From: Pseudomonadota bacterium
GTDB taxonomy: Bacteria; Myxococcota_A; UBA796; UBA9615
Direction: 5' to 3'
Length of the DNA stretch: 64,000 nt
Assembly: GCA_024229515.1 (NCBI GenBank)
Contig: JAAESI010000010.1
Span: 1-64,000 of the forward strand
In this document: piece by piece, positions 1 to 64,000 of the stretch
How the letters are laid out: every line of letters starts with the position of its first letter
How positions within the stretch are numbered: position 1 is the first letter of the stretch
The notes under the pieces: generated by a model
Database searches by the model: none
The model's input: only the letters and a program-made list of their open reading frames with translations
What the model was told of the DNA's origin: nothing
Made by a program: the position numbers and the translations under genes

Positions 1-16
1 CGGCGCCCGCTTGCGA

Positions 17-1012
17 TCACGGTCTCCGGAGGCTCAGAGAAGGGAAGCGATGATCGGTGTGAACATCCTCAATCGCATGACCGAGCTCGGGATGCCGGAA
101 TCGCGGGCTGTCCGAAGCTGAAACTCCGAGAGAGCCGCTCAATGGCCCGATCCGGCCTCGCTCGGAGCCGTGCAACAACGCCACGTTGTAGCCGTCGACC
201 GCGTCGAGGAAGTCCTCCTTCTGGTCGTCGGTCCACCACCGCGGCTCCTGGCTGAATGCGTCGAACCCGTAGTGCGACATCAGCACGATGGGCCGCCCCG
301 AATCGCCCACCGACTCGGCCAGATCCTCCTCCAGGAAGGCCAACGCATCCCGCGGATCACGCACCCGTGAGGTGGCGTCCTCGTCGCTGGGCTCGTCCGC
401 CGGGCAGAGGTTCAACTGCACCAGGTGGAGCCAATCCCAGTCCCAGCTGTAGTGGCCGTCGTCCCCGGGCGCGACCGTGCGCAGGCCCAGCCGGTCGGGG
501 CTGCGCTCCGACACCCGATCCGCCGACGGGGTCGGGTCCTTGTCGTAGTAGGAGCGCCAGTCGAACGCTTCCCAATCCCCCGGCTCGTCGGGGTCGAAGT
601 CGTGGTTGCCGTAGCCCTCGTAGACGGGCAGTTCGAGCCGCGACTCGACCCCCGTGAGCCCGTAGTCCGCCTCGAAACGGCCCAGCTCATCGCTGTCCAA
701 CGGCTCGATGCGGCCGTCCTGGCCGTTCTGGGTCAGATCGCCGGCGATGATCACGCCCCGCACGTCCTCGACCGCATCCCCCTCAAACGGCGTTCCGTCG
801 GGCCACGCCGCCCCTGCGAAGGCGTTCAGCGCGGTCACCTGGAAGTCGTTCTTGTCGTCCGCGCCACCGCCGTACTGGGGGTCGCCGAAGGCATAGAAGG
901 TGACGTCCGTGGGCACGTACTCGGGGATCCCGGGCCCCTCGGGCACCAGCGGCTTGTCGGGAGCGACGCACCCCAGCAGGCACGCCAGCGCGATCGGGCC
1001 CAGGACGCGCAT
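17..1012 (-). CDS. Calcineurin-like metallophosphoesterase, lipoprotein
   Basis: Signal peptide with LLGC lipobox; GNHD phosphoesterase motif (EGYGNHDFD); Asp/His-rich metal-ligand pattern. Confidence 0.7.
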   Translation of the reverse strand: MRVLGPIALACLLGCVAPDKPLVPEGPGIPEYVPTDVTFYAFGDPQYGGGADDKNDFQVTALNAFAGAAWPDGTPFEGDAVEDVRGVIIAGDLTQNGQDGRIEPLDSDELGRFEADYGLTGVESRLELPVYEGYGNHDFDPDEPGDWEAFDWRSYYDKDPTPSADRVSERSPDRLGLRTVAPGDDGHYSWDWDWLHLVQLNLCPADEPSDEDATSRVRDPRDALAFLEEDLAESVGDSGRPIVLMSHYGFDAFSQEPRWWTDDQKEDFLDAVDGYNVALLHGSERGRIGPLSGSLGVSASDSPRFRHPELGHAIEDVHTDHRFPSLSLRRP

Positions 1013-1019
1013 CGCCGCC

Positions 1020-1805
1020 TCAGATGCTCCGCAGCCGCCCGCCGTCCACCGCGATCGACTGACCGCGCACGTACGCGGCCGCCGGGCTGGCGAGGAAGGC
1101 GACCATCGCCGCCACCTCTTCGGGCTGGGCGAGCCGCCCCTCGGGGACCATCTCGCGCCACAACTCGAACACCTTGTCGGCGCTGGTGCCGAGGCGCTCC
1201 GAGCGGGCTGAAGCCAGAGCCGACAGCCGCTCGGTGTCGGTGAAGCCGGGGAGCACGTTGTTGATCGTGACGCCGGGGGGGAGCTCGTCGGACAGCGTCT
1301 TGGCCCAGGAAGCGACCGCCCCGCGGGTGATGTTGCTGACTCCGAGGCCCCGGATCGGCTCCCGCACCGACGTGCTCGTGATGTTGATGATCCGGCCGTA
1401 CCCGGCCGCCTGCATGTCCGGGAGCGTCTGCTGCACGAGCACGTGGCTGGCGAACAGGTGCCGCCCCAACGCTCGCTCGAAGTCCGCCGACGTCGCCTGC
1501 AGCAGGGGGCCCGACGGCGGACCGCCGGTGTTGTTGACGAGGATGTGCACTGGCCCGCGGCGCAGGATCAGGCCCTGGATCCCGTCCGCGAGGTCGGCGC
1601 GGTCGTCCAGATCGGCCGAGATCGCCCCCGCGTCGCCGCCGAGTTCATCGACCAGGGCCGCCAGCTTGTAGGCCGAGCGGGCCAGCCCCGTCACCTTGGC
1701 GCCCGCGGCCGCCAGCGCGTGGGCCGTGGCGCGGCCGATACCGGCGCTCGCGCCGCAGACCAGGGCGTGCCGCCCATGCAGAGACATCGTAGGTCCGTCG
1801 CTCAT
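1020..1805 (-). CDS. SDR family NAD(P)-dependent oxidoreductase
   Basis: N-terminal GxxxGxG Rossmann motif (CGASAGIGRATA), NNTG motif, YxxxK-type catalytic region, C-terminal IxVDGG tail. Confidence 0.85.
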   Translation of the reverse strand: MSDGPTMSLHGRHALVCGASAGIGRATAHALAAAGAKVTGLARSAYKLAALVDELGGDAGAISADLDDRADLADGIQGLILRRGPVHILVNNTGGPPSGPLLQATSADFERALGRHLFASHVLVQQTLPDMQAAGYGRIINITSTSVREPIRGLGVSNITRGAVASWAKTLSDELPPGVTINNVLPGFTDTERLSALASARSERLGTSADKVFELWREMVPEGRLAQPEEVAAMVAFLASPAAAYVRGQSIAVDGGRLRSI

Positions 1806-2932
1806 GTCGTCGCCTCGATCCTGACGCTGCTGATCCCGGCCTCGTCGACGAAGCCGTACGCATCAGCCTGCTGCAGGGTCGGGACCGCGTCCCGAGGCAG
1901 CAGGATCGTGCGCACCGCCCACAGCTCCTTGAACACCCGGTACTTCGTCGTGTTGTCGAGGTAGTCGACGCCCGCCGACCCGCCGGTGCCGACCCGCCGG
2001 CCGATGATCCGCTCGACCATGCGCGCGTGGCGCGACCGGAACAGCACGAGCCGCGACTCCATCTCCACCACCGTCTCCAGCAGCAGCCGGGGCCACGCCA
2101 ACAGCGGCAGCTCGCGGTAGCTCTCAATGAACACGATCGCGGCCCGGATGCGGCGCAACCGCACCGGATCCTCGGCCCCCTCAGCGCGCAGGAACTCGCC
2201 CGCCAGCGCAAGCATGCCGTTGAACTTGGTCTCCGCCGCCGCGCGCTCCATCACGCCGGCCCCGACCAGACGCTCGATCTGGGCCGCGTATCGCTGCCCC
2301 ATCGACTCCAGGTACCGGTCCACGAAGGCCGTGATCGCGGCCTCGTCACCCGGGTCGCCCGGAGCGGAGCCCTGGATGGGGGTGCGCCAGAGCCAGGCGT
2401 GCAGCGCATCGCGCAGGCTCTGCTCCTCCATCGCCGCCTCCAGCCGGGCGATGGCGTACTCGCCCGCCTCGCTCCCCTTCCCCATGCGCCGGATCGCGGC
2501 GAGCGGATCGCCGAACCCGGAGTCCACCCGCTCCCCGTCCGCGAGTCCGCAGAGCAGCTCGACCTCCCGCATCTGGAAGGACTGGAAGCCGGAGCTGGGG
2601 ATGAGCTTGTCCCGGAACGCCAGGAAGTCCTGCGGCGTCAGCGTCTCCATTACGCCGAACTGATCCGCGCACAGCTGCAGGATCGTGTTGGCCCGACGCA
2701 GGTGGTGCACCACGTGAGGGATGTGCTGCTCGGGGACGTGGGGCGCGGCGAGGTGGTCGCGGGCGAGCCGCAGCTCGTTCAGCGTCAGCTTGAACCAGAG
2801 CTCGAACGCCTGGTGCACGACGATGAAGTGCAGCTCATCGGGCCCCAACTGCGATTCGTCGTCCTCCAGGCCTCCCTGAAGGTTCAGGAGGTCTTGGAGT
2901 TTGAGGTAGTCCCAGTAGCTCGGCGTGGCCAT
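1802..2932 (-). CDS. kynA: Tryptophan 2,3-dioxygenase
   Basis: N-terminus SYWDYLKLQDLL...Q and conserved helical core typical of bacterial TDO; 376 aa; ATGA overlap with downstream SDR. Confidence 0.75.
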   Translation of the reverse strand: MATPSYWDYLKLQDLLNLQGGLEDDESQLGPDELHFIVVHQAFELWFKLTLNELRLARDHLAAPHVPEQHIPHVVHHLRRANTILQLCADQFGVMETLTPQDFLAFRDKLIPSSGFQSFQMREVELLCGLADGERVDSGFGDPLAAIRRMGKGSEAGEYAIARLEAAMEEQSLRDALHAWLWRTPIQGSAPGDPGDEAAITAFVDRYLESMGQRYAAQIERLVGAGVMERAAAETKFNGMLALAGEFLRAEGAEDPVRLRRIRAAIVFIESYRELPLLAWPRLLLETVVEMESRLVLFRSRHARMVERIIGRRVGTGGSAGVDYLDNTTKYRVFKELWAVRTILLPRDAVPTLQQADAYGFVDEAGISSVRIEATT

Positions 2933-4281
2933 GCAGGGCGTCTACCATGCGCGCGTGCGCCAGGTCCCCCCGTTCCTCGTCTTCGCTGCGCTCCTGGGCT
3001 GCGGTCCCACCGAGACCGGCGAGGTGCACCTGATCCCGCAACCCGTGTCCGTCGCCATCGACCCCGGCTTCACCAAGCCGGGGGAGCCCACCCTGGTCCT
3101 GGACCCTGCGCTCCCCCTGCCGGACGAGGGCTACTCGCTCGTCGTGGACCGGCGGGGCGCCACGATCGAAGCGACCACCGAAGCCGGGCTCTTCTACGGA
3201 CAGCAGACCCTCGCGCAACTGCCCGACCCGTGGCCGCGGGTGCGCATCGAGGACGCCCCCCGATACGCCTGGCGCGGCACCATGCTCGACGTCGCGCGGC
3301 ACTTCTTCGGACCCGACGAGATCAAGCGCTCCATCGACCTCGCCGCGGCCCACAAGCTCAACCGGTTCCACCTCCACCTCACCGACGACCAGGGGTGGCG
3401 CATCGAGATCGAGTCCTGGCCCGATCTCGCCCTCATCGGCGGCGCGACGGAGGTCGGCGGCGGCGAAGGCGGGTACCTGTCCCAGGCCGAGTACCTCGAT
3501 CTGCTCGCGTACGCCGCCGAACGGCACGTCGTCCTGGTCCCCGAGATCGACATGCCGGGGCACATCAACGCCGCGCTGGGGGCCTACCCCGAGCTCAACC
3601 CCGACGGCGTGGCGGCGGACCCGTACACGGGCACCAACGTCGGCTTCAGCTCGCTCTGGCTGGACGGCCCCTCCACCTTCGGCTTCGTCACGGACGTGCT
3701 GACCGAGGTCGCGGCCATGACCGACGGCCCCTACCTGCACATCGGCGGCGACGAAGCGGCGGCGACGACCGAGGAGGACTACGCCGCGTTCCTGGTCGAC
3801 CTGCACGGCCTCGTCGACGGCCTCGGCAAGACCCTGGTGGGCTGGGAGGAAGTCGGCACCGTCGACCTCGGCGGCGACTTCATCGCCCAGACCTGGATCG
3901 ACGAAGAGGGCGCCGAGGGGGCCTGGGCCCAGGGGGCGGAGACCATCGCTTCGCCGGCGGACCGGGCCTACCTGGACATGATGTACGACCTGGAGACGCC
4001 CATCGGCACGTTCTGGGCGGGCCTCGTCGACACCCGGACCGCCTACGAGTGGGACCCCGGGGAGGGCGCGCTGGGGCTGGAGGCGCCGCTGTGGACCGAG
4101 TCGGTGCAGACGCGGGCCGACATCGACCTCCTGACGTGGCCGCGACTGGCCGGCCACGCCGAGATCGCGTGGTCGCCGGCGGGGCGCCACTGGGACGAGT
4201 ACCGGCAGCGGCTCGCTGTATGGGCGCCGCCTGGAGGCCGACGGCGTCGCGCTGTACCGCTCCCCGCTGATCGACTGGTAG
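2925..4281 (+). CDS. GH20 beta-N-acetylhexosaminidase lipoprotein; last ~22 codons read in +1 frame
   Basis: LLGCG lipobox. GH20 catalytic motifs (HLHLTDDQGWRIE, EIDMPGH, HIGGDE). The in-frame ORF runs to 4520 and fuses to an SDR remnant. The canonical GH20 C-terminus (...LYGRRLEADGVALYRSPLIDW*) sits in the +1 frame and ends at TAG 4279-4281. This implies a 1-nt indel near 4210-4216. Confidence 0.7.
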
Positions 4282-4293
4282 CCTCCGCCGCCA

Positions 4294-4520
4294 TGGCCAA
4301 CCAGAACGGACAACACTTCGTCGTAACCGGCGCCGGCACCGGCATCGGACGGGCGATCGCGCTGCGCCTCGCCGAGGACGGCGCCGCCCTCACCCTGGTG
4401 GGCCGACGCTTCGAGCGCCCCGAGGACGTCGCCGGGGTCGTCGCCTGGCTCGTGTCGTCCGACTCCCGCGGGGTCACCGGCCAGGGCATCGACGTCAATG
4501 GGGGCGCATGGATGTCCTGA
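4294..4520 (+). pseudogene. SDR-family remnant (N-terminal Rossmann plus C-terminal tail only, ~75 aa)
   Basis: MANQNGQHFVVTGAGTGIGRAIALRLAEDGA... joined directly to ...PEDVAGVVAWLVSSDSRGVTGQGIDVNGG. The catalytic middle (~170 aa) is missing. Overlaps the start of the next gene. Confidence 0.4.
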
Positions 4521-6202
4521 GCCCCGAAGAGCGCGCCATCGCAGCCGACCGTCGCGCCGCCGAGAAGGCCCACCTCCCGACCGCCCACACCGGCCGTCGG
4601 AGCACCGGCCCGATCCCCGAGGAGGTCGACGTCGCCATCGTCGGAGCCGGCACCGGCGGGCTCTGCGCGGGTGCGTACCTGGCGAAGGCCGGGCTCAAGG
4701 TCGCGGTGTTCGACCGCCACTACGTCGCCGGTGGCTGCGCCACCCGATTCGCCCGCGGCTCCGCCGGGGAGCGGTACATGTTCGACGTCGGCCTGCACTA
4801 CCTGGGCGAGTGTGAGCCCGGCGGGGTGTTCGACAAGGTGCTCAGCCCGATCGGCGTGGGCGTGGACTGGGCCGAGCTGCCCCGGGACTGCATCGAGACC
4901 CTGGTGTTCCCCGACTTCACCTTCCGCATCCCCGCCGAGATGTCCGTCTACCGGGAGCGGCTGCTGGAGCTGTTCCCCTCGGAGCGGCGGGGCATCGACA
5001 AGTACCTCCGCATGGTGCGCGAGGTGGGCGCCATCCAGCCCAAGCTCTTCCGCACGGGGGCCAAGGTCACCGCCCCCATCCTGTGGCACGTGGTCATGCG
5101 CGGCCGGATGCTCATGATCCACGAGCGGGCCACGGCGAAGCGCTTCCTCGACAGCTGCACCAAGGACCCGAAGCTGCAGTCGGTCCTCATGGGCCAGCAC
5201 GGCGCCTACGGCGTGCCCCCCAGCGAGGTCAGCGTGCTGCTCCACGCGGGGCTCGCGAACCACTACTTCGGGGGCGCCTGGTACCCGCGCGGCGGCGGTC
5301 AGGTCATCTCCGACGGCCTCGCGGACGTGATCGAGGGGGCGGGCGGCTCGATCCACCTGCGGCGGGGGATCGAGCGGATCCTGATGGAAGGCGGCAAGGC
5401 CGTCGGTGTGCGGACCGAGTCCCGGGGCGGGGAGCAGCACGAGGTGCGGGCCAATTCCGTGGTCTCCAACGCCGACATCAAGCGCACGCTGCTGGATCTC
5501 GTCGGCCCCGAGCACCTCCCGAAGAAGTGGCTCCGCAAGACGGATCGCTGGACGATGCCGGCGGCGATGGTGGCGACCTTCCTGGGGGTCAAGGGCGACC
5601 TGTCCGAGCTCGGCATGACCGGGGCGAACACGCTGATGTACGACGACTACGACACCGACGCCTACTACATCAGCAACCGCGACAACCCCCGCCCCATGCC
5701 GCGCGGCTGCTACATCACCAACGCAAACCTGAAGGACCCCGGCACGAAGTGGCACGCGCCGCCGGGGCATCAGAGCGTGACGATCATGGCGATGCTGTCC
5801 GCGGATCCGCGCGGTTGGGGCGTCACCCAGGAGCAGATCGCCGACGGCAGCTACCGCAAGGCGCCGACGTACCAGGCGCGCAAGCAGGAGATCGAGGACG
5901 ACCTCATCGGCCGCTTCGACCACCTCTACCCGGGCGCCGCGGCGGCCATCACGTACCGTGAGTCGGCGACCCCCGCATCCCACGAGCGGTTCACGGGCGC
6001 CAGCGGAGGGACCGGCTACGGCCTCGCCGGCATCCCCAAGCAGTTCCAGGCCGCGCGACCGGACGTGACCTCGCCGATCCCGAACCTGTGGTGGTGCGGG
6101 GCGTCCACGCGCAGCGGGCACGGGATCATGGGGGCGCTGCTGTCGGGCCGGATCGTGGGACGGCGGCTCGCCGAGAAGCTCGGGGCGACGCCGGTCGACT
6201 GA
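4508..6202 (+). CDS. FAD/NAD(P)-dependent oxidoreductase, phytoene desaturase (CrtI)-like family
   Basis: N-terminal dinucleotide-binding motif VAIVGAGTGGLCAGAYLAKAGLKVAVFDRHYVAGGC; 564 aa amine-oxidase/CrtI-like architecture. Confidence 0.8.
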   Translation: MDVLSPEERAIAADRRAAEKAHLPTAHTGRRSTGPIPEEVDVAIVGAGTGGLCAGAYLAKAGLKVAVFDRHYVAGGCATRFARGSAGERYMFDVGLHYLGECEPGGVFDKVLSPIGVGVDWAELPRDCIETLVFPDFTFRIPAEMSVYRERLLELFPSERRGIDKYLRMVREVGAIQPKLFRTGAKVTAPILWHVVMRGRMLMIHERATAKRFLDSCTKDPKLQSVLMGQHGAYGVPPSEVSVLLHAGLANHYFGGAWYPRGGGQVISDGLADVIEGAGGSIHLRRGIERILMEGGKAVGVRTESRGGEQHEVRANSVVSNADIKRTLLDLVGPEHLPKKWLRKTDRWTMPAAMVATFLGVKGDLSELGMTGANTLMYDDYDTDAYYISNRDNPRPMPRGCYITNANLKDPGTKWHAPPGHQSVTIMAMLSADPRGWGVTQEQIADGSYRKAPTYQARKQEIEDDLIGRFDHLYPGAAAAITYRESATPASHERFTGASGGTGYGLAGIPKQFQAARPDVTSPIPNLWWCGASTRSGHGIMGALLSGRIVGRRLAEKLGATPVD

Positions 6203-6216
6203 GCTACGCTCGGGGC

Positions 6217-7140
6217 ATGCACCGCCGGTTGCTCTTGCTGTTCCTCCTGCTCGCAGCGTGCGCCGACCCATCGGAACCGCCGGGTTTCAGCGAGGGCGAT
6301 GACGACGACACCGTCGCAGGTGACGACGATGACAGCACGCCTCCGGCCGACGACGACGACCTCGCCGACGCGCTGGAGATCGCCGGCAGCCTCGGCCTGT
6401 GGTGCTGGGCCTACCCGGACGATGACTGGGTCGCGGTCACCCGCTGCCGGTTCGACGCGAGCTTCCGCGCGCTCCTGGAGGAGGGGACCCCCGGCGCCGG
6501 CGGCGGCGGCGTGTCGATGAACACCCCCGACGGGGTGGACGACTGCGCCATCACCGTCTGGGATGCGGCCGATCTCGAGGGTGGAGGCGGCGGCACGCCG
6601 GCCCACTACGACGATCTGTCCGCCGGGAGCCTGACCCTCGCGGCGTCCGACTGGTCCGTCGATCTGGAGCCGGAGGACGACGGCGCCGGCTCGGTGACCT
6701 ACTCCCTGGAGCTGGGGGGTGGCTCCCCTCCCCGGTTCGACGCCGCCTACAGCCTCGCCGCCGCGGGGGAGCAGTTCCCCGCCTTCACGGCTGCCGACGC
6801 CATCTGGGTGCCTCAGGCGCTGCTGCTGCAGGAGCCCGCCCCCACCGCCGCGTTCGCCATCGACGGATCCCTGGAGATCGCCTGGACCGGGGGCAGCGAA
6901 GAGACGCTCTGGTTGGAGCTCCACAACGAGACGACGCTGACCACCGGGAACGCGCAGATCACCTGCAGCGTCGCCAACGACGGCGCCTTCGAGATCCCCG
7001 CCGAGCTGACCGCCCAGCTCCCCCCCGACGCGCTGCGCCTCGTGCTCGGTCAGCCGGTGAGCGGCTGGTTCGAAGCGGGTGGGTACCGGGTGGACGTCGG
7101 CTCCACCGCGACGGTGGAGACGCGCGGCCACGGCGGCTGA
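6217..7140 (+). CDS. Hypothetical lipoprotein with Asp-rich N-terminal region
   Basis: MHRRLLLLFLLLAAC lipobox signal; acidic DDDD tracts; no recognizable domain. Confidence 0.5.
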   Translation: MHRRLLLLFLLLAACADPSEPPGFSEGDDDDTVAGDDDDSTPPADDDDLADALEIAGSLGLWCWAYPDDDWVAVTRCRFDASFRALLEEGTPGAGGGGVSMNTPDGVDDCAITVWDAADLEGGGGGTPAHYDDLSAGSLTLAASDWSVDLEPEDDGAGSVTYSLELGGGSPPRFDAAYSLAAAGEQFPAFTAADAIWVPQALLLQEPAPTAAFAIDGSLEIAWTGGSEETLWLELHNETTLTTGNAQITCSVANDGAFEIPAELTAQLPPDALRLVLGQPVSGWFEAGGYRVDVGSTATVETRGHGG

Positions 7141-7156
7141 TCGATATCCTCCTGCG

Positions 7157-7732
7157 ATGGGCCGCAAGCGACCGCCGAAGGATGTCGAGCCGTACACCGC
7201 CGATGAGTGGAGCGACGAGCCGCCTCCGCCCGATCCGGGGCGAGGACGGACCGCCCGCAAGCGGGAGGTGAACGCGCTGCACGACGTGGCGGTGGAGCTG
7301 GCCGGGCTGAGCGCCGAGAACCTCGCCATGGTCCCGATGTCGGACGAGGTCGCCGCCGCGGTGGTGGAGGCCCGCAGGCTGGGGGGCAAGAAGAGCCACC
7401 GGGTGGGGAAGAAGCGGCAGCTGCTCTACCTCGCCGGCGTGCTCCGGCGGGAGGAAGACGAGGACCTGGCCGCGCTCCGAGATGCCCTGGGATCGTCCCC
7501 CAAGAACTCCCCCCGCGAGCTCGCGCTGCAGTCAGCGGAGCGGTGGCGCACCCGGATCCTCAAGGACGACGGGTTCTCCGAGATCGAGAAGCTGCTGGAG
7601 GAGTACCCTCGAGGGGACCGTCAGCGGCTCCGGGCCCTCGCTCGATCCGCGCGCAAGGGTGATCGCGAGGACAAGGTGAAGCGGGCGCGGAAGGAGTTGT
7701 TCAAGGCGATCCGGGAGGCGATCGGGGTTTGA
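7157..7732 (+). CDS. yjgA: Ribosome-associated protein YjgA (DUF615)
   Basis: ~190 aa basic protein; KREVNALHDVAVELAGLS...EARRLGGKKSHRVGKKRQLLYLAGVLR pattern matches DUF615/YjgA. Confidence 0.65.
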   Translation: MGRKRPPKDVEPYTADEWSDEPPPPDPGRGRTARKREVNALHDVAVELAGLSAENLAMVPMSDEVAAAVVEARRLGGKKSHRVGKKRQLLYLAGVLRREEDEDLAALRDALGSSPKNSPRELALQSAERWRTRILKDDGFSEIEKLLEEYPRGDRQRLRALARSARKGDREDKVKRARKELFKAIREAIGV

Positions 7733-7757
7733 GCATTCCGTAGCTTTGCTCTGTTCA

Positions 7758-7860
7758 TTCTTCACCACGGAGGACACGGAGGGGGGCACGGAGGGGGGGG
7801 GCTGGGCCGCTCCTCCGTGCCCCTCCGTGAATTCCCCCGTGTCCTCCGTGGTGAGAAGAA
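7758..7860. terminator. GC-rich nested inverted repeat (long hairpin) between convergent genes
   Basis: caccacggaggacacgg (7763-7779) pairs with ccgtgtcctccgtggtg (7838-7854). Inner cacggagg / cctccgtg copies. Sits between the yjgA stop and the stop of the convergent 7882-8367 gene. Confidence 0.5.
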
Positions 7861-7881
7861 CGAAGACCTGCTCGCGCAGCG

Positions 7882-8367
7882 CTAAAGACCCCGGAAGGTC
7901 TCCAACCGATGGAAGTCCGGTTCCCCCTCCCCGGGCGCCCACGCCAGGAACCGCCTCGGCTCCCCGTGAATCGCGTACGCGTTGATGGTCCAAGGCTCCG
8001 CCGGCAGGTGCCGCAACTTCACCTCCGCCACTCCCCTCCAACGGGCCCCATCAACCTTCGAGGAGAACTCGATGGGTAGCCTCGCTTCCGTCCTGTTCCT
8101 ATACCCTTGGAACCGCAGAACGAGGTGCTCCCCGAGGGGGCTCAGCTCGATCTCGGTGTAGGCCTCGCCGTGCGCCACGAACAGCTCCACGACCTCGTGC
8201 TCCCACAGCCGCCAAGAGCTCGGCGGGGGGTCATCGTGGAAGGGAGCGTCGACCTCGATGGTGAGGGTGCGCTCGTCCCAGTTCAGCCGCAGGTGAACCT
8301 GCTCGTCGGGCCCGATTGCGGTCCCGTCCCAGGTCGAAGCGACGCTGAGTTCAGCGAACCCGGGCAA
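7882..8367 (-). CDS. Hypothetical protein
   Basis: 161-aa ORF with coding-like composition, convergent with yjgA; no recognizable motif. Confidence 0.45.
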   Translation of the reverse strand: MPGFAELSVASTWDGTAIGPDEQVHLRLNWDERTLTIEVDAPFHDDPPPSSWRLWEHEVVELFVAHGEAYTEIELSPLGEHLVLRFQGYRNRTEARLPIEFSSKVDGARWRGVAEVKLRHLPAEPWTINAYAIHGEPRRFLAWAPGEGEPDFHRLETFRGL

Positions 8368-8986
8368 CCGTGATGCCGTCGCGAACCGTCAGGAGCACCT
8401 GCTCGACCCGGTCATCCGCCGCCGCGTGGGCGTTGAACGCCACGATCGCCTTCGCCGACTCGGTCTCCGGGGCCAGCACGGAGCCGCTCCACAGCACGTT
8501 GTCGATGACCAGCAGGCCTCCGGGCGCCATCTTCGGGAGCAACGCCTCCCAGTAGCCGATGTAGCCCTCTTTGTCGGCGTCGATGAAGACGAAGTCGATC
8601 GGCCCGTCGATGGCCTCCAGCGACTCGATCGCGGGCCCCAGCCGGAGCTCGATCTTGTCCCCCCAGGGAGCCTCCGCCCAGTAGCGTCGCGCGATCGCCG
8701 TCCACTCCTCGCTGACATCCAGGCAGATGAGCGTGCCGTCGTCCGGCAGCCCCTCCGCGATCGACAGAGACGAATAGCCCGTGAACGTTCCGATCTCCAC
8801 CGCACGCCGGGCGCCGCTGAGCTGCACCAGCAGCTTCAGGAGGCGACCCTCGATGCGCCCGACCTGCATCTGCGGCAGCGTCGTGGCGGCGTAGGTCTCT
8901 TCTCGGAGGCGTTCGTAGAGGTCGCTGACCTCGCTGCAGTGCTCCGCCGCGTAGGCCTCGACGTCCTCGTCAACGATCGGGATCAC
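8351..8986 (-). CDS. Class I SAM-dependent O-methyltransferase (caffeoyl-CoA OMT-like)
   Basis: VEIGTFTGYSSL SAM-binding motif I, DVSEE, FIDADK motifs typical of the COMT/YrrM family. Confidence 0.85.
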   Translation of the reverse strand: MIPIVDEDVEAYAAEHCSEVSDLYERLREETYAATTLPQMQVGRIEGRLLKLLVQLSGARRAVEIGTFTGYSSLSIAEGLPDDGTLICLDVSEEWTAIARRYWAEAPWGDKIELRLGPAIESLEAIDGPIDFVFIDADKEGYIGYWEALLPKMAPGGLLVIDNVLWSGSVLAPETESAKAIVAFNAHAAADDRVEQVLLTVRDGITVARVR

Positions 8987-8987
8987 G

Positions 8988-10382
8988 TCAGCTCCGCAGG
9001 GCCGTCAGCAGCGCCTGCATCGTCACCTTGGCGTCCCCGAACAGCATCCGCGTGTTGTCCCGGATGAACAGCGGGTTGCCGACGCCGGCGTAGCCCGAGG
9101 CCAGCGAGCGCTTGCACACCACGACGGTCCCGGACCCCCACACGTGCAGCACCGGCATGCCCCAGATCGGGCTGGACTCGTCGTCCAGCGCGCCCGGGTT
9201 GACGATGTCGTTGGCGCCGATGACCAGCACCACGTCGGTGTCGGACAGGTCATCGTTGATCTCGTCCATCTCCAGCACGATGTCGTACGACACGCCGGCC
9301 TCCGCCAGCAGCACGTTCATGTGCCCGGGGAGCCGCCCCGCGACGGGGTGGATGGCGAACCGGAACTCCTTGCCGGCGTCGCGGCAGAACTCGCTCAGTT
9401 CGTTGACCGTGTGCTGCGCCTGGGCGACCGCCATGCCGTAGCCGGGCACGACCACGATGGACTTCGCGTCCCGGACCAGGTCGGCGACGCCGTCGGCCTC
9501 GATCGCGGTGACCTCACCGACGTACTCCTTGGCCGGCCCCCCGGACTTGCCGGAGTCGGTGCCGAAGCCGCCGAAGGCGACGTTCCAGATCGACCGGTTC
9601 ATCGCCTTGCACATGATGTAGCTCAGGATCGCGCCCGAGCTCCCCACCAGCGCACCCGTGACGATGAGCAGGTCGTTGCTGAGCATGAAGCCGGCCGCCG
9701 CGGCCGTCCAACCGGAGTAGCTGTTCAGCAGCGAGACGACCACGGGCATGTCCGCACCGCCGATCGCCATCACCAGGTGGACCCCCAGCAGGCCCGCCAG
9801 GACCGCCATGACCAGCAGCCAGATCACCCCGCCGCCGTTCGCTTCGAGCATCGGCTTGGCGAACATCACGATGGAGAAGACCAGCCCCAGGTTCACGAAG
9901 TGGCGCGCCGGGAGGAGCAGCGGCGTGCCGCTCATCCTCCCCTTGAGCTTTGCCCACGCAATTACTGAACCCGTAAAGGTAATCGACCCAAGGGCGACAT
10001 CGACGTAGATCTCGATCTGGTGGACGGTGCTGGAGTGGTCCGCGTCCATGCCGAGGTAGAACGACACGCCCACGAGCACGGCCGCGAGGCCCACAAAACT
10101 GTGCAGCGCCGCGACCAGCTCGGGCATCTGCGTCATCTCGACCACCATCGCCCACCGGGCGCCGATGAAGCCGCCGATGGCGACGCAGGCGATGACGAGG
10201 ATGTAGCCCATGGGGGCTCCATCCAGGAGCAGCACGGTCGCGACGATCGCGACCGCCATGCCGATCATCCCGTACAGGTTGCCGCGGCGGGCCGTCTCCT
10301 GGTGGCTCAGACCGCCCAGGCTGAGGATGAAGAGCACAGCGGCGCCGATGTAGGCGGCCATGGGGAGGTTTGCGAAGTCCAT
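8988..10382 (-). CDS. pntB: NAD(P) transhydrogenase subunit beta
   Basis: Polytopic N-terminal domain plus C-terminal NADP(H)-binding domain ([14 protein letters not shown]...GANDIVNP); 464 aa. Confidence 0.9.
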
Positions 10383-10394
10383 GCTGCCTCCCCT

Positions 10395-11942
10395 CTACTT
10401 TCGGAACATCTTGAGCATCCGCTGGGTCACGAAGAACCCACCGAACACGTTGACGGAAGCGACGAGGATGGCGAGCCCGCCGAGGATGGCGGCGGCGCCG
10501 ATGTCCCCGGTGCCGGCCTGCAGGATGCCGCCCACGATGATGATCCCCGAGATGGCGTTGGTCACCGCCATCAGCGGGGTATGCAGCGCCGGGGTGACCG
10601 ACCAGACGACCTGCCAGCCGACGAACACCGCCAGCACGAAGACCGTGAAGTGCTGCAGCAGCTCCGTGGGAGCGTGCAGCCCGAGGGCCGCGAGCAGCGC
10701 CGCCCCGACTCCGCCGACGGCGAGCCGGCTCACGCTGGCCGAAACGGCCGGCTGCTTGGGCATCGGCGGGTCCGCGGGGACCTCCACCGGAGGCGTCGCT
10801 GACGGTTTGGCCACCGCCGTCACCTTCGGCGGGGGTGGGGGCCACATGAGCTCCCCATCCTCCAGCACGAGGGCGCCGCGGACCGCGTCGTCATCGTGGT
10901 CGATGTTGAACTCTTCGCCGCCGCCCATGTCGTCGAGCAGGTGGCAGATGTTGGAGCCGAAGAACTGGCTCGCGTGGGTCGCCAGCCGGGAGGTCAGGTC
11001 CGTGTAGCCGATGACCGTGACGCCGTTGTAGTCGACGGTCTTGTCCGCGATGGTGGCCTCGCAGTTGCCGCCCGCCTCGGCCGCGAGGTCGACGACCACG
11101 GAGCCGGGCTTCATGACGTCCAGCATCTCGTGCGTGATGAGCAGCGGCGCCTTCTTGCCCGGAATCAGCGCGGTGGTGACGATGATGTCGACCTCTTCGC
11201 ACTGCTCCTTGAAGAGCGCCATCTCGGCCTCGATGAAGGCCGGGCTCATGACCTTGGAGTAACCCGCGGCGGTCTCGCCATCCTCTTCGATCTCGACCTC
11301 GAGGAACCTGGCCCCGAGGCTGCGGACCTGCTCGCCGGCCGAGGACCGGGTGTCGAACGCGCGAACCTCAGCGCCGAGGCCGCGTGCGGCGGCGACGGAG
11401 CTCAGCCCCGCGACGCCCGCGCCGATGACCAACACCTGCGCCGGCCGGGTGCGGCCCGCGGCGGTGATCTGGCCTCCGAAGAAGCTGCCGAAGTGGTGCG
11501 ACGCCTCGATGATGGCGCGGTAGCCGGCGATGTTCGCCATCGACGACAGCACGTCCATCTTCTGCGCCCGCGAGATGCGGGGGATGGAGTCCAGCGCGAT
11601 GATCGTCGCCTTGCGCTCGGCGAGCTTGTCGACGAGTTCCTTGTTCTGCCCCGGGAACAGCAGCGAGATGATCCGCTGCCCTTCCGGCATGGTGGCGATC
11701 TCGTCGTCGGACGGCGGTCGGACCTTGATGACCATGTCCGTGCCGGTCCAGACCGACTCGGCGTCATCGACAATGGTCGCGCCCGCGCCCACGTACATGT
11801 CGTCCAGCAGCCGCGCGCCATCACCGGCGCCGGCCTGCACATAGACGTCGAAGCCGAGCTTGCGCAGCTTCGTGACGGTCTCGGGAGTCGCGGCGACGCG
11901 CTTCTCACCCGACCAGGTCTCCTTGGGGACACCCAGTTTCAT
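10395..11942 (-). CDS. pntA: NAD(P) transhydrogenase subunit alpha (dI plus membrane dII part)
   Basis: [24 protein letters not shown]-terminus, Rossmann [21 protein letters not shown]-terminal TM helices; located upstream of pntB. Confidence 0.85.
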
Positions 11943-12168
11943 CGTCTTCCTCCTGGATTTGCAGGGCTCGGACGATACCGGAGGAGCCGTGGGCTCGCAG
12001 CGTTGGTGGACCACTCCGGGTGAATGCAGCCTCCACCGCTCGGCTCTGGGGTCCTGTCTGTTGCGGAGATCACCCGTCCCGCGGCGTGCCTGGACCCCCG
12101 AGAAGGGTCGGTCCGGGGCGTTCCGTCAGGGCTTCGGAGGGCCTCCGACAAGGACATCCCCCACCACG

Positions 12169-12244
12169 GGGTGCGTAGCTCAGTCTGGCAGAGCACACGA
12201 CTCGTAATCGTGACGTCACGGGTTCGACTCCCGTCGCACAACCA
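12169..12244 (+). tRNA. tRNA-Thr (anticodon CGT)
   Basis: D-arm GCTCAGTCTGGCAGAGC, anticodon stem CACGA/TCGTG with loop CTCGTAA, T-arm ACGGG-TTCGACT-CCCGT. The acceptor stem GGGTGCG/CGCACAA has two terminal G-A mismatches. Confidence 0.55.
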
Positions 12245-12481
12245 ATGGCCTGAAAGCCATTCCACTGATGAGCCCGAGGGGGGCGGCGCGTGCGCATCGG
12301 TCGCACACGGGGATGCAGCCCGCGGTGCTGGATCCCGCCGATCCCCGAGGATCTCGTTGCGGCGAGGGGGGGACGGAGGACCGGCGGCACCGGCACCCCG
12401 CTGGCGGACCCGTGACCGGAACGACCGCGTCGTCTTCCGACGGCTGTGGGGAAGCATCGATTGTTCGAGAGGGAGAGAACC

Positions 12482-13591
12482 ATGCTGTACGAGACCATCA
12501 CCATCCGAAGCTTCGAGCGGGGCCTGCGCTTCGTGCGCGGCGAGTTCACCGACGTGCTCGCGCCGGGCCGAACCCGCCTCTGGGCGTGGCAGCGCCTGTG
12601 GCGCAAGGTCCGCGTCCAGGTCGTGGACCTGCGAGCCAACTACCTCGTCGACCCGCAGCTGGACGTCATCGCCCGCAGCGGAGCCCTCGCGGACATCGCC
12701 GAGGTCGTCGATCTGGGCGACCGCGAGCGCGCGTTCGTCACCATCGACGGGCGCCTCGACCGGGTCCTGACCCCGGGGCTGACCGTCGTCTGGACCGCGT
12801 TCGGCGACGTGCGCCTGGAGCGGATCACCGTCGACGAGGTCCGCCTCGATCGCTCGGATCTGTCGGCGGTGCTCGCGACCTACAGCGGGTCGCAGGCGGT
12901 CGAGCAGCTGCTGGTGCCGACCCGCCACGTGGGCCTGGTGTACCGCGATGGAGAGCTCGTCGAGCAGCTCCGTCCGGGACGCTACGGCTTCTGGAAGGAC
13001 GTCGCGCGGATGACCCTGCTGACCCTCGATCTGCGGGAGACCCTGCTGGAGGTCGTGGGCCAGGAGCTGATGACCAAGGACCGGGTCACCCTCCGCGTCA
13101 ACGCCACCCTGACCTACCGCGTCGCGGACGTGGTTCGGCTGGCGGCCGTCGCGGACTGGAGCCAGTCGCTGTACCGCGAGGCACAGCTGGCGCTCCGGGG
13201 TTCGGTCGGAACCCGCGATCTGGACGGGATCCTCGCCGACAAGGCGGGCTTCGCGGACGAGCTCGCGGGAGCGGTCCGGGCCCGGGCCGGGGAACTGGGC
13301 ATCCAGCTCATCTCACTGGGCGTCCGGGACGTCATCCTGCCGGGTGACATGAAGGAGCTGCTGAACAAGGTCACCGAGGCCCGCAAGGCGGCCGAGGCGG
13401 CGGTCATCACCCGTCGGGAGGAGACCGCTGCGATGCGAAGCCAGGCAAACACCGCCCGGCTGCTGGCCGACAACCCGACGCTCATGCGCATGCGTGAGCT
13501 GGAGGTGCTCGAGCGGGTCGCGCGCGACAGTGATCTCACCGTCGTGCTCGGCGAGAAGGGGCTGAGCGATCAGGTCCTGAAGCTGCTCTAG
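12482..13591 (+). CDS. SPFH/band-7 (stomatin/prohibitin-like) domain protein
   Basis: Band-7 core (VTKDRVTLRVNATLTYRV...) followed by coiled-coil C-terminus; RBS ggagag upstream of ATG 12482. Confidence 0.7.
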   Translation: MLYETITIRSFERGLRFVRGEFTDVLAPGRTRLWAWQRLWRKVRVQVVDLRANYLVDPQLDVIARSGALADIAEVVDLGDRERAFVTIDGRLDRVLTPGLTVVWTAFGDVRLERITVDEVRLDRSDLSAVLATYSGSQAVEQLLVPTRHVGLVYRDGELVEQLRPGRYGFWKDVARMTLLTLDLRETLLEVVGQELMTKDRVTLRVNATLTYRVADVVRLAAVADWSQSLYREAQLALRGSVGTRDLDGILADKAGFADELAGAVRARAGELGIQLISLGVRDVILPGDMKELLNKVTEARKAAEAAVITRREETAAMRSQANTARLLADNPTLMRMRELEVLERVARDSDLTVVLGEKGLSDQVLKLL

Positions 13592-13595
13592 AACG

Positions 13596-13633
13596 ACGAA
13601 GGCCCGGAAGGAGCGATCCTTCCGGGCCTTCGT
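13596..13633. terminator. Rho-independent-type hairpin between convergent genes
   Basis: Perfect inverted repeat acgaaggcccggaagg-agcgat-ccttccgggccttcgt directly after the SPFH stop and after the stop of the convergent 13652-14191 gene. Confidence 0.6.
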
Positions 13634-13651
13634 ACGTTCTGGCCTTCACAG

Positions 13652-14191
13652 CTAGACCTTCTTGCGCCACTTCTTGGCGAGCTTCTCCGCCGCCCTGGCG
13701 TTCTTCTTGTCCGCCGCGCCGGCGATGGTGTCGAGGCGGCCGATGGTGCCGGCGGTGCCCAGGCCTCGGCCGAGCTTGCTCTCGAAGCCCTGAATCAAGT
13801 AGTCCAACGTGTCGGCGTTGCCGCCGGCCATCACCGAGGCGACGACCTCGTCGATGCCGTCACCGTCCAGCGCACCGAGGCCGCGGGCGGCGAGGTTGGC
13901 GGCGTCCTGGTCGTCCCCCGACAGGCCGAGCATGGGCACGAGGGTGGGAGCCCAGCCCTGCTGGTTCGGCTGGCCCTCGATGTACAGCCGCTGGATGTAC
14001 TTGGCGACACGCATGCGCTGCTCGACGTCGGCCTTCTCGACGATGGCCGCGATGGCGTCCATGTGACGCTGCTGGCCGCCCAAGATGAGCGCGTGGGCGG
14101 CGTCGGCCAGGTCGGCGGACTCCATGCCCGCGGCGCCCGCCTGGATGTGGGCCACGAGGGCCAGAGTCAGGGCGATGTACGTCAGTCGCAT
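13652..14191 (-). CDS. Hypothetical secreted protein
   Basis: Signal peptide MRLTYIALTLALVAHIQA; GGAGG RBS 7 nt upstream; no known domain. Confidence 0.5.
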   Translation of the reverse strand: MRLTYIALTLALVAHIQAGAAGMESADLADAAHALILGGQQRHMDAIAAIVEKADVEQRMRVAKYIQRLYIEGQPNQQGWAPTLVPMLGLSGDDQDAANLAARGLGALDGDGIDEVVASVMAGGNADTLDYLIQGFESKLGRGLGTAGTIGRLDTIAGAADKKNARAAEKLAKKWRKKV

Positions 14192-14362
14192 GTTCGTTCC
14201 TCCAGAGGTTTTGCCAGTGGGCGCTTGCATCCCCTTGTTCGCAAGCGGCGTGCCGGGGTGCCACAAGTTGGTATCGCGGCGTTAAAGCCGTGGGATCTCA
14301 ATCAGTTGAGGACCAAGCCAGGCGCTTCCTCGGGTCAGCCTCACCCGATCAGGATCGAGCGC

Positions 14363-16171
14363 TCAGCAGCAATGGCCGCCGTGCCCGCAACCATGCCCGT
14401 GCCCGTCCTCATCCTCGTGCTCATGGTCGTGGTCGTGGTCGTGGTCGTGGTCCAGCCCCTGGGCCAGGACCTGCCCAAAGAAGCCACGCGGCCCCTGGCG
14501 GCCCAGCGACAGGGCGCACACCACCACCAGGAGGGCCAGCGCGACGTAGTGCAGTTGGCTGTGCTCGTGGCCCCCCACGGAGAACGCGCCGCCCCCGATG
14601 TCGGGGAAGAAGCCGTTGACGGCCAGGCCGGCCGTGACGCAGGCGCCGAGCATCGCGGCCCCGAAGGCGACGGCGACGCTCCGGCCGTGCAGCGCGCTGA
14701 GCACGCCGAAAGTGGTCACGTTGGTCGCCGGTCCGCTGAGCAGCAGTGCGATCCCGGCGCCCGGCGAGATCCCGCCCGCCACCAGCACCGCCACCAGGGG
14801 CGTGGCCCCGGAAGCACAGACGTACAGGGGCATGCCGATCACCGCGAAGACGAGCACCTCCCAGCCGTCCCCGAGCTGCTGAAGCCAGCCCGCGTCCAGC
14901 ACCGGCTGCATCGCCGCGGCGACCACGAGTCCGGCGAGGATCCACGGTGCGGTCTCGTCCACGACCTCGCCGTAGCCGGTGCGGAACGCCTGCCGGACCC
15001 GCTCCCCGAAGCTCGCCGGGGAGGACTCCGCCAGAGGGTCCTTCACGTGCCCCGGAACCTCCGGGAGCCCGCGTGAAGCGGCCCACTTGCCGACGATCGC
15101 GCCGACGGCGAGGGCGACCGCGGCGGCGGCGACGACCCGGGCCAGCGTCATCGACGGACCCAGCAGCGGGACGGACAGCAGGACCGCGTCCAGCCCCAGT
15201 TCGGGGGTGGCCACGAGGAACGCCATCGCCGCCGCGGGGGGCGCCCCCTGGACCACGAGGCTCCGGTAGACCGGGACCACCCCGCAAGAACAGATCGGCA
15301 GCGGGAGACCGAAGGCGACGCCGCGCCCGGCCTGGGACAGCGAGCCGCCGCGCCCCATCCAGCCGACCGTCGCCTTGGGGAGGAACGCTTGCACCGCCCC
15401 CGCCGCCGCGTACGCGAACAGCAGCGCCGGCGCGCTCTCCAGGGACAGCTCCAGCAAGCGGCCCCAGAAGGCGGCGTCGTCGTCGCCACGCTGGCGGTGC
15501 AGGAACAGGAGCAGCAGCGCCCCCATCGCGGCCCCGATGGCAGCGTCGGCGCGGCCGAAGCGGGGCCCCTCCCCCTCCGCCACGGGGTGCGGCCGGTGCA
15601 GGACGACGTGAAGCAGCGAGCCGGCCACCAGCGCGTACACGAGCCCCATCGCGGGGGCCTCCAGCGCGCCCGCGGCGGCGCCTCCGAGGAAGAAGCCAGC
15701 CACGGTCGCCACCGCGATCGCCCCCAGGGCGCCGGCGGCCGCGCGGGTCCCTCGGGTCGGCTGGATCAACCACCACAGGGTCAACCCCACGGGGAGCCGG
15801 TGCAGGACCACCGCGAGGCCCAACTCGGCGTGGTGCTCGGCCTCACCGGTCAGCGCCATGCCGTCGAAGAGGCCGTGGAGGCTGAGGGCGACCACGGCCA
15901 GCAGCAGCGCCGCCTCGTGCGCCTGACGCGCCGACTGCTCCAGCCGCTTCTCGATGGTCGAAGGTCCGACGAGTCCGATCGCCGCCGCCACGAGGGCGGC
16001 CCATCCGCTCGTCGCCACGACCTCGGGGAGCACGTGCAGCAGCACGAGGCCGCCGATGGCGACGTACACAAACCCGTCCAGGAGGCGCAGCGCCCAGGGC
16101 GAGCCGCTGGCCAACTTCAGAAGCGGGGGCCCGAACAGGAGTGCGGCGAGGCTGGCGATCAGCAGCGTCAT
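14363..16171 (-). CDS. ArsP/YraQ (UPF0718)-family permease with ZIP-like N-terminal extension and His/Asp-rich C-terminal tail
   Basis: LPLPICSCGVVP motif typical of ArsP/YraQ permeases. N-terminal HVLPEV...HHAELGLAVVLHRLPVGL resembles ZIP/ZupT motifs. C-terminus HDHDHDHDHEHEDEDGHGHGCGHGGHCC. Confidence 0.6.
   Translation of the reverse strand: MTLLIASLAALLFGPPLLKLASGSPWALRLLDGFVYVAIGGLVLLHVLPEVVATSGWAALVAAAIGLVGPSTIEKRLEQSARQAHEAALLLAVVALSLHGLFDGMALTGEAEHHAELGLAVVLHRLPVGLTLWWLIQPTRGTRAAAGALGAIAVATVAGFFLGGAAAGALEAPAMGLVYALVAGSLLHVVLHRPHPVAEGEGPRFGRADAAIGAAMGALLLLFLHRQRGDDDAAFWGRLLELSLESAPALLFAYAAAGAVQAFLPKATVGWMGRGGSLSQAGRGVAFGLPLPICSCGVVPVYRSLVVQGAPPAAAMAFLVATPELGLDAVLLSVPLLGPSMTLARVVAAAAVALAVGAIVGKWAASRGLPEVPGHVKDPLAESSPASFGERVRQAFRTGYGEVVDETAPWILAGLVVAAAMQPVLDAGWLQQLGDGWEVLVFAVIGMPLYVCASGATPLVAVLVAGGISPGAGIALLLSGPATNVTTFGVLSALHGRSVAVAFGAAMLGACVTAGLAVNGFFPDIGGGAFSVGGHEHSQLHYVALALLVVVCALSLGRQGPRGFFGQVLAQGLDHDHDHDHDHEHEDEDGHGHGCGHGGHCC
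14426..14452. repeat. (GTCGTG)n hexanucleotide tandem repeat encoding (HD)n
   Basis: gtcgtggtcgtggtcgtggtcgtggtc inside the 3' end of the permease gene. Confidence 0.7.
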
Positions 16172-16214
16172 CGGCGCGCACCGTAGTGGCGGGATCCCGC
16201 CTCGTCCAGCCGGC

Positions 16215-17867
16215 TCAGCGCTCCTGGATCAAGACGCCCGGGTTCAGCATCCCCGTGGGGTCGAGCTGGTCCTTCATCGCCCGAAGCACGTCGCCCATCG
16301 GCACGGGGCGCTGCCGCTCGTACCAGGGGCGGTGCAGTCGGCCGACCGCGTGGTGGTGCGTGATCGTCGCACCGTGCTCCATCAACACCTCGCTGGCGGT
16401 CTCCTTGATGGCGGCCCACTGGGCGATCTCGTCCCCCCGCCGGGCCGGCGCGATGAACGTGTAGTAGGGCGCCGGACCGTCGGGGTAGACGTGGGTGAAG
16501 CGGCAGGTCAGCCGACCGGCTCCGCAGACTTCCTTCATCGTCGCCCGCACCCGCTGGATGAGGGCCGCGTGGAGGGCTTCGAACCGGTCCCAGGTGATGG
16601 CGGTCTCGAAGGTGTCGGCGATGATTCCGACGCTCAGGAGCACGTCCCGGAGGTAGGGACCGCCGAAGAAGGCGTCTCGCCAGGAGCCCGCCGCGCCGCC
16701 GTCCCGGCCCCCTTCGCCGTCATCGCGATGCTGCGGACCCGCGGGGCAGGTGCCGCCGTGCGCCTCCGCGATCGCGAGGGCGCGGACCAGCCGCTCGGCC
16801 TGGGCGTGGTCGGCTGACTCGAACCCCAGCAGCAGCACCGTGGAGCCGTCCGTGGTGACCTGGTTCAGCATCGCCTCCCGGGCGTCCAGCACGCGGCAGT
16901 TGGCGGGATCGAGGCCCGACTGCGCGATGAGGCGCGTCGCCTCCACGGCGTCCCCGAAGGCGGCGAACCGCACGTCCGCCTTGCTGCGGAAGCGGGGCTT
17001 TCGCTGGACCTTCATCCACGCCTCCGTCACCACCCCGAGGATGCCCTCGCTCCCCAGCACCATCCGGTCGGGGCTCGGGCCCGCGCCGGACCCGGGCAGG
17101 CGGCGGCTGGCCCACGCGCCCGCGGGGGTGACCATGCGCAAGGACTCCACGAGGTCGTCGATGTGGGTGCGCACGGTGGCGTAGTGCCCGCCCGCGCGGG
17201 TGACGATCATCCCGCCGAGGGTGGCGAACTCCCACGACTGCGGGAAGCACCGCAGGGTCAGCCCGTGAGCGGCCAACTGCTCGTTGATCCAGGGGCCGGT
17301 GGCGCCCGCTTGAAGCCGGGCCGCGAGCGAGTGCTCATCGACCTCCAGCAGCGCGTCCATGCGGCGCATGTCCAGGCTCACGGTGCCCGCCCAGGCGGGG
17401 CCCACGTCCGGCTCGGTGCCGCTGACGACGCTGGTGCCCCCTCCGAAGGGGATGCACGCGATCCCAGCCTCGGCGCACCACTGCAGCACCGCGACGACGT
17501 CGTGCTCGGTGCGCGGGTGGGCGACCACGTCCGGCGCGACCGCGTAGTCCCCGCGGAACCCCCGGATCAGATCCGGCCAGCTCTTGCCGTACGTGTGCAG
17601 CGCCCGCTCGCGCCGGTCGGTGGTGCAGATCGCCGCCACGTTGTCCGGGGGCACGATCCGCGGGGCCGGCATGGCCGCCTGGTCCAGGGGCACCGGCTCC
17701 TCGACCTCCTGGCCCGGGAACCCGAGCATCGACGAGGCCATCTCGGCCATCGGCGTGCGGGCCTCCCGATCGGGGAACTTGTCCGCCCAGCCCCACCCCC
17801 ACGTCGAGCGTGCTCGGGGGGCCAACGCCCCGGAATCGTTCGGGTCGGCAGGATTCCGGTCGATCAT
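16215..17867 (-). CDS. FAD-linked oxidase (alkyl-DHAP synthase / D-lactate dehydrogenase-like)
   Basis: N-terminal WGWGW motif, FAD-binding PCMH domain (IPFGGGTSVVSG), C-terminal ...HHAVGRLHRPW oxidase domain. Start chosen at MIDRN (ATG 17867); the longer ORF to 18107 overlaps prsW. Confidence 0.7.
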   Translation of the reverse strand: MIDRNPADPNDSGALAPRARSTWGWGWADKFPDREARTPMAEMASSMLGFPGQEVEEPVPLDQAAMPAPRIVPPDNVAAICTTDRRERALHTYGKSWPDLIRGFRGDYAVAPDVVAHPRTEHDVVAVLQWCAEAGIACIPFGGGTSVVSGTEPDVGPAWAGTVSLDMRRMDALLEVDEHSLAARLQAGATGPWINEQLAAHGLTLRCFPQSWEFATLGGMIVTRAGGHYATVRTHIDDLVESLRMVTPAGAWASRRLPGSGAGPSPDRMVLGSEGILGVVTEAWMKVQRKPRFRSKADVRFAAFGDAVEATRLIAQSGLDPANCRVLDAREAMLNQVTTDGSTVLLLGFESADHAQAERLVRALAIAEAHGGTCPAGPQHRDDGEGGRDGGAAGSWRDAFFGGPYLRDVLLSVGIIADTFETAITWDRFEALHAALIQRVRATMKEVCGAGRLTCRFTHVYPDGPAPYYTFIAPARRGDEIAQWAAIKETASEVLMEHGATITHHHAVGRLHRPWYERQRPVPMGDVLRAMKDQLDPTGMLNPGVLIQER

Positions 17868-17885
17868 GCCGGCACAATACAGACA

Positions 17886-18917
17886 GTGCTGGTCTGGCTC
17901 TCCGTCCCCGCCGCCGTCCTCCCCATCGTCGCCTTCCTGTGGCTCGTGTGGTGGCTCGATCGCTACGACCGCGAACCCCTGGGGCTCTTCGCGGTCGCCT
18001 TCGGGTGGGGCGCCATCGGCGGAATCCTGCTGACCCTGCTGGGCTCGGACGCCTTCGCCCAGCCGGTGGCGGAGACCCTCGGGATCACGGACCCGCACCT
18101 GGTGCACATGGTCATCCTCGCGCCGATTCTGGAGGAGCCCGCCAAGGCGCTGGTGCTGCTGCTGCTGGTCCGCGCCCGCCAGTTCGACAACACCACGGAC
18201 GGCTTCGTCTACGGCGCGGCTACCGGGCTCGGCTTCGGCATGACCGAGAACCTGATGTACTTCCGCGCCGCCGCCGACACCGGGGACGCGGTGGCGTTCG
18301 CCGCGCTGGTGGCGGCCCGCACGCTGTACTCAGCCCTGATGCACGCCTCCGCCTCCTCCTGCATTGGCGCCGCGCTGGGCTACAGCAAGTTCCGCAACGG
18401 CGCGGGCAAGTGGGGTGCGCTGGCAGGCGGCCTGATCGCGGCCCTGGGCATCCACGCGCTCTGGAACGGGTTGCTGTACGCGGGCTTCCAGGGCCAGACC
18501 ACCCTGGGGAAGCTCGACTTCATCCTGTTCCCCATCGAGTTCGCCGTGCTGTTCGCGATCTTCAACCTGAGCCTCCTGGACGAGAAGCGCATCATCCAGC
18601 GGGAGCTTCAGGAGGAGGTCGATCTGGGGGTGCTGCCCCCACCCCACCTGGCCTACCTGGGCGCCTACCGGCGTCGCATCCGGCCCGGCTGGCTCCCCGC
18701 GGGGATGGACGGCGCGCTGTACATCCGCCGCGCGACCACGCTGGCGTTCCGCAAGCACCAGCTCAAGGTCAACGCTGAGCCCGGCCACTACGCCGACGAG
18801 ATCACCCGGCTGCGGCGCGAGATCGTGCAGCAGCTGCAGGGGGCGGGGCTCGCTCCGGAGTGGATCCCAGCGCTGGAGGAGGCCACGGACGCGGCCCGGG
18901 AGGCCTCAGGCGTCTGA
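17886..18917 (+). CDS. PrsW-family intramembrane metalloprotease
   Basis: Polytopic; conserved EEPAK and HALWN motifs of the PrsW/YpdC family; GTG start inferred at 17886 (first in-frame ATG lies after TM1). Confidence 0.65.
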   Translation: MLVWLSVPAAVLPIVAFLWLVWWLDRYDREPLGLFAVAFGWGAIGGILLTLLGSDAFAQPVAETLGITDPHLVHMVILAPILEEPAKALVLLLLVRARQFDNTTDGFVYGAATGLGFGMTENLMYFRAAADTGDAVAFAALVAARTLYSALMHASASSCIGAALGYSKFRNGAGKWGALAGGLIAALGIHALWNGLLYAGFQGQTTLGKLDFILFPIEFAVLFAIFNLSLLDEKRIIQRELQEEVDLGVLPPPHLAYLGAYRRRIRPGWLPAGMDGALYIRRATTLAFRKHQLKVNAEPGHYADEITRLRREIVQQLQGAGLAPEWIPALEEATDAAREASGV

Positions 18918-20038
18918 GCCCTCGAGGGTCGCGAAGTCGCTGGTCGCCGCCGCCTGTCCGCCGCCCGAGTTCGCCACCCCCAGTCGGGTCGCCAGCTCGC
19001 GCGAGATCGCCATCAGGATCGACGGGTGGTGGTGGATCAGCAGCTTCAGGTCGGAGGCCTGCAGCACGAACGCCCTGGCCGGCCCCACGGCGCGCACGTC
19101 GGCGCTGCGGGGGCGTCGGTGAGGAACGCCATCTCCCCCACCACGTGCCCGGGACCGATGGTGCCGCGGATGATCTGCCCCGCCTGGTTGCGCGACTCCC
19201 AGCGCAGCCGCCCGTCGACCACGATGTAGACGTCGTTGCTCTGGTCGCCCTCCCACAGCAGCGGCTCGTCCGGCTCGAGGTGGACCCTCACGAGGCGGCG
19301 GGCGATGTCCAGGAGCACGCGCGCGGGGAGGCTGCGGAAGACCTCGTCCTTGTCGAGCAGATCCAGCCGCTGGAGCATGTCCTCGGCGGCGGGGTTGTCG
19401 GTCTCGGTGCAGACGTAGGCCCAGAGATCGCGATCCGAGGCCTGCGGCAGCGCCACCTCGAGGTTGCCGGTGAACCGGGACGCCTCGGTGATGGCCAACG
19501 GGAACAGATCGCGCATCGGGTCGGGGGCCAGCCCCGCGAGCTGGTCCAGCTTGTCGTCCTGGTTGTCGCGCCACGCCTCCAGCAGGAACGAACCCTCCCG
19601 GTCGAGCACCTCGGACCAGCGGGTCGCGTCCTCGCGGGCCCGGCCCGTGAACGACAGCAACTGCTTGCGGTAGCGCTTGTAGAAGTAGCGGGCGGCCGCG
19701 GGGGACTGCTCGGAGCAGTCCAGGAACGCCTGGTAGCAGGCGAGCACGCGCTCCCGGGTGCTCTCGGTCTCCGCCTCGAACGCGGGCAGCAGGATCGGGG
19801 AGATGCCCAGCGCGCTGCTCGCGAACTCCTCGATGTACCGCGTCTGCGACGACATCAAGTCCAGGTGCATCCACTCCAGATGGAAGTAGAAGTAGCTGAG
19901 CTGGTCCTTCATGTACTGGGCGTTGAACGAGTCGATGTCGGCGTCGCGATCCTCGAGCCCGGCCTGGACCTCCGGCGACAGCTGCCCGCCGTCGGCCAGC
20001 AGCCGCGACGGGTCCACCTTGAGCATGTCGCCCAGCAA
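18906..20038 (-). pseudogene. Cyclic-nucleotide-binding (CAP-family) domain protein interrupted by a 1-nt frameshift
   Basis: cNMP domain ...VYIVVDGRLRWESRNQAGQIIRGTIGPGHVVGEMAFLTDAP continues in another frame as RSADVRAVGPARAFVLQASDLKLLIHHHPSILMAISRELATRL; frames switch at a G5/C5 run near 19108-19113. Confidence 0.55.
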
Positions 20039-20436
20039 CTCGTAGGTCGCAGCGCCTTGAGCCGAAGCTCCGGGACCCCGGGGCTGTGGAGGTTGAGGAG
20101 CCGAGCCATCGAACCCGGGTCGTCCAGGGCCAGCCGCATCGACAGGTAGCCGCCCAGCGAGTTGCCGATCACGGGGCAGCCGCGGATTCCCAGCATCGAC
20201 TGAAACTGCCCGATCCAGGCGGCCAGCGTGCCCGGGTCGTAGGGCCCCGCGGGCATGGCCGAGGCGCCCGATCCGGGGAGGTCGGGGGCGTACAGGGTGA
20301 AGTGCTCACCCAGCGGCTCGAGCACGTACCGCCACGAATAGCTGGAGGTCATCAAGCCATGGACCAGCAGCAGCGGCGGCCCCGATCCGGCCTGCCGCCA
20401 CGCCACCTCGATGGAGCCCCACGCGGGGGTGTCCAT
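20039..20436 (-). pseudogene. Alpha/beta-hydrolase fold N-terminal fragment (frame breaks before lid/catalytic Asp-His)
   Basis: PLLLVHGLMTSSYSWRY...GNSLGG nucleophile elbow. The frame ends in nonsense after LHSPGVPELRLKALR; a +1 shift continues into the 18906-20038 ORF. Confidence 0.4.
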
Positions 20437-20586
20437 CGACGCGCGCTGCAGCGGCTCGTCGAAGTACGGGGCGGCAGCCGCGGCCGCTCGGGGAGGGCGG
20501 CAAACGGCAGCTGCTGGAACGGTCGTCGGGTCGGGACCTGCGCGGTCAAGGGGGGGCTCCTCGGAGCACGCGAGTATAGTCCCGCC

Positions 20587-21972
20587 GTGGCCCTCGATCC
20601 CCACCTCGACACGCAGCGGCTGACCTCGGACGGACGCCGCCTCCTGGACTCCCTCGGCCGCGAGGTGCTGCTGCGCGGCATCAACTGCGGCGGGCGGAGC
20701 AAGTTCCCGCCCTACTTCCCCTTCGCGTTCGTCGAATCGGGGGTGCCGGGGCAGGACCTCGCGCCGACCTTTGCCGAGGCGATGGAGGCCTACTGCGACC
20801 GGCTCACGGGATGGGGATTGAACACGGTCCGCCTGCCGTTCTCATGGGAGGCGCTGGAGCCGACCCGAGGCACGTTCGACGAGCTCTGGCTGGCCCGCTA
20901 CGTGGCGCTCACGGAGGCGATCGGGCGGCGCGGGCTGCGGGTCATCGTGGACTTCCACCAGGATGTCTTCGGACGCCCCTGGTACGGCGACGGCTTCCCC
21001 CTGTGGGCGTGCGATCGGCCGCTGCTGGAGGTGCCGTCGCACAGCCCGAAGTGGTTCATGGGGTACGTCAACAGCGACGACGTGCGGCGGAACTTCGACC
21101 GGTTCTGGACGAACGACGACGGACTCCAGGACGCGTTCGAGCGGATGTGGACGAAGATGGCCTCGACGCTGTCGGTCCTGGACGCGGTGGTCGGCTTCGA
21201 GGTCTTCAACGAGCCGGCGTGGGGCACTGCGGACCCAACCACGTGGGCGCAGGAGGTGCTGACGCCCTTCTACTCGCGGATGGCGGCTCACCTGCACGAG
21301 ATCGCGCCGGACTGCCTCGTCTTCTTCGACGTAACCGGGTTGGACGCGATCTCGGGCACCTGCGCCCTGGAGCGGCCCAACGGCGAAGGGCTGGTGTTCG
21401 CGCCGCACTACTACGATCCCTCCGCGATCCTGGAGGGCAAGTACAACGGCGAGGGCGACATCGACGGCCCCCTGGCGGCGTGGGCGGCCAAGGGGCGGGA
21501 GTGGGACGTACCCGTGCTGGTGGGCGAGTTCGGCATCGATCCCGGTGGCCTGGGCGCGGCCGAGTACGTGCGCGGCAACTACGCGGCGCTGGACGCGAAT
21601 CTGCTCCACGGGACCTTGTGGGAGTACAGCTCGACGTTCGACGACTGGAACGACGAAGCGATGTCGGTGGTCGACGGCGAAGGCAACGAGTGGCCGACGA
21701 TCTCGTCGCTGGTGCGGCCCTACCCGTCGGCGACGGCGGGCACGCTGCAGGCGTTCGAGTACGACCCGAAGTCGCGCGAAGGGACTTGGACCTTCGAGGC
21801 GAGCGCCGGTGGCATCAGCGAGTTGGTGGTCCCGCAGCGGCTGTACCCGGGCGGCGTCAGCGGCTCAATCGAGGGCTCCGCGGCGTCGATGCAGAAGGAC
21901 GGTCCCCGCCAGCGGTTGATGGTCCGGACCGACGCGGACGGCCCGATGGTGGTGAAGTTCGGGCCGGCTTGA
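20587..21972 (+). CDS. Glycoside hydrolase family 5 (cellulase-like)
   Basis: GH5 acid/base motif FEVFNEP and nucleophile region VLVGEFG; GTG start inferred (no in-frame ATG near N-terminus); no signal peptide. Confidence 0.7.
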   Translation: MALDPHLDTQRLTSDGRRLLDSLGREVLLRGINCGGRSKFPPYFPFAFVESGVPGQDLAPTFAEAMEAYCDRLTGWGLNTVRLPFSWEALEPTRGTFDELWLARYVALTEAIGRRGLRVIVDFHQDVFGRPWYGDGFPLWACDRPLLEVPSHSPKWFMGYVNSDDVRRNFDRFWTNDDGLQDAFERMWTKMASTLSVLDAVVGFEVFNEPAWGTADPTTWAQEVLTPFYSRMAAHLHEIAPDCLVFFDVTGLDAISGTCALERPNGEGLVFAPHYYDPSAILEGKYNGEGDIDGPLAAWAAKGREWDVPVLVGEFGIDPGGLGAAEYVRGNYAALDANLLHGTLWEYSSTFDDWNDEAMSVVDGEGNEWPTISSLVRPYPSATAGTLQAFEYDPKSREGTWTFEASAGGISELVVPQRLYPGGVSGSIEGSAASMQKDGPRQRLMVRTDADGPMVVKFGPA

Positions 21973-23208
21973 GCCTCGACGCCGGCGCCACATCAGCCCC
22001 AGCACGACAAGCCCCCGCCCGGCGCCCCTCCCCTGCCCCGCCGAACAGCCCTCACACCCATCATCATCGTCGTCCCCGAACCAATCGGTGTCGTCGTCGT
22101 CGTCCCCCTCGGCCGAGTCGTCGTCGTCGCCGGGATCGATCACCGCATGCAGCGCGTCCCACACGATCGGGCAGACCTCCGCCGCGACCGAGTCGGCCGG
22201 GCATGCCCGTTCCTGCACGTCGTCGAAGCTGACCAGCGCCTCCCACGCAAGGCCGTCGTCCGTCGTCGAGAACTGCGGCAGCACCGGGTCGTGGCCGCAG
22301 CCCAGGAGCACGTCGCCGGCCAGCGCGAGGCAGGCGCTGGGGCCCCCCACGATCAGCGGTTCGATCTGCTGCCCCGGCTCCAGGATGTGCAGGCCCGCGT
22401 TGTCCGTCACGAGGTAGATCGACTCGTCGAACTGCGCGGCCGTGCGCGCCGGCGAGTCCAGCAGCGCCAGCGTCTGCGCGTTGCTCGTGAAGTCCGCGTC
22501 CAGGCCGATGAAGAAGGGCGTGCCGCCGACGTCGAAGGCGGACAGGTACAGCACCTCCCCGTCGTCGCGAAACAGCGACAGGATCGGGGAGTCCCAGCCC
22601 TCCAGCTCGTGCGGCGCAAGCCAACTGGCACCGCCGTCGTCGCTGCCGATGATGACGTACTCGGTCGTCGCGGACCGCAACGCCACGCCCCGGATGCGAA
22701 GCCCGTCCGCCGACATCGCGATGCGCCCCAGGGCCAGCGTATCGAGCCCCGGATCCGCCGCTTCGACCCAGGTCTCCCCGCCGTCGTCCGTCGTCCAGAT
22801 CACCTGATCGACCCCGACGGTGCCCCCGACCGCGACGATTCGATCGGGGACCGCCCGGTGCGTCGCCGCGGCCGTCACGAAGACGTCCTCCAGGGGACCC
22901 GGCACCGGATCCCAGGTGCAGCCGCCGTCGTCGCTCCAGCGCATGCCGAAGGGGGTGCCCGCGAGCACGCGGCCGTCGCCGCGACGGGCCCAGAAGGTCG
23001 GCTCAAGATCGATCCCCAACGCCTCCTCGCAGGTCCACCGGGGCACACCATCCTCGTCCAGCAGGATCAGCCCCCAGGAGGTCCCGCCCCCCACGAAGGC
23101 GCCGTCCTCGACCATCGGGGTGGTCCCGAACAGCGTGCCCCCATGAGCGAACGCCCCGGCCGGCAAAAGCCAAGCGATTGCCAAAGCTGTCAGGGCGTTG
23201 CGAAGCAC
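21865..23208 (-). CDS. Secreted BNR/Asp-box repeat protein with MYXO-CTERM sorting tail
   Basis: Signal peptide; BNR repeats (SDDGGCTW, TTDDGGETW, SDDGGASW); C-terminal DDDDGCEGC...GLVVLGLMWRRRR is a MYXO-CTERM-type signature. The ORF continues 36 aa past RRRR and overlaps the GH5 3' end by 108 nt. Confidence 0.7.
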   Translation of the reverse strand: MLRNALTALAIAWLLPAGAFAHGGTLFGTTPMVEDGAFVGGGTSWGLILLDEDGVPRWTCEEALGIDLEPTFWARRGDGRVLAGTPFGMRWSDDGGCTWDPVPGPLEDVFVTAAATHRAVPDRIVAVGGTVGVDQVIWTTDDGGETWVEAADPGLDTLALGRIAMSADGLRIRGVALRSATTEYVIIGSDDGGASWLAPHELEGWDSPILSLFRDDGEVLYLSAFDVGGTPFFIGLDADFTSNAQTLALLDSPARTAAQFDESIYLVTDNAGLHILEPGQQIEPLIVGGPSACLALAGDVLLGCGHDPVLPQFSTTDDGLAWEALVSFDDVQERACPADSVAAEVCPIVWDALHAVIDPGDDDDSAEGDDDDDTDWFGDDDDDGCEGCSAGQGRGAGRGLVVLGLMWRRRRGSSRPELHHHRAVRVGPDHQPLAGTVLLHRRRGALD

Positions 23209-23234
23209 CGACGGAACCTAGCGCACCGTGGTAA

Positions 23235-24137
23235 TTGAGGGCCATGCGTCCCCTTGCCCTTCTGCTCGCCCTGCTCCTCCCCGTCCTCGCGTGCACCCCC
23301 ACGGAGCCCGAGGACGAGTCCACTCCGCCCGCCGAGGACGAGCCGGACGCACCGGCCGAGCTCGCCGAGTTGACCGACGGCGAGTGCCCCGATCTGGAGG
23401 ACGGCACCTCCTCCTTCTCCAGCGGCGGCATCGAGCGCACCGTCACCCTCATCGTCCCCGACGGCGACACCGCGGGCATGCCGGTGATGTTCTTCTGGCA
23501 CTCCCTCGGCACCACGGCCGCGGATTGGGCCAGCTGGTTCCACCTCGAGAGCTTCGCCGAGGACAACGGCGTCATCGTCGTGCTGCCGGACTCGCGCGAG
23601 AACGAGCCGTTCGAGTGGGACTGGGTCAACCCCGACGAGGGCGACTCCCAGCTGTACGACGACCTGCGCACCTGCGTCGTCGAGGGGTTCGACGCCGACA
23701 TCACCCGCGTCTACGCCTCCGGCTTCAGCGCCGGCGCCGTCTGGGTCACGTGGCTGGCGATGCACCGCGCCGACACCCTCGCCACCGTCTACGCGATGTC
23801 CGGCGGCACCGTCGTCAACCTGCCCTACACGGCGCCGTCCCGGCAGCTCCCCGTCTTCCTCATGAGCGGCGGTCCCTCGGATGTCTGGCCCAACGAGCAG
23901 GTGCCCGTGGCCGACTTCGAGACCGCGACCCAGGACTTCAGCCAGTCCCTGCGGGACGACGGCCACTTCGTCGTGCAGTGCCAGCACAACGGCGGCCACA
24001 CCCCCGGCCCCGGCGCCGAAGGGATGATGGAGGACTGGATCATGGCCCACGAGTTCGACGTGACGTCACCGTGGAACGGCGGCGGGCGCGATGGCGATGA
24101 CTTCGAGGACTACTGCTGGCTCCCCGAGGCGGACTAG
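23235..24137 (+). CDS. Esterase/PHB-depolymerase-family lipoprotein (alpha/beta hydrolase)
   Basis: Lipobox LPVLAC; nucleophile motif GFSAGA; 300 aa. Confidence 0.7.
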   Translation: MRAMRPLALLLALLLPVLACTPTEPEDESTPPAEDEPDAPAELAELTDGECPDLEDGTSSFSSGGIERTVTLIVPDGDTAGMPVMFFWHSLGTTAADWASWFHLESFAEDNGVIVVLPDSRENEPFEWDWVNPDEGDSQLYDDLRTCVVEGFDADITRVYASGFSAGAVWVTWLAMHRADTLATVYAMSGGTVVNLPYTAPSRQLPVFLMSGGPSDVWPNEQVPVADFETATQDFSQSLRDDGHFVVQCQHNGGHTPGPGAEGMMEDWIMAHEFDVTSPWNGGGRDGDDFEDYCWLPEAD

Positions 24138-24146
24138 CGCGAAGGC

Positions 24147-24815
24147 TCAGTCGCCCGGCTGGCAGTCGTTGAGGCAGGCCAGGCCGATCTCCAGGTAGTC
24201 GTCGGCGCACGCGTTCGGCAGGCCGCGCGTGATCAGCTGGCAGGTGTAGCCGGCGGGGCAGGTGCCCACGCCCGTGCAGCTGACGTAGCAGGTCGGAACC
24301 CCGAAGTAGTTCATGCACACCTGATCGTCGCCCCCGCACCCGGGGTTGCCGAGGATCAGGTCGTCGCAGGTGGTCGAGGTGCCCTGCTCGTCGATGACGT
24401 TGCTGGCGAGGCTGCAGGAGTTGCAGTAGGCGCCCTCGGCCTCCTCGCACTCGCCCGTGTCCTCGTTGCAGACCTCACCCCAGTCGCAGTCCAGCACCGA
24501 GCTGCGGCAGCCGTACTCGACGCACTCGCCGTCCTCGCAAGTGCTCCCCGCGAAGCAGTCCACGTTGGTGTTGCAGCCGTCGACGCACTCGTAGGCGTTG
24601 GCGTCCACGTCGCAGATCTGGCCCATCACGCAGTCGGTGGTCGACAGGCAGTCCACCGCGTCGCAGGTGCCGTTGGTGCACGCGAACAGCTCCCCGTCCT
24701 CGGCGGGGCAGTCCGTGGCGTCGTAGCAGGTCTGCCCCCCGCGGCGGGCGGGGCCGCAGGACAGGAGGCTGAGGGTCAGCAGCAACAGGCTCAGGGTCGG
24801 CAGCAGGCGCATCAT
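24147..24815 (-). CDS. Cys-rich repeat secreted lipoprotein
   Basis: Lipobox LLSCG; ~38 Cys in 222 aa in repeating CxDGC / TDC patterns. Confidence 0.55.
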   Translation of the reverse strand: MMRLLPTLSLLLLTLSLLSCGPARRGGQTCYDATDCPAEDGELFACTNGTCDAVDCLSTTDCVMGQICDVDANAYECVDGCNTNVDCFAGSTCEDGECVEYGCRSSVLDCDWGEVCNEDTGECEEAEGAYCNSCSLASNVIDEQGTSTTCDDLILGNPGCGGDDQVCMNYFGVPTCYVSCTGVGTCPAGYTCQLITRGLPNACADDYLEIGLACLNDCQPGD

Positions 24816-25832
24816 CTAGAACAGCTCGTAGTGCAGGACGATCTGGGAATCGACGGGCGGAAGCGACGTCAGGTCGGTGAACTCGATCCGGTACAGGTCG
24901 GCGTCCGCGTCCTCGATGTACTCCCAGGGGAACTCACCGTCGTCGGTGCCTTCGGGGGGAACCAGCAGCCCCTCCCCTTCGGCGGCGGGATCGCCGGGGA
25001 TGAACAGGCGCATCTCCAGGCTCTCGGGCTTGGGCCGACGCTCCAGGTCGAACGCGGCGAGGAGGCGGGAAGCGGCCAGCCCCATCTCGTTGACCACGTC
25101 GGCAAAGTCGTCGTCGCAGATGCTGCCGACCACGCCACCGGTCTGCACCGCGATGTCGTGGTAGCGGTAGGAGGCGGCCGCGTTCGGGTTCGTGGTGGGG
25201 CCGCAGTTGGCGGGCTCGAGGGTGTCGGGGTCGATGCCAATGAGGGCCGAGGCGTTGAACGCCTCCCGGTCGAACTCGTCCTTGAGCCCGCGGAAGAAGT
25301 TCACGTAGCTGTTCACGCCGTACTGGCTGATGTCTTCCTCGTCGCTGACGAAGATGATCGACAGCAGCGCGTCGTCCCGGAGGAAGCCCTCGTTGTGGCC
25401 CTCCAGCAGATCCTCGCTGAACGCTTCGGCGGCCGCGTCGAGCCCCTTCTCGTAGGGCCAACCGGCGGTGCCGACGTTCACGTTCTCGCGGAAGACGTCG
25501 TCCGCGTCGTCGGTGTTGCGGTCGATGATCCGGTCGCTGCCGCTGCCCACGAGCTTGCCCGAACGCACGTACGCATCCGTGTCCGTGGTGATCACCCCGA
25601 TGTGGTAGTCGACGTCGGCGATGTCGAAGAACTCGACGAATCGGTCGAAGCCTTCGCCGAGCTTGGCCTGCTCGTCCAACATCGAGCACGAGTCGTCGAC
25701 CACCAGCAGGATGTCTACCTCGGTCGGCGGCGCCTGGAAGAAGACGGCGCTGATGCCGGGGCGGATGAGGGTGGACTCGTTGCAGCCGACGGCGGCTACG
25801 GCGAACGCGAGGACAAAGGCTAGGCGTCGCAT
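24816..25832 (-). CDS. VWA-domain lipoprotein
   Basis: Lipobox AAVGC; MIDAS-like ILLVVDDSCSM motif; immediately upstream of the Cys-rich lipoprotein. Confidence 0.6.
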   Translation of the reverse strand: MRRLAFVLAFAVAAVGCNESTLIRPGISAVFFQAPPTEVDILLVVDDSCSMLDEQAKLGEGFDRFVEFFDIADVDYHIGVITTDTDAYVRSGKLVGSGSDRIIDRNTDDADDVFRENVNVGTAGWPYEKGLDAAAEAFSEDLLEGHNEGFLRDDALLSIIFVSDEEDISQYGVNSYVNFFRGLKDEFDREAFNASALIGIDPDTLEPANCGPTTNPNAAASYRYHDIAVQTGGVVGSICDDDFADVVNEMGLAASRLLAAFDLERRPKPESLEMRLFIPGDPAAEGEGLLVPPEGTDDGEFPWEYIEDADADLYRIEFTDLTSLPPVDSQIVLHYELF

Positions 25833-25854
25833 CCGCGAAGCCTAGCAGAGCGCC

Positions 25855-26757
25855 TCATTTGCCCCCGCGCTTCTCCTCCAGCTCTTCCAACGTCCGGGGC
25901 CATTCCTTCTTCATCAGCCGCGACAGGCTGCGGTCCGCGAGCAGCTTCCCGCCGTTCTGGCACCTGGCGCAGTAGTTGGACTCGTTGCTGGCGTAGCGAA
26001 TCCGCTGCACGGGCGAGCCGCACACGGGGCACGGCTCCTTGAACTTCCCGTGGACCGCCATCTCCTTGCGGAACGCGGTCACCTTGTCGGGGAAGCCGTC
26101 GCCGACCTCCTCCCGCATCCGGTCGGTCCACTCGGTCAGGATCACCCGGATGGAGTCATACAGCCGGCCGATCTGTTCGTCGTCGAGGCGGCTGGTCCAC
26201 GTCACCGGGCTCAGCTTGGCGCGGTGCAGGATCTCGTCGCTGTAGGCGTTGCCGATGCCACTGAAGAGGTGCTGATCGGTCAACGTGCGCTTCAGGGTGT
26301 GGTTGCGGCTGCGGAGCTGCTCGGCGAACTGCTCCACGGTCGAATCCAACACTTCGATCCCGCCGCGGTCGTGCTCGGCGACCGCCTCGTCCCCGCGCAC
26401 GAGGCACAGGGACGCCCGCTTCTTGGTCGAGGCTTCGGTGAAGATGAGGGAGCCGTGCTCGAAGTCGAACGCGGCGAGGCCGATCTTGCCAGGCACCTTC
26501 GCGCCGGCCTCCTTCCAGCGAATGCGGCCCGAGACCATCAGATGCATCACGAGGCGCAGGTCCTCGTCGAACTTCCAGATGATGCGCTTTCCGATCCGCC
26601 GGAACCCCTCCACGGTCCGGCCGTTCAGCGCGGAGATGGGCGGGTCGAAGGTGCGGAGCAAAAAAGGACTGGCGAGACGGATCCTCGAAAGGACCCGTCC
26701 CGCCAGCAGGGAGTTCAGGCGCTCGACGTAAACGGTGACGTCGGGCAGCTCAGGCAC
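25855..26757 (-). CDS. Fpg/Nei-family DNA glycosylase (formamidopyrimidine/endonuclease VIII)
   Basis: N-terminal MPELPDV catalytic Pro2/Glu3, H2TH region, C-terminal zinc finger [25 protein letters not shown]. Confidence 0.85.
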
Positions 26758-26764
26758 GGTTCCG

Positions 26765-27316
26765 CTACTTGCGGTTCCAGCGCATGGCCTTCTCTTCGCC
26801 TTCCTTGTTCCAGACCATCGTGTCGCCGTCCCAGGAGACGGTGAGGGTCTCGGACTTGCCTTCGGCGTCCGTGGACGTGATGGCGTCGCCTTCCATCGTG
26901 TACTTCACGTCTTCGGTGTTCTCGCCCATGGCCATGGTCATGGTGTCGTCGGTGATGGTCAGGCTCATGGACTCGAGCATGGCGGTCATCATCTCGACCA
27001 TCGCCTTGCTCATCTGGTCCTCGGGGTTGGCCTCGAGGGCGGCCTTGGCGGCGTCGAGCTGCGCCTGCTCTTCGGCGCTCATCGAGATGCCCCAGGTGCC
27101 CTTGATGTCGCCGGCCTCACCGCCACCGGTGCCACCCTCAGCGGGAGCGGCCTCAGCCTCGGCGGGAGCAGCGTCGGCCGGAGCGGCGGCCGCGGGGGCG
27201 GCGTCGTGGCCGGCGTCCGCAGCGGGCTCACCGCCTCCGTCATCGCCTCCACAGCCGACGAGGGTGAGGGGAGCGGCGAGCGCCAGGGCGATGAGCATGG
27301 TACGGATGCTGGACAT
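26765..27316 (-). CDS. Hypothetical lipoprotein
   Basis: Lipobox TLVGCGG; Ala/Pro/Glu-rich linker then Met/Thr-rich domain. Confidence 0.5.
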
Positions 27317-27412
27317 GAATCTTGGGTCTCCTCTTTCGTCCGGGGGTCGGACCGAGGGACCCTACAACAGGACGCGGAATAAAGTCCTTCTTGGCCCTTA
27401 CTCCCTCACAGC

Positions 27413-27910
27413 ATGACAGCCGACTTCGCCAGCCTCCTCGCGCTCCACCTGCCCCGTGTCCATCGGGCTGCTCGCGGCCTGACTCCGAATGAGCAGGAGG
27501 CGGAACAGTTGGCTCAGGACGCGCTGACGCGGGCCTGGGCGGCGCGCGATCGCTACGACCGAAAGCGGCCCTTCTACCCCTGGCTGTACACCATCGTGCG
27601 CAACGCCTGCCGCGACGCCGCCGCCCGACGCAAGCACGTCGCCAAGCCTGGCCTGATCGTCGAAGCGGTCGCCGCCAGGGCGCCCTCGGCGTTGGCCCAG
27701 CTGGAGAGTCAGCGCGCCGAGGCCAAGGTCCGCGCGGGCCTCGCGCGACTGTCCGATGCCCAACGCGAGGTGTTGGTGATGCGTCACTTCGAAGATTTGA
27801 GCTACGCCGAAATGGCGGAGCTCCTGGAGGTGCCGATCGGCACCGTGATGTCCCAGCTGTACCGAGCCCGCCAGGCCCTGACCCGGGTCCTGGCTGAGGA
27901 GGAAGCATGA
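27413..27910 (+). CDS. ECF (sigma-70 family) RNA polymerase sigma factor
   Basis: Region 2 (FYPWLYTIVRNACRD) and region 4 HTH (LSDAQREVLVMRHFEDLSYAEMAELLEVPIGTVMSQLYRARQAL). Confidence 0.85.
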   Translation: MTADFASLLALHLPRVHRAARGLTPNEQEAEQLAQDALTRAWAARDRYDRKRPFYPWLYTIVRNACRDAAARRKHVAKPGLIVEAVAARAPSALAQLESQRAEAKVRAGLARLSDAQREVLVMRHFEDLSYAEMAELLEVPIGTVMSQLYRARQALTRVLAEEEA

Positions 27911-28341
27911 ACCCCGAGCGATTCGAAGAACTCATGGTCAAGGCCGTCGACGGCGTGACCTCGGGAGCCGAGCGGGAGGAGCTGATGAGCTACCTCGCCG
28001 ACAAGCCCACCGAGCGCGCGGAGTTCGAGGCCCAGTTGGCGCTGAAGGCCGTCACCGACGGCTGGATGACGCGGCTGGAGGCCGATCTGATGGTCGACCG
28101 GGCCGAGGCGAGCGTGCCCCGTCGGGCCGTCCACGGACTCGGCGTGCTGCTCGTGGCCGTTGGCCTCGCGGTGCTCAGCTTCGCCGGGCCGATCCTCGCC
28201 ATCCAGGACCCCGAGGTCCCCTTCGCCCTCAAGGCCGGCATCGGCCTGTCCATCGGCGGCTCCGCCGTCTTGGCCCTGGCGCTCGTGGCCGGGCGCCTTC
28301 GCGACCGCAAGCATGACCCCTACACCGAGGTGATTCGATGA
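27907..28341 (+). CDS. Putative anti-sigma factor (single-pass membrane)
   Basis: ATGA start overlap with the sigma factor; N-terminal anti-sigma-like helix (MVKAVDGVTSGAEREELMSYLADKPTERAEFE); two hydrophobic segments. Confidence 0.5.
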   Translation: MNPERFEELMVKAVDGVTSGAEREELMSYLADKPTERAEFEAQLALKAVTDGWMTRLEADLMVDRAEASVPRRAVHGLGVLLVAVGLAVLSFAGPILAIQDPEVPFALKAGIGLSIGGSAVLALALVAGRLRDRKHDPYTEVIR

Positions 28342-28769
28342 ACGACTCCAAGCTCCCCGAGGGACAGGCGCTTGCGCCACTGTCCGCCGGGTCCCCGGCC
28401 GTGCGCGCCGCCGCCGACCTGGCCAACCGCCCCAGCGATGGACCGCTGGTGCTGACCACCGACGAGGTCCCCGCGGGGTACCGCGTCGTCCGCACGGTCG
28501 GCCTCGTGCGTGGCAACACCATCCGAGCCCGACACGTCGGCAAGGACATCATGGCGGCCTTCCGCACCCTCGTCGGCGGCGAGATCACCGAGTACACCAA
28601 GCTCATGGCCGAGAGCCGCGAGCAGGCGGTCGACCGCATGCGAGCCGAGTGTGTCGCGCGCGGGGGGAACGCAGTGCTCGCCGCGCGCATGACGACCTCG
28701 ACGGTGATGGGCGGCGCGGCGGAGATCCTCGCCTACGGCACCGCCGTCGTTGTCGAGCCCGAGGGCTAG
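28338..28769 (+). CDS. ybjQ: YbjQ/UPF0145 (DUF74) family protein
   Basis: GYRVVRTVGLVRGNTIRARHVGKDIMAAFRTLVGGEITEYTKLMAESREQAVDRM...VLAYGTAVVVE matches the YbjQ family; translationally coupled to anti-sigma gene. Confidence 0.8.
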   Translation: MNDSKLPEGQALAPLSAGSPAVRAAADLANRPSDGPLVLTTDEVPAGYRVVRTVGLVRGNTIRARHVGKDIMAAFRTLVGGEITEYTKLMAESREQAVDRMRAECVARGGNAVLAARMTTSTVMGGAAEILAYGTAVVVEPEG

Positions 28770-30220
28770 TCCTTCGTCTGCACGGTCTGGCCGGGGGCGA
28801 TCAAGGGCGCCTCCTGCTCGGCGAGCCAGAACGCCGTCAGGGTCATCGCGGCGACGTTCCGCTTGAACACCTGGGGGTCGATCTTGTCGATGGTGTCGGC
28901 CTCGGTGTGGTGGATCGGCCAGTAGCCGGAGGTGTCGAGGTCGAGGCCCAGGCCGACCACGCCACGCTTGGTCAGGGGCCACACATCCGCCCCCGCGCCG
29001 CCCTTGCGCAGGCCGACCGCGCCGGTGGGGGCGAGTGCCTCCAGCAGCGGGGCGAGGTGCTCGGCGGCGGCGTCCCAGTTGGCCGCCACGGCGTCGTCGT
29101 CGGCGCCCGCGCGCACGTCCAGGCGCCAGCCCAGGGGTTCACCCGATCCGATGTCCGCTTCCAGCGCCGCGTAGTGCTGGCCGATGGACGCCTCGTGGGC
29201 CTCGGCGTAGCCCTTGCCGCCGCGCAGGCCGTTCTCCTCGTTGGTGTAGAGCACCACCCGGACGGTGCGCCGGGGGGCGATGGCGAGCTCGCCGATGAGG
29301 CGCCCCGCCTCCATCGCCATGACGCAGCCGGCGCCGTCGTCCTGGGCGCCCTGGCCCACGTCCCAGCTGTCGAGGTGGCAGCCGACCACGACGACCTCGT
29401 CGGGCCGCTCGCGCCCGACCACCTCGGCGACGACGTTGGCCGACGGAACGTCCTCGTGGGTCTCCGCGGCCATGGAGAGGCGCAGCCGCACGACCACACC
29501 GCGGTCGGCGAGCCGGTGGATCGTCGCGGCGTCTTCGATGGTGATCGCCGCGTGGGGAATCCGGGGGGCGGGGAGGTCATCGGTGCCGTAGTGCATCGCC
29601 CCGGTGTGGGGCGTCTGCAGGCTCTCGGGCGTGACCGATCGGATCAGGGACGCGACGGCCCCCACCGTGGCGGCTTCGTGCGCGCCCCGGCCGCGGTACT
29701 GCACGGTCTCGCCGTAGGTGGTGAAGGGCACATCGAAGAGCACGATCTTGTCCTCCGCCTCGGCGGCGCGAGCGGTCAGCTCGTCGAATGAGGAGACGAC
29801 CAGCACGTCCGCCTCGATCGGCCCGTTCGGCGTGCCCACCGAGCCACCGAGCCCGAGCATCGGCAGATCCCGCTCGATCGGCGCGAGCATCGTCACCGAC
29901 TCCTCCCCGCGCACCCACCGGGGCACGAGGATCTCCTCGGTGTGCACGTTCTCCAGGCCGTCCTCGGTCAGCCGGTCCACGGCCCAGGCGATGGCGGCGT
30001 CCAGCTGCGGTGAGCCGGAGATGCGGTGCCCGATCCGGTCGCAGAGGTAGATGAGGTCCTCCCACGCCCGCTCGGTCGACAGCGCCCGGCCCAGCAGCAG
30101 AGGCATGGACTCGGCGAGGTAGGCATCCGAATCGACGGCCTTGGCCCGGCGGCGGGCTTCGGCCGCGGTCACGGGGACAAAGAGGACGAGGAGGAGGAGG
30201 AAGACGGTCGCGCGGCGCAT
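28766..30220 (-). CDS. M28-family secreted aminopeptidase
   Basis: Signal peptide MRRATVFLLLLVLFVPVTAAEA; M28 zinc ligands (HLDSWDVGQGAQDDGAG, NEENGLRGG, HHTEADT); shares CTAG stop with convergent ybjQ. Confidence 0.8.
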   Translation of the reverse strand: MRRATVFLLLLVLFVPVTAAEARRRAKAVDSDAYLAESMPLLLGRALSTERAWEDLIYLCDRIGHRISGSPQLDAAIAWAVDRLTEDGLENVHTEEILVPRWVRGEESVTMLAPIERDLPMLGLGGSVGTPNGPIEADVLVVSSFDELTARAAEAEDKIVLFDVPFTTYGETVQYRGRGAHEAATVGAVASLIRSVTPESLQTPHTGAMHYGTDDLPAPRIPHAAITIEDAATIHRLADRGVVVRLRLSMAAETHEDVPSANVVAEVVGRERPDEVVVVGCHLDSWDVGQGAQDDGAGCVMAMEAGRLIGELAIAPRRTVRVVLYTNEENGLRGGKGYAEAHEASIGQHYAALEADIGSGEPLGWRLDVRAGADDDAVAANWDAAAEHLAPLLEALAPTGAVGLRKGGAGADVWPLTKRGVVGLGLDLDTSGYWPIHHTEADTIDKIDPQVFKRNVAAMTLTAFWLAEQEAPLIAPGQTVQTKD

Positions 30221-30336
30221 GGTGGCGGAGGGTAACGCAAGGCGTAGCAACGCCGCGCAGCGACGGAGGCGCGTAGTCCCAAGGACGACGATGCAAGGCG
30301 CTCCGCGCCGAGAGGCGAAGCCCTCGAGAGCGCGTC

Positions 30337-30659
30337 CAGCGCCGCGCAGCGCCCCGAGGGGCGCGTAGTCGCCGAGGAAGCCCCGGGAGCTCGCGGAATG
30401 AGCAGATCCGCGACGTTTAAGCGGCTGCCCGACTTTGTACATCTCGGCTGCAACAGCCTTCCACTCCGAACCCGGTCGAAGCTCCAAGCGGTGCCCGCGC
30501 ATCGCTTGGAGTGCCCGGTGGTTCGGCGTGGCAGAGCATTGGCAGCGGGGGTGTACAACGGCCGGCAGCCGCTTAAACGTGGCTTGTGATCTCGGCCGCC
30601 TGACGATCCACGGAGCTTCCTTGGCGACTACGCGCGCTTGGGCGCGCTACGCGGCGCTG
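30337..30659. repeat. ~320-bp imperfect palindrome (foldback element) with perfect 17-bp inner arms
   Basis: Left half 30337-30495 aligns along its whole length with the reverse complement of 30500-30659. Perfect inner arms ACGTTTAAGCGGCTGCC (30414-30430 / 30564-30580). Outer arms cagcgccgcg[c/t]agcgc...gcgcgtagtcgcc. Centre ctccaagcg-gtgcccgcgcat-cgcttggag. Confidence 0.6.
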
Positions 30660-31803
30660 ATGCGTCTTGCTCCACCGCCGCGAGAGCCTCCGCGTGGACC
30701 GCCCACAGCGCCTCCATCACACGGGCGCCCACGGGCGTGAGCTCGCCCCGGTCCTGCACGATCGCCAGCGACTCGGCGTTCGTCTGAAGCACCTCCGCGC
30801 GCCGGCGCGCGAACTGCGGGGTTCGGCTCAACAGGTGGTCCTTTTCGCCCAACGCCTGGTGCAGCGCGGCCACCGGCACGAACGCGTGAGCGGCGAGCAG
30901 CACCCCCATGATCGGCCGCAGATCCGGACGCACCGGGGACGGCGACCACTCGGTGTGCCCATTGTTCAGCACCGGATCGAGCCACGTCAGGAGGTTCAGC
31001 TTGCCGTGCTGGGTCTCGTGCACGATCGCTTCGGCCAGCGTCAGCGGATCGGGGTGCAGCGTCAGGTAGATGAGGCCCGGCGCCTCCCGGTACGACGCGC
31101 TGAGGTGCCGCTCGGGCTCGTACCCCACCGGCACCACGCGCAGGAGCGTGACCTCCAACTCGGCGTACAGATCAGGCAGTACGGCCTCGATTACGGCCAA
31201 TGCGTCGTTCAGCGCCTCGACCCATTCGGCGGCGTCCCGGCCCCCGAGGTCGAGGACGTTTCCCTGCTTGTCGGGGTGGGCCTCCACGTTCGCGAGCGGG
31301 TTGGTGTCGACAAGGCCCAGTTCCCCACGGACAAGGGGGCGCGAGGGCGTCAGCGCATCCAGATCTCCCAGCGCCAGGTGCCGGCCGGTCGAAAGCTCGA
31401 CGCCCACGCCGTCGCGATCGGCGACCACGGCGCGCAACGGCTCTGCGAATCGGTGGAACCCGGAGCTTCGAACCTCGGTGGTGGGCCCCCGCCACGACAA
31501 GCCGGCGTCCAGGTGAGGGGCGAGCGCCGCGAGCAGGTGGGGCACGCCCCGACGGAGACCGTCGCGCGCGGGCAGCGCGCCCGAAGCCGAGGCCAACAAC
31601 GGCACCAGAGCATCCAGGGTGCCGACGGCGTCCAGCAGCGCCTCGGGCCGGGTCCTCAGCAGCTTCGTCAGCGCGGTCTGCAGCCGAACCAGGTCCGGGA
31701 GCCCCGACGCACGGACCGACAGCAGGTGCCGCAGCGCCACCATGCGCACCTTGCGTCGCAGCCGAACGGCAACGGTGTCGCCGGGGGAAGGGAGGACCAG
31801 CAC
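30628..31803 (-). CDS. HEXXH-motif domain protein (aKG-HExxH-type peptide hydroxylase-like)
   Basis: LAEAIVHETQHGKLNLL (H-E-x-x-H); ~390 aa; divergent from a radical-SAM gene array, an association recorded for the TIGR04267-like HEXXH domain. Confidence 0.55.
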   Translation of the reverse strand: MLVLPSPGDTVAVRLRRKVRMVALRHLLSVRASGLPDLVRLQTALTKLLRTRPEALLDAVGTLDALVPLLASASGALPARDGLRRGVPHLLAALAPHLDAGLSWRGPTTEVRSSGFHRFAEPLRAVVADRDGVGVELSTGRHLALGDLDALTPSRPLVRGELGLVDTNPLANVEAHPDKQGNVLDLGGRDAAEWVEALNDALAVIEAVLPDLYAELEVTLLRVVPVGYEPERHLSASYREAPGLIYLTLHPDPLTLAEAIVHETQHGKLNLLTWLDPVLNNGHTEWSPSPVRPDLRPIMGVLLAAHAFVPVAALHQALGEKDHLLSRTPQFARRRAEVLQTNAESLAIVQDRGELTPVGARVMEALWAVHAEALAAVEQDASAPRSAPKRA

Positions 31804-31825
31804 CAGCGTCGTCTACCATGCCGCC

Positions 31826-32974
31826 GTGCTCGCCCCTTTGTCCGATGAGGTCTGGATCGACGTGACCGGCGCCCAACGCGCGGAGAACGCCCAACGCATC
31901 GTTGCCTTCGGCACCCCCCGCCCGGCCCTCGCCGATCTCGTGCGCCAGGCCCGCGAAGCCGACGGCACGCCGGTCCTGGGGGGAGGCGAGCCGACCCTGG
32001 GAAGCGACCTGCCCGACCTCGTCGCCGCGGTCAGCGAGGCGATCGGAAGCCAATGGGTGCTCGCCACCGACGGCCTCGCGCTGACCCAGCCGGGTCCCCT
32101 CGCCTCCCTCGCCCAGCGCGGTCTGACCACCCTCCGGGTGAGGCTCGTTTCGGCCCGGCCGGACGCCCACGACTGGTTCTACGGGCGCCCCGGAGCGACG
32201 AAGGCAGCCGTGCGCGCTCTCCGCACCGCCGCCGCCGCGGGCATCACGACGCAGATCGAAGTGCCGCTCATCCGCCCGACGGTAGACCACCTCGCCGAGA
32301 CCCTGGAGGTCGCCGCGCGCGTGAGCGCCTCCGCGGTGCTCGCCGTGCACTACGACCCCGGCCGGTTCCCCCGGGACGAGCAGGTGACCCTGACGCCGCG
32401 CCTCGGCCTGCTGGAGCAGCCGCTGACCGACACGGCGGCTGCCGCCCTGCGCCTCGGAGTCACCTTCGCGGTGGCGGACCTGCCCCAGTGCTTCCTCCCC
32501 GAAGGCGTCGCCGCCTGCCGTGTGCGCCAGAGCCGACCGACCCCGGCTGCCCCCTGCGGCCCGGACTGCCCGGGCGCCCCGACCTGCGTCGGCGTGCCGG
32601 AGGTCTACCGGTCGCTGTTCGGAAGCTCGGAGCTGCCCGCCGGCCCGCCGACCGACCTCGCAGAAGACGACTTCTCCGGGACGAGCCGCCAGATCCGCAT
32701 GCGCCTCGTCCGCCACGGCGAGCACGCGACCCACCTGCGGGTCACCGCGATCGACCACCCCGACGCTGCGGCCCTGCTCCGCGAGGCGCTCCGGCTGGGC
32801 TTCGCCCGCGTCGAGGTCGCCGCCGATCTCGCCCCCCTGGCGGCCTTCTCCGACGACGAACTGCACCGCCTTCGTCGACTCACGGCCTTGCGTCCGACCG
32901 GCCCCGTGCCGCCCGACCTGAGGGAGCGAATCGGCCGAATCGCTCCCCAGGTGGAGCTAGGGTCGACCTCATGA
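31826..32974 (+). CDS. Radical-SAM-fold paralogue lacking the CxxxCxxC triad (retains C-terminal Cys cluster)
   Basis: VLGGGEPTLGSDL (GGEP SAM-motif), SARPDAHDWFYGRPGATKAAVRAL parallels the SLHG..ELHD..G.PG(A/S)F motif of neighbouring rSAMs. No Cys in the first ~250 aa. C-terminal CFLPEGVAAC...CGPDCPGAPTC. GTG start inferred; translationally coupled (ATGA) to the next rSAM. Confidence 0.5.
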   Translation: MLAPLSDEVWIDVTGAQRAENAQRIVAFGTPRPALADLVRQAREADGTPVLGGGEPTLGSDLPDLVAAVSEAIGSQWVLATDGLALTQPGPLASLAQRGLTTLRVRLVSARPDAHDWFYGRPGATKAAVRALRTAAAAGITTQIEVPLIRPTVDHLAETLEVAARVSASAVLAVHYDPGRFPRDEQVTLTPRLGLLEQPLTDTAAAALRLGVTFAVADLPQCFLPEGVAACRVRQSRPTPAAPCGPDCPGAPTCVGVPEVYRSLFGSSELPAGPPTDLAEDDFSGTSRQIRMRLVRHGEHATHLRVTAIDHPDAAALLREALRLGFARVEVAADLAPLAAFSDDELHRLRRLTALRPTGPVPPDLRERIGRIAPQVELGSTS

Positions 32975-34716
32975 GCCGGCCTTTGCAGGAGGACATGCTC
33001 GAGCGGGAGCGGGTGGCCAACCGCGCCAAGCACTGGGTGCGGGCGGTGACGGCCTGCAACAGCCGGTGCCTGTTCTGCCTCGACAGCGACACGCCCCGGA
33101 ACCTCTTCCTGCCCGCCGAGGACGTCAAAGCCGACCTGCGCCGCGGCATCGAGGACAAAGGGGCGGACAAGGTGATCCTCAGCGGAGGGGAAGCCTCCCT
33201 GCACCCGGAGTTCCTCGACTTCATCCGCTACGGCAGGGAGATCGGCTACGACCGCGTGCAGACCGTGACCAACGGCTGGATGCTCGCCCAGGCAGACTTC
33301 TACGAAGAGGCGGTCCAGGCCGGGCTCGGCGAGATCACGTGGAGCCTGCACGGGCACACCGCCGAGCTGCACGACCACCTCACGGGCACCCCCGGCGCCT
33401 TCGACCGGATGGTCGCGGGCATCCGCCGCGCCGAGGCCGACCCGCGGATCATCAGCAACGTCGACGTGGTCATCAACAAGCAGAACGTGGGCGTGCTGGA
33501 CAAGGTCGTGGAGCTGGCGATGTCCCTGGGGGTGACCGAGTTCGACCTCCTGCACGTCATCCCCCAGGCGGCTGCGTTCGAGCATCGCGACGACCTGTTC
33601 TACGACCCCGCCGAGCACCTCGACGTGCTCCACAAGGTGTTCCGGCTGAACCGGCACCCGGGCTTCGTGATCTGGACGAACCGGTTCCCTGTGCCCTTCT
33701 TGGAGGGGCTCGAGGACCTGATCCAGGACCCCCACAAGATGCTCGATGAGGTGCACGGCCGCCGCTTTCAGGTGCGTCGCTACCTGGACGTCGGGCAGGG
33801 GTTGGACTGCCGTCAGCCGGAGCGCTGCGTGCACTGCTTCATCGAGCCCTTCTGCACGAGCACCGATCGCACGCTCGACCGAATCCATGCCGCCGGCTGG
33901 GAGGTCTGGTTCGGGGACGGTCCCCTCCCCTTCGGCGCGACCCGGCGAGGAGTGGCGGCCCCCTCGACGGACGCGCTGCCGGACGAGCGGCCGCTGTACG
34001 CCGAGGTCGAGGGCGTGGGGCCGGTGCCCGAAGGCGACGTCGTGCTCCGCGCCGAACGGGCCGAGCAGCTGGAGGCATGGGCGGGCTCGGTCGACCTGGA
34101 CGTGCAGCTGAACCGCGACACGGTGCCGTGGCTGCTGACGAACCGGGACCGGCTGGAACGCATGCGCATCCACCAGCCGTCGTGGTCTTCCCTGGAGCAG
34201 GCCGCCGCGCACGACGTGCGGGACCCGGCGCGGTTCTTCCTGCAGCTGGACCGCCCGATTCCGACCTCGGGCCTCGCGGCCTGCCAGGCGCCCGGGGCGA
34301 CGCTGGTGGAGCCTCGACCGATCCTGCGGTCGTCGCTGTTCGACGCGGGCACGGGGCGGCCGTCGGTGCCGGCCCTGGCCGAGGATCACGTCGCCGACGG
34401 CTACCGCGTCCACTCGCTCCGGTGCCGGACCTGCCGGGTGCGTGACCGCTGCGACGGCATTCACGTGAACATGGTTCGCGACCAGGGCCTGAAGCTGGCC
34501 CGCCCGCTGGTGGCGGGGGCCTGGCCCGACGAGGCGGACCGCCAGCTCACGAAGGCAGTCGCGCGCGTGAGGGACGGCCGGGAGCGGGTGCCGGTGGTGC
34601 CGTCGCTACCCGGCCACGACGCTCCGGCGGCGCCCCCGGAGGACCCCTTGGCGGTCCTGGCCCGGGACAAGGCGGAGCAGCGAGCGAAGCGCCGCCTCCA
34701 AATCCTGGACTCCTGA
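32971..34716 (+). CDS. Radical SAM protein (SPASM/twitch-like C-terminal Cys cluster), 581 aa
   Basis: CNSRCLFC triad, GGEASLHPEF, SLHGHTAELHDHLTGTPGAFDRMVAGI, C-terminal CRQPERCVHCFIEPFC; long extra C-terminal domain. Confidence 0.75.
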   Translation: MSRPLQEDMLERERVANRAKHWVRAVTACNSRCLFCLDSDTPRNLFLPAEDVKADLRRGIEDKGADKVILSGGEASLHPEFLDFIRYGREIGYDRVQTVTNGWMLAQADFYEEAVQAGLGEITWSLHGHTAELHDHLTGTPGAFDRMVAGIRRAEADPRIISNVDVVINKQNVGVLDKVVELAMSLGVTEFDLLHVIPQAAAFEHRDDLFYDPAEHLDVLHKVFRLNRHPGFVIWTNRFPVPFLEGLEDLIQDPHKMLDEVHGRRFQVRRYLDVGQGLDCRQPERCVHCFIEPFCTSTDRTLDRIHAAGWEVWFGDGPLPFGATRRGVAAPSTDALPDERPLYAEVEGVGPVPEGDVVLRAERAEQLEAWAGSVDLDVQLNRDTVPWLLTNRDRLERMRIHQPSWSSLEQAAAHDVRDPARFFLQLDRPIPTSGLAACQAPGATLVEPRPILRSSLFDAGTGRPSVPALAEDHVADGYRVHSLRCRTCRVRDRCDGIHVNMVRDQGLKLARPLVAGAWPDEADRQLTKAVARVRDGRERVPVVPSLPGHDAPAAPPEDPLAVLARDKAEQRAKRRLQILDS

Positions 34717-34719
34717 CCG

Positions 34720-35757
34720 ATGGCCAACCTCGGCTACGTGCAGCTGACCCGCGACTGCTACCAGGGCTGTCGGTTCTGCTCGAACCCGCCCACCGGCGTG
34801 GAACTCACAGAACCCCAGATGCGCACCGAAATCGACCGCATGGCGGAGCTCGGCTACGACGGGATCATCCTCACGGGGGGCGAACCATCGACTTCGCCGC
34901 TGCTGTTCCCCGCCCTCGCTCACGCCACCTCACGGGGCCTCCGCAACCGGATGATCACCAACGGACAAAGGCTAGCGGAGCGCGACTTCTTCGCGCGGTG
35001 CGTCGACGCGGGGTTGGAGCACGTCCACCTGAGCCTGCACAGCCACCGGCGGGCGGTGCACGACTTCATCACGCGCTACCCGGGAGCGTTCGACAAACTC
35101 ACGGCCGCGCTGGAGCACGTGCCCCACGTCGGCATCACGGCCGACATCAACACGGTGATCTGCAGCTACAACGCCGACCACCTGGACGCCCTCGTCCGCT
35201 GGATTGTCACCACCTACCCCTACGTTCGGCACTTCGTCTGGAACAACATGGATCCGGACGGCAACCGTGCGGAGGAGAACCCCGACTGCATCGCCAAGCA
35301 CCGTGAGTTCCAGGTCAGCCTGCACCGGGCGATGGACTTCCTCCACGCCTCGGGCCGCACCTTCCGCGCCGAGCGAGTGCCCCTGTGCTTCATGAAGGAG
35401 TTCGCCTGGGCCTCCACCGAGACCCGCAAGATCGTCAAAGAAGAGGAGCGCTGCATCACGTTCCTGGACGGCAAGGGGTTCGTGCGCCAGCGGCAGTTCC
35501 TCCACGGCAAGGGGGACGCCTGCGAGGTCTGCCGCTGGGACCCGATCTGCGCGGGCATGTTCTCGATGGCGAAGACGTTCGACGAGCGGGAGCAGTCGCC
35601 GATCTTCGACGACCCCGATCCGGTCATCCGCGCGGTGTTGGGGAGGGAGCCCGAGCCGGCCCTGAAGGAGCGGATCCGGGCGCGTCGGGGGCAGCGCTCG
35701 ACGACCGAGCAGCCGGACAAAAACACCCGTACTCACGCACGGTTGAAGGTTCTCTGA
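34720..35757 (+). CDS. Radical SAM protein, 345 aa
   Basis: CYQGCRFC triad 12 aa from N-terminus, GGEPSTSP, SLHSHRRAVHDFITRYPGAFDKL, C-terminal CEVCRWDPIC. Confidence 0.75.
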   Translation: MANLGYVQLTRDCYQGCRFCSNPPTGVELTEPQMRTEIDRMAELGYDGIILTGGEPSTSPLLFPALAHATSRGLRNRMITNGQRLAERDFFARCVDAGLEHVHLSLHSHRRAVHDFITRYPGAFDKLTAALEHVPHVGITADINTVICSYNADHLDALVRWIVTTYPYVRHFVWNNMDPDGNRAEENPDCIAKHREFQVSLHRAMDFLHASGRTFRAERVPLCFMKEFAWASTETRKIVKEEERCITFLDGKGFVRQRQFLHGKGDACEVCRWDPICAGMFSMAKTFDEREQSPIFDDPDPVIRAVLGREPEPALKERIRARRGQRSTTEQPDKNTRTHARLKVL

Positions 35758-35776
35758 TGGTGTCTAACAAAGGCGG

Positions 35777-36805
35777 CTAACTGTCCTCCAGCTGCCGGCG
35801 GCGTTGCGCCAGGCGGCTCGCGATCGCGTCATGCCCGTGGTCGGCAGCGCACTGCTCCGGCAGGGTCCCCGCGGGCCTGACGTCCCCGATGCCGAGCCGC
35901 TTCGACGCGCCCGTCGCCCCCCCGGATGGCACACGCGGGTCCGCACCCGCACGCAAGAGCAGCTCGACGATGTCGCGCCGTCCCCGTTCGGCCGCCAGGA
36001 ACACGGCGGTCTCCCCGACGATGTTGCGCCGGTCCAACGCCGCGCCGCCGGCGATGAGCGCTTCCAGCACCTCGGGCTCGCTGAAGTGCGCGGCCCGCAT
36101 CAGGAGCGTCCACCCGTGGGAGTTTCGCTCGTTGGGATCGCCTCCTCGAGCCAGCGCCTCTGTGACTTCGGCCCCGGATCTCAGCAGCAGGAGCGCGCCC
36201 AACTCGGAGGGCGGCGCCATCACGTCGGGCCGAATCCAGGGCAGGTCCCAGGGGCCGTCCAGCAGCGCGGGCTCCGGGCTGCTCGGCGGCGGCGGCGGCG
36301 GCGGCTCCCACCTACCCAGGTGAATGCTCAGCCGATGACGCTGGGCGAGGGCAAAGTCCCGGGCGAGTCGGGTGTAGAAGTCCCGCATCAGGGGCGCTTC
36401 GTCGAACGTCCGACCGATGCGCGCACAGTTGGTGCGGGCACGGCCGAGGCCCTGGACGAGCTGGCCATGGAACGGACTGGACCGAAGCTCCACCGTCGAG
36501 CGCCCGCGCCCCCGCCACCCCGCGAGGTGAATCGCCTCATCGACGAATTGGAAGAAGGCGTACGGCGCCGACCCGCCGATCGCATCGTAGGCCCTCAGGA
36601 CGAGGGCGGCCGACGCTCCGTCGAGGGTCCTCTCAACGACGCCGCCCTGCACCACGAACTCGATCACGGAGCGTGACGGAAGCACCTCGACGAAGCGCCT
36701 GCTGAGTCCCAATCCGGCGAACTGGCGGAGGTACCCGAGGGCGTCGTCGTCACTCAGGCCCAGGGGTGCGACAGCGAGGAGCCCCGCTCCATAGACATCA
36801 CCCAC
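35777..36805 (-). CDS. Ankyrin-repeat protein with N-terminal unknown domain
   Basis: C-terminal ANK repeats (GWTLLMRAAHFSEPEVLEALIAGGAALDRRNIVGETAVFLAAERGRRDIVELLLRAGADP); PPPPPPP linker. Confidence 0.7.
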   Translation of the reverse strand: MGDVYGAGLLAVAPLGLSDDDALGYLRQFAGLGLSRRFVEVLPSRSVIEFVVQGGVVERTLDGASAALVLRAYDAIGGSAPYAFFQFVDEAIHLAGWRGRGRSTVELRSSPFHGQLVQGLGRARTNCARIGRTFDEAPLMRDFYTRLARDFALAQRHRLSIHLGRWEPPPPPPPSSPEPALLDGPWDLPWIRPDVMAPPSELGALLLLRSGAEVTEALARGGDPNERNSHGWTLLMRAAHFSEPEVLEALIAGGAALDRRNIVGETAVFLAAERGRRDIVELLLRAGADPRVPSGGATGASKRLGIGDVRPAGTLPEQCAADHGHDAIASRLAQRRRQLEDS

Positions 36806-36814
36806 GGCGGAGCG

Positions 36815-37393
36815 TCAGATGCGGTCTTCGAACGGGCATCCCGCCCACGCCGCCAGCGCGGCGCCGGCATGCACGGCCCAGGATGAGTCGAAGAGGAGAT
36901 CGTTGCGGCTGTAGCCGATCATCGACTGGGCGGTGATGTTCATCTCGTAGGCGACATCCACGGTGGCGCCATCGTTCAGCTCGGCCTGGATCCCCCGCTC
37001 CACGGAGTCCTCGGCCGCGTACGAGACGATCTTCGCGATGTCACCGACGGCGAGTTCCCGCTTCATGCCGGGGCCGCAGCGGAGCACGCCACTGGATCCA
37101 TGGACCACCCGCCCCTCCTCGCCGTGCCACAGCGAGAAGCCGTCGCCACCCTCGCTCCAGAGAATGTCTCGCTCCCCGTCGTAGCCTCCGAGGGGAAGCC
37201 CGCGGGCCCGCAGTCGTTCACTCACGGACTTCCGCTGGGCCTCGGGGTGCCCTTCCCAGGCCAGCCGCTCGGGCTCGCCCGGTCCGACGTTGTAGACGCC
37301 GAGGATGGCCTGGTCTTCCCACGGCTCGACGTTCCACGCGAGGAGCTTGTCCCCGGCGGTCGCGAGCGCTTCTTCGACGGTCGGATCGGTCAC
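36815..37393 (-). CDS. Hypothetical protein (small ORF 3 downstream of giant gene)
   Basis: 192-aa ORF co-directional with and 10 nt from the upstream ORF; no known motif. Confidence 0.45.
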   Translation of the reverse strand: MTDPTVEEALATAGDKLLAWNVEPWEDQAILGVYNVGPGEPERLAWEGHPEAQRKSVSERLRARGLPLGGYDGERDILWSEGGDGFSLWHGEEGRVVHGSSGVLRCGPGMKRELAVGDIAKIVSYAAEDSVERGIQAELNDGATVDVAYEMNITAQSMIGYSRNDLLFDSSWAVHAGAALAAWAGCPFEDRI

Positions 37394-37402
37394 GGGCAGA
37401 GT

Positions 37403-38446
37403 CTACTGGGCATCGAGGGCCTGCTGCAGGACGGGAGTCCAGGACTTGCGTCGGTTGCGGGACAGCGCGAGCCACTTCTTGAGGGCGGGTCGGCCGACCT
37501 TCTCGTCGATCAGCGCAACTCCGGCGACGACGACGAGCTCATCACGGTCGAGTTCGCCGAGCGAGCTCAGGAGCTTGCCGACCGTCGCGGCCTTGCTCCG
37601 CACGATCTCTGGCGATCGCACCGCCAGTTCCCCTCCGTCGGTGGCGGCGAGCGCTTCCAGCACGTCGGGGTCGAAGTCCCGCGAGGGATCCGTGAGTGTG
37701 CGGAACGCGATGCTCCAGGCCCGAAGGTCGCCTTCATCCAGCTCACCTCGAACCAGGCTCAGCCGCCGCAGCACGGGCATGAGCAGGGTCCAGTTCCAGC
37801 GGTCGGTGCCCACCCGGATCGGCCAGGCCTGGTGCGGGTCCGCGCCCTCCTCCAGGAGTTCGAGGAGCGCCTCGAACGCCGGCGCCGCGCAGAAGCCCTG
37901 AAAGAAGAGGATCGCGGCTCCCACTACTTCGGGCTCAGGGGAACTCAACCGACGGCCCACGGCGTCTCCGAACGCCCTCCCCTCAGGCAGCCCAAGCATG
38001 CGTGAGTACAGACGTTTCGACCACTCGCCGGCGACTTCGCGGGCACGCGCTCCGGCAAGGTCCGGGACCCACCCGGCAAGCACGCGATCGGCGAGCTCAT
38101 CCCAGTCGGTGTCCCGGTCGACGGTCGCTCCATCAACGTCGACCGGGAGCGTCGCCGGGGCATGGCCGCGGCATCGCCAGGGGAGGTTCCGCTCGGTCTC
38201 GAAGGCGTCCGCCTCGTGGCCGGAGACGGCCTGATACAGCGGCCCTGTCCAGGACTCACACGAGCAGCGGTAGGTGCGGGTGGTTCCGACGAGCGCCCAG
38301 GTGACGGCCTCGCCGCAGGCGGTGCAACCCAACTGGTTGCAGCCGATGACGTCGAGCACGACGGGGTGGGCGTAGTCGGTCGGATCGTCGGGGAGTGGAA
38401 GCGTGCCGTCGACGACGTAGCCGCCGTGGTGGCAGTAGTGGCTCAT
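37403..38446 (-). CDS. Hypothetical protein with N-terminal Cys/His cluster (small ORF 2)
   Basis: Start MSHYCHHGG...GCNQLGCTACGE...YRCSCESW; ATGA overlap with upstream ORF; longer ORF to 38587 judged N-terminal over-extension. Confidence 0.45.
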   Translation of the reverse strand: MSHYCHHGGYVVDGTLPLPDDPTDYAHPVVLDVIGCNQLGCTACGEAVTWALVGTTRTYRCSCESWTGPLYQAVSGHEADAFETERNLPWRCRGHAPATLPVDVDGATVDRDTDWDELADRVLAGWVPDLAGARAREVAGEWSKRLYSRMLGLPEGRAFGDAVGRRLSSPEPEVVGAAILFFQGFCAAPAFEALLELLEEGADPHQAWPIRVGTDRWNWTLLMPVLRRLSLVRGELDEGDLRAWSIAFRTLTDPSRDFDPDVLEALAATDGGELAVRSPEIVRSKAATVGKLLSSLGELDRDELVVVAGVALIDEKVGRPALKKWLALSRNRRKSWTPVLQQALDAQ

Positions 38447-39240
38447 GCCGGCGCTTCGAGAGGAGAGCCCGCCGTCTCGAGCGTCCAGGCCTCCTGGATC
38501 CCCAGGCGGCGCCGAACCTCGTCGGGATCCGAAAGATCCTCGACCCATCGGAAGAACCACAATCCGTCGCGCTCGAAGCGGCGGCACTCGGGCGGCGTCG
38601 GAGCCTCGATGAGGCGAAGGCAGGCGGCGAGGTCGGCCTCGTAGGCAAGCCGCCCGGCAGGCGCCGTTCGGTGGAACTCGGGATCGAGCACGGTCAGGGC
38701 CGCGCCCATCCCCCAGCGGGTCTCGAATCGCGGGGGGGAAGGCCGCGGGTAGTCCAGATCAGGCAGCAACGCAGCTTGATCGCCCAGGGTGACCGTACCC
38801 GGCAGCGCGGCGCGAACCGCCAGCGTGAGTGCGACGCAGAGATCCACCACATCGCCGTTGAACTGCCGCCATTGCTCGGCCTTCAGGGTGTAGCTCAGGA
38901 AGAACTTGTCGTTTCCTCGACAGCGGGGATGGCTGCGTCGATCCCAGACTCCGACCCTCAGTCGAGTCCCCTTCCGCGCGCTCCGACCGAGGAAGAAGTT
39001 CGCTCCCGAATCGACCGTGAGCATCTCGGGCGCCGCGGCATCGCGAGCGAGCGCCTCCATGCTCGCGCCTCGGATTGGCGTGCCCGCGGTCGGGCCGAGT
39101 CCGCGGAACGGCAGCCCCAGCCCCGCGTTCTCGACGGCGGCGGCGATGCGCGGAAGTGCATCGGGCTCGAGCCACCAACCTTCGGCGGCGTCGGCCACCT
39201 CGAACGCGCGCAGCGTCAGCCCCAGTTGGAAATCGCTCAT
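38443..39240 (-). CDS. Hypothetical protein (small ORF 1, directly downstream of giant gene)
   Basis: 265-aa ORF beginning 18 nt after the giant gene stop; no known motif. Confidence 0.45.
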   Translation of the reverse strand: MSDFQLGLTLRAFEVADAAEGWWLEPDALPRIAAAVENAGLGLPFRGLGPTAGTPIRGASMEALARDAAAPEMLTVDSGANFFLGRSARKGTRLRVGVWDRRSHPRCRGNDKFFLSYTLKAEQWRQFNGDVVDLCVALTLAVRAALPGTVTLGDQAALLPDLDYPRPSPPRFETRWGMGAALTVLDPEFHRTAPAGRLAYEADLAACLRLIEAPTPPECRRFERDGLWFFRWVEDLSDPDEVRRRLGIQEAWTLETAGSPLEAPA

Positions 39241-39258
39241 CGGAGTGCAGGCAACTGG

Positions 39259-49412: not shown

Positions 49413-50417
49413 GTGACCGCCCCGGCCCCCCGCGCTCGTCAGCTCATCCTGACGGTCACGCGCGCCTGCAATCTCCGCTGCTCCTACTGCCCCACCGTCA
49501 AGGACGGGTTCCCTTCCCTCACGGTCGATGACGCCATCGCTGCCGTGCAGCTGTTCGTCGACCGCTACGGCGGAGGCGAGATCAAGCTGTTCGGGGGCGA
49601 GCCGCTGCTGGTCCCCGACGTCGTCGAGGCGGTGCTGGAGCAGACGGCGCGGATGCCCGCGATCACGCGCGTTCAGCTCAGCACCAACGGCCTCGGACTC
49701 GACGATGGTTGGCTCGACCGCCTCGCCGACCACCCCACCGCGGTGCTCCAGATCTCGATCGACGGAGACGAGTCGATCCACCAGCGGTTCCGCCGCAGCC
49801 TGCCCGGGATCCCCGCCTCGTACGCCCACTTGATGGGGCTGCAGGAGCGGCTCGTCGCCCAGCCCAGGCTCGTGGTCACCCAGACCATCGCGCCCGCCGC
49901 GGCCAACCGCGCCGCCGCTTCGTTCGAACACCTCCGCGGCCTCGGCTTCCGCCGATTCAACCTCCTGCCGGGCTACTACCTCGCGTGGAGCGCCCCCCAG
50001 TTGGCGCACCTGCGGACGGCGTTCGACGCGATCGGGGCGAGCCTGCGCGCCACCTGGGCCGAGGACGGCTACGTCTACCTCCGCAACCTGTTCACGCTGG
50101 CCCCGACGCCGTTCTTCAACACCGGGCTGGTGGTCGACAGCGACCGCACGATCCACCCCAGCAACGTCGGCCTGTCCGGCCAACTGGACGGACTTCGGGG
50201 GCAGACCCAGGTCGGCACGCTCGACGATCCCCCCACGCCCGCGGAACTGGACGCCGCCGGCGAGCGGGCCGCCGCTCTGGTCCAGGAGGCGCTCCCGACC
50301 CGCATCCTGGACTCGACCCGCTCCGCCGACGCCGAGCTCACGCGGCTCGTGCGATCCCTCTACCCGAGCTGGGCGGCGTGGCGGAAGCGGCGTCGCGCCT
50401 CCGGGAGCGCGGCGTGA
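49413..50417 (+). CDS. hxsC: Radical SAM maturase, HxsC-like
   Basis: CNLRCSYC triad 19 aa from N-terminus, GGEPLL, SIDGDESIHQRFR; 334 aa; assignment B vs C by size/order is inference. Confidence 0.7.
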   Translation: MTAPAPRARQLILTVTRACNLRCSYCPTVKDGFPSLTVDDAIAAVQLFVDRYGGGEIKLFGGEPLLVPDVVEAVLEQTARMPAITRVQLSTNGLGLDDGWLDRLADHPTAVLQISIDGDESIHQRFRRSLPGIPASYAHLMGLQERLVAQPRLVVTQTIAPAAANRAAASFEHLRGLGFRRFNLLPGYYLAWSAPQLAHLRTAFDAIGASLRATWAEDGYVYLRNLFTLAPTPFFNTGLVVDSDRTIHPSNVGLSGQLDGLRGQTQVGTLDDPPTPAELDAAGERAAALVQEALPTRILDSTRSADAELTRLVRSLYPSWAAWRKRRRASGSAA

Positions 50418-50488
50418 CCAAGATCCACGGGATCGGCGCCCCGGGCGGGCGCGATGAAACTCCCTGGATCGGTCCCGACGGCCAGGTC

Positions 50489-51397
50489 ATGCGGCGGCTC
50501 GAGCTGCACCTGACCTACACCTGCCCCGAGCGCTGCGCGTTCTGCTCCGAAGCGCACCGCATGAGCCGCTTCAAAGCGTTCCCCGTGACCTTCGGCCGCG
50601 TCGCCTCCGTGCTGCGAACTCACGCCTCACGCGGGGTCCGGGCGCTGCACATCACGGGCGGCGAACCAACCATCCACCCCCGCTTCCTCGACACCCTGAA
50701 GCTGGCCCGGAAGCTGGGCATGCGCACATCCGTGGGGACCATCGGCACGATGCTCCAGCGGCCGGCGTTTGCCGCCGAGGTGCTGCCGTTCCTGGACGAG
50801 GCGCTGTTCTCCCTCCACGGCCCCACCGCCGAGTTGCACGACGAGCTCGCGGGGCGGCCCGGCAGCTTCGACCAGGTGACCGCCGCGATCCGGACCTGCC
50901 GCTCGCTCGACCCCGAGTTCGGGGCGTTCGTGAACACCGTGCTGTGCCGCCGCAACCTCGATGCCCTCCCCGACACGCTGCGGCTGGCCGACTCGCTCGG
51001 CGCCTCCCTCATCATCGTCAGCAACACCACCCCCGAGGGCGACGGCTACGACCGGTTCGACGAGCTCGCCCCGCGACTGGACGAACTCACGGCCGCCATG
51101 GCGGCGCTGCCGACGGACGAGCTCAAAGCGACGCTGCGGATCTTCGGCGTGCCGATGTGCCTGCTGGGGGAGCACGCGATGCTCAGCAACGACATGCACT
51201 GGGACCCCCGGGTCACCGTCGAGTGGGCGTCGAAGCCGGGCAAGGTCGTGTTCGACGACTTCTTCAACTGGAACCCCGGCCGCAAGCGCGTGCACGTCGA
51301 GGCCTGCGCCTCCTGCTCCCGCAAGGGGCTGTGCCAGGGGGTGTGGGACCGGTACGCCGAGTTGTGGCCGGTGGACGCCCTGCAGGCGAAGCCGTGA
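50489..51397 (+). CDS. Third radical SAM protein in the Hxs locus (paralogue of the 32971 and 34720 rSAMs)
   Basis: MRRLELHLTYTCPERCAFC, GGEPTIHP, SLHGPTAELHDELAGRPGSFDQVTAAI, C-terminal CASCSRKGLCQGVWD; an alternative GTG start at 50414 overlaps hxsC stop. Confidence 0.7.
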   Translation: MRRLELHLTYTCPERCAFCSEAHRMSRFKAFPVTFGRVASVLRTHASRGVRALHITGGEPTIHPRFLDTLKLARKLGMRTSVGTIGTMLQRPAFAAEVLPFLDEALFSLHGPTAELHDELAGRPGSFDQVTAAIRTCRSLDPEFGAFVNTVLCRRNLDALPDTLRLADSLGASLIIVSNTTPEGDGYDRFDELAPRLDELTAAMAALPTDELKATLRIFGVPMCLLGEHAMLSNDMHWDPRVTVEWASKPGKVVFDDFFNWNPGRKRVHVEACASCSRKGLCQGVWDRYAELWPVDALQAKP

Positions 51398-52515
51398 GCC
51401 TCACCACGCTGGCCACGCCCTGCGCCCTCGTCGACCGGGATCGGGTGGACGCCAACACCGCCGCGATGGCAGCCCGGGCGGGGAAGCGAGGGGTCGCGCT
51501 GCGGCCTCACGTCAAGACGCACAAGTGCGCCGAGGCGGCCGCGTTGCAGGTGAGGGGGCACGACGGGGGCATCACCGCCTCGACCCTGGACGGCGCGATC
51601 TGGTTCGCCCAACGAGGGTTCGACGACGTGACCCTCGCGGTGCCGCTGGCGCCGGTGCGGGCCGAGGCAGCCGTGGTCGCAAGCGAAGGCATGAAGCGGC
51701 TGGGGCTGCTCATCGACTCAGACGCGGCCGTCGACGCGATCGAAGCCGCCGCCCGAGCCCGGGGGCGCATCGTTCCGGTGCAGTTGAAGGTCGACTGCGG
51801 CTACGGCCGCGCGGGGGTGAATCCCGAGGGAGACGACGGGCCGCGCCTGGCCCGGCGGCTCGCCGACAGCCCCCACATCGACTTCGAGGGCGTGCTCGCC
51901 CATGCCGGCCACAGCTACGCCTCCACGACCGTCGATGAGGTGGTGGCGATCGCGGAATCCGAGCGAGCCGTCACGGTCGGGTTCGCCGACCGCCTCCGCG
52001 CCGACGGCCTGGAGGTCCGCACCGTCAGCGTGGGCTCGACGCCGACCGCCGTGCACGGCCGCGACTGGACCGGAGTGACCGAGCTCCGCCCCGGCAACTA
52101 CGCCTTCTTCGACGCCTTCCAGGCAGGCATCGGCAGCTGCTCGACGGACGCCTGCGCGATGACGGTGCTGACGTCGGTAATCGGCGTGCACCCCGGCCGC
52201 AACCAGGTGCTGACGGACGCCGGCGCGCTGGGCCTGAGCAAGGACGCCGGCCCCCGCCACGTCGACCCCGACTGCGGGTACGGAGTCGTGCTCGATCTCG
52301 ACCGCCGTCCCCTCCCCCTCCGGGTCGTCGGTCTGAGCCAGGAGCACGGCGAACTCTCGGTGCTCGACCCCGTGGTCTTCGACACCCTGAAGGTGGGCTC
52401 GATGGTGCAGATCATCCCGAACCACAGCTGCCTCGCCGCGGCGCTCTACTCGCAGTACGTGGTCGTGGCGGGAGGCGAGATCGTCGACCGCTGGGAGCGC
52501 AGCCCCCGCCGCTAG
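51394..52515 (+). CDS. PLP-dependent D-serine dehydratase-like / D-threonine aldolase (DSD1, alanine-racemase fold)
   Basis: LRPHVKTHKC PLP-lysine motif, alanine-racemase-like N-domain, HSYAS; GTGA overlap with preceding rSAM. Confidence 0.7.
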   Translation: MSLTTLATPCALVDRDRVDANTAAMAARAGKRGVALRPHVKTHKCAEAAALQVRGHDGGITASTLDGAIWFAQRGFDDVTLAVPLAPVRAEAAVVASEGMKRLGLLIDSDAAVDAIEAAARARGRIVPVQLKVDCGYGRAGVNPEGDDGPRLARRLADSPHIDFEGVLAHAGHSYASTTVDEVVAIAESERAVTVGFADRLRADGLEVRTVSVGSTPTAVHGRDWTGVTELRPGNYAFFDAFQAGIGSCSTDACAMTVLTSVIGVHPGRNQVLTDAGALGLSKDAGPRHVDPDCGYGVVLDLDRRPLPLRVVGLSQEHGELSVLDPVVFDTLKVGSMVQIIPNHSCLAAALYSQYVVVAGGEIVDRWERSPRR

Positions 52516-53822
52516 TCCGTGGTCTCGTCCTCGTCCGCGGGCTTCGCGTCGGCGGCGAAGGGGTTGGCGTCCATCAGCCGCGTCTCCGCCACGCCGAACT
52601 CGGGCGTGGGCTTCGGGAACCGCGCCTCCACGACCTTGTCGATCTCGACCGAAGCCGCTTCCTCGAGCGGCTCCGGGTCGATCGGCGCGGCCTTCGGGGC
52701 CGGCCCGCCGGTCGGGAAGACCGTCTTGTCGACCTCAGCGTCGGCCGCGTCCCGCATCGAGGCGATCGAGTCCTCCGACTCCGACGCCGGGGGCACCGTG
52801 TCCTGCTCGGGCAGCGGGGGCGCCGCCGCGGGGGGCACCGTGTCAGCGGCCTGAAGCTCGGGCGTCACCGGCGCCAGAGGCTCCTCCTCGGCCACGGGCT
52901 CGGGCTCAGGCGCGGGCTCGACGGCCGCGGGGGCCTCGGCGGGCGGCTCGGGCACGGCCGTGGCCGGTGGCGCGAGGATCGCCTGGCCGGCCGGAGACTT
53001 CGGATCGAGCGAGTCCAACGACTGCCACTGGGAACGCTTCGCGCCCCGCGGCGGACCGGTCCTGATCGCGTCCGCGCCCTCTTCGAAGTGGCGGTACGAC
53101 GGCTCGTCCGCGAGCCCGTAGATCTTCACGTGCGCAAACGCCATCGAGGCGATCGCCACAGGCACGTACATCAGCCCCGGGATCAGGCAGAACATCATCC
53201 CGATGGTCACGATCAGCCCGTTCAGGAACGACAACGCGAACAGCCCGGGGATGTGCTTGCTCGCGCCCCGGAAGCTCCACTTGATCGCGTCCAAAGGCTG
53301 CAGGCCCCGCTCCGCGATGAGCGGGTACGTGAACGCCAGGAGGATGCGCACAATCATCGAGCAGAACAGGATCGAGCCGTAGCCGCCGACCACGATCACG
53401 ATGATGAGCCCGACGGGCGGCTGCCCTCCCGACATGATCGTCGGGGCGAGCATGACCCAGCCGAAGCCGACCATCAGCCCCATGAGCGGGAACGTGATCG
53501 CCGCCGAGATGAACACCGTCAGCAGCGTCGCCGCGAACGACTCCCACATCCACTCGAAGCCCTTGAAGATGTCCCCGGGCCCCGCCTGCTCCTCCCGGAT
53601 CCACTTGAAGACGACGTAGTAGAAGCCGCACATCGCCGGCCCCAGCAGCACGATCGAGCCGTACGGGATCAGCATCGCGAGGAACAACAGGCCGACCAGC
53701 CCCATGGACGGGCCCAGCCGGCCGTCGCCGACGATCAGGCTCCAGCCTGCTCGGATGCACTCGAAAGGTTCGACGGCGACCTTGCTGATCGCCTGTGGGG
53801 GACGCGCCGCTTCCGGAATCAT
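52512..53822 (-). CDS. Polytopic membrane protein with Pro/Ala/Glu-rich C-terminal tail
   Basis: ~7 TM helices in first 260 aa, then low-complexity PEPPAEAPAAVEPAPEPEP region; ATGA overlap with upstream rSAM. Confidence 0.55.
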   Translation of the reverse strand: MIPEAARPPQAISKVAVEPFECIRAGWSLIVGDGRLGPSMGLVGLLFLAMLIPYGSIVLLGPAMCGFYYVVFKWIREEQAGPGDIFKGFEWMWESFAATLLTVFISAAITFPLMGLMVGFGWVMLAPTIMSGGQPPVGLIIVIVVGGYGSILFCSMIVRILLAFTYPLIAERGLQPLDAIKWSFRGASKHIPGLFALSFLNGLIVTIGMMFCLIPGLMYVPVAIASMAFAHVKIYGLADEPSYRHFEEGADAIRTGPPRGAKRSQWQSLDSLDPKSPAGQAILAPPATAVPEPPAEAPAAVEPAPEPEPVAEEEPLAPVTPELQAADTVPPAAAPPLPEQDTVPPASESEDSIASMRDAADAEVDKTVFPTGGPAPKAAPIDPEPLEEAASVEIDKVVEARFPKPTPEFGVAETRLMDANPFAADAKPADEDETTD

Positions 53823-55156
53823 CAGCTTCTCCCAAGGGCCGCCGCCACCGCCTCAATCGCAGGGCGCGCCTCCTCCGCTGTCGTACGCTCCCCGACCTCA
53901 AACCTTGCGGTCCGGTTCCCGAGAACGAGTCGGAACGATGCCTGATCCGGCCCGTTGAAGGTCACCTCGACGTCACGATCGACCCGCACGGCCCCCGCCC
54001 AGCGCCACCCCGCGAACGGGCCCGACGCCTTCAATCGCTTCGCCCGGGCGGCAGCCGCGAGCAAGTCTCGATCGAGCTCGTCGTTCGGTCGGCCGCGAAT
54101 TGCATCTCGCCGACGATCCGCCTGGATGCGCGCCTCGGCGCTCAGCGGCACCAGCTCCTCCAGGCCGTAGAACGCGGCGTACTTCTCGGGCACCCCCCGG
54201 CAGGCATCCCGGAAGCCGCACTCCCCGCACGCGGGGCCGTGAACCATGCCGGCCCGCTGGTGGGCGTACTTGTCCCACACCCGACCCAGCCGCCCGGCGC
54301 CGTCGGTGGTCACCGTGGCGGTGTCCTCGCCCCCGTGTTGGATGCGCCACGCCCACGCCGGCAGCGTGCAGAACGGCAGGTTGCCCACGTTGACGTCGTA
54401 GGTCGGCTCGATCGCTTCGAACGCGCGGAGCATCTCATCGAACGCGGGGGCCATGTCCGTGAACCGCACCAGGATGCGGCGGAGGTGGTCTTCGCTTCGT
54501 ACCCCCGCGTTGGCGGGGCGCACGACGTCGACGTGGAACTGCCGCACCCCGTGATCGGTGAGGAACGCCGCGTACTTCGGCAGCGAGGCGTAGCTGAGTG
54601 CGTTGACGCAGAGGTTCGCGGTCACGTCCTGGTCACGCTCCTTCAGCCAGACCAGCCCGCGCCGGATGCGCTCGAAGGCGCCCTTGCGGCCGACCACCTC
54701 GTCGTGGGTCGCTTCGTCGCCGCCCTGGATGCTGAACCGCCACGTGAAGCGGCCGAGCGCGACGACCTCCTCCATGAACCCGGTCTTCCAGGTGCGCACG
54801 CCGTTGGTGAAGATCGTGATGTCGTCGAAGCCGAGGCTCAGCGCATGCTTCAGCGACGGCAGGAAGCTCGGCTGGATGGTCGGCTCACCGCCCAGGAAGG
54901 TGAGCCGGGTGACGCCTCGGGCCGCCGCCGCCTCCAGCGCCGCGAAGATCGGCTCGGTGTCGATCTTCGGCGCCAGCCCCTGCTCGGTGAGCTGGCCGCT
55001 GACGCAGAAGACGCACCGGTTGTTGCAGAAGTGGCCGAGCTGGATCTCGACCTGGCTGTCGGCGCCCCGCACCGTGACGGACACGGCTTCGGACAGGTGC
55101 TCGGGGCTGTGCCCCTGGGCCCCCGCCCCGCCCAGGAGGCGGACCAGGCCGCTCAT
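53822..55156 (-). CDS. Radical SAM protein (fifth member of the SLHG/ELHD paralogue group)
   Basis: CNNRCVFC triad, GGEPTIQP, SIQGGDEATHDEVVGRKGAFERIRRGL, C-terminal PACGECGFRDAC; ORF extension to 55267 overlaps upstream gene and is rejected. Confidence 0.7.
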   Translation of the reverse strand: MSGLVRLLGGAGAQGHSPEHLSEAVSVTVRGADSQVEIQLGHFCNNRCVFCVSGQLTEQGLAPKIDTEPIFAALEAAAARGVTRLTFLGGEPTIQPSFLPSLKHALSLGFDDITIFTNGVRTWKTGFMEEVVALGRFTWRFSIQGGDEATHDEVVGRKGAFERIRRGLVWLKERDQDVTANLCVNALSYASLPKYAAFLTDHGVRQFHVDVVRPANAGVRSEDHLRRILVRFTDMAPAFDEMLRAFEAIEPTYDVNVGNLPFCTLPAWAWRIQHGGEDTATVTTDGAGRLGRVWDKYAHQRAGMVHGPACGECGFRDACRGVPEKYAAFYGLEELVPLSAEARIQADRRRDAIRGRPNDELDRDLLAAAARAKRLKASGPFAGWRWAGAVRVDRDVEVTFNGPDQASFRLVLGNRTARFEVGERTTAEEARPAIEAVAAALGRS

Positions 55157-55161
55157 CGGGG

Positions 55162-58110
55162 CTACCTCGTGATGGACAGCGAGTAGGACGACGCGGTCGG
55201 GCCGCCGCCGGTCCGGTAGACGCGGATGTACAGGTCGTCGGGCCAGCCGCTGGCGTTGGTGGACCACTGGTTCACGCCCGCGGTCGACTGGTTGTCCGTG
55301 AACGCGTAGTCCGTGTTGCCCGTGCTCGTGCCCGCGCCGCAGACCGCGACGGAGCTGCAGCTGTAGAAGACGTCGAAGTAGTAGTCGGTGGTCGGGCGGG
55401 TCGAGAAGACCACCGTGGGGGTGCCGCCGCCGGGTCGGCCCGAACGCGGGAACGCCACGCGGTACCAGTCGACATCGCCGCTGGTCGGGAGCAGCACGCC
55501 GCCCGGAGTCGACCGCGAGCCGCCGGTGTTGACGTCCCCGAGGTCGTGGGCGCCGCCGCAGGCGTCGCTGATGCCGTCGTCCTGAACCTCGCAGCCGTCG
55601 CTGTAGAAGCCGTTGACGTCGTAGTAGCCGCTGTTGCAGGTGGAGACGAAGCAGTCACCGCCGCTGCAGTTGGTGGTCGCGACCTGGGTCGTCGGGGGGC
55701 ACATGACGGCGCTGTCGCCGTTGTCGAGCACGCCGTCGCAGTCCTGGTCGATCGAGTCGCAGGCCTCGACCGCGCTGGGGAAGATGCTCGGGTCGCTGTC
55801 GTTGCAGTCCACCGGCGAGCAGGCGAGGCCGTCGCCGTAGCCGTCCCCGTCGTCGTCCGTGTCGAGGCAGGGGCAGACCGCGTCGAAGCCGTCGCAGTTC
55901 TGATCGATGCCGTCCTCGCAGATGTCCGTCGCGCCGGGGCTGAAGGCCGGGTCGGAGTCATCGCAGTCCGGGCTCCCGCAGGAGGAGTCGTCGCCCCAGC
56001 CGTCGCCGTCGCCGTCGGAGGTGAAGCAGGCGCAGGGGTCGTTGGCGCCGCCGGGCGTGCCCCAGTCGGTCGTGCCCGTGAGGCCGATCGAGTTGCCGGA
56101 GTGGCACCAGTTGGCGGGGTCGTCGTTGACGATCGGGTCGGGGTTGCCGATGGAGGGGTCCCACCCGAGGCTGTGGCCGGGCGTGCCCGCGGGGTACAGG
56201 CCGAGGTCGTACTCGACGCGGTCGATCTCGACGCTGTCGAAGGACAGGACCACCTCGTCGACGTTCTCGTCCAGGACGAACGAGGTGTACTCGTAGGCCA
56301 CGAGCACGCTGCCGTTGGTCAGGTAGTCGCCGTTGCGGCCGAGCACCACGTAGGTGCCGGCGGGCATGACGATGTCGTCGGCGATGACGTGCGTGTCGGT
56401 GTCGTCGTCGTGGATCTCGAACCCCTGCAGGCTCATCGTCGTGCCGGAGTTGTTGTAGACCTCGACCCACTCGCCCGCGACGTCCGCGACCACCGACGGG
56501 GCCGCCTGCATCTCGCTGATGACGATGTCCCCGACCTCGGGGAGCACGGTGACGACGGCGGTGCCGTAGTCGCCCCAGTCCAGGCCGTCGGTGGCGCGCA
56601 CCTGGCAGGTCCACTCATCGCCGAGGCTGGTCTTGACCGAGGGGAGGATCCAGAGCCCGTCCGAGCTGGGGTCGGGCACGCCGTCCAGCAGCCAGGTCAC
56701 CTCGTAGCTGTCCGGGTTGAGCACCGGGTCACCGTCCGGGTCCACCGAGACGACGTCGATGAGGCAGCTCAGGTCGTCGTCGATCAGGGCGACCGGCGTG
56801 GGCGTGACCGACACGGTCGGCGCGCTGGGGGCGCTGTTGACGATGTCGATGATGTTGCTCGTGATGATCTCGCCGACCGCGTAGCCGTCGAACGGCGCCA
56901 GGTCGCACCAGACCTGCTGGTCGCGGTCGAACCACGTGCCGTCCAGCTCCACGTCAGTCACGCCGGGGACGGGCAGACCGTCCACGTACCAGGTCGCCTC
57001 CCAGCCCTCGGGGTCGCCGTCGGCATCATCGAAGTCGAAGCCCTCGCAGAACAGAATCGACGTCTCGGAGCCGGGATCGGGGGACAGCAGCACGGACTCG
57101 AAGGTCGGCACGGTGTTGCCGATCTGCACCATGTCCACGGCGGTGTTGGAGTCCAGCGTGCCGTCGTTGGCGACGACCTCGCAGGTCCACTCCTGCAGGT
57201 TGATGGTCTGGTCCGAGCTCACCGTGTCGCCCGCGACCACGGTCGGCACGCCGTCGGCGTACCAGGTGTAGTGGTAGGTGATCGGCTGCCCCTCGGGGTC
57301 GGCCGAGCCCTGGGTGATGAGGCACCGCAGGTCGTCGTCGGTGGTCGGCTCGGGCGGGTCGATCTCGATCTCGAAGTCGTACGGCGGCAGGTCCGACGGG
57401 ATGACCGTGAACTCGACGGTCTGCGGGCAGGAGGCGCCGTCGTCGTCGGTGGCCGTGAGGGTGACGACGTGGCCGCCGATGGTGAGGTTGCTGCGGCTGA
57501 ACGTCAGCAGGCCCGACTCGCTGGGGGCGGTGATGTCGAGCAGGCCGTCGAGGTTGTCGAACCACTCGATGCTGATGCCGTCGAGGCCGCGATCGTCGTT
57601 GACGGTGCCGGTGAAGGTGATGACCTCGCCGTCCACGAACTCGCCGCCCTCGGTGGGCTGGGTGATGGTGACGCCGGGGCAGAGGTTGGCCGAGAGGACG
57701 TGGATCGGGAGCAGCGCGTTGTCGGTGGCGCCGTGGCTGTCCTCGACCTCCGCCGTGATCGTCCAGAAGCCGGGGTCCAGGCCGCCGATGAGCTTGTCGG
57801 AGAAGCCGGTGCTGTCGGGCTGGGTGTCGCCCAGGTCCTCGACTTCGGCCAATTCGTCGGTGCGCTCCGCGAGCCAGTGGATGACGAGGGTCGACTCCTC
57901 GTCCTCGGCGTCGGAGACGACGGCCGTGACGGTCAGCCCCGCCGCTTCTTCGATGACGATCGGATCGCCCGACGGGGGCACGATCGGGTCTTCGATGCTG
58001 ACCAGCGGAGGGGTGTTGGGAATGACGGCGACCGGCCCCTGCGGGCAGGCGCTCGCCACCAGGGCCGTGGCGGTGAAGGCAGTGGCGGTGAGGAGCCTAT
58101 CGAGGCGCAT
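55162..58110 (-). CDS. Large secreted lipoprotein with Ig-like repeats, lamin-tail domain, Cys-rich metal-binding-like repeats and PPC-like C-terminus
   Basis: Lipobox LVASAC. LTD signature EMQAAPSVVADVAGEWVEVYNNSGTTMSLQGFEIHDDD...AGTYVVLGRNGD. Repeated CxDxDxDGxG / DQNCDG Cys motifs. GDVDWYRVAF PPC-like motif. Confidence 0.65.
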   Translation of the reverse strand: MRLDRLLTATAFTATALVASACPQGPVAVIPNTPPLVSIEDPIVPPSGDPIVIEEAAGLTVTAVVSDAEDEESTLVIHWLAERTDELAEVEDLGDTQPDSTGFSDKLIGGLDPGFWTITAEVEDSHGATDNALLPIHVLSANLCPGVTITQPTEGGEFVDGEVITFTGTVNDDRGLDGISIEWFDNLDGLLDITAPSESGLLTFSRSNLTIGGHVVTLTATDDDGASCPQTVEFTVIPSDLPPYDFEIEIDPPEPTTDDDLRCLITQGSADPEGQPITYHYTWYADGVPTVVAGDTVSSDQTINLQEWTCEVVANDGTLDSNTAVDMVQIGNTVPTFESVLLSPDPGSETSILFCEGFDFDDADGDPEGWEATWYVDGLPVPGVTDVELDGTWFDRDQQVWCDLAPFDGYAVGEIITSNIIDIVNSAPSAPTVSVTPTPVALIDDDLSCLIDVVSVDPDGDPVLNPDSYEVTWLLDGVPDPSSDGLWILPSVKTSLGDEWTCQVRATDGLDWGDYGTAVVTVLPEVGDIVISEMQAAPSVVADVAGEWVEVYNNSGTTMSLQGFEIHDDDTDTHVIADDIVMPAGTYVVLGRNGDYLTNGSVLVAYEYTSFVLDENVDEVVLSFDSVEIDRVEYDLGLYPAGTPGHSLGWDPSIGNPDPIVNDDPANWCHSGNSIGLTGTTDWGTPGGANDPCACFTSDGDGDGWGDDSSCGSPDCDDSDPAFSPGATDICEDGIDQNCDGFDAVCPCLDTDDDGDGYGDGLACSPVDCNDSDPSIFPSAVEACDSIDQDCDGVLDNGDSAVMCPPTTQVATTNCSGGDCFVSTCNSGYYDVNGFYSDGCEVQDDGISDACGGAHDLGDVNTGGSRSTPGGVLLPTSGDVDWYRVAFPRSGRPGGGTPTVVFSTRPTTDYYFDVFYSCSSVAVCGAGTSTGNTDYAFTDNQSTAGVNQWSTNASGWPDDLYIRVYRTGGGPTASSYSLSITR

Positions 58111-58171
58111 GCCGGGCAGGGTACCAAGGCCCGCCCTGAACCGCCGGTGTAGAGTGTGCCCGCTTCGACCC

Positions 58172-58879
58172 ATGCGCTTGCTGTACACGCTGTTTGCTGC
58201 CCTCTTCCTGCTCCCCTCGGTGGTGCACGCCGATGACGTGGAAGCGGCGACCGAGAAGGTCTACGAGGCCGCGGACGCGATCGACGCGGCGCGGGCCGAG
58301 CAGCAGGCAGGACGGGCGGGCGATGCCGAGCGCCTCCTCGGTGAGGCCGAAGTCCTGCTCATCGACGCCCGCCGGCTCGCCCCCGACCTGCCCCGCATCG
58401 GCTACGAGTTGGCCCGCGTGCACCTCATGCGGGACGACCCCGCGGCCGCCCAACTGACCCTCGAGGGTGCGCTCAAGCTCGACCTCCCCATCGAAGAACA
58501 CGTGCGCATGGCGGGCCTGCTGGACGAGGTCCGCGGGGAGCTCGGCAAGCCGTCCGCGGGAGCGGCGTGGGCGCAGAGCCAGACGATCCGCAACGCCGGC
58601 CTGGGCGTGCTCGCGGGCGGGCTCGCGGCGCTCGGGATCGGCTTCGCCATCGCCTACACGTCCTTTGATCAGGCGGCGTCCGACGGCGTCGACGGAGGCA
58701 ACCTCCAGCTCAACCGGTTCGGCTGGGCGCTCGCCGGGATCGGCGGCGGCATCACCGCCGGCGGCGGCGCGCTGACGATCGTCGGCCAGGTGCAGGTGGA
58801 GAAGCTCCGCTCGGTGCTCCCGGGCCCCTGGCGGCTGGCCGACACCACGGTCCGCTTCGAGCTGCGCGTCCGCTTCTAG
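58172..58879 (+). CDS. Hypothetical secreted protein with C-terminal Gly-rich TM-like segment
   Basis: Signal peptide MRLLYTLFAALFLLPSVVHA; TPR-like helical region; GLGVLAGGLAALGIGFAIAY hydrophobic stretch. Confidence 0.5.
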   Translation: MRLLYTLFAALFLLPSVVHADDVEAATEKVYEAADAIDAARAEQQAGRAGDAERLLGEAEVLLIDARRLAPDLPRIGYELARVHLMRDDPAAAQLTLEGALKLDLPIEEHVRMAGLLDEVRGELGKPSAGAAWAQSQTIRNAGLGVLAGGLAALGIGFAIAYTSFDQAASDGVDGGNLQLNRFGWALAGIGGGITAGGGALTIVGQVQVEKLRSVLPGPWRLADTTVRFELRVRF

Positions 58880-58902
58880 GTGGAGCCCTACCGGAGCGCT
58901 CC

Positions 58903-59826
58903 CTAGAAGCGCCCCCGCCCCGTCCAGCGGCCGATTTCCCCGGCATCGAGCGTGGCCTGCGTCTGGTCCAGCCAGCCGGGTGACGGGCTCGGCCCGCAGT
59001 GCCCGACGATGACGTCGATGATGTAGACGTCGGGGCTGTCCTCGAAGGTCGGACCGGGGCCGTAGTGGTAGTCCACGACGTCCTCGCTGGGGTCGCCGAT
59101 GACGCCCCGCTTCCAGTTGTAGCCCCAGCGCTCATCGTAGGTCCGCAACTCATCCACGACGGCGTCCAGGAACGCCCAGCCGCCGCCGTCGTCCAGGCAC
59201 GAGGCAGCCAGCAGATCGGGGTGCGCCGCGGCGACATCGTCCACCACCCAGCTCATGTCGGGTAGCGGCAAGGGGTACTCGACGGCCTCGCACTCGACCT
59301 CGATCGTCGCTTCGACCGGCTCCCCAAACCAGTGCACGAACTCGTGCACCATCTGCCAGTCGCTGAGCAGCGTCGCGGGCTCGTCCGGCGCGACCAGCGA
59401 GATCACGAAGGTGTGCTCGGCCCCGGGAGGCACGGCGTCGTCGTCCTGGAGCCAGATGCGAGCGTCGCCCGGGTGCAGGGGATCGCCCTCGCCGAGGGCG
59501 CCCAGCTTGTAGCCCTCGGCGCGGGTCCAGGGGACGGTGCCGTCGTTCCGCACGGTCACCTCGGCGGCGGCCTCTTCGCCGCACGCCAGCGTCGCCGGGA
59601 ACGACGACGCGACGATCACGGCCGCGTCCTCGGGCAGCGGCGGCTCGACCGCCGAGTCGTCGTCGTCGTCGCCGTCCGTCGCGGAGTCGTCGTCGTCCGC
59701 GACGTCGTCGTCGTCCCCCGGCCCCCAGGTCGTGTCATCGGGCCCGCCAGGGACCGGCCCGAGATCGACGGGGCAGCCGCTCAGCACCACGGCGAGGAGG
59801 ACAAGGACGGCGCGCCACAGGCTCAT
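58903..59826 (-). CDS. Hypothetical lipoprotein with acidic linker
   Basis: MSLWRAVLVLLAVVLSGC lipobox; DDDDVADDDDSATDGDDDDD linker; start ATG overlaps divergent ATG at 59825. Confidence 0.5.
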   Translation of the reverse strand: MSLWRAVLVLLAVVLSGCPVDLGPVPGGPDDTTWGPGDDDDVADDDDSATDGDDDDDSAVEPPLPEDAAVIVASSFPATLACGEEAAAEVTVRNDGTVPWTRAEGYKLGALGEGDPLHPGDARIWLQDDDAVPPGAEHTFVISLVAPDEPATLLSDWQMVHEFVHWFGEPVEATIEVECEAVEYPLPLPDMSWVVDDVAAAHPDLLAASCLDDGGGWAFLDAVVDELRTYDERWGYNWKRGVIGDPSEDVVDYHYGPGPTFEDSPDVYIIDVIVGHCGPSPSPGWLDQTQATLDAGEIGRWTGRGRF

Positions 59827-59953
59827 GGGTTCGACGCTAGAGGGGGCGCGGAGCACGCGAGGCGACGGTGGGGCGGCCAATTTGTGCGCTTGTTGCAGCA
59901 CTTTGCGGCAGCCCCTGGGCAGACCCCGACCATCGGCGCATGATGGATCGGTC

Positions 59954-62257
59954 TTGTTCGACCGGCTCGCCACCCTGGTCCTCGGACATCGCGCCGCCGT
60001 CGCGGCCGCGCTGACCGTCCTCGTCTTGGGGGTCGCCTCTGGCGCCCATCGGCTCCAGGCGGACTTCTCCGCGGTCGCCTTCTACGGCGCCGGAGACCAC
60101 GAGGTCGATCACCTCCTGGACTACAAGCGCCGCTGGGGCCACGACGACTCGATGCTCCTGGTGCTGGTGGAGGCGCCCGACGGGCTGTTGACCCCCGCCC
60201 GCATGAACATCATCGCGGCGATGACCGAGGATCTCGACCGCCACCCGGACGTGGCCGAGGTCGTCTCCATCGCGACCACGCCGGCGCTGGTGGGCGAGAC
60301 CCCCTCCAGCATCGATCTCACCGGCGTGGCCGAGGCGATGCCGACCGCACCCGGGCTCGAGTTCGACCGCTGGAAGCAGCGGGTGCTGGACCACCCCGTG
60401 GCGGTCCCCTTCCTGCTGTCCGAGGACGGCACCACCGCTGCGGTGGCGGTGACCATGGACGTCGACGCCGACGACATCCAGAAGCTGCGGCCGATCGTGG
60501 AGACCCTCCGCGGGGTCGTGACGCCGTACGACGGTCGAGAAGGCATGACCCTGACAACCGCCGGAATTCCAGCGGTTCGCACCGACTTCTTCAAGTTGAT
60601 CTTTGAGGATCAGATCATCGCCGTGGCGCTGATCTCGATCGTCATCTCGCTGCTGCTGCTGCTGCTCTTCCGCCGACTCCACGGGCTGCTCGCCCCCGGC
60701 TTCGCCGCCGCGGTGCCGGCCCTGATGGTGTTCGGGGTGATGGGCTGGACCGGCGAGACCATCGGGATCCTGAACCAGTCCTACTTCACCCTGCTGCCCT
60801 GCATCGCCATCGCCGACGCGATCCACATGGTGAGCCGTTTCCACGAGGAGGCGCGCCGGCGGGCGGACCCCGGGGAGCGGTTGAGTCCGGAGCAGCGGCA
60901 CGACGCCATCGCCGCGGCGGTGCGGTCCATCGGCGTCGCCTGCCTGCTGACCTCCACCACCACGGGGGTGGGCTTCCTGTCGTTGCAGATGGCGGGCATG
61001 CCGATCCTCCGCGGCTTCGGGCTCTACGCCGGGATCGGCATCGCGTTCGCGTACGGCACCGTGCTGCTGATCACCCCCCTGGCCCTCAGCTTCACCCGGG
61101 GAGCGGTGCCGGAGGCCTCCCGCGAGGGCGCCCACACGCTCGCGGACCGGCTGCTGCTGCGATGCGCCGAGTTCTCGATCCAGCGTCCCGGGGTCGTGCT
61201 CGCAGCCACCGCCGGGGTGCTCCTGGCGAGCGGCTGGTTCGGGGCCCAGGTGGTGGTGGACAACACGCTCACGGGCATGCTCGACGAGAGTCACCCGACG
61301 ACACAGGCGAACGTGCTCGCGGACGAGAAGCTCGGGGGCATCCTCGGGCTCGAACTGGACCTCGTGGGCCCCCCGGGATCGATGAAGGACCCCAAGGTCC
61401 TGCTGGCGCTGGAGGCGCTCGATGCGTGGGCCTTCGAACAGCCCGACTACCGCACCTCCACCGGCCCCCACCGGTTCGCAAGCGCATTCAAGCAGTCCCT
61501 CTCGGGAATCAATGCAATCCCCCAGGATTCAGACGAAATCGCTCAGCTCTTCCTCCTCGGGGAGGGCGCCGGACTGGAGACGGTCGTCGACCCCAGCGAC
61601 TTCTGCTGCGGGCGCGCCACGCTCCGGATCAAGGACCACGGCGGGCTCGCCACGGAGCGGCACTCGGAGGCAGTGAAGGCCAAGGCGGCCGAGCTCTTCG
61701 CCGACCTTCCCGTGGAGGCGCGTCTGACGGGCACCCCCTACGTCGCCTACCGGGGGATCAACCGGGTCACCTCCGACCTGCGCGACAGCCTCATCGTCGC
61801 CTTCCTGATCATCACCGGGACGATCCTGCTGCTGTTCCGAAACGCCCGAATCGCGGCGCTCTGCCTCGTCCCCAACGCGCTCCCCCTGGCCGCCGGCTAC
61901 GGGCTCATGGGGGCGCTGGGGTGGCTGCTGGATCCGGTGCCCGCGGTGGTCTTCACCATCGGCCTGGGCATCGCCGTGGACGACACGATCCACCTCGTGG
62001 CGCGGTGGCGGGAGGAGCGACGGTCCGGGCGCGGCCCCGAGGAGGCGATCCGGCAGTCCGTGCTGCACACCGGGCGGGCGGTGACGATCACCTCGGTGGT
62101 GCTGGCGGCGGGGTTCTCGGTGAACCTCCTGAGCAGCTTCCCCGCAACGCGGATCATGGGGATGCTCGGGGCGTTCGTGATCCTGACGGCGCTGCTGTGC
62201 GACCTGTTCGTGCTGCCGGCGCTGCTGGCCCGGTTCGGAGGGACCAGGGAGCCGTGA
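59954..62257 (+). CDS. RND-superfamily (MMPL/HpnN-like) exporter
   Basis: Two repeats of large periplasmic loop plus six-TM bundle; SSD-like motifs (GIGIAFAYGTVLLITPL, GLGIAVDDTIHLVARW). Start uncertain: TTG 59954 or in-frame ATG 59825. Confidence 0.65.
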   Translation: MFDRLATLVLGHRAAVAAALTVLVLGVASGAHRLQADFSAVAFYGAGDHEVDHLLDYKRRWGHDDSMLLVLVEAPDGLLTPARMNIIAAMTEDLDRHPDVAEVVSIATTPALVGETPSSIDLTGVAEAMPTAPGLEFDRWKQRVLDHPVAVPFLLSEDGTTAAVAVTMDVDADDIQKLRPIVETLRGVVTPYDGREGMTLTTAGIPAVRTDFFKLIFEDQIIAVALISIVISLLLLLLFRRLHGLLAPGFAAAVPALMVFGVMGWTGETIGILNQSYFTLLPCIAIADAIHMVSRFHEEARRRADPGERLSPEQRHDAIAAAVRSIGVACLLTSTTTGVGFLSLQMAGMPILRGFGLYAGIGIAFAYGTVLLITPLALSFTRGAVPEASREGAHTLADRLLLRCAEFSIQRPGVVLAATAGVLLASGWFGAQVVVDNTLTGMLDESHPTTQANVLADEKLGGILGLELDLVGPPGSMKDPKVLLALEALDAWAFEQPDYRTSTGPHRFASAFKQSLSGINAIPQDSDEIAQLFLLGEGAGLETVVDPSDFCCGRATLRIKDHGGLATERHSEAVKAKAAELFADLPVEARLTGTPYVAYRGINRVTSDLRDSLIVAFLIITGTILLLFRNARIAALCLVPNALPLAAGYGLMGALGWLLDPVPAVVFTIGLGIAVDDTIHLVARWREERRSGRGPEEAIRQSVLHTGRAVTITSVVLAAGFSVNLLSSFPATRIMGMLGAFVILTALLCDLFVLPALLARFGGTREP

Positions 62258-62275
62258 AGGACGTCCTCTAGACCC

Positions 62276-63665
62276 AATGCCGGTCACTTAGGCCCATCGC
62301 GGGTCCTAGTTCCTCGATTTCGGGGGTAGTTGCTCATCTTGATCTTGACGTGCCGGGGGTACCTCCTGTGGCTCCGCCGCGGTGGGATGATGAGGCTGCT
62401 GAGGGTCATGCGGAGGTCCGCGAGGTGTCGCGGCACACGGCCCGGCGCGCCCCAGGCTGTGATGAGCCAGAAGTCTCGGCACGTGAGGACGGCGGTGCGG
62501 AAGCTGACTCGGGTGGGCGGCAGGCCGTGCTCGAGGGCGACAAGGAGCATCTCGCGGCGGACGAGGTTGTAGACGAGCAGCAGTCCCCACAGCTCCTGGA
62601 TGACGTTGTTCGGAGAGAGGCTCCGAAGGCACTCCACCCGCTCGAACATGTGGGTCTTGAGTTCGTCGTATCCGACCTCCAGCTCCCACCGCTCGTGATA
62701 GAGCCCGACCAGCGCGAGGGCGGGGTACAGCTCCCAGTCGGTCAATGTGACGAAGAGGCGTGACGCCGTCCCGCCCTCGTGTTGGTAGTGGACGATGCGT
62801 CCCTGGATGAAGTCGGGGAGATTGTCGTGCTTGCGTCGCGCCTCCTTGGACGGCCGCATTCGTGCCAGCGCGCTCCCATCGGGCAGCAGCTTGACGTCGG
62901 TGAACTTCTGGTCGGCGCGGAGCCGGATCATGACGTTCCGTTCGCGCTCTTCGCTGCCGACGACCTCAGCGAGCAGTGCGTAGCTGATGAAGCCCCGGTC
63001 CAAGACGGTGACGCTCGCGTCGGGGATGTTTGAGATCATCTCCCGCGCCAGGCTCTGTTCGGACGTGCCAAACGGCCCGAACCGAGCGTCCGCCAACAGC
63101 CGGCTGCGGAGATTCAGCAGAACCGCGATCCGGGCCTGGGGATAGCCGGCATCCCCGCTGCCACCGCGGCCGCCCGGCTTCCCGAAGAACTCGAAGTCTC
63201 GTCGGAGTCCTGGACGCGGAGGTGGCTGCCGTCGATCCCGTACAGCTCCAGTCCGTGGAAGGTAGGCAGCCCCGGCACGCTCGAATAGGCCTCCGCAATC
63301 TTGCGGAACAGCCACTCCATCGGCTCGGCACCGAGCCGCGCGCGGGGCGAGCGACTCGACGCCCGGTGCGACCAGATTCAGGTGCTCGACGACGTTGACG
63401 ATGGAACGGTCCCGGAACAGCGCCATGCCAACGATGAGCCAAACAAGCATGTCCGCCGGGAGCTTCCGCCGACGGATCGAGGCCTTCCCGGTGTGCGCCA
63501 GCGCCTGCTCGATCCACGAGGGATCAATCGACGCCTCGAACCGTGCGAGGCCTCGCGGACCCATCGCCGCCAAGTCGTCCAGGATCTCGGAGAACTGCTC
63601 CAAGGCCTGAGTATGATCATCAGGCTCCGTTCCGGATACCCCGATCGCTTAACTGATCGGCATTG
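62276..63665 (-). mobile_element. IS4-family insertion sequence (~1390 bp) with imperfect terminal IRs and 11-bp target-site duplication
   Basis: IR-L aatgccggtcacttaggcccatcgcggg vs IR-R (revcomp) caatgccgatcagttaagcgatcgggg. Flanking direct repeat cctctagaccc at 62265-62275 and 63666-63676. Encodes an IS4-type transposase. Confidence 0.7.
62284..63603 (-). pseudogene. IS4-family DDE transposase, interrupted by two frameshifts
   Basis: N-terminus ARFEASIDPSWIEQALAHTGKASIRRRKLPADMLVWLIVGMALFRDRSI (IS4/IS231-like). The conserved middle (MEWLFRKIAEAYSSVPGLPTFHGLELYGIDGSHLRVQDSDE) lies in a different frame (63114-63320). The C-terminal DDE region returns to the first frame. Confidence 0.65.
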
Positions 63666-63668
63666 CCT

Positions 63669-64000
63669 CTAGACCCGACGGCGGCGGAGCGCTCCGGCGC
63701 TGAGCAGGAACAGGCCGAGGGCCGCTTCGGTGGGGGCTTCGGTCTCGTCGCCGCCGCAGTCGCAGCCGTCGTCGCGGCGGATCGGCAGGATGGCGGAGTC
63801 GTCGTCGTCGAACGCCACGTCATCGTCGTCCGTGGCGTCGTCGTCGTCCGTGGCGTCGTCGTCGTCCGTGGCGTCGTCGTCGTCCGTCGCATCGTCGTCG
63901 TCGCCGGTGGTCTCGTCCTCGCCGTCGCAGTCTTGGTCGATGCCGTCATCGGCGATCTCGGGGGCGCCGGGGTAGCGGTCCTCGTCGGTGTCGTCGCAGT
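63669..64000 (-). CDS. Partial gene (C-terminal end only) with DDDDAT repeats and a MYXO-CTERM-type tail
   Basis: Minus-strand translation ...DDDDATDDDDATDDDDAT...DGCDCGGDETEAPTEAALGLFLLSAGALRRRRV*. Stop TAG (63669-63671) lies inside the IS target-site duplication. The gene runs off the window end. Confidence 0.55.
   Translation of the reverse strand, partial: CDDTDEDRYPGAPEIADDGIDQDCDGEDETTGDDDDATDDDDATDDDDATDDDDATDDDDVAFDDDDSAILPIRRDDGCDCGGDETEAPTEAALGLFLLSAGALRRRRV
63821..63900. repeat. 15-bp tandem repeat (cgtcgtcgtccgtgg) x ~5 encoding (DDDDAT)n
   Basis: Direct tandem copies visible 63821-63900 within the partial gene ending in a MYXO-CTERM-type tail. Confidence 0.7.

Follow-up and report, generated by a model that had tools for sequence, protein, structure and literature searches.

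A HEXXH gene divergent from three tandem radical-SAM-fold genes

The window (the whole stretch of DNA analyzed, 64,000 nucleotides) contains, at 30628–35757, a HEXXH gene divergent from three coupled genes, A, B, and C, that encode radical SAM (rSAM)-fold proteins, all four lying where the preliminary description had placed them. The HEXXH gene (30628–31743, minus strand; 371 residues from an ATG, or 391 from an alternative GTG start at 31803) encodes a homologue of the aKG-HExxH-type peptide hydroxylases that matches TIGR04267. On the plus strand are A (also R2; 31775–32974, 399 residues, or 382 from the PGAP start at 31826), an rSAM-fold protein without the SAM-cluster cysteines; B (32971–34716, 581 residues), an rSAM protein with the motif CNSRCLFC; and C (34720–35757, 345 residues), an rSAM protein with the motif CYQGCRFC. 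All three match PF04055. The HEXXH gene and A are 22–31 bp apart, depending on the choice of start codon. The translational coupling proposed for the array is seen at both junctions: the stop codon of A and the start codon of B share the sequence ATGA, and 3 nt separate the stop of B from the ATG of C. With gaps of 31, −4, 3, and 19 bp, the cluster has no space for a precursor ORF and, as first reported, the gaps hold none. Existing annotation describes these genes only as "radical SAM protein" or "hypothetical."

Pairwise comparison of the rSAM-fold proteins gives identities of 25–31% (E values of 1e-7 to 1e-23), which confirms their paralogy. The motifs initially described as common to A, B, and C are shared less completely than claimed. 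GGEP is present in A but reads GGEA in B, and the S-x-H-G...HD...G-x-PG-(A/S)-F motif reads SARPDAHDW..GRPGAT in A, which retains the DAHDW..PGA part but lacks S-x-H-G and the final F. C-terminal Cys motifs do occur in all three, but as Cx3Cx5C in A and as CxxCx5C in B and C; the latter form is also found in S6 and S7, two further paralogues in the window (see below). A Pfam search found no SPASM match at E ≤ 0.01, and cluster binding by the C-terminal cysteines is a prediction.

The HEXXH protein belongs to the aKG-HExxH family

The HEXXH protein, thought from the outset to be of a RiPP-associated type, carries the sequence AIVHETQHGKL, with HETQH at residues 242–246, and scores 100.8 bits against TIGR04267 (cut-off 40; E = 8.6e-29), covering the whole 177-position profile. 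It aligns to ChlH (PDB 8s5f) and to 22nu, each with E ~1e-6, through the HExxHxKL and RxDLRPxG motifs, and 28 orthologues show at least 90% conservation of its HExxH and R-P-D-L-R-P motifs. By sequence, the protein belongs to the RiPP-associated aKG-HExxH family, which includes ChlH/ChlBH, BpmH, and PflC/PosC (TIGR04267/IPR026337), and hydroxylase activity is predicted. It resembles ChlH in length (371 compared with 368 residues) and in the location of its gene beside rSAM genes. In contrast to the known hydroxylases, to which it is only distantly related, it is a stand-alone protein without an rSAM fusion, and an HGS repeat, not a triceptide or Gln string, is its predicted substrate. All members of the family characterized to date act on peptides; ChlH hydroxylates His and Asp following rSAM cyclization, while PflC and PosC also cut the peptide backbone oxidatively (PMC12636437). 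Given this cleavage, hydroxylation is not the sole possible outcome for the HEXXH protein.

A is a conserved rSAM-fold protein without the SAM-cluster cysteines

The first 238 residues of A are free of cysteine and CxxxCxxC is absent, in line with the original observation. Since the motif is missing, the match of A to PF04055 (E = 2e-8; 34.9 bits, above the gathering score of 29.5) reflects the fold only. CxxxCxxC is likewise missing from all 56 A orthologues checked, in which the rSAM fold and the DAHDW..PGA motif are kept. B follows A immediately in 48 of 56 loci, and longer orthologues contain a second, partial rSAM-like half after the cluster-less part. The AF2 model of A, which was built on a shallow alignment because a word-indexed homology search with A gave only 7 proteins, has a core pLDDT of ~80–93 (71 overall) and matches SkfB and BlsE best in the PDB. 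A shares its rSAM fold, GGEP, and conserved loss of CxxxCxxC with the pseudo-SAM/SPASM proteins of Haloarchaea (TIGR04347) but, with 33 bits, falls far short of that family's cut-off (525) and is therefore an independent case. Based on this conserved loss with retention of fold and motif, we propose that A is a selected, non-catalytic protein. As an rSAM paralogue whose lack of the cluster is conserved, A is a well-supported natural case of its kind and a candidate pseudo-enzyme partner.

B and C are highly conserved and lie outside curated families

Both B and C contain CxxxCxxC and score 56.7 and 70.2 bits, respectively, against PF04055. Their conservation among metagenome-assembled genomes of Myxococcota and Binatia is unusually high, with median identities of 55% for B and 70% for C. 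B has more than 900 homologues, the best 120 of which are all full length and 55–86% identical, and its Cys residues are invariant in the alignment; the auxiliary CxxCx5C motif occurs twice, at residues 286–295 and 485–494. C is 65–84% identical across 67 loci, and in 60 of them it comes immediately after B. In a fold search with the AF2 model of B (pLDDT 86.8), only the N-terminal ~220–260 residues resemble solved rSAM enzymes. By both fold and sequence, the rSAM cores of B and A match the Twitch/SPASM-type enzymes SkfB and BlsE best, and the CxxCx5C auxiliary motif is a further point of resemblance. In contrast, none of the 50 best PDB matches covers residues ~300–581 of B, and Pfam SPASM is unmatched.

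None of A, B, and C reaches the cut-off of a curated NCBIfam family, and the nearest families are HxsC and HxsC4. Against HxsC (TIGR03977; cut-off 267.9), C scores 96 bits over positions 29–261 of the 292-position profile, compared with 73 for S7, 68 for B, and 56 for S6. Against HxsC4 (NF038332), the NCBIfam model that B, S6, and S7 match best, the scores are 95.5, 87.3, and 86.7 bits, respectively, and 68.3 for C, in contrast to a cut-off of 500. Within the cassette, C comes closest to HxsC and is also the best conserved. A placement of these proteins in a cofactor-biosynthesis family such as MoaA or PqqE, named at first as a finding that would count against the interpretation, does not hold for these or any other cofactor family, with all scores far below cut-off: B, C, and A give 61, 50, and 27.6 bits against MoaA (cut-offs 284–325) and 41.5, 52.9, and 31 bits against PqqE (cut-off 381).

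The same window contains an Hxs block

Downstream of the cassette, on the plus strand, lies a block of Hxs genes (46318–51397). It begins with a gene for a 175-residue protein with a twin-arginine-type signal (46318–46845), located upstream of HxsD (46858–47289; TIGR03976, 54.1 bits, cut-off 50). A small ORF that reads as HxsD-like (71 residues; 47286–47501) sits between HxsD and the rSAM/SPASM maturase HxsB (47498–48967 from an inferred start codon; TIGR03978, 488.6 bits, cut-off 370). These are followed by a 91-residue HxsA4-type precursor peptide (48993–49268; NF038313, 59.5 bits, cut-off 55); by Cx, a 334-residue rSAM protein (49413–50417) whose best NCBIfam match is PapB-like (95 bits); and by S6, a 302-residue rSAM paralogue of A, B, and C (50489–51397; 35% identical to B, E = 1e-25; 87 bits against HxsC4). 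S7, a 444-residue rSAM protein identified by paralogy, is encoded at 53822–55156 on the minus strand. S6 and S7 bear out the expectation of further paralogues near HxsA, and the rSAM-fold genes of the cassette, the Hxs block, and S7 total seven. In many relatives the array has four genes, the first of which encodes an rSAM protein, R1; in the window no R1 orthologue was found, only paralogues at 26–32% identity.

The Tat-signal protein has no match in Pfam or NCBIfam. Its PW.LL.P, VH.C, and other residues are conserved among 44 sequences, and its gene adjoins HxsD in most Hxs-linked loci. The small HxsD-like ORF has homologues of 74–80 residues called at the same position in L084–L087 and tblastn matches in 36 loci. 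The window HxsA consists of a leader followed by HCS, (HGS)x8, and HGQW, and HxsA4-type peptides in ~38 loci have the same form, with a leader of ~60 residues, 5–48 repeats of an invariant HGS core, and a final W. Cx occupies the usual position of HxsC, yet HxsC is absent from its 25 best NCBIfam matches; its best 120 homologues are 57–83% identical, and S6 follows it in at least 17 loci. Orthologues of S7 (46–54% identity) lie beside the HEXXH gene in L021, L063, L061, and L025, and one is found within the L087 locus.

The cassette adjoins Hxs genes in most related loci

The preliminary description suggested that the substrate of the cassette might be the HxsA located 13 kb away and proposed synteny in relatives as a check. 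In a set of loci seeded with B, drawn only from metagenome-assembled genomes, HxsD and/or HxsB are present within the fetched locus in 48 of 60 informative cases, at a median gap of 2.5 kb; the cassette is thus close to the TAT/HxsD/HxsB/HxsA/Cx/S6 genes in these loci, and the suggestion gains support from synteny alone. Two very different gene orders are seen. The compact same-strand arrangement, HEXXH | R2, B, C, TAT, HxsD, HxsB, HxsA, Cx, S6, is found in L033, L062, L064, L073, and L087. In the Binatia-type loci, HxsD–HxsB pairs flank R2–B–C on both sides, the HEXXH gene lies downstream, and the Tat-signal gene is apart on the other strand, near HxsA.

The window itself contains an inserted block of 10.5 kb between the cassette and the Hxs block. 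This insertion is common to the closest relatives: in L078, the closest of all, the same block lies between C and the Tat-signal gene, and in L004 it follows C, the fetched sequence ending within the block. The 11-kb separation is therefore secondary. The remaining 12 loci have at least 5 kb on both sides of the cassette and contain no Hxs genes, and of the five loci seeded with Cx, four of them readable, two have no cassette within 10 kb. These findings indicate that the two blocks are separable, as they are in the window.

HxsA is the only conserved small ORF beside the cassette

When the unmapped high-GC3 ORFs lying up to 3.5 kb from the cassette were clustered without bias for every locus, HxsA was the only conserved small ORF to emerge in at least 80 loci. 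The other clusters contained only a large repeat protein, which some lineages have inserted between B and C, and shadow ORFs of actual genes. An earlier suggestion that the precursor might be encoded in or near the palindrome next to the cassette was not borne out. Nine ORFs of at least 20 residues overlap the 30221–30627 gap with the palindrome; they have no HxS or other repeats, and relatives do not conserve the region. The palindrome, a single-copy element that the closest relatives lack, is lineage-specific, and none of its ORFs is similar to any conserved sequence. Rfam models find a tRNA at 12171–12239 as their sole match across the whole window, and the palindrome has no match.

A proposed tailoring module for an HGS-repeat peptide

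Collectively, the sequence data favor, with some confidence, a reading in which the HEXXH gene and A-B-C form an accessory tailoring module of an expanded Hxs system, with the HxsA4-type peptide encoded at 48993–49268 as the probable substrate. Several findings point this way. The window lacks a true HxsC (TIGR03977), and its most HxsC-like protein, C, lies within the cassette; B, S6, and S7 score best against HxsC4, which is paired by name with HxsA4 in NCBIfam; and the cassette adjoins Hxs genes in both the compact and the Binatia-type arrangements, where no other conserved small ORF is found. On the other side, RiPP tailoring enzymes are not usually conserved at 55–84% identity, a level that would also suit cofactor-type or housekeeping chemistry, and among the solved enzymes most closely related to B and A are BlsE and GDGT-MAS, whose substrates are not peptides.

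If the cassette were instead a separate RiPP pathway that merely tends to adjoin Hxs genes, its own precursor would lie elsewhere in the genome, as the cluster holds none. The separability of the two blocks and the occurrence of B alone in a few loci (e.g., L011 and L043) fit this idea, but a second conserved small ORF beside the cassette is missing from at least 80 loci, the Hxs adjacency persists over two gene orders and two phyla, and Hxs genes and the HEXXH gene are interspersed with the paralogues S6 and S7, making such a pathway improbable. We consider it similarly unlikely that a protein, and not the HGS peptide, is what the cassette matures. rSAM maturases install cross-links or cofactors in quinohemoprotein amine dehydrogenase or sulfatases, and a candidate for such a cross-link or cofactor is available in the Tat-exported 175-residue protein, whose linkage is as tight as that of HxsD and in which His and Cys residues are conserved. 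Tat export would suit a protein folded or modified in the cytoplasm, and the enzymes are highly conserved. However, the Tat-signal protein has no repeat or obvious target motif, its gene is set apart from the cassette in the Binatia-type loci, and the HxsA4-type peptides retain the leader-plus-core architecture of RiPPs. Least probable is that the substrate of B and C is a small molecule or lipid and that their chemistry, of a cofactor-like or membrane kind, has nothing to do with peptide modification: although their high conservation, a distribution that looks vertical, and the solved structures nearest to them, BlsE (a nucleoside decarboxylase) and GDGT-MAS, would agree with this, no cofactor or lipid cut-off is approached (MoaA, 61 vs. 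325; PqqE, 41.5 vs. 381; Tes, 17.5 vs. 450), the characterized relatives of the HEXXH partner are peptide-acting, and the Hxs synteny is consistent.

For the tailoring module, gene content, conservation, synteny, and the assignment to families are observed, and from these we infer the substrate, order of steps, chemistry, and localization. Leader binding and the first radical chemistry on the repeats would fall to HxsB, together with HxsD and its small homologue, the HxsD-like protein. C, B, S6, and S7, joined in other genomes by R1, would then place further radical modifications on the His, Gly, or Ser of each repeat. A, which keeps the fold but is not expected to bind the SAM-cleaving cluster, may act as a non-catalytic partner or scaffold for B, with which it is translationally coupled. 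The aKG-HExxH enzyme would hydroxylate the modified peptide, the His β-carbon being the most likely site by analogy with ChlH, and the product would probably go to the periplasm, the destination also of the conserved Tat-signal protein. More speculatively, and with considerable doubt, this Myxococcota/Binatia assembly line of six to eight rSAM-fold proteins and an aKG-HExxH oxygenase could convert each of the 5–48 HGS units into a new cross-linked or heterocyclic unit, so that each precursor would give either a modified polymer with a ribosomal template or one small product in many copies, with the cluster-less paralogue as an obligate non-catalytic subunit; such chemistry and system architecture would have no described counterpart.

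Relation to the HXS system

The window can be compared with the HxsD-HxsB-HxsC-HxsA system of Gammaproteobacteria (Haft's TIGR03976–03979). As in that system, HxsB and HxsD pass their equivalog cut-offs, the precursor contains tandem His-Xaa-Ser repeats, and rSAM maturation is expected. However, no protein in the window reaches the HxsC cut-off, and the four-gene order hxsD-B-C-A is replaced by TAT, D, D-like, B, A, Cx, and S6 plus the cassette. The expanded form also has an extra Tat-signal protein, four to five more rSAM-fold paralogues (one of them cluster-less), and an aKG-HExxH enzyme, and it occurs in Myxococcota and Binatia, not Pseudomonadota. The window HxsA, at 91 residues, consists of leader and (HGS)n only and is of the HxsA4 type; in contrast, the E. 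coli protein has ~214 residues with five repeats and a peptidoglycan-binding domain (PMC13128918). The same study, which demonstrated an antiphage function for E. coli HXS, reported that more than 99.8% of HXS systems have just four genes and that HxsA depends on HxsB, HxsC, and HxsD to be processed, to accumulate in the periplasm, and to function in defence; a +8 Da modification, the structure of which was not solved, is present on the processed protein, and in vitro reconstitution failed (PMC13128918). A literature search on HGS repeats, HxsA4, and HxsC4 found nothing relevant, and the expanded Hxs form with the HEXXH gene and A-B-C has not been described.

By analogy with E. coli HXS, the product might form an envelope-level antiphage barrier; this is a tentative assignment, and a metal-binding or other periplasmic role may be on a par with it. 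PADLOC, with a library older than the HXS paper, made no defence-system assignment and gave only weak, superfamily-level pVip matches of 22–64 bits. Should the role match that of E. coli HXS, envelope-level antiphage defence would reach two more phyla. The chemistry of His-Xaa-Ser systems is still unsolved, with E. coli HXS the subject of the sole experimental study, and the variant described here offers a simple, invariant (HGS)n core in 5–48 copies together with a much larger, highly conserved set of enzymes, one of them a hydroxylase with relatives that act on His. From this combination clear mass shifts can be predicted, and it provides a route to new radical peptide chemistry. The synteny also allows genes now labeled "radical SAM protein" or "hypothetical" to be annotated as a single system.

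Gene content of the HEXXH-radical SAM cassette

Because the G+C content of the window is ~70%, real genes were chosen by third-position GC content together with homology. The HEXXH gene (30628-31743, minus strand) encodes a protein of 371 aa from its ATG, or 391 aa from the upstream GTG that PGAP uses as the start, and this protein contains the sequence AIVHETQHGKL. Divergent from it on the plus strand lie three genes, A (31775-32974, 399 aa), B (32971-34716, 581 aa) and C (34720-35757, 345 aa), with CNSRCLFC in B and CYQGCRFC in C. As read from the sequence, the A stop and the B start overlap in an ATGA and the ATG of C lies 3 nt past the B stop; start codons are uncertain for the HEXXH protein, A and HxsB (see below). 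All three proteins match Pfam Radical_SAM (E values of 2e-8, 4e-15 and 3e-19 for A, B and C, respectively) and are mutual paralogues with 25-31% identity. At the C terminus, B and C share the Cys motif CxxCx5C, and that of A reads Cx3Cx5C; no Cys precedes residue 239 in A. PGAP names these genes "radical SAM protein" or "hypothetical protein". The preliminary description of these genes was largely accurate, except that B carries GGEA, not GGEP, and that the second motif said to be common to all three is degenerate in A (SARPDAHDW..GRPGAT).

The HEXXH protein passes the model for the aKG-HExxH-type peptide beta-hydroxylases (TIGR04267; 100.8 bits, cut-off 40). It aligns with the ChlH structure (8s5f) and a second HExxH entry (22nu) via HExxHxKL and RxDLRPxG, residues of which are at least 90% conserved among 28 orthologues. 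Enzymes of this family use Fe(II) and aKG to hydroxylate His, Asp or Gln in RiPP precursors, and in two cases catalyze oxidative backbone cleavage as well (PMC12636437).

A is a conserved, cluster-less radical SAM-fold protein

A, B and C all stay below every NCBIfam equivalog cut-off, coming closest to families of the His-Xaa-Ser (Hxs) peptide-modification system: HxsC for C (96 bits vs. a cut-off of 267.9) and HxsC4 for B (95.5 vs. 500). MoaA and PqqE, cofactor-biosynthesis families in which a firm placement would have counted against the preliminary description, score far under threshold, which places A-B-C outside them. AlphaFold models B with confidence (pLDDT 86.8), and matches of this model to solved structures, the best being BlsE, SkfB and SuiB, cover only the N-terminal radical SAM (rSAM) core of ~220-260 residues. 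For A, confidence is lower (pLDDT 71, core ~80-93). Since the A model finds the same rSAM enzymes, A is predicted to retain the rSAM fold, yet to be unable to hold the SAM-cleaving cluster. CxxxCxxC is absent from all 56 orthologues of A (termed R2) and is present in 16/16 sequences of R1, an additional active rSAM of ~450-480 aa found in relatives, in 81/82 of B and in 65/65 of C. By this pattern, the cluster-less state of A is a selected feature and not decay.

The cassette is widely conserved

Homologues of B number more than 900; the best 120 listed are full length with 55-86% identity, and the cysteines of B are invariant. Taking one genome per GTDB species gave 80 loci, all from metagenome-assembled genomes labeled mostly Myxococcota, Deltaproteobacteria, Polyangiaceae, Sandaracinaceae or Binatia. 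This main set was seeded with B and mapped by tblastn, the gene maps resting on tblastn hit edges. The canonical cassette in these maps is a minus-strand HEXXH gene divergent from R1, R2, B and C; R1 is missing from the window and its nearest relatives. R2 lies directly upstream of B in 48 of 56 loci and C directly downstream in 60 of 67, while the HEXXH gene is upstream and divergent in 31 loci and downstream on the same strand in 9 (Binatia type). Compared with the window proteins, median identity is 70% for C, 55% for B, 49% for HEXXH and 38% for R2.

Two lineage-specific additions were seen. In Binatia-type loci, including L057 (6293-8605), a 770-aa fusion protein directly after C combines an rSAM domain resembling S6, a further rSAM of the window, with a second one (CPHKCIFC); some lineages therefore have even more rSAM domains in the system. 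In several lineages (L009, L022, L024 and L029), B and C are separated by an opposite-strand gene for a ~1200-1700-aa secreted protein with Ig/cadherin-like repeats.

The cassette is linked to Hxs genes

The gaps inside the cassette (31, -4, 3 and 19 bp) leave no room for a precursor gene, in line with the preliminary description, which saw no obvious small precursor ORF. It had also suggested a small ORF in or near the adjacent palindrome as a possibility. This 323-nt imperfect palindrome (30337-30659) lies in the 407-bp interval that follows the HEXXH gene, between its stop, with the last ~10 codons overlapped, and the start of an M28 peptidase gene. It is single-copy in the window, has no Rfam match and is predicted to form an extended hairpin (-217 kcal/mol, z = -12.3); it may be a terminator, a mobile-element remnant or a regulatory element. 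Its small ORFs resemble nothing conserved and the palindrome is absent in the close relatives L004 and L078, which argues against a precursor there.

An unbiased search of unmapped conserved ORFs up to 3.5 kb from the cassette returned a single small peptide family, HxsA. Sufficient flanking sequence was available for 60 related loci, and in 48 of these HxsD and/or HxsB accompany the cassette in its locus (median gap 2.5 kb). These data support the earlier suggestion that the HxsA locus 13 kb away may supply the substrate. That the cassette belongs to a separate pathway with a distant precursor we consider unlikely.

In the window, the Hxs block comprises seven genes: a Tat-signal protein without a family hit (46318-46845), HxsD (46858-47289; TIGR03976, 54.1 bits vs. 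50), a small HxsD-like ORF (47286-47501), HxsB (47498-48967; TIGR03978, 488.6 vs. 370), HxsA (48993-49268; NF038313 "HxsA4", 59.5 vs. 55), the rSAM Cx (49413-50417), which is not HxsC, and S6 (50489-51397; 35% identity to B). Outside the block, the minus strand carries a further paralogue, S7 (53822-55156). The HxsD-like ORF, not among the assembly gene calls, encodes 71 aa with an HxsD-like motif (..LLDAFANHVLFET..) and overlaps HxsD and HxsB by 4 bp each, a position kept in 36 loci. HxsA4-type precursors are uniform, with a ~60-aa leader containing an LPxLx(K/R)xPxxFL box, a DPxNxG..H(C/M/L)S junction and a core of 5-48 perfect copies of HGS that closes with HGQW or W. L020 encodes two (13741-14133 and 14824-15477), with 18 and 41 HGS repeats.

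Myxococcota-type loci (for example L033, L062, L064, L073 and L087) have the order HEXXH / (R1) R2 B C, Tat-signal gene, HxsD, D-like, HxsB, HxsA, Cx, S6, on one strand. That the cassette matures the Tat-exported protein is about as unlikely as the separate-pathway reading. Binatia-type loci place R2-B-C and two more paralogues between two HxsD-HxsB pairs, with HxsA upstream and the HEXXH gene downstream. In the window, cassette and Hxs block are 11 kb apart, split by a 10.5-kb minus-strand block (35777-46149) containing a 2292-aa ORF that lacks a Pfam hit and shows strong negative AT skew, and genes for an ankyrin-repeat protein and proteins of 192, 394 and ~265 aa without family hits. The layout resembles that of a large toxin followed by immunity-type genes. 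The same block lies between C and the Tat-signal gene in L078 and after C in L004, where the 192-aa gene is duplicated and the fetched sequence stops inside the block. As a small B-independent check, five loci were seeded with Cx: the cassette was adjacent in one, ~9 kb off in one and not within 10 kb in two, and one was unreadable. Given these two and the 48 of 60 linked loci, the association is strong but not absolute.

An expanded His-Xaa-Ser system as the simplest account

In the simplest account, which we regard as probable from gene content and synteny, an expanded His-Xaa-Ser system uses the HEXXH enzyme and A-B-C to tailor its HxsA4-type peptide. This reading draws on three findings: no window protein passes the HxsC model, C being the most HxsC-like; the family nearest to B, S6 and S7 is HxsC4, the rSAM family paired by name with HxsA4 in NCBIfam; and S6 and S7, paralogues of the cassette genes, are found in different genomes interspersed with Hxs genes and with the HEXXH gene. 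From family knowledge, the leader would be bound by HxsB and HxsD, the paralogous rSAMs would introduce successive radical modifications, A would act as a non-catalytic partner of B, and the HEXXH enzyme would perform a late hydroxylation, probably of His. Non-peptide chemistry, though it fits the high conservation and some structural neighbors (BlsE, GDGT-MAS), sits poorly with the HEXXH partner and the synteny and is the least probable reading. In E. coli, a four-gene HXS system blocks phage DNA entry via a periplasmic, rSAM-matured HxsA (PMC13128918); the window variant falls outside what that paper describes, and in our literature search no paper mentioned HxsC4, HxsA4 peptides with HGS repeats or this combination of genes.

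Other genes in the window

A PLP enzyme gene (51394-52515), whose GTG start overlaps the S6 stop (GTGA), encodes Ala_racemase_N and D-ser_dehydrat domains and is BhcC-like (3-hydroxy-D-aspartate aldolase; 109 bits, under cut-off); the other loci lack it beside S6. BhcC-type PLP enzymes act on beta-hydroxy amino acids, a substrate class that would fit a hydroxylase-containing pathway. The sole Rfam match in the window is a tRNA gene at 12171-12239. At 14363-16228 (minus strand) lies a gene for a multi-pass membrane protein, the His/Asp/Cys-rich tail of which (DHDHDHDHDHEHEDEDGHGHGCGHGGHCC) suggests metal transport.

What the first reader, a model, noticed from the sequence alone, without database searches (positions are those of the whole stretch)
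30337..30659. 320-bp imperfect palindrome between the M28 peptidase and the HEXXH gene
The left half aligns over ~160 nt with the reverse complement of the right half (~75% identity). Inner arms ACGTTTAAGCGGCTGCC are perfect and the central hairpin is short. The right outer arm overlaps the 3' end of the HEXXH gene. This is far longer than a terminator. Candidates are a foldback or MITE-like element, a structured RNA, an old inverted duplication, or a recombination/replication-associated cruciform. Mismatches between the arms are not compensatory, which favours decay of a duplication over RNA-structure selection.
Basis: seen in the sequence. Interest (0 to 1): 0.6.

Follow-up and report, generated by a model that had tools for sequence, protein, structure and literature searches.

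The report
Dispersed palindromic repeat element, inserted copy
The 320-nt palindrome is real. It is the core of a 434-nt non-coding repeat element that was inserted between two genes and has relatives at unrelated sites in other marine bacterial DNA, so it is a new family of an ordinary kind of genomic "junk/regulatory" repeat, not a unique structure.

Summary
The palindrome is confirmed. Window 30337-30659 aligns to its own reverse complement over 334 columns at 74% identity (E=3e-45), and the fold z-score is about -12.

It is not a local inverted duplication. It is the core of a 434-nt insertion (30237-30670). That insertion is absent from the syntenic HEXXH-M28 junction of the three closest relatives, where the gaps are 21 nt, 87 nt, or an unrelated small ORF.

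A metagenome scan found about 10 related copies next to unrelated genes. Full copies are 550-690-nt whole-element palindromes: two inverted ~180-220-nt arms plus a centre of short subrepeats. The window copy and L047 are compact forms that lack the centre, with the arms fused at a shared apex hairpin.

Each arm resembles arms at other loci (up to 90%) more than its own partner (65-75%). No target-site duplications and no coding capacity were found. The outer 55 nt is a REP-like module: GC hairpins with a compensatory stem change, followed by an invariant GTAG. That GTAG supplies the HEXXH stop codon.

Best reading: an undescribed REP/REPIN/BIME-like mosaic repeat family, probably mobilised in trans as single-stranded hairpin DNA. 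The mobilisation mechanism is inferred. There was no Rfam hit and only weak covariation for an RNA gene. Interest is moderate to low.

The parts
30237..30670 (.). Whole inserted non-coding element (434 nt), with termini GCAAGGCG... and ...CGTCTTGC in inverted orientation
   Evidence: This stretch is extra DNA relative to the syntenic loci L008, L010 and L005. The termini are shared with family copies.
30237..30292 (+). Extra short outer unit: REP-like solo module (hp1, hp2, GTAG) in tandem with the left arm
   Evidence: Pattern match at 30251-30278. L072 and L108 have the same 'short unit + arm' layout.
30293..30336 (+). Left-arm head GCAAGGCGCTC plus an optional hairpin module containing GGCGAAGCC
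   Evidence: The same module is present in L047_R, L072_L, L072_R and L113_L, and absent from the other arms.
30337..30506 (+). Left arm core (mid module type b, inner module type Y)
   Evidence: nhmmer E=8e-41 to the unit profile. Module typing.
30487..30670 (-). Right arm (mid module type a, inner module type X), the best-conserved unit of the family
   Evidence: nhmmer E=1e-52. 89.7% identical to L058 13011-13194.
30482..30511 (.). Apex hairpin AGCGGTGC-CCGC-GCATCGCT shared by both arms. It is the junction left by loss of the central segment seen in full-length copies.
   Evidence: I16. In full copies each arm ends in its own copy of this hairpin, with 180-330 nt between them.
30413..30429 (+). 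Perfect 17-mer ACGTTTAAGCGGCTGCC (left copy). AGCGGCTGCC is invariant in all 13 aligned units.
30564..30580 (-). Perfect 17-mer ACGTTTAAGCGGCTGCC (right copy)
30349..30368 (+). Left-arm hp2 (GCGCCCC-GA-GGGGCGC) followed by GTAG
30628..30647 (-). Right-arm hp2 (GCGCGC-CCAA-GCGCGC) followed by GTAG. Its TAG is the stop codon of the HEXXH gene.
30628..31743 (-). Flanking gene: aKG-HExxH-type peptide beta-hydroxylase. Its last ~14 codons (QDASAPRSAPKRA*) are encoded by the element.
   Evidence: TIGR04267, 100.9 bits. C-terminal comparison with L008, L010 and L005.
28766..30220 (-). Flanking gene: M28 peptidase with a signal peptide. Its ATG lies 16 nt beyond the element end.
   Evidence: PF04389, E=7e-28.

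Best explanation
Window 30237-30670 is one copy of a non-coding, dispersed, hairpin-rich repeat family of the REP/REPIN/BIME type. It inserted at the stop codon of the HEXXH gene, just upstream of the M28 peptidase gene.

**Family architecture.** Members are built from two inverted arms of ~180-220 nt. Each arm starts with a REP-like module: GCAAGRCG, a small hairpin, then a 6-7-bp GC hairpin followed by GTAG. The arm continues through conserved inner modules (CCAAGGAAGC, a mid hairpin of type a or b, ACGTTTAAGCGGCTGCC, an inner segment X, Y or Z). It ends in the hairpin AGCGGTGC-N4-GCACCGCT. Full copies carry 180-330 nt of GGATGCCGC/GCGGCATCC subrepeats between the arms.

**The window copy.** It is a compact derivative. 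The centre has been lost between the two end-hairpins, which are palindromic and therefore also direct repeats of each other. This leaves a 320-nt near-palindrome.

**Shown:** insertion polymorphism, dispersal to unrelated loci, modular/mosaic arms, no target-site duplication, no ORF, and covarying hp2 stems with an invariant GTAG.

**Inferred (about 0.35-0.4 on its own):** copies are mobilised in trans as folded single-stranded DNA by a HUH/Y1 (RAYT-like) enzyme that recognises hairpin plus GTAG.

**Inferred consequences here:**
- A 13-residue foreign tail and a new stop codon on the HEXXH protein.
- A very stable hairpin in any HEXXH read-through transcript, which could block 3' exonucleases or be cut by RNase III and so uncouple HEXXH from M28 expression.
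- The arms being unlike each other (a heterodimer), which probably helps such a long palindrome survive hairpin nucleases.
For: **Insertion.** Synteny is conserved (rSAM, HEXXH, M28, YbjQ, sigma-70, Fpg) in L008, L010 and L005. The HEXXH-M28 gap is 21 nt in L008, 87 nt in L010 and an unrelated 94-aa ORF in L005, against 407 nt in the window.

**Family.** The metagenome scan gave 89 loci, of which about 10 share 55-690 nt of similarity. Flanking genes are unrelated: A24 peptidase, DUF1838, acyl-CoA dehydrogenase, M23 peptidase, epimerase/ParB.

**Arms.** Each arm is closer to arms elsewhere than to its own partner. L/R lineages are inherited together: L047~L072 and L093~L113.

**Variants.** Full, compact, truncated (L092) and solo-unit forms all exist.

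**No TSD** in 7 copies.

**REP-like module.** The hp2 stem is 97% paired, with GC:6/CG:5 at one pair and 0/500 shuffles reaching that value. GTAG is invariant in those 11 variants. Published REP definitions are in PMC3733652 and PMC8266576.

**Location.** Copies sit right after stop codons, mostly between co-directional or convergent genes.

**Assembly breaks.** Contigs of other assemblies end inside the element: L002 at 30595, L003 at 30433, and L033.
Against: - Copy number within any single genome is unknown. There is only one copy in this 64-kb window.
- No RAYT/Y1 gene was found in about 190 kb of held sequence. This was a weak test, using only E. coli RayT as a probe.
- Canonical REPs have GTAG 5' of the palindrome. 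Here the invariant GTAG is 3' of hp2, and only a degenerate GYAG lies 5'.
- The element is 4-7 times longer than typical REPINs/BIMEs, and most of the conserved sequence (the inner ~130 nt per arm) has no REP counterpart.
- Only one filled/empty comparison exists, and it is between diverged species, so the exact junction and the absence of a TSD are not proven at nucleotide resolution.
- The family was not seen in 185,579 species-representative genomes by the 17-mer, so it is rare, unlike classic REPs.
Confidence: 0.72

Rival explanations
1. A classical MITE: an internally deleted derivative of a DDE-transposase insertion sequence. The long arms would be its terminal inverted repeats, bound and cut by a transposase supplied in trans.
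For: - Inverted termini GCAAGRCG/CGYCTTGC and conserved arms.
- Insertion polymorphism.
- Small size and no ORF.
- An active-looking IS4-family element exists in the same window.
Against: - No target-site duplication in 7 copies.
- The IS4 element's 27-nt TIRs (TCTAGAsCCAATGCCG...) are unrelated to the element's ends.
- No copy in hand carries a transposase.
- Solo 55-nt units and tandem outer units are REP/BIME-like rather than MITE-like.
Confidence: 0.13
2. A functional structured RNA or cis-regulatory RNA element, with the hairpin(s) themselves as the selected feature. Examples would be a bidirectional terminator/attenuator, an RNase III processing site, or a convergent sRNA pair.
For: - Extremely stable folds for all copies, -0.56 to -0.81 kcal/mol/nt.
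- Position inside a likely operon, directly after a stop codon.
- Some compensatory pairs: 15 of 211 in full copies, and hp2.
- The GC hairpin at each arm's inner end could act as a U-less terminator.
Against: - No Rfam match even at E<=10.
- The single-arm consensus structure is weak, with 1 compensatory pair of 28.
- The net covariation term for the whole-element fold is unfavourable, +16.7.
- There is no consistent strand preference in energy or G-U pairs.
- L047's arms are only 55% alike.
- No promoter-like or terminator-like sites were found.
- Conservation is mostly of primary sequence.
Confidence: 0.1
3. An invertible DNA switch: the perfect inverted 17-mers are recombination sites that flip the 134-nt inner segment.
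For: - The 17-mers are perfect, and AGCGGCTGCC is invariant family-wide.
- Relative to L047 and L072 (arm b-X, arm a-Y), the window copy has the inner segments swapped (b-Y, a-X), as an inversion between the 17-mers would give.
Against: - No recombinase gene is adjacent in the window or in other copies.
- The flipped segment is itself nearly palindromic and has no promoter-like site.
- Only one orientation is seen in the independent assemblies.
- Ordinary recombination or template switching between palindrome arms explains a one-off swap.
Confidence: 0.03
4. A local inverted duplication that is decaying in place, or an assembly artefact.
For: The arms are only about 74% complementary, with non-compensatory mismatches.
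Against: - The arms have closer relatives at other loci than each other.
- The whole block is absent from orthologous sites.
- An identical sequence is found in separate assemblies.
Confidence: 0.02

Closest known systems
GTAG-tagged REP dimers / REPINs (mobilised by RAYT = TnpA_REP)
   Same: - Short GC-rich hairpins with alternative complementary stem residues and an adjacent conserved GTAG.
- Units paired in inverted orientation that can fold into one large hairpin.
- The partners are unlike each other (heterodimers).
- Solo units also occur.
- Extragenic position just downstream of ORFs, and no target-site duplication.
   Different: - The whole element is 380-690 nt, against about 50-150 nt.
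- The 'spacer' between the REP-like modules is 250-560 nt, conserved and itself palindromic.
- The invariant GTAG lies 3' of the hairpin, with only a degenerate GYAG 5' of it.
- No RAYT has been identified.
- Abundance appears low, and the family is confined to one uncultured marine lineage.
BIMEs (bacterial interspersed mosaic elements) and Neisseria/Stenotrophomonas mosaic intergenic repeats
   Same: - Modular, mosaic combinations of a few motif types (heads with or without the GCGAAGC module, mid a/b, inner X/Y/Z) in alternating orientation.
- Tandem outer units.
   Different: The modules are unrelated in sequence and much longer. Each copy is a single symmetrical foldback rather than an array.
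Bacterial MITEs such as Correia/CREE or IS630-derived elements
   Same: Non-coding insertions with inverted ends. They are found in intergenic regions, can be co-transcribed, and can alter neighbouring gene expression or add codons.
   Different: Those have short TIRs (about 20-30 nt), a defined TSD (e.g. TA), and a recognisable parent IS. None of these is seen here.
Eukaryotic Foldback (FB) transposons
   Same: Architecture: very long inverted arms made of subrepeats, a variable or absent middle segment, and whole-element hairpin potential.
   Different: Those are eukaryotic, kilobase-scale, with TSDs. There is no evolutionary link. The resemblance is in form only.
Rickettsia palindromic elements (RPEs)
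   Same: A palindromic repeat that becomes part of a coding sequence. Here it supplies the last ~14 codons and the stop of the HEXXH gene.
   Different: RPEs insert in frame inside genes and are translated through. Here only the 3' end is replaced, and there is no sequence relation.

Membership tests
REP / GTAG-tagged REP superfamily | Short (20-50 nt) GC-rich palindrome forming a 6-13-bp stem with a small loop | tested here: met
   hp2 has a 6-7-bp stem and a 2-4-nt loop in all arms and solos, with 97% of cells paired. hp1 is GRCGC-N4-GCGYC.
REP / GTAG-tagged REP superfamily | Conserved unpaired tetranucleotide (GTAG or a degenerate form) at one end, canonically preceding the palindrome | tested here: inconclusive
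   GTAG is invariant immediately 3' of hp2 in 11 of 11 distinct variants. On the 5' side there is GYAG (mostly GCAG) overlapping the stem by 1 nt. The literature defines it as preceding the palindrome (PMC8266576), and as being 'at one end' and sometimes GYAG (PMC3733652).
REP / GTAG-tagged REP superfamily | Sub-families with alternative complementary stem residues | tested here: met
   Stem position 5 is G-C in 6 variants and C-G in 5. 0 of 500 shuffles reach the observed covariation.
REP / GTAG-tagged REP superfamily | High copy number (tens to thousands) within one genome | not testable with these tools
   Only 64 kb of the source genome is available, with one element in it. Eight related loci come from one metagenome (PVBE01), but they cannot be assigned to one genome.
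REP / GTAG-tagged REP superfamily | Extragenic, mostly downstream of ORFs between co-directional or convergent genes | tested here: met
   The window, L058, L092 and L093 copies are co-directional. L113 is convergent and L072 is divergent. Elements start 0-20 nt after stop codons.
REPIN-RAYT system | A cognate single-copy RAYT (Y1/HUH) gene, usually flanked by the repeats | tested here: inconclusive
   phmmer with E. coli RayT against all ORFs of at least 60 aa in the window and 13 loci (about 190 kb) found nothing below E=0.4. This probe has low sensitivity, and most of the genome is unseen.
REPIN-RAYT system | Two REPs in inverted orientation separated by a short spacer, with the whole about 100 nt | tested here: not met
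   The inverted pairing is present, but the REP-like modules are 250-560 nt apart and elements are 380-690 nt long.
DDE-type MITE | Terminal inverted repeats | tested here: met
   GCAAGRCG...CGYCTTGC termini and long inverted arms in all complete copies.
DDE-type MITE | Target-site duplication flanking the element | tested here: not met
   No shared flank k-mer at the junctions in 7 copies. Caveat: no nucleotide-precise empty site is available.
DDE-type MITE | Parent autonomous IS with the same ends | tested here: not met
   The only IS seen, an IS4-family element at window 62267-63673, has unrelated TIRs. No plasmid match to the element. The rest of the genome is not available.
IS200/IS605-derived palindrome-associated elements | Subterminal hairpins, no TIR, no TSD, and insertion 3' of a fixed tetra/pentanucleotide | tested here: inconclusive
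   Hairpins and the lack of a TSD fit. But clear TIRs exist, and the left flanks vary (..AAC..GAC..GAC..TTT..GGA) with no fixed target.
Known structured RNA family (Rfam 15) | Match to a covariance model | tested here: not met
   No hit at E<=10 in window 29500-31500. Only chance-level hits in four related loci.
Intrinsic terminator | Short GC hairpin followed by a T/U run | tested here: not met
   0 terminator-like sites in 29700-31200. There is no T-run anywhere in the element.
Inverton (invertible promoter switch) | Inverted repeats flanking a promoter-bearing segment, with a site-specific recombinase nearby and both orientations present in the population | tested here: not met
   The inverted 17-mers are present. 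But there is no promoter-like site, no recombinase among neighbours, and only one orientation in the assemblies. Read-level heterogeneity is not testable.

The most novel reading that the evidence does not exclude
These are a previously unrecognised class of bacterial 'foldback' mobile elements. They would be 0.4-0.7-kb whole-element palindromes assembled from REP-like hairpin modules. They would move as single-stranded hairpins without target duplication, rearrange internally (centre loss, inner-segment inversion between invariant 17-mers), and be retained because the hairpin acts on transcripts or replication at the 3' ends of genes.
Probability: 0.15. Interest if true: 0.6.

Novelty: new member of a known kind. 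Interest (0 to 1): 0.35.

Why it matters
**For annotation.** The palindrome should be masked or annotated as a repeat element. It should not be read as a regulatory RNA or a replication feature. The last ~14 codons and the stop codon of the HEXXH peptide hydroxylase are element-derived. The element also breaks metagenome contigs.

**For biology.** It extends REP/REPIN-type repeats to an uncultured, GC-rich marine lineage, and to an unusually large, fully palindromic, modular format. It gives a concrete case (heterodimeric arms, compact versus full forms) for studying how long palindromes persist in bacterial chromosomes. If a cognate HUH enzyme is found, the system would be a useful comparison for RAYT specificity, because here the GTAG is 3' of the hairpin.

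Tried and rejected
- **Genome scan with the 17-mer.** The exact 17-mer was searched in 185,579 species-representative genomes. It gave 19 single, unrelated chance hits. The source species is not in that set, so multicopy status within a genome could not be tested this way.
- **Spurious-ORF search.** A profile of the open reading frame that runs through the arms was searched against 5.8 billion proteins, to find other copies through wrongly called ORFs. There were no hits.
- **Viral contigs and plasmids.** Only chance coding matches, or none.
- **Extending the source contig beyond the window.** Look-ups of edge proteins gave either no record or only short contigs lying inside the window.
- **RAYT search.** A search with E. 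coli RayT found nothing.
- **Single-arm RNA structure.** Weak, so no covariance model was built. nhmmer with --max served for copy finding.
- **Literature look-ups.** Searches for the PVBE01 metagenome and for MITEs in Myxococcota were unhelpful.
- **Rejected readings.** Terminator, derivative of the resident IS4 element, in-place decaying duplication, assembly artefact.

Full report
**Observation.**
The palindrome is real and far beyond chance. Nested inverted repeats cover 30337-30659. The interval aligns to its own reverse complement over 334 columns at 74% identity, E=3e-45. The 17-mer ACGTTTAAGCGGCTGCC occurs exactly twice in 64 kb, in inverted orientation, against 0.05 expected. Folding gives z=-11.9 (+ strand RNA), -9.0 (- strand RNA) and -8.8 (DNA) against dinucleotide shuffles. 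The apex is a 13-bp hairpin with a 4-nt loop. The HEXXH ORF (TIGR04267, aKG-HExxH peptide beta-hydroxylase) ends at 30628, inside the right arm. The M28 peptidase gene starts at 30220 on the same strand. Other assemblies of the same organism carry the identical sequence. A third, partial copy of the outer arm lies at 30237-30292, so the feature is larger than reported.

**It is an insertion.**
The closest HEXXH homologues (73, 69 and 67% identity) lie in the same gene order: rSAM, HEXXH, M28, YbjQ, ECF sigma, Fpg. Between the HEXXH stop and the M28 ATG there are 21 nt in L008, 87 nt in L010 and a 94-aa secreted Cys-rich ORF in L005, against 407 nt in the window. The homologues end ...HAETLA(S/A)V(S)*. 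The window protein continues ...AAVE-QDASAPRSAPKRA*, and these extra codons are the outer end of the right arm. The stop codon TAG is the element's conserved GTAG. On the other side the element ends 2 nt before a TACCCT motif that all four orthologous loci keep 7-8 nt upstream of the M28 ATG. The inserted block is 30237-30670 (434 nt), bounded by GCAAGGCG... and ...CGTCTTGC in inverted orientation.

**It belongs to a dispersed family.**
No other copy is in the window. The 17-mer has no true relative in 185,579 species-representative genomes. A gapped motif shared by the three outer-arm copies (CGCCGCGYAGCG-N6-12-GCGCGTAGTC) found 89 metagenome loci. Most are chance coding matches, but about 10 share long similarity with the element: L033, L034, L047, L058, L072, L089, L092, L093, L108 and L113. 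Eight of these come from one metagenome, PVBE01. Their neighbours are unrelated genes: prepilin peptidase, DUF1838, acyl-CoA dehydrogenase, M23 peptidase, epimerase/ParB-like. No Rfam family matches, no plasmid matches, and there is no true viral match.

**Anatomy of the family.**
- The conserved unit is the half-palindrome, best represented by window 30487-30670 on the - strand.
- Units always occur as an inverted pair with the GCAAG ends outward.
- In L058, L072, L093, L108 and L113 the inner ends are 184-326 nt apart. The centre consists of GGATGCCGC/GCGGCATCC-type subrepeats that are themselves arranged palindromically. Full elements of 550-690 nt therefore fold as a single hairpin with about 200-280 pairs.
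- In the window and in L047 the centre is missing, and the two arms share one apex hairpin. In full copies each arm ends in its own copy of that hairpin (AGCGGTGC-N4-GCACCGCT). Because the hairpin is palindromic, the two copies are also direct repeats, so loss of the centre by slippage or recombination between them is the simplest origin of the compact form (inference).
- L092 is truncated, with one arm plus the centre.
- 55-nt solo outer units occur in L034, L058 and L089, and as tandem extra units in the window, L072 and L108.

**The arms are not a decaying local duplicate.**
In the 13-unit alignment every arm is closer to an arm at another locus than to its partner: win_R/L058_L 90% and win_L/L047_R 82%, against win_L/win_R 65% (75% by local alignment). 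L047's arms are only 55% alike. Left and right arm lineages travel together (L047~L072, L093~L113), so the whole element is the unit of inheritance. The arms are mosaics:
- heads with or without a GGCGAAGCC hairpin module;
- mid hairpin type a or b;
- inner segment X, Y or Z.

L047 and L072 pair b-X with a-Y. The window pairs b-Y with a-X, as if the inner segment between the invariant inverted 17-mers had flipped. I read this as a past recombination between arms, not as evidence for a switch. No recombinase, no promoter-like site and no alternative orientation were seen.

**REP-like outer module.**
The outer ~55 nt of each arm reads: GCAAGRCGC-N4-GCGYC (hp1), GCG-YAG, a 6-7-bp GC stem with a 2-4-nt loop (hp2), then an invariant GTAG. 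Across 11 distinct hp2 variants, 97% of cells pair. One stem position alternates G-C (6) and C-G (5), with 0 of 500 shuffles matching this. hp1 shows A-T/G-C alternation.

This matches published descriptions of GTAG-tagged REPs:
- 6-13-bp stems, short loops, alternative complementary stem residues;
- inverted dimers that fold into larger hairpins, frequent heterodimers;
- location downstream of ORFs (PMC3733652).

The canonical definition, however, places GTAG before the palindrome (PMC8266576). Here the invariant GTAG follows it, and only GYAG precedes it. No target-site duplication is visible in seven copies, which fits HUH/Y1-type single-strand mobilisation better than a DDE transposase. 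The IS4-family element in the window (62267-63673) has unrelated ends. A weak search for a RAYT found none.

**RNA hypothesis.**
- A single arm has only a weak consensus fold, with 1 compensatory pair of 28.
- The whole-element fold has 15 of 211 pairs with double changes but a net unfavourable covariation term.
- Neither strand is consistently favoured.
- There are no promoter-like or terminator-like sites.

Conservation is mostly of primary sequence (AGCGGCTGCC, CCAAGGAAGC, GCGCGTAG and the end hairpin are invariant). An RNA-level effect is still likely as a by-product. HEXXH and M28 are 21 nt apart in L008, so read-through transcripts in this organism would contain a ~160-bp imperfect hairpin. 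REP-type hairpins of this kind are hypothesised to affect mRNA stability and termination and to be cut by specific endoribonucleases (PMC3733652). By inference the element could be a 3'-exonuclease block or an RNase III substrate.

**Verdict.**
- The 'foldback/MITE-like' option is supported, and the 'decaying duplication' option is not.
- The element is a new, apparently undescribed and narrowly distributed family of a known kind: REP/REPIN/BIME-like extragenic palindromic repeats.
- It is notable for its size, whole-element symmetry and modularity.
- The mobilisation mechanism and within-genome abundance remain inferred.

Noticed in passing
window 62267-63673: An IS4-family insertion sequence. 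The transposase ORF is at 62284-63603(-) with Nterm_IS4 and DDE_Tnp_1 domains. It is bounded by 27-nt inverted repeats TCTAGAsCCAATGCCG... that are unrelated to the palindrome's ends.
   Followed up: partly
window 7757-7858: A second, unrelated ~100-nt palindrome (35-nt arms, 86% complementary, 23-nt loop) built from CACGGAGG subrepeats. It lies about 25 nt after a TGA stop codon. It may be another repeat family or a terminator-like hairpin.
   Followed up: partly
window 30229-30234 (- strand TACCCT); L008 about 2258-2263; L010 about 2441-2446; L005 about 6435-6440: A TAnnnT hexamer is conserved 7-8 nt upstream of the M28 peptidase ATG in all four orthologous loci, with no Shine-Dalgarno sequence. 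This looks like the -10 box of a leaderless-mRNA promoter. The inserted element ends 2 nt from it and would have displaced any -35 region.
   Followed up: no
L005 6123-6407: In a relative, the same HEXXH-M28 intergenic site holds a 94-aa ORF with a signal-peptide-like N-terminus and several Cys residues instead of the palindrome. This junction is therefore a variable spot.
   Followed up: no
L092 3487-3510: Two perfect DnaA-box nonamers (TTATCCACA) 2 nt apart lie about 10 nt outside an element copy and upstream of a ParB-N-domain gene. This may be an origin-proximal or DnaA-regulated region.
   Followed up: no
L093 2100-2310 vs L108 2398-2608: These two loci share a nearly identical outer right arm plus 27 nt of right flank. 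Their left flanks and flanking proteins are unrelated, and the rest of the element is only about 78% identical. This points to recombination between copies or an assembly chimera at the repeat.
   Followed up: partly
L002 (contig end = window 30595), L003 (contig end = window 30433), L033 (contig end inside the L058-type element): Contigs from other assemblies end inside the element, as expected for a repeated or hairpin-forming sequence. This is a practical hazard for binning and assembly.
   Followed up: partly
window 30628-34716: The HEXXH gene (aKG-HExxH peptide beta-hydroxylase domain) is divergently transcribed from two radical-SAM genes with HxsC-like similarity. This looks like a RiPP-type peptide-modification cluster. 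No precursor peptide was identified.
   Followed up: no

Follow-up and report, generated by a model that had tools for sequence, protein, structure and literature searches.

Seven radical-SAM genes and a His-Gly-Ser repeat precursor in a gene neighborhood shared by uncultured Myxococcota

Radical-SAM genes and their neighbors

The 64-kb stretch of DNA analyzed here (the window) carries exactly seven open reading frames (ORFs) with a radical-SAM (rSAM) fold, all of which lie between positions 31826 and 55156, with none elsewhere. The first-pass annotation had counted seven such genes within 25 kb, and this count is correct: the proteins score 35.4 to 70.2 bits with Pfam PF04055 (gathering score 29.5), and a tblastn search of the whole window with all seven did not yield an eighth copy. 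Both a GC3 frame plot and the translations indicate that the genes are real at the coordinates listed below. Seven rSAM genes in 23 kb would be far above the ~0.1 expected from genome-wide rSAM density, a figure that was estimated rather than computed.

30628-31803, minus strand: aKG-HExxH-type peptide beta-hydroxylase, divergent from R1 (TIGR04267, 100.8 bits; cut-off 40)
31826-32974, plus strand: R1, rSAM fold, putative pseudo-radical-SAM protein (PF04055, 35.4 bits)
32971-34716, plus strand: R2, rSAM with CNSRCLFC (PF04055, 56.7 bits)
34720-35757, plus strand: R3, rSAM with CYQGCRFC (PF04055, 70.2 bits)
35777-46137, minus strand: intervening block with an ankyrin protein, two hypothetical proteins and a 2292-aa K/A/D-rich protein
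46318-46845, plus strand: 175-aa Tat-signal protein with twin-arginine motif SRREVLK, at the start of the Hxs operon
46858-47289, plus strand: HxsD (TIGR03976, 54.1 bits; cut-off 50)
47286-47501, plus strand: HxsD-like small protein, 71 aa (NF038315, 58.7 bits; cut-off 41)
47498-48967, plus strand: HxsB, radical SAM/SPASM maturase (TIGR03978, 493 bits; cut-off 370)
48993-49268, plus strand: HxsA4 precursor (NF038313, 59.5 bits; cut-off 55)
49413-50417, plus strand: R5, rSAM without an auxiliary Cys motif
50414-51397 (alternative start ATG 50489), plus strand: R6, rSAM with CPERCAFC (PF04055, 66.5 bits)
51394-52515, plus strand: PLP enzyme (PF01168, Ala_racemase_N, 85.9 bits; PF14031, D-Ser-dehydratase-like, 76.3 bits)
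52512-53822, minus strand: multi-pass membrane protein whose tail is Pro/Ala/Glu-rich, at the end of the LTD-R7 operon
53822-55156, minus strand: R7, rSAM with CNNRCVFC (PF04055, 69.7 bits)
55162-58188, minus strand: LTD/MopE-motif secreted lipoprotein (Pfam LTD, 54.7 bits; Cu-binding_MopE, 74.1 bits)

Starts and stops overlap by 4 nucleotides at R1/R2, HxsD/HxsD-like, HxsD-like/HxsB, R5/R6 and R6/PLP enzyme. The HxsD-like gene had been overlooked in the earlier annotation. R7 lies in its own operon apart from the Hxs core, directly downstream of the LTD lipoprotein gene, and its stop abuts the start of the membrane-protein gene, whose product gave only weak, sub-threshold matches in family searches.

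The Hxs core and its precursor

HxsB, HxsD and HxsA4 all pass the curated cut-offs of their families. The earlier view that the rSAM enzymes are of a type that modifies peptides or proteins is supported. HxsB is in addition 36 to 39% identical to the annotated HxsB proteins of Sphingobium and Aeromonas, and its SPASM domain carries the C-terminal Cys feature as CxxCx5CG. The precursor HxsA4 (91 aa) has a leader ending in LAQ, which is followed by HCS, eight HGS repeats and HGQW, and it has neither a peptidoglycan-binding domain nor a signal peptide. No other ORF in the window has HxS repeats, and HxsA4 is the only candidate there for a His-rich substrate. Precursors are present in nearly all related loci, and these orthologues carry 7 to 50 HGS repeats and invariably end in HGSHGQW. 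The Tat-signal protein found no match in family searches, but its RR motif is conserved in orthologues.

The gene at 49413 (R5) had been taken for HxsC, an assignment that we do not retain, because canonical HxsC matches R5 with a BLASTP E value of 0.089 and gives no phmmer match. The best NCBIfam family for R5 is PapB (95 bits, below cut-off), and HxsC is absent from its 25 best families. R5 orthologues share 50 to 76% identity. For R6, the GTG at 50414 is more likely the true start than the ATG at 50489, since the upstream residues P17-G23 are nearly invariant in orthologues and the public annotation has 327 aa. R6 has more than 120 clusters at 63 to 87% identity, and relatives occur in 101 species genomes.

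A subfamily of five that is nearest to HxsC

R1, R2, R3, R6 and R7 form one rSAM subfamily, as had been proposed, with HxsB and R5 more distant. By BLASTP, the five share 24 to 35% identity (34 to 97 bits), compared to 17 to 45 bits with HxsB and R5, and alignment of orthologue-set profiles by hhalign gives scores of 116 to 210 among the five, 53 to 83 to R5 and 24 to 66 to HxsB. The phmmer scores are 36 to 88 bits among R2, R3, R6 and R7 and 20 to 32 bits for R1, whereas the best sequence of a solved rSAM structure scores about 46 bits. The S-x-H-G...HD...G-x-x-G-A-F block on which the original grouping relied is not specific to the five and occurs in looser form in HxsB, R5 and canonical HxsC. 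Likewise, the Cys-rich C-terminal extensions amount to a single twitch-like motif (C...CxxCx5CxG), which canonical HxsC also has.

Among the rSAM proteins of the window, the five-member subfamily appears from sequence to be nearest to HxsC/HxsC4. Its members carry the canonical HxsC motifs CxxxCxxC (R1 excepted), GGEPT, HD...G-AF and C-terminal CxxCx5C-G. HxsC4 (NF038332) is the top-scoring NCBIfam family for R2 (95.5 bits), R6 (87 bits) and R7 (86.7 bits), but these three proteins are not HxsC4 because the cut-off is 500 bits. R3 is the paralogue closest to canonical HxsC (TIGR03977, 96 bits; cut-off 267.9) and is the best match of canonical HxsC in the window (48 to 49 bits), while R7 reaches 73 bits with the HxsC model. 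None of the five attains either cut-off, and a neighbor-joining (NJ) tree leaves their relation to canonical HxsC unsettled (bootstrap 50 to 61).

The best structural or sequence matches of R6, R3 and R1 are the solved twitch/SPASM enzymes SkfB (6efn), BlsE (7vob), PqqE (6c8v) and CteB (5why). These share a partial TIM-barrel core and a C-terminal auxiliary-cluster Cys motif with the window proteins, although at only 15 to 22% identity and TM-scores of about 0.5. In the AF2 model of R6, the core is of the rSAM type and the C-terminal domain is of low confidence; BlsE and SkfB match the model best. R2, R3, R6 and R7 all carry the twitch-like motif; R2 adds a 280-aa C-terminal extension that matches only its own orthologues (42 to 72% identity), and R7 a unique 100-aa tail. 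R3, the most conserved paralogue, has more than 120 clusters at 70 to 90% identity.

R1 had been described as degenerate, and it does lack CxxxCxxC, as do all 23 aligned proteins of its family. GGGEPT and the cysteines of the C-terminal motif (C222/C248/C254) are nevertheless conserved in the family, and the AF2 model of R1 adopts an rSAM fold (pLDDT 85) whose best PDB matches are the rSAM enzymes BlsE and SkfB. We regard R1 as a putative pseudo-radical-SAM protein, a predicted catalytically dead copy. Loss of the SAM-cluster cysteines from a protein with the rSAM fold has a precedent in the haloarchaeal pseudo-SAM/SPASM proteins (TIGR04347). R1 itself was rejected as a member of that family (33.4 bits, a weak match; cut-off 525), and unlike those proteins it adjoins an intact paralogue, R2, with which it is fused in frame in one metagenome-assembled genome (MAG; locus L061). 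NCBI's own gene call (P0121) starts R1 17 codons earlier.

Conservation of the neighborhood

The paralogue set is clustered in related genomes as well, since the same neighborhood occurs in about 80 species-level Myxococcota MAGs. Its usual layout is the aKG-HExxH hydroxylase, then R1-R2-R3, the Tat-signal protein, HxsD, HxsD-like protein, HxsB, HxsA4, R5 and R6. Counts were taken from 80 species-representative loci. Upstream of R6, R5 is present in 53 of 56 loci, HxsD in 50, HxsB in 48 and the Tat-signal protein (upstream of HxsD) in 46, and the HxsD-like gene lies between HxsD and HxsB in 50 of 51. At least one of R1, R2 and R3 is found within 10 kb in 22 of the 32 fully flanked loci. The number of rSAM-like ORFs per 21 kb has a median of 5 and a maximum of 8. 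Orthologues of the hydroxylase (39 to 54% identity), whose window copy carries the motif HETQH, adjoin R1/R2 in 20 loci.

The whole set from the hydroxylase to R6 is contiguous in L014, L025, L036, L046 and L054, where R3 sits directly upstream of the Tat-signal gene, and the same contiguous layout is seen in two loci anchored on R3 (L103 and L104). R5 and R6 are fused in frame in L036 and L062; like the R1-R2 fusion, these are seen in MAGs, and a frameshift or an assembly error could have produced them. Other loci depart from this layout: no Hxs core lies within 10 kb of R2-R3 in L101 and L105, R3-R5-R6 form a bare trio in L058, L063 and L102, and R6 has neither a core nor an HxS repeat nearby in L008, L017 and L024.

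A 10.5-kb minus-strand block that does not belong to the maturation system lies between R3 and the Tat-signal gene in the window; the giant K/A/D-rich gene of this block recurs in L005 (64% identity). The PLP enzyme is a lineage-specific addition that the window shares with L004 (71% identity) and L098 alone, and its slot holds another rSAM gene ("R8") in most relatives (41 of 68). L036, L054 and L087 have kept the R7-LTD pair, with LTD orthologues (47 to 62% identity) adjoining R7 orthologues, and R7-like genes stand alone on three long contigs (L089, L093 and L094).

Comparison with known systems

The canonical HXS anti-phage system consists of HxsD-HxsB-HxsC-HxsA (Li et al., Nat Commun 2026, PMC13128918). 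In this system HxsB, HxsC and HxsD mature HxsA, with HxsD bound by HxsC, and 99.7% of the systems are in Pseudomonadota (PMC13128918). The window resembles it in having HxsB and HxsD proteins that pass NCBIfam cut-offs, a His-Xaa-Ser repeat precursor and more than one rSAM. However, its genes follow the order D-D'-B-A-R5-R6 instead of D-B-C-A, it comprises 11 or more genes rather than four, its hosts are Myxococcota, and no protein in the window reaches the HxsC cut-off. Its short (HGS)n precursor also differs in missing the peptidoglycan-binding domain, and the pseudo-rSAM, the HExxH hydroxylase and the Tat-signal protein are extras. The NCBIfam "type 4" Hxs families are a closer match for the precursor and the HxsD-like protein, which pass NF038313 and NF038315, but R2, R6 and R7 fall short of HxsC4. 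A literature search found no publication on HxsA4 or HxsC4.

Enzymes of the aKG-HExxH type beta-hydroxylate His or Asp in rSAM-modified RiPPs after the rSAM cross-link is made (PMC12636437). ChlB/ChlH-type cyclophane pathways likewise place such a hydroxylase (TIGR04267) beside rSAM maturases. Here, however, the hydroxylase is separate and divergently transcribed beside a pseudo-rSAM/rSAM pair, and HGS repeats take the place of the three-residue cyclophane motif. In the maturation of quinohemoprotein amine dehydrogenase, the exported small subunit is cross-linked by QhpD, an rSAM enzyme. By analogy, an operon that starts with a Tat-signal gene may likewise pair rSAM/SPASM maturation with a small periplasm-bound polypeptide, and HxsB scores 82 bits with TIGR03906. 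The dehydrogenase subunits are absent here.

A proposed multi-step pathway acting on HxsA4

We favor the view that the region is probably an extended "type-4" HXS maturation gene set, conserved across uncultured Myxococcota, that carries out a multi-step pathway on HxsA4. The gene identities, subfamily structure, orthology, synteny, fusions and missing R1 cluster motif are observations, whereas we infer the chemistry, step order, partner roles and export as follows. HxsA4 would be presented to the rSAM enzymes by the small HxsD-type proteins, in the manner of HxsD with HxsC in the E. coli system. HxsB, R5/R6 and R2/R3 may each make its own type of radical-mediated modification to the His/Ser repeats, after which the product would be hydroxylated by the HExxH enzyme. 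R1, which would not cleave SAM but keeps the auxiliary-cluster cysteines, may act as a noncatalytic partner of R2. The product would then move to the envelope, possibly together with the Tat-exported protein. A shared His-rich substrate, as first proposed, is the most economical reading, with HxsA4 the sole HxS-repeat ORF and R1-R3 adjoining the core in many relatives. R7, which is co-transcribed with the LTD lipoprotein and the membrane protein, probably acts on a target of its own.

Speaking against a pathway on HxsA4, the modules are not always together. A possible, though rather unlikely, alternative is that three independent maturation systems (the hydroxylase with R1-R3, the Hxs core, and LTD-R7-membrane protein) lie near each other and share rSAM ancestry but not substrate, in which case the first would act on an unrecognized substrate. 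The three transcription units and the 10.5 kb of unrelated genes in the window fit this arrangement, as do the two loci with R2-R3 but no core within 10 kb, the lone R7-like genes, and the recurrence as a neighbor of an LTD-type secreted protein that could be a protein substrate. Nevertheless, in at least 10 species R1-R2-R3 directly adjoin the Tat-HxsD-HxsB operon and share its strand, the bare R3-R5-R6 trios mix genes of the first two modules, and near R1-R3 the window has no further ORF that is precursor-like or His-rich. For R7 alone, independence has about an even chance.

An anti-phage role is unlikely, although canonical HxsABCD blocks phage DNA entry (PMC13128918), and the varying repeat number (7 to 50) and accessory genes (R8, G6, G7 and the PLP enzyme differ between species) could reflect an arms race. 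HxsA4 lacks the peptidoglycan-binding domain and signal peptide, typical defense genes are not recognized in the flanks, and PADLOC yields only generic sub-family matches to viperin-like rSAM proteins. Moreover, the cluster occurs in about 100 species genomes, all from one clade, and R6 is 54 to 76% identical among them, a pattern that looks like vertical inheritance. This reading concerns biological role and is compatible with HxsA4 maturation.

Age of the paralogues

Orthologues of the paralogues are found in dozens of other species, with median identities of 70% (R3), 63% (R6), 54% (R2) and 35% (R1). Because R2, R3 and R6 are thus closer to their orthologues elsewhere than the paralogues are to each other (24 to 35%), the duplications predate these species. 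In the NJ tree each orthologue group is monophyletic (91 to 100% bootstrap) and the window copies nest inside their own groups, which together with the orthologue identities indicates that the expansion is old. The subfamily had apparently split into at least eight orthologous groups before these species diverged, and its expansion seems limited to the clade of uncultured Myxococcota rather than to a strain or species.

The burst of lineage-specific duplication suggested earlier is accordingly refuted at the species or genus level and very improbable as the origin of the five paralogues: their common subfamily, their placement within 23 kb and the restriction of the expansion so far to Myxococcota MAGs would suit it, but orthologue identities reach 90% for R3 and 87% for R6, every window copy falls in its own orthologue clade, and the set is syntenic across dozens of species. 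The variant is instead old, conserved and unusually enzyme-rich, and it is built around one (His-Gly-Ser)n repeat peptide.

Radical SAM genes and their operons

The G+C content of the window is about 70%, and raw lists of open reading frames (ORFs) are consequently crowded with spurious frames. The gene set was fixed by third-position GC frame plots together with translations. In the list below, R1, R2, R3, R6, and R7 are the members of a radical SAM (rSAM) paralog subfamily, and HxsB and R5 are the other two rSAM proteins.

Genes in the 28.7-58.2 kb stretch (strand in parentheses; scores in bits, with cut-offs; the gathering score of PF04055 is 29.5)
28766-30502 (-): M28 peptidase
30628-31803 (-): aKG-HExxH peptide beta-hydroxylase (HExxH); TIGR04267 100.8, cut-off 40
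31826-32974 (+): R1, divergent from the HExxH gene; PF04055 35.4
32971-34716 (+): R2, divergent from the HExxH gene; PF04055 56.7
34720-35757 (+): R3, divergent from the HExxH gene; PF04055 70.2
35777-46137 (-): block with an ankyrin protein, two hypothetical proteins, and a 2292-aa K/A/D-rich protein
46318-46845 (+): Tat-signal protein, 175 aa, opening the Hxs operon
46858-47289 (+): HxsD; TIGR03976 54.1, cut-off 50
47286-47501 (+): HxsD', 71 aa, HxsD-like; NF038315 58.7, cut-off 41
47498-48967 (+): HxsB; TIGR03978 493.2 across the whole profile, cut-off 370; PF04055 50.7
48993-49268 (+): HxsA4, His-Gly-Ser repeat precursor; NF038313 59.5, cut-off 55
49413-50417 (+): R5; PF04055 64.5
50414-51397 (+): R6; PF04055 66.5
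51394-52515 (+): PLP enzyme, last gene of the Hxs operon
52512-53822 (-): membrane protein, in an operon convergent to the Hxs operon
53822-55156 (-): R7, in an operon with the LTD and membrane proteins; PF04055 69.7
55162-58188 (-): secreted LTD/MopE lipoprotein, same operon as R7

All seven proteins that the first-pass annotation had assigned to the rSAM family score above the PF04055 gathering score, and a tblastn search with these proteins against the whole window revealed no eighth copy. Their assignment to the peptide- or protein-modifying type was also judged to be right. The CxxxCxxC motif, ligand of the SAM-cleaving [4Fe-4S] cluster, is present in six of the seven, with R1 as the exception. 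Overlaps of 4 nt at R1/R2, HxsD/HxsD', HxsD'/HxsB, R5/R6, and R6/PLP indicate co-translation of these neighbors. The small HxsD' gene, which overlaps HxsD on one side and HxsB on the other, had previously been missed.

The minus-strand genes between R3 and the Tat/Hxs operon form a 10.5 kb block composed of the ankyrin and hypothetical genes (35777-38587) and the gene for the 2292-aa Lys/Ala/Asp-rich protein (39259-46137). The latter protein matched no family in Pfam or NCBIfam, and the region of its gene has a strong AT skew. A 64%-identical copy lies at the same place in a closer relative (locus L005).

A subfamily of HxsC/HxsC4-like proteins

The proposed grouping of R1, R2, R3, R6, and R7 holds, because their mutual similarity exceeds that to HxsB or R5. 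BLASTP scores are 34-97 bits within the five and 17-45 bits to HxsB or R5. Comparison of profiles from orthologue sets by hhalign gave scores of 116-210 within the group, versus 53-83 for R5, 24-66 for HxsB, and 73-108 for canonical HxsC. In phmmer searches, R2, R3, R6, and R7 match one another at 36-88 bits and R1 scores 20-32 bits; for reference, the best solved rSAM protein (PqqE or BlsE) reaches about 46 bits.

The features originally used to define the group are less distinctive than proposed. The S-x-H-G...HD...G-x-x-G-A-F block is real but generic for such rSAM proteins, and looser forms occur in HxsB, R5, and canonical HxsC. Likewise, the C-terminal “Cys-rich extension” is present, but it consists of a single C...CxxCx5CxG motif that canonical HxsC also carries. 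This motif follows the rSAM core in R2, R3, R6, and R7, where it fits the twitch/SPASM pattern, and it is kept in all examined orthologs of R2 (22/22), R3 (23/23), and R6 (81/81). R1 has the variant Cx4Cx5C. Only 2 of 67 R5 sequences carry the motif, and the R5 protein of the window is not one of them. A single twitch-like motif of this kind implies one predicted auxiliary cluster. The AF2 model of R6 has low confidence in the C-terminal region. When R6, R3, and R1 were compared with the PDB by sequence and by fold, only generic twitch/SPASM relatives (BlsE, SkfB, PqqE, CteB, and viperin) came up, from which no functional specificity was gained.

R5 had been named HxsC in the first-pass annotation, and this name is wrong. 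With HxsB/HxsC pairs annotated on plasmids of Sphingobium and Aeromonas as canonical comparators, HxsC matched R3 best (48-49 bits), followed by R7 and R2, and gave no significant match to R5 (E 0.089). The top NCBIfam family is HxsC for R3, HxsC4 for R2, R6, and R7, and PapB for R5, and HxsC is absent from the 25 best families of R5. Scores for the HxsC model (TIGR03977, cut-off 267.9) are 96 bits for R3, 73.1 for R7, 68.2 for R2, 55.8 for R6, and 28.5 for R1, whereas those for the HxsC4 model (NF038332, cut-off 500) are 95.5 for R2, 87.4 for R6, 86.7 for R7, and 68.3 for R3. Top matches to HxsC or HxsC4 at scores far below the cut-offs lead us to class the five paralogs as “HxsC/HxsC4-like” proteins that, judged by sequence, fall outside both families. 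A neighbor-joining (NJ) tree gave bootstrap values of only 50-61 for their deep branching relative to canonical HxsC or R5; we therefore relied on the profile-profile scores and make no claim that the subfamily descends from HxsC.

The paralogs predate the sampled species

The expansion had been described as a lineage-specific burst. As a recent event, this is contradicted by orthologs that are far closer than paralogs. The paralogs of the window are mutually 24-35% identical, whereas more than 120 database clusters match R6 at 63-87% identity and more than 120 match R3 at 70-90%. For R1, there are 25 relatives, at only 30-42% identity. When one genome per species was scanned, relatives of R6 turned up in 101 genomes, and 80 loci were retained, all from Myxococcota MAGs (Polyangiaceae, Sandaracinus, and “Deltaproteobacteria”). 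Median tblastn identities of the window proteins to these loci are 70% for R3, 63% for R6, 62% for HxsB, 61% for HxsD, 58% for R5, 54% for R2, 48% for HExxH, 39% for the Tat protein, and 35% for R1. Several MAGs bearing the high-GC myxobacterial cluster (L004, L044, L053, L079, L081, and others) are labeled Klebsiella, Enterobacterales, or Rickettsiales, and these labels look wrong.

In the NJ tree, R1, R2, R3, R5, R6, and two orthologous groups that have no member in the window (R8 and G7) are each monophyletic with 91-100% bootstrap, and each copy from the window falls within its own group. Together, the ortholog identities and monophyletic groups place the duplications long before the split of these species. 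The expansion is an ancient diversification at the level of the clade, with at least eight orthologous groups, five of which are represented in this genome.

Conserved gene order, fusions, and variants

Comparison of loci extending 10 kb to either side established that the same set of paralogs is clustered in related genomes. Located 5' of R6 are R5 (53/56 loci), HxsD (50/56), HxsB (48/56), and the Tat protein (46/56). In 50 of 51 related loci, HxsD' occupies the place between HxsD and HxsB. At least one of R1, R2, and R3 is present in 22 of the 32 loci with full flanks, which is a lower bound because R3 and R6 are 14.6 kb apart in the window itself. The number of rSAM-like ORFs per 21 kb has a median of 5 and a maximum of 8. 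Five loci (L014, L025, L036, L046, and L054) have the contiguous layout of a minus-strand HExxH gene followed by R1, R2, R3, Tat, HxsD, HxsD', HxsB, HxsA4, R5, and R6, from which the window departs by its 10.5 kb minus-strand insertion. In loci anchored on R3, R2 and R3 are adjacent throughout; the Hxs core adjoins them in L103 and L104 and was not found within 10 kb of them in L101 and L105. A compact R3-R5-R6 trio occurs in L058, L063, and L102 with no HxsB, HxsD, or HxS-repeat ORF within 10 kb; this trio may represent a minimal version of the system or a dispersed one.

Some genes are joined in frame. R5-R6 fusions occur in L036 (~8993-11000) and L062 (~8963-10930), and an R1-R2 fusion occurs in one MAG (L061, 275-2953). 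As Rosetta-stone evidence, they may point to enzyme pairs, with frameshift artifacts in the MAGs as the alternative. In single-linkage clustering, R5 fell together with R6, and R1 with R2; we rejected this merging as homology after tracing it to the same three fusions.

The region 3' of R6 is variable. R8, a further member of the subfamily, follows R6 in 41 of 68 loci; the window, L004, and L098 are the only cases in which the PLP enzyme fills that slot. The PLP enzyme, translationally coupled to R6 in the window, has an alanine-racemase N-terminal fold and a D-Ser-dehydratase-like domain, with a weak BhcC-like match. At the other end, the Tat protein has a conserved twin-arginine signal, belongs to no known family, and heads the Hxs operon; it may act as a partner in export or be itself a second substrate. 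The M28 peptidase was considered as a leader peptidase and rejected, because it is not kept across related loci.

R1 is a conserved pseudo-enzyme

R1 carries VTGAQRAENAQRI at the place of CxxxCxxC, and none of 23 aligned R1-family proteins has the CxxxCxxC motif. Thus, R1 has an rSAM fold yet is not a functional rSAM protein by that criterion. AlphaFold predicts for it a partial barrel of the rSAM type (pLDDT 85), with BlsE, SkfB, GDGT-MAS, and SuiB as best PDB matches. Invariant or near-invariant features of the family include GGGEPTLRxDLP, TDGLAL, HDW..G..GA, and the C-terminal residues C222, C248, and C254. These conserved motifs, an in-frame GC3 of about 0.9, and the confident predicted fold argue against a pseudogene.

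The sister clade of R1, a group termed G6 (hhalign score 524), keeps the motif as CNNRCRFC. In some genomes (L074-L083, at ~12.1 kb in each locus), G6 genes lie about 2 kb 3' of R6; the motif is lost in the G6 protein of L081. R1 is the fastest-evolving component of the cluster. It shares a translational overlap with R2, one MAG has the two genes fused, and R1 would be a non-catalytic partner.

A proposed HxsA4 maturation pathway

The canonical His-Xaa-Ser maturation (HXS) system, HxsD-B-C-A, acts against phages; in it, HxsC binds HxsD, and HxsA undergoes N-terminal processing and gains +8 Da on SHRSS (PMC13128918). Such systems are found almost entirely in Pseudomonadota (99.7%) and have four genes in >99.8% of cases (PMC13128918). 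The window shares with them HxsB, HxsD, and an HxS-repeat precursor, but differs in gene order (Tat-D-D'-B-A-R5-R6-PLP plus further modules), gene number, HxsA architecture, and the subthreshold HxsC scores. A PADLOC search with the seven rSAM proteins, HxsD, HxsA4, and the 2292-aa protein returned only generic viperin-like rSAM matches and a weak ZorA match, with no defense assignment. NCBIfam already names HxsA4, HxsC4, and HxsD-like variants, and our literature search found no paper on HxsA4 or HxsC4.

An earlier suggestion that the enzymes share a His-rich substrate is probably right, because HxsA4 is the only HxS-repeat ORF in the window. This 91-aa protein has a Lys-rich leader followed by ...LAQ-HCS-(HGS)8-HGQW, with nine H(C/G)S units. 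It scores above the cut-off of NF038313 and reaches only 24 bits with the canonical HxsA model (TIGR03979, cut-off 121.65); its sole Pfam match is a subthreshold collagen-like hit caused by the repeats. An equivalent with a conserved leader lies between HxsB and R5 in nearly all related loci. The HGS repeat number varies between species from 7 to ~50 (loci L002-L083), whereas LAQHCS, where leader meets core, and HGSHGQW, at the C-terminus, are invariant. No other precursor-like ORF was found accompanying R1-R3.

The best-supported interpretation is one extended HxsA4 maturation pathway built from old, diverged HxsC-like paralogs together with HxsB and R5, for which we infer all of the chemistry. 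The HExxH protein aligns to TIGR04267 over profile positions 1-177 of 177 and has an HETQH motif. Enzymes of this type hydroxylate His or Asp after rSAM cross-linking and also cleave backbones oxidatively (PMC12636437).

A more elaborate scheme, which we offer tentatively and consider rather unlikely, is a conserved line of six to eight rSAM proteins acting on a single, simple (His-Gly-Ser)n peptide that has 7-50 repeats. This line would comprise an obligatory R1-R2 pseudo-rSAM/rSAM heteromer, an R5-R6 two-enzyme unit, two HxsD-type adaptors, and the HExxH hydroxylase. Its product, a His-derived polymer or cofactor with repeated cross-links and of a kind not seen before, would be exported together with a Tat-dependent carrier protein and serve a role unlike HXS phage defense. 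If true, this pathway would be among the most rSAM-dense peptide-maturation pathways known.

HXS was recognized as an rSAM-matured anti-phage effector only in 2026, and its chemistry (+8 Da, S-H-x-S-S motif) is unsolved. The variant described here offers a much simpler, purely repetitive substrate, a conserved dead paralog, and a natural series of genomes with differing enzymes (R8, G6, G7, or the PLP enzyme may be present or absent, and R5-R6 or R1-R2 may be fused). These features make the division of labor between HxsB-type and HxsC-type enzymes directly testable, and they flag for genome mining a large, unannotated rSAM subfamily that is today labeled only “MoaA/NifB/PqqE/SkfB family.”

R7 and LTD proteins

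A metagenome scan anchored on R7 yielded few long contigs, three with LTD and three without. R7 is paired with LTD in L036, L054, and L087, and an R7-like gene occurs alone in L089, L093, and L094. R7 is possibly part of a separate LTD-associated system. Large secreted LTD/MopE or Ig-repeat proteins of 26-49% identity also recur beside the Hxs cluster, with their genes located either 5' of the Tat gene or 3' on the opposite strand.
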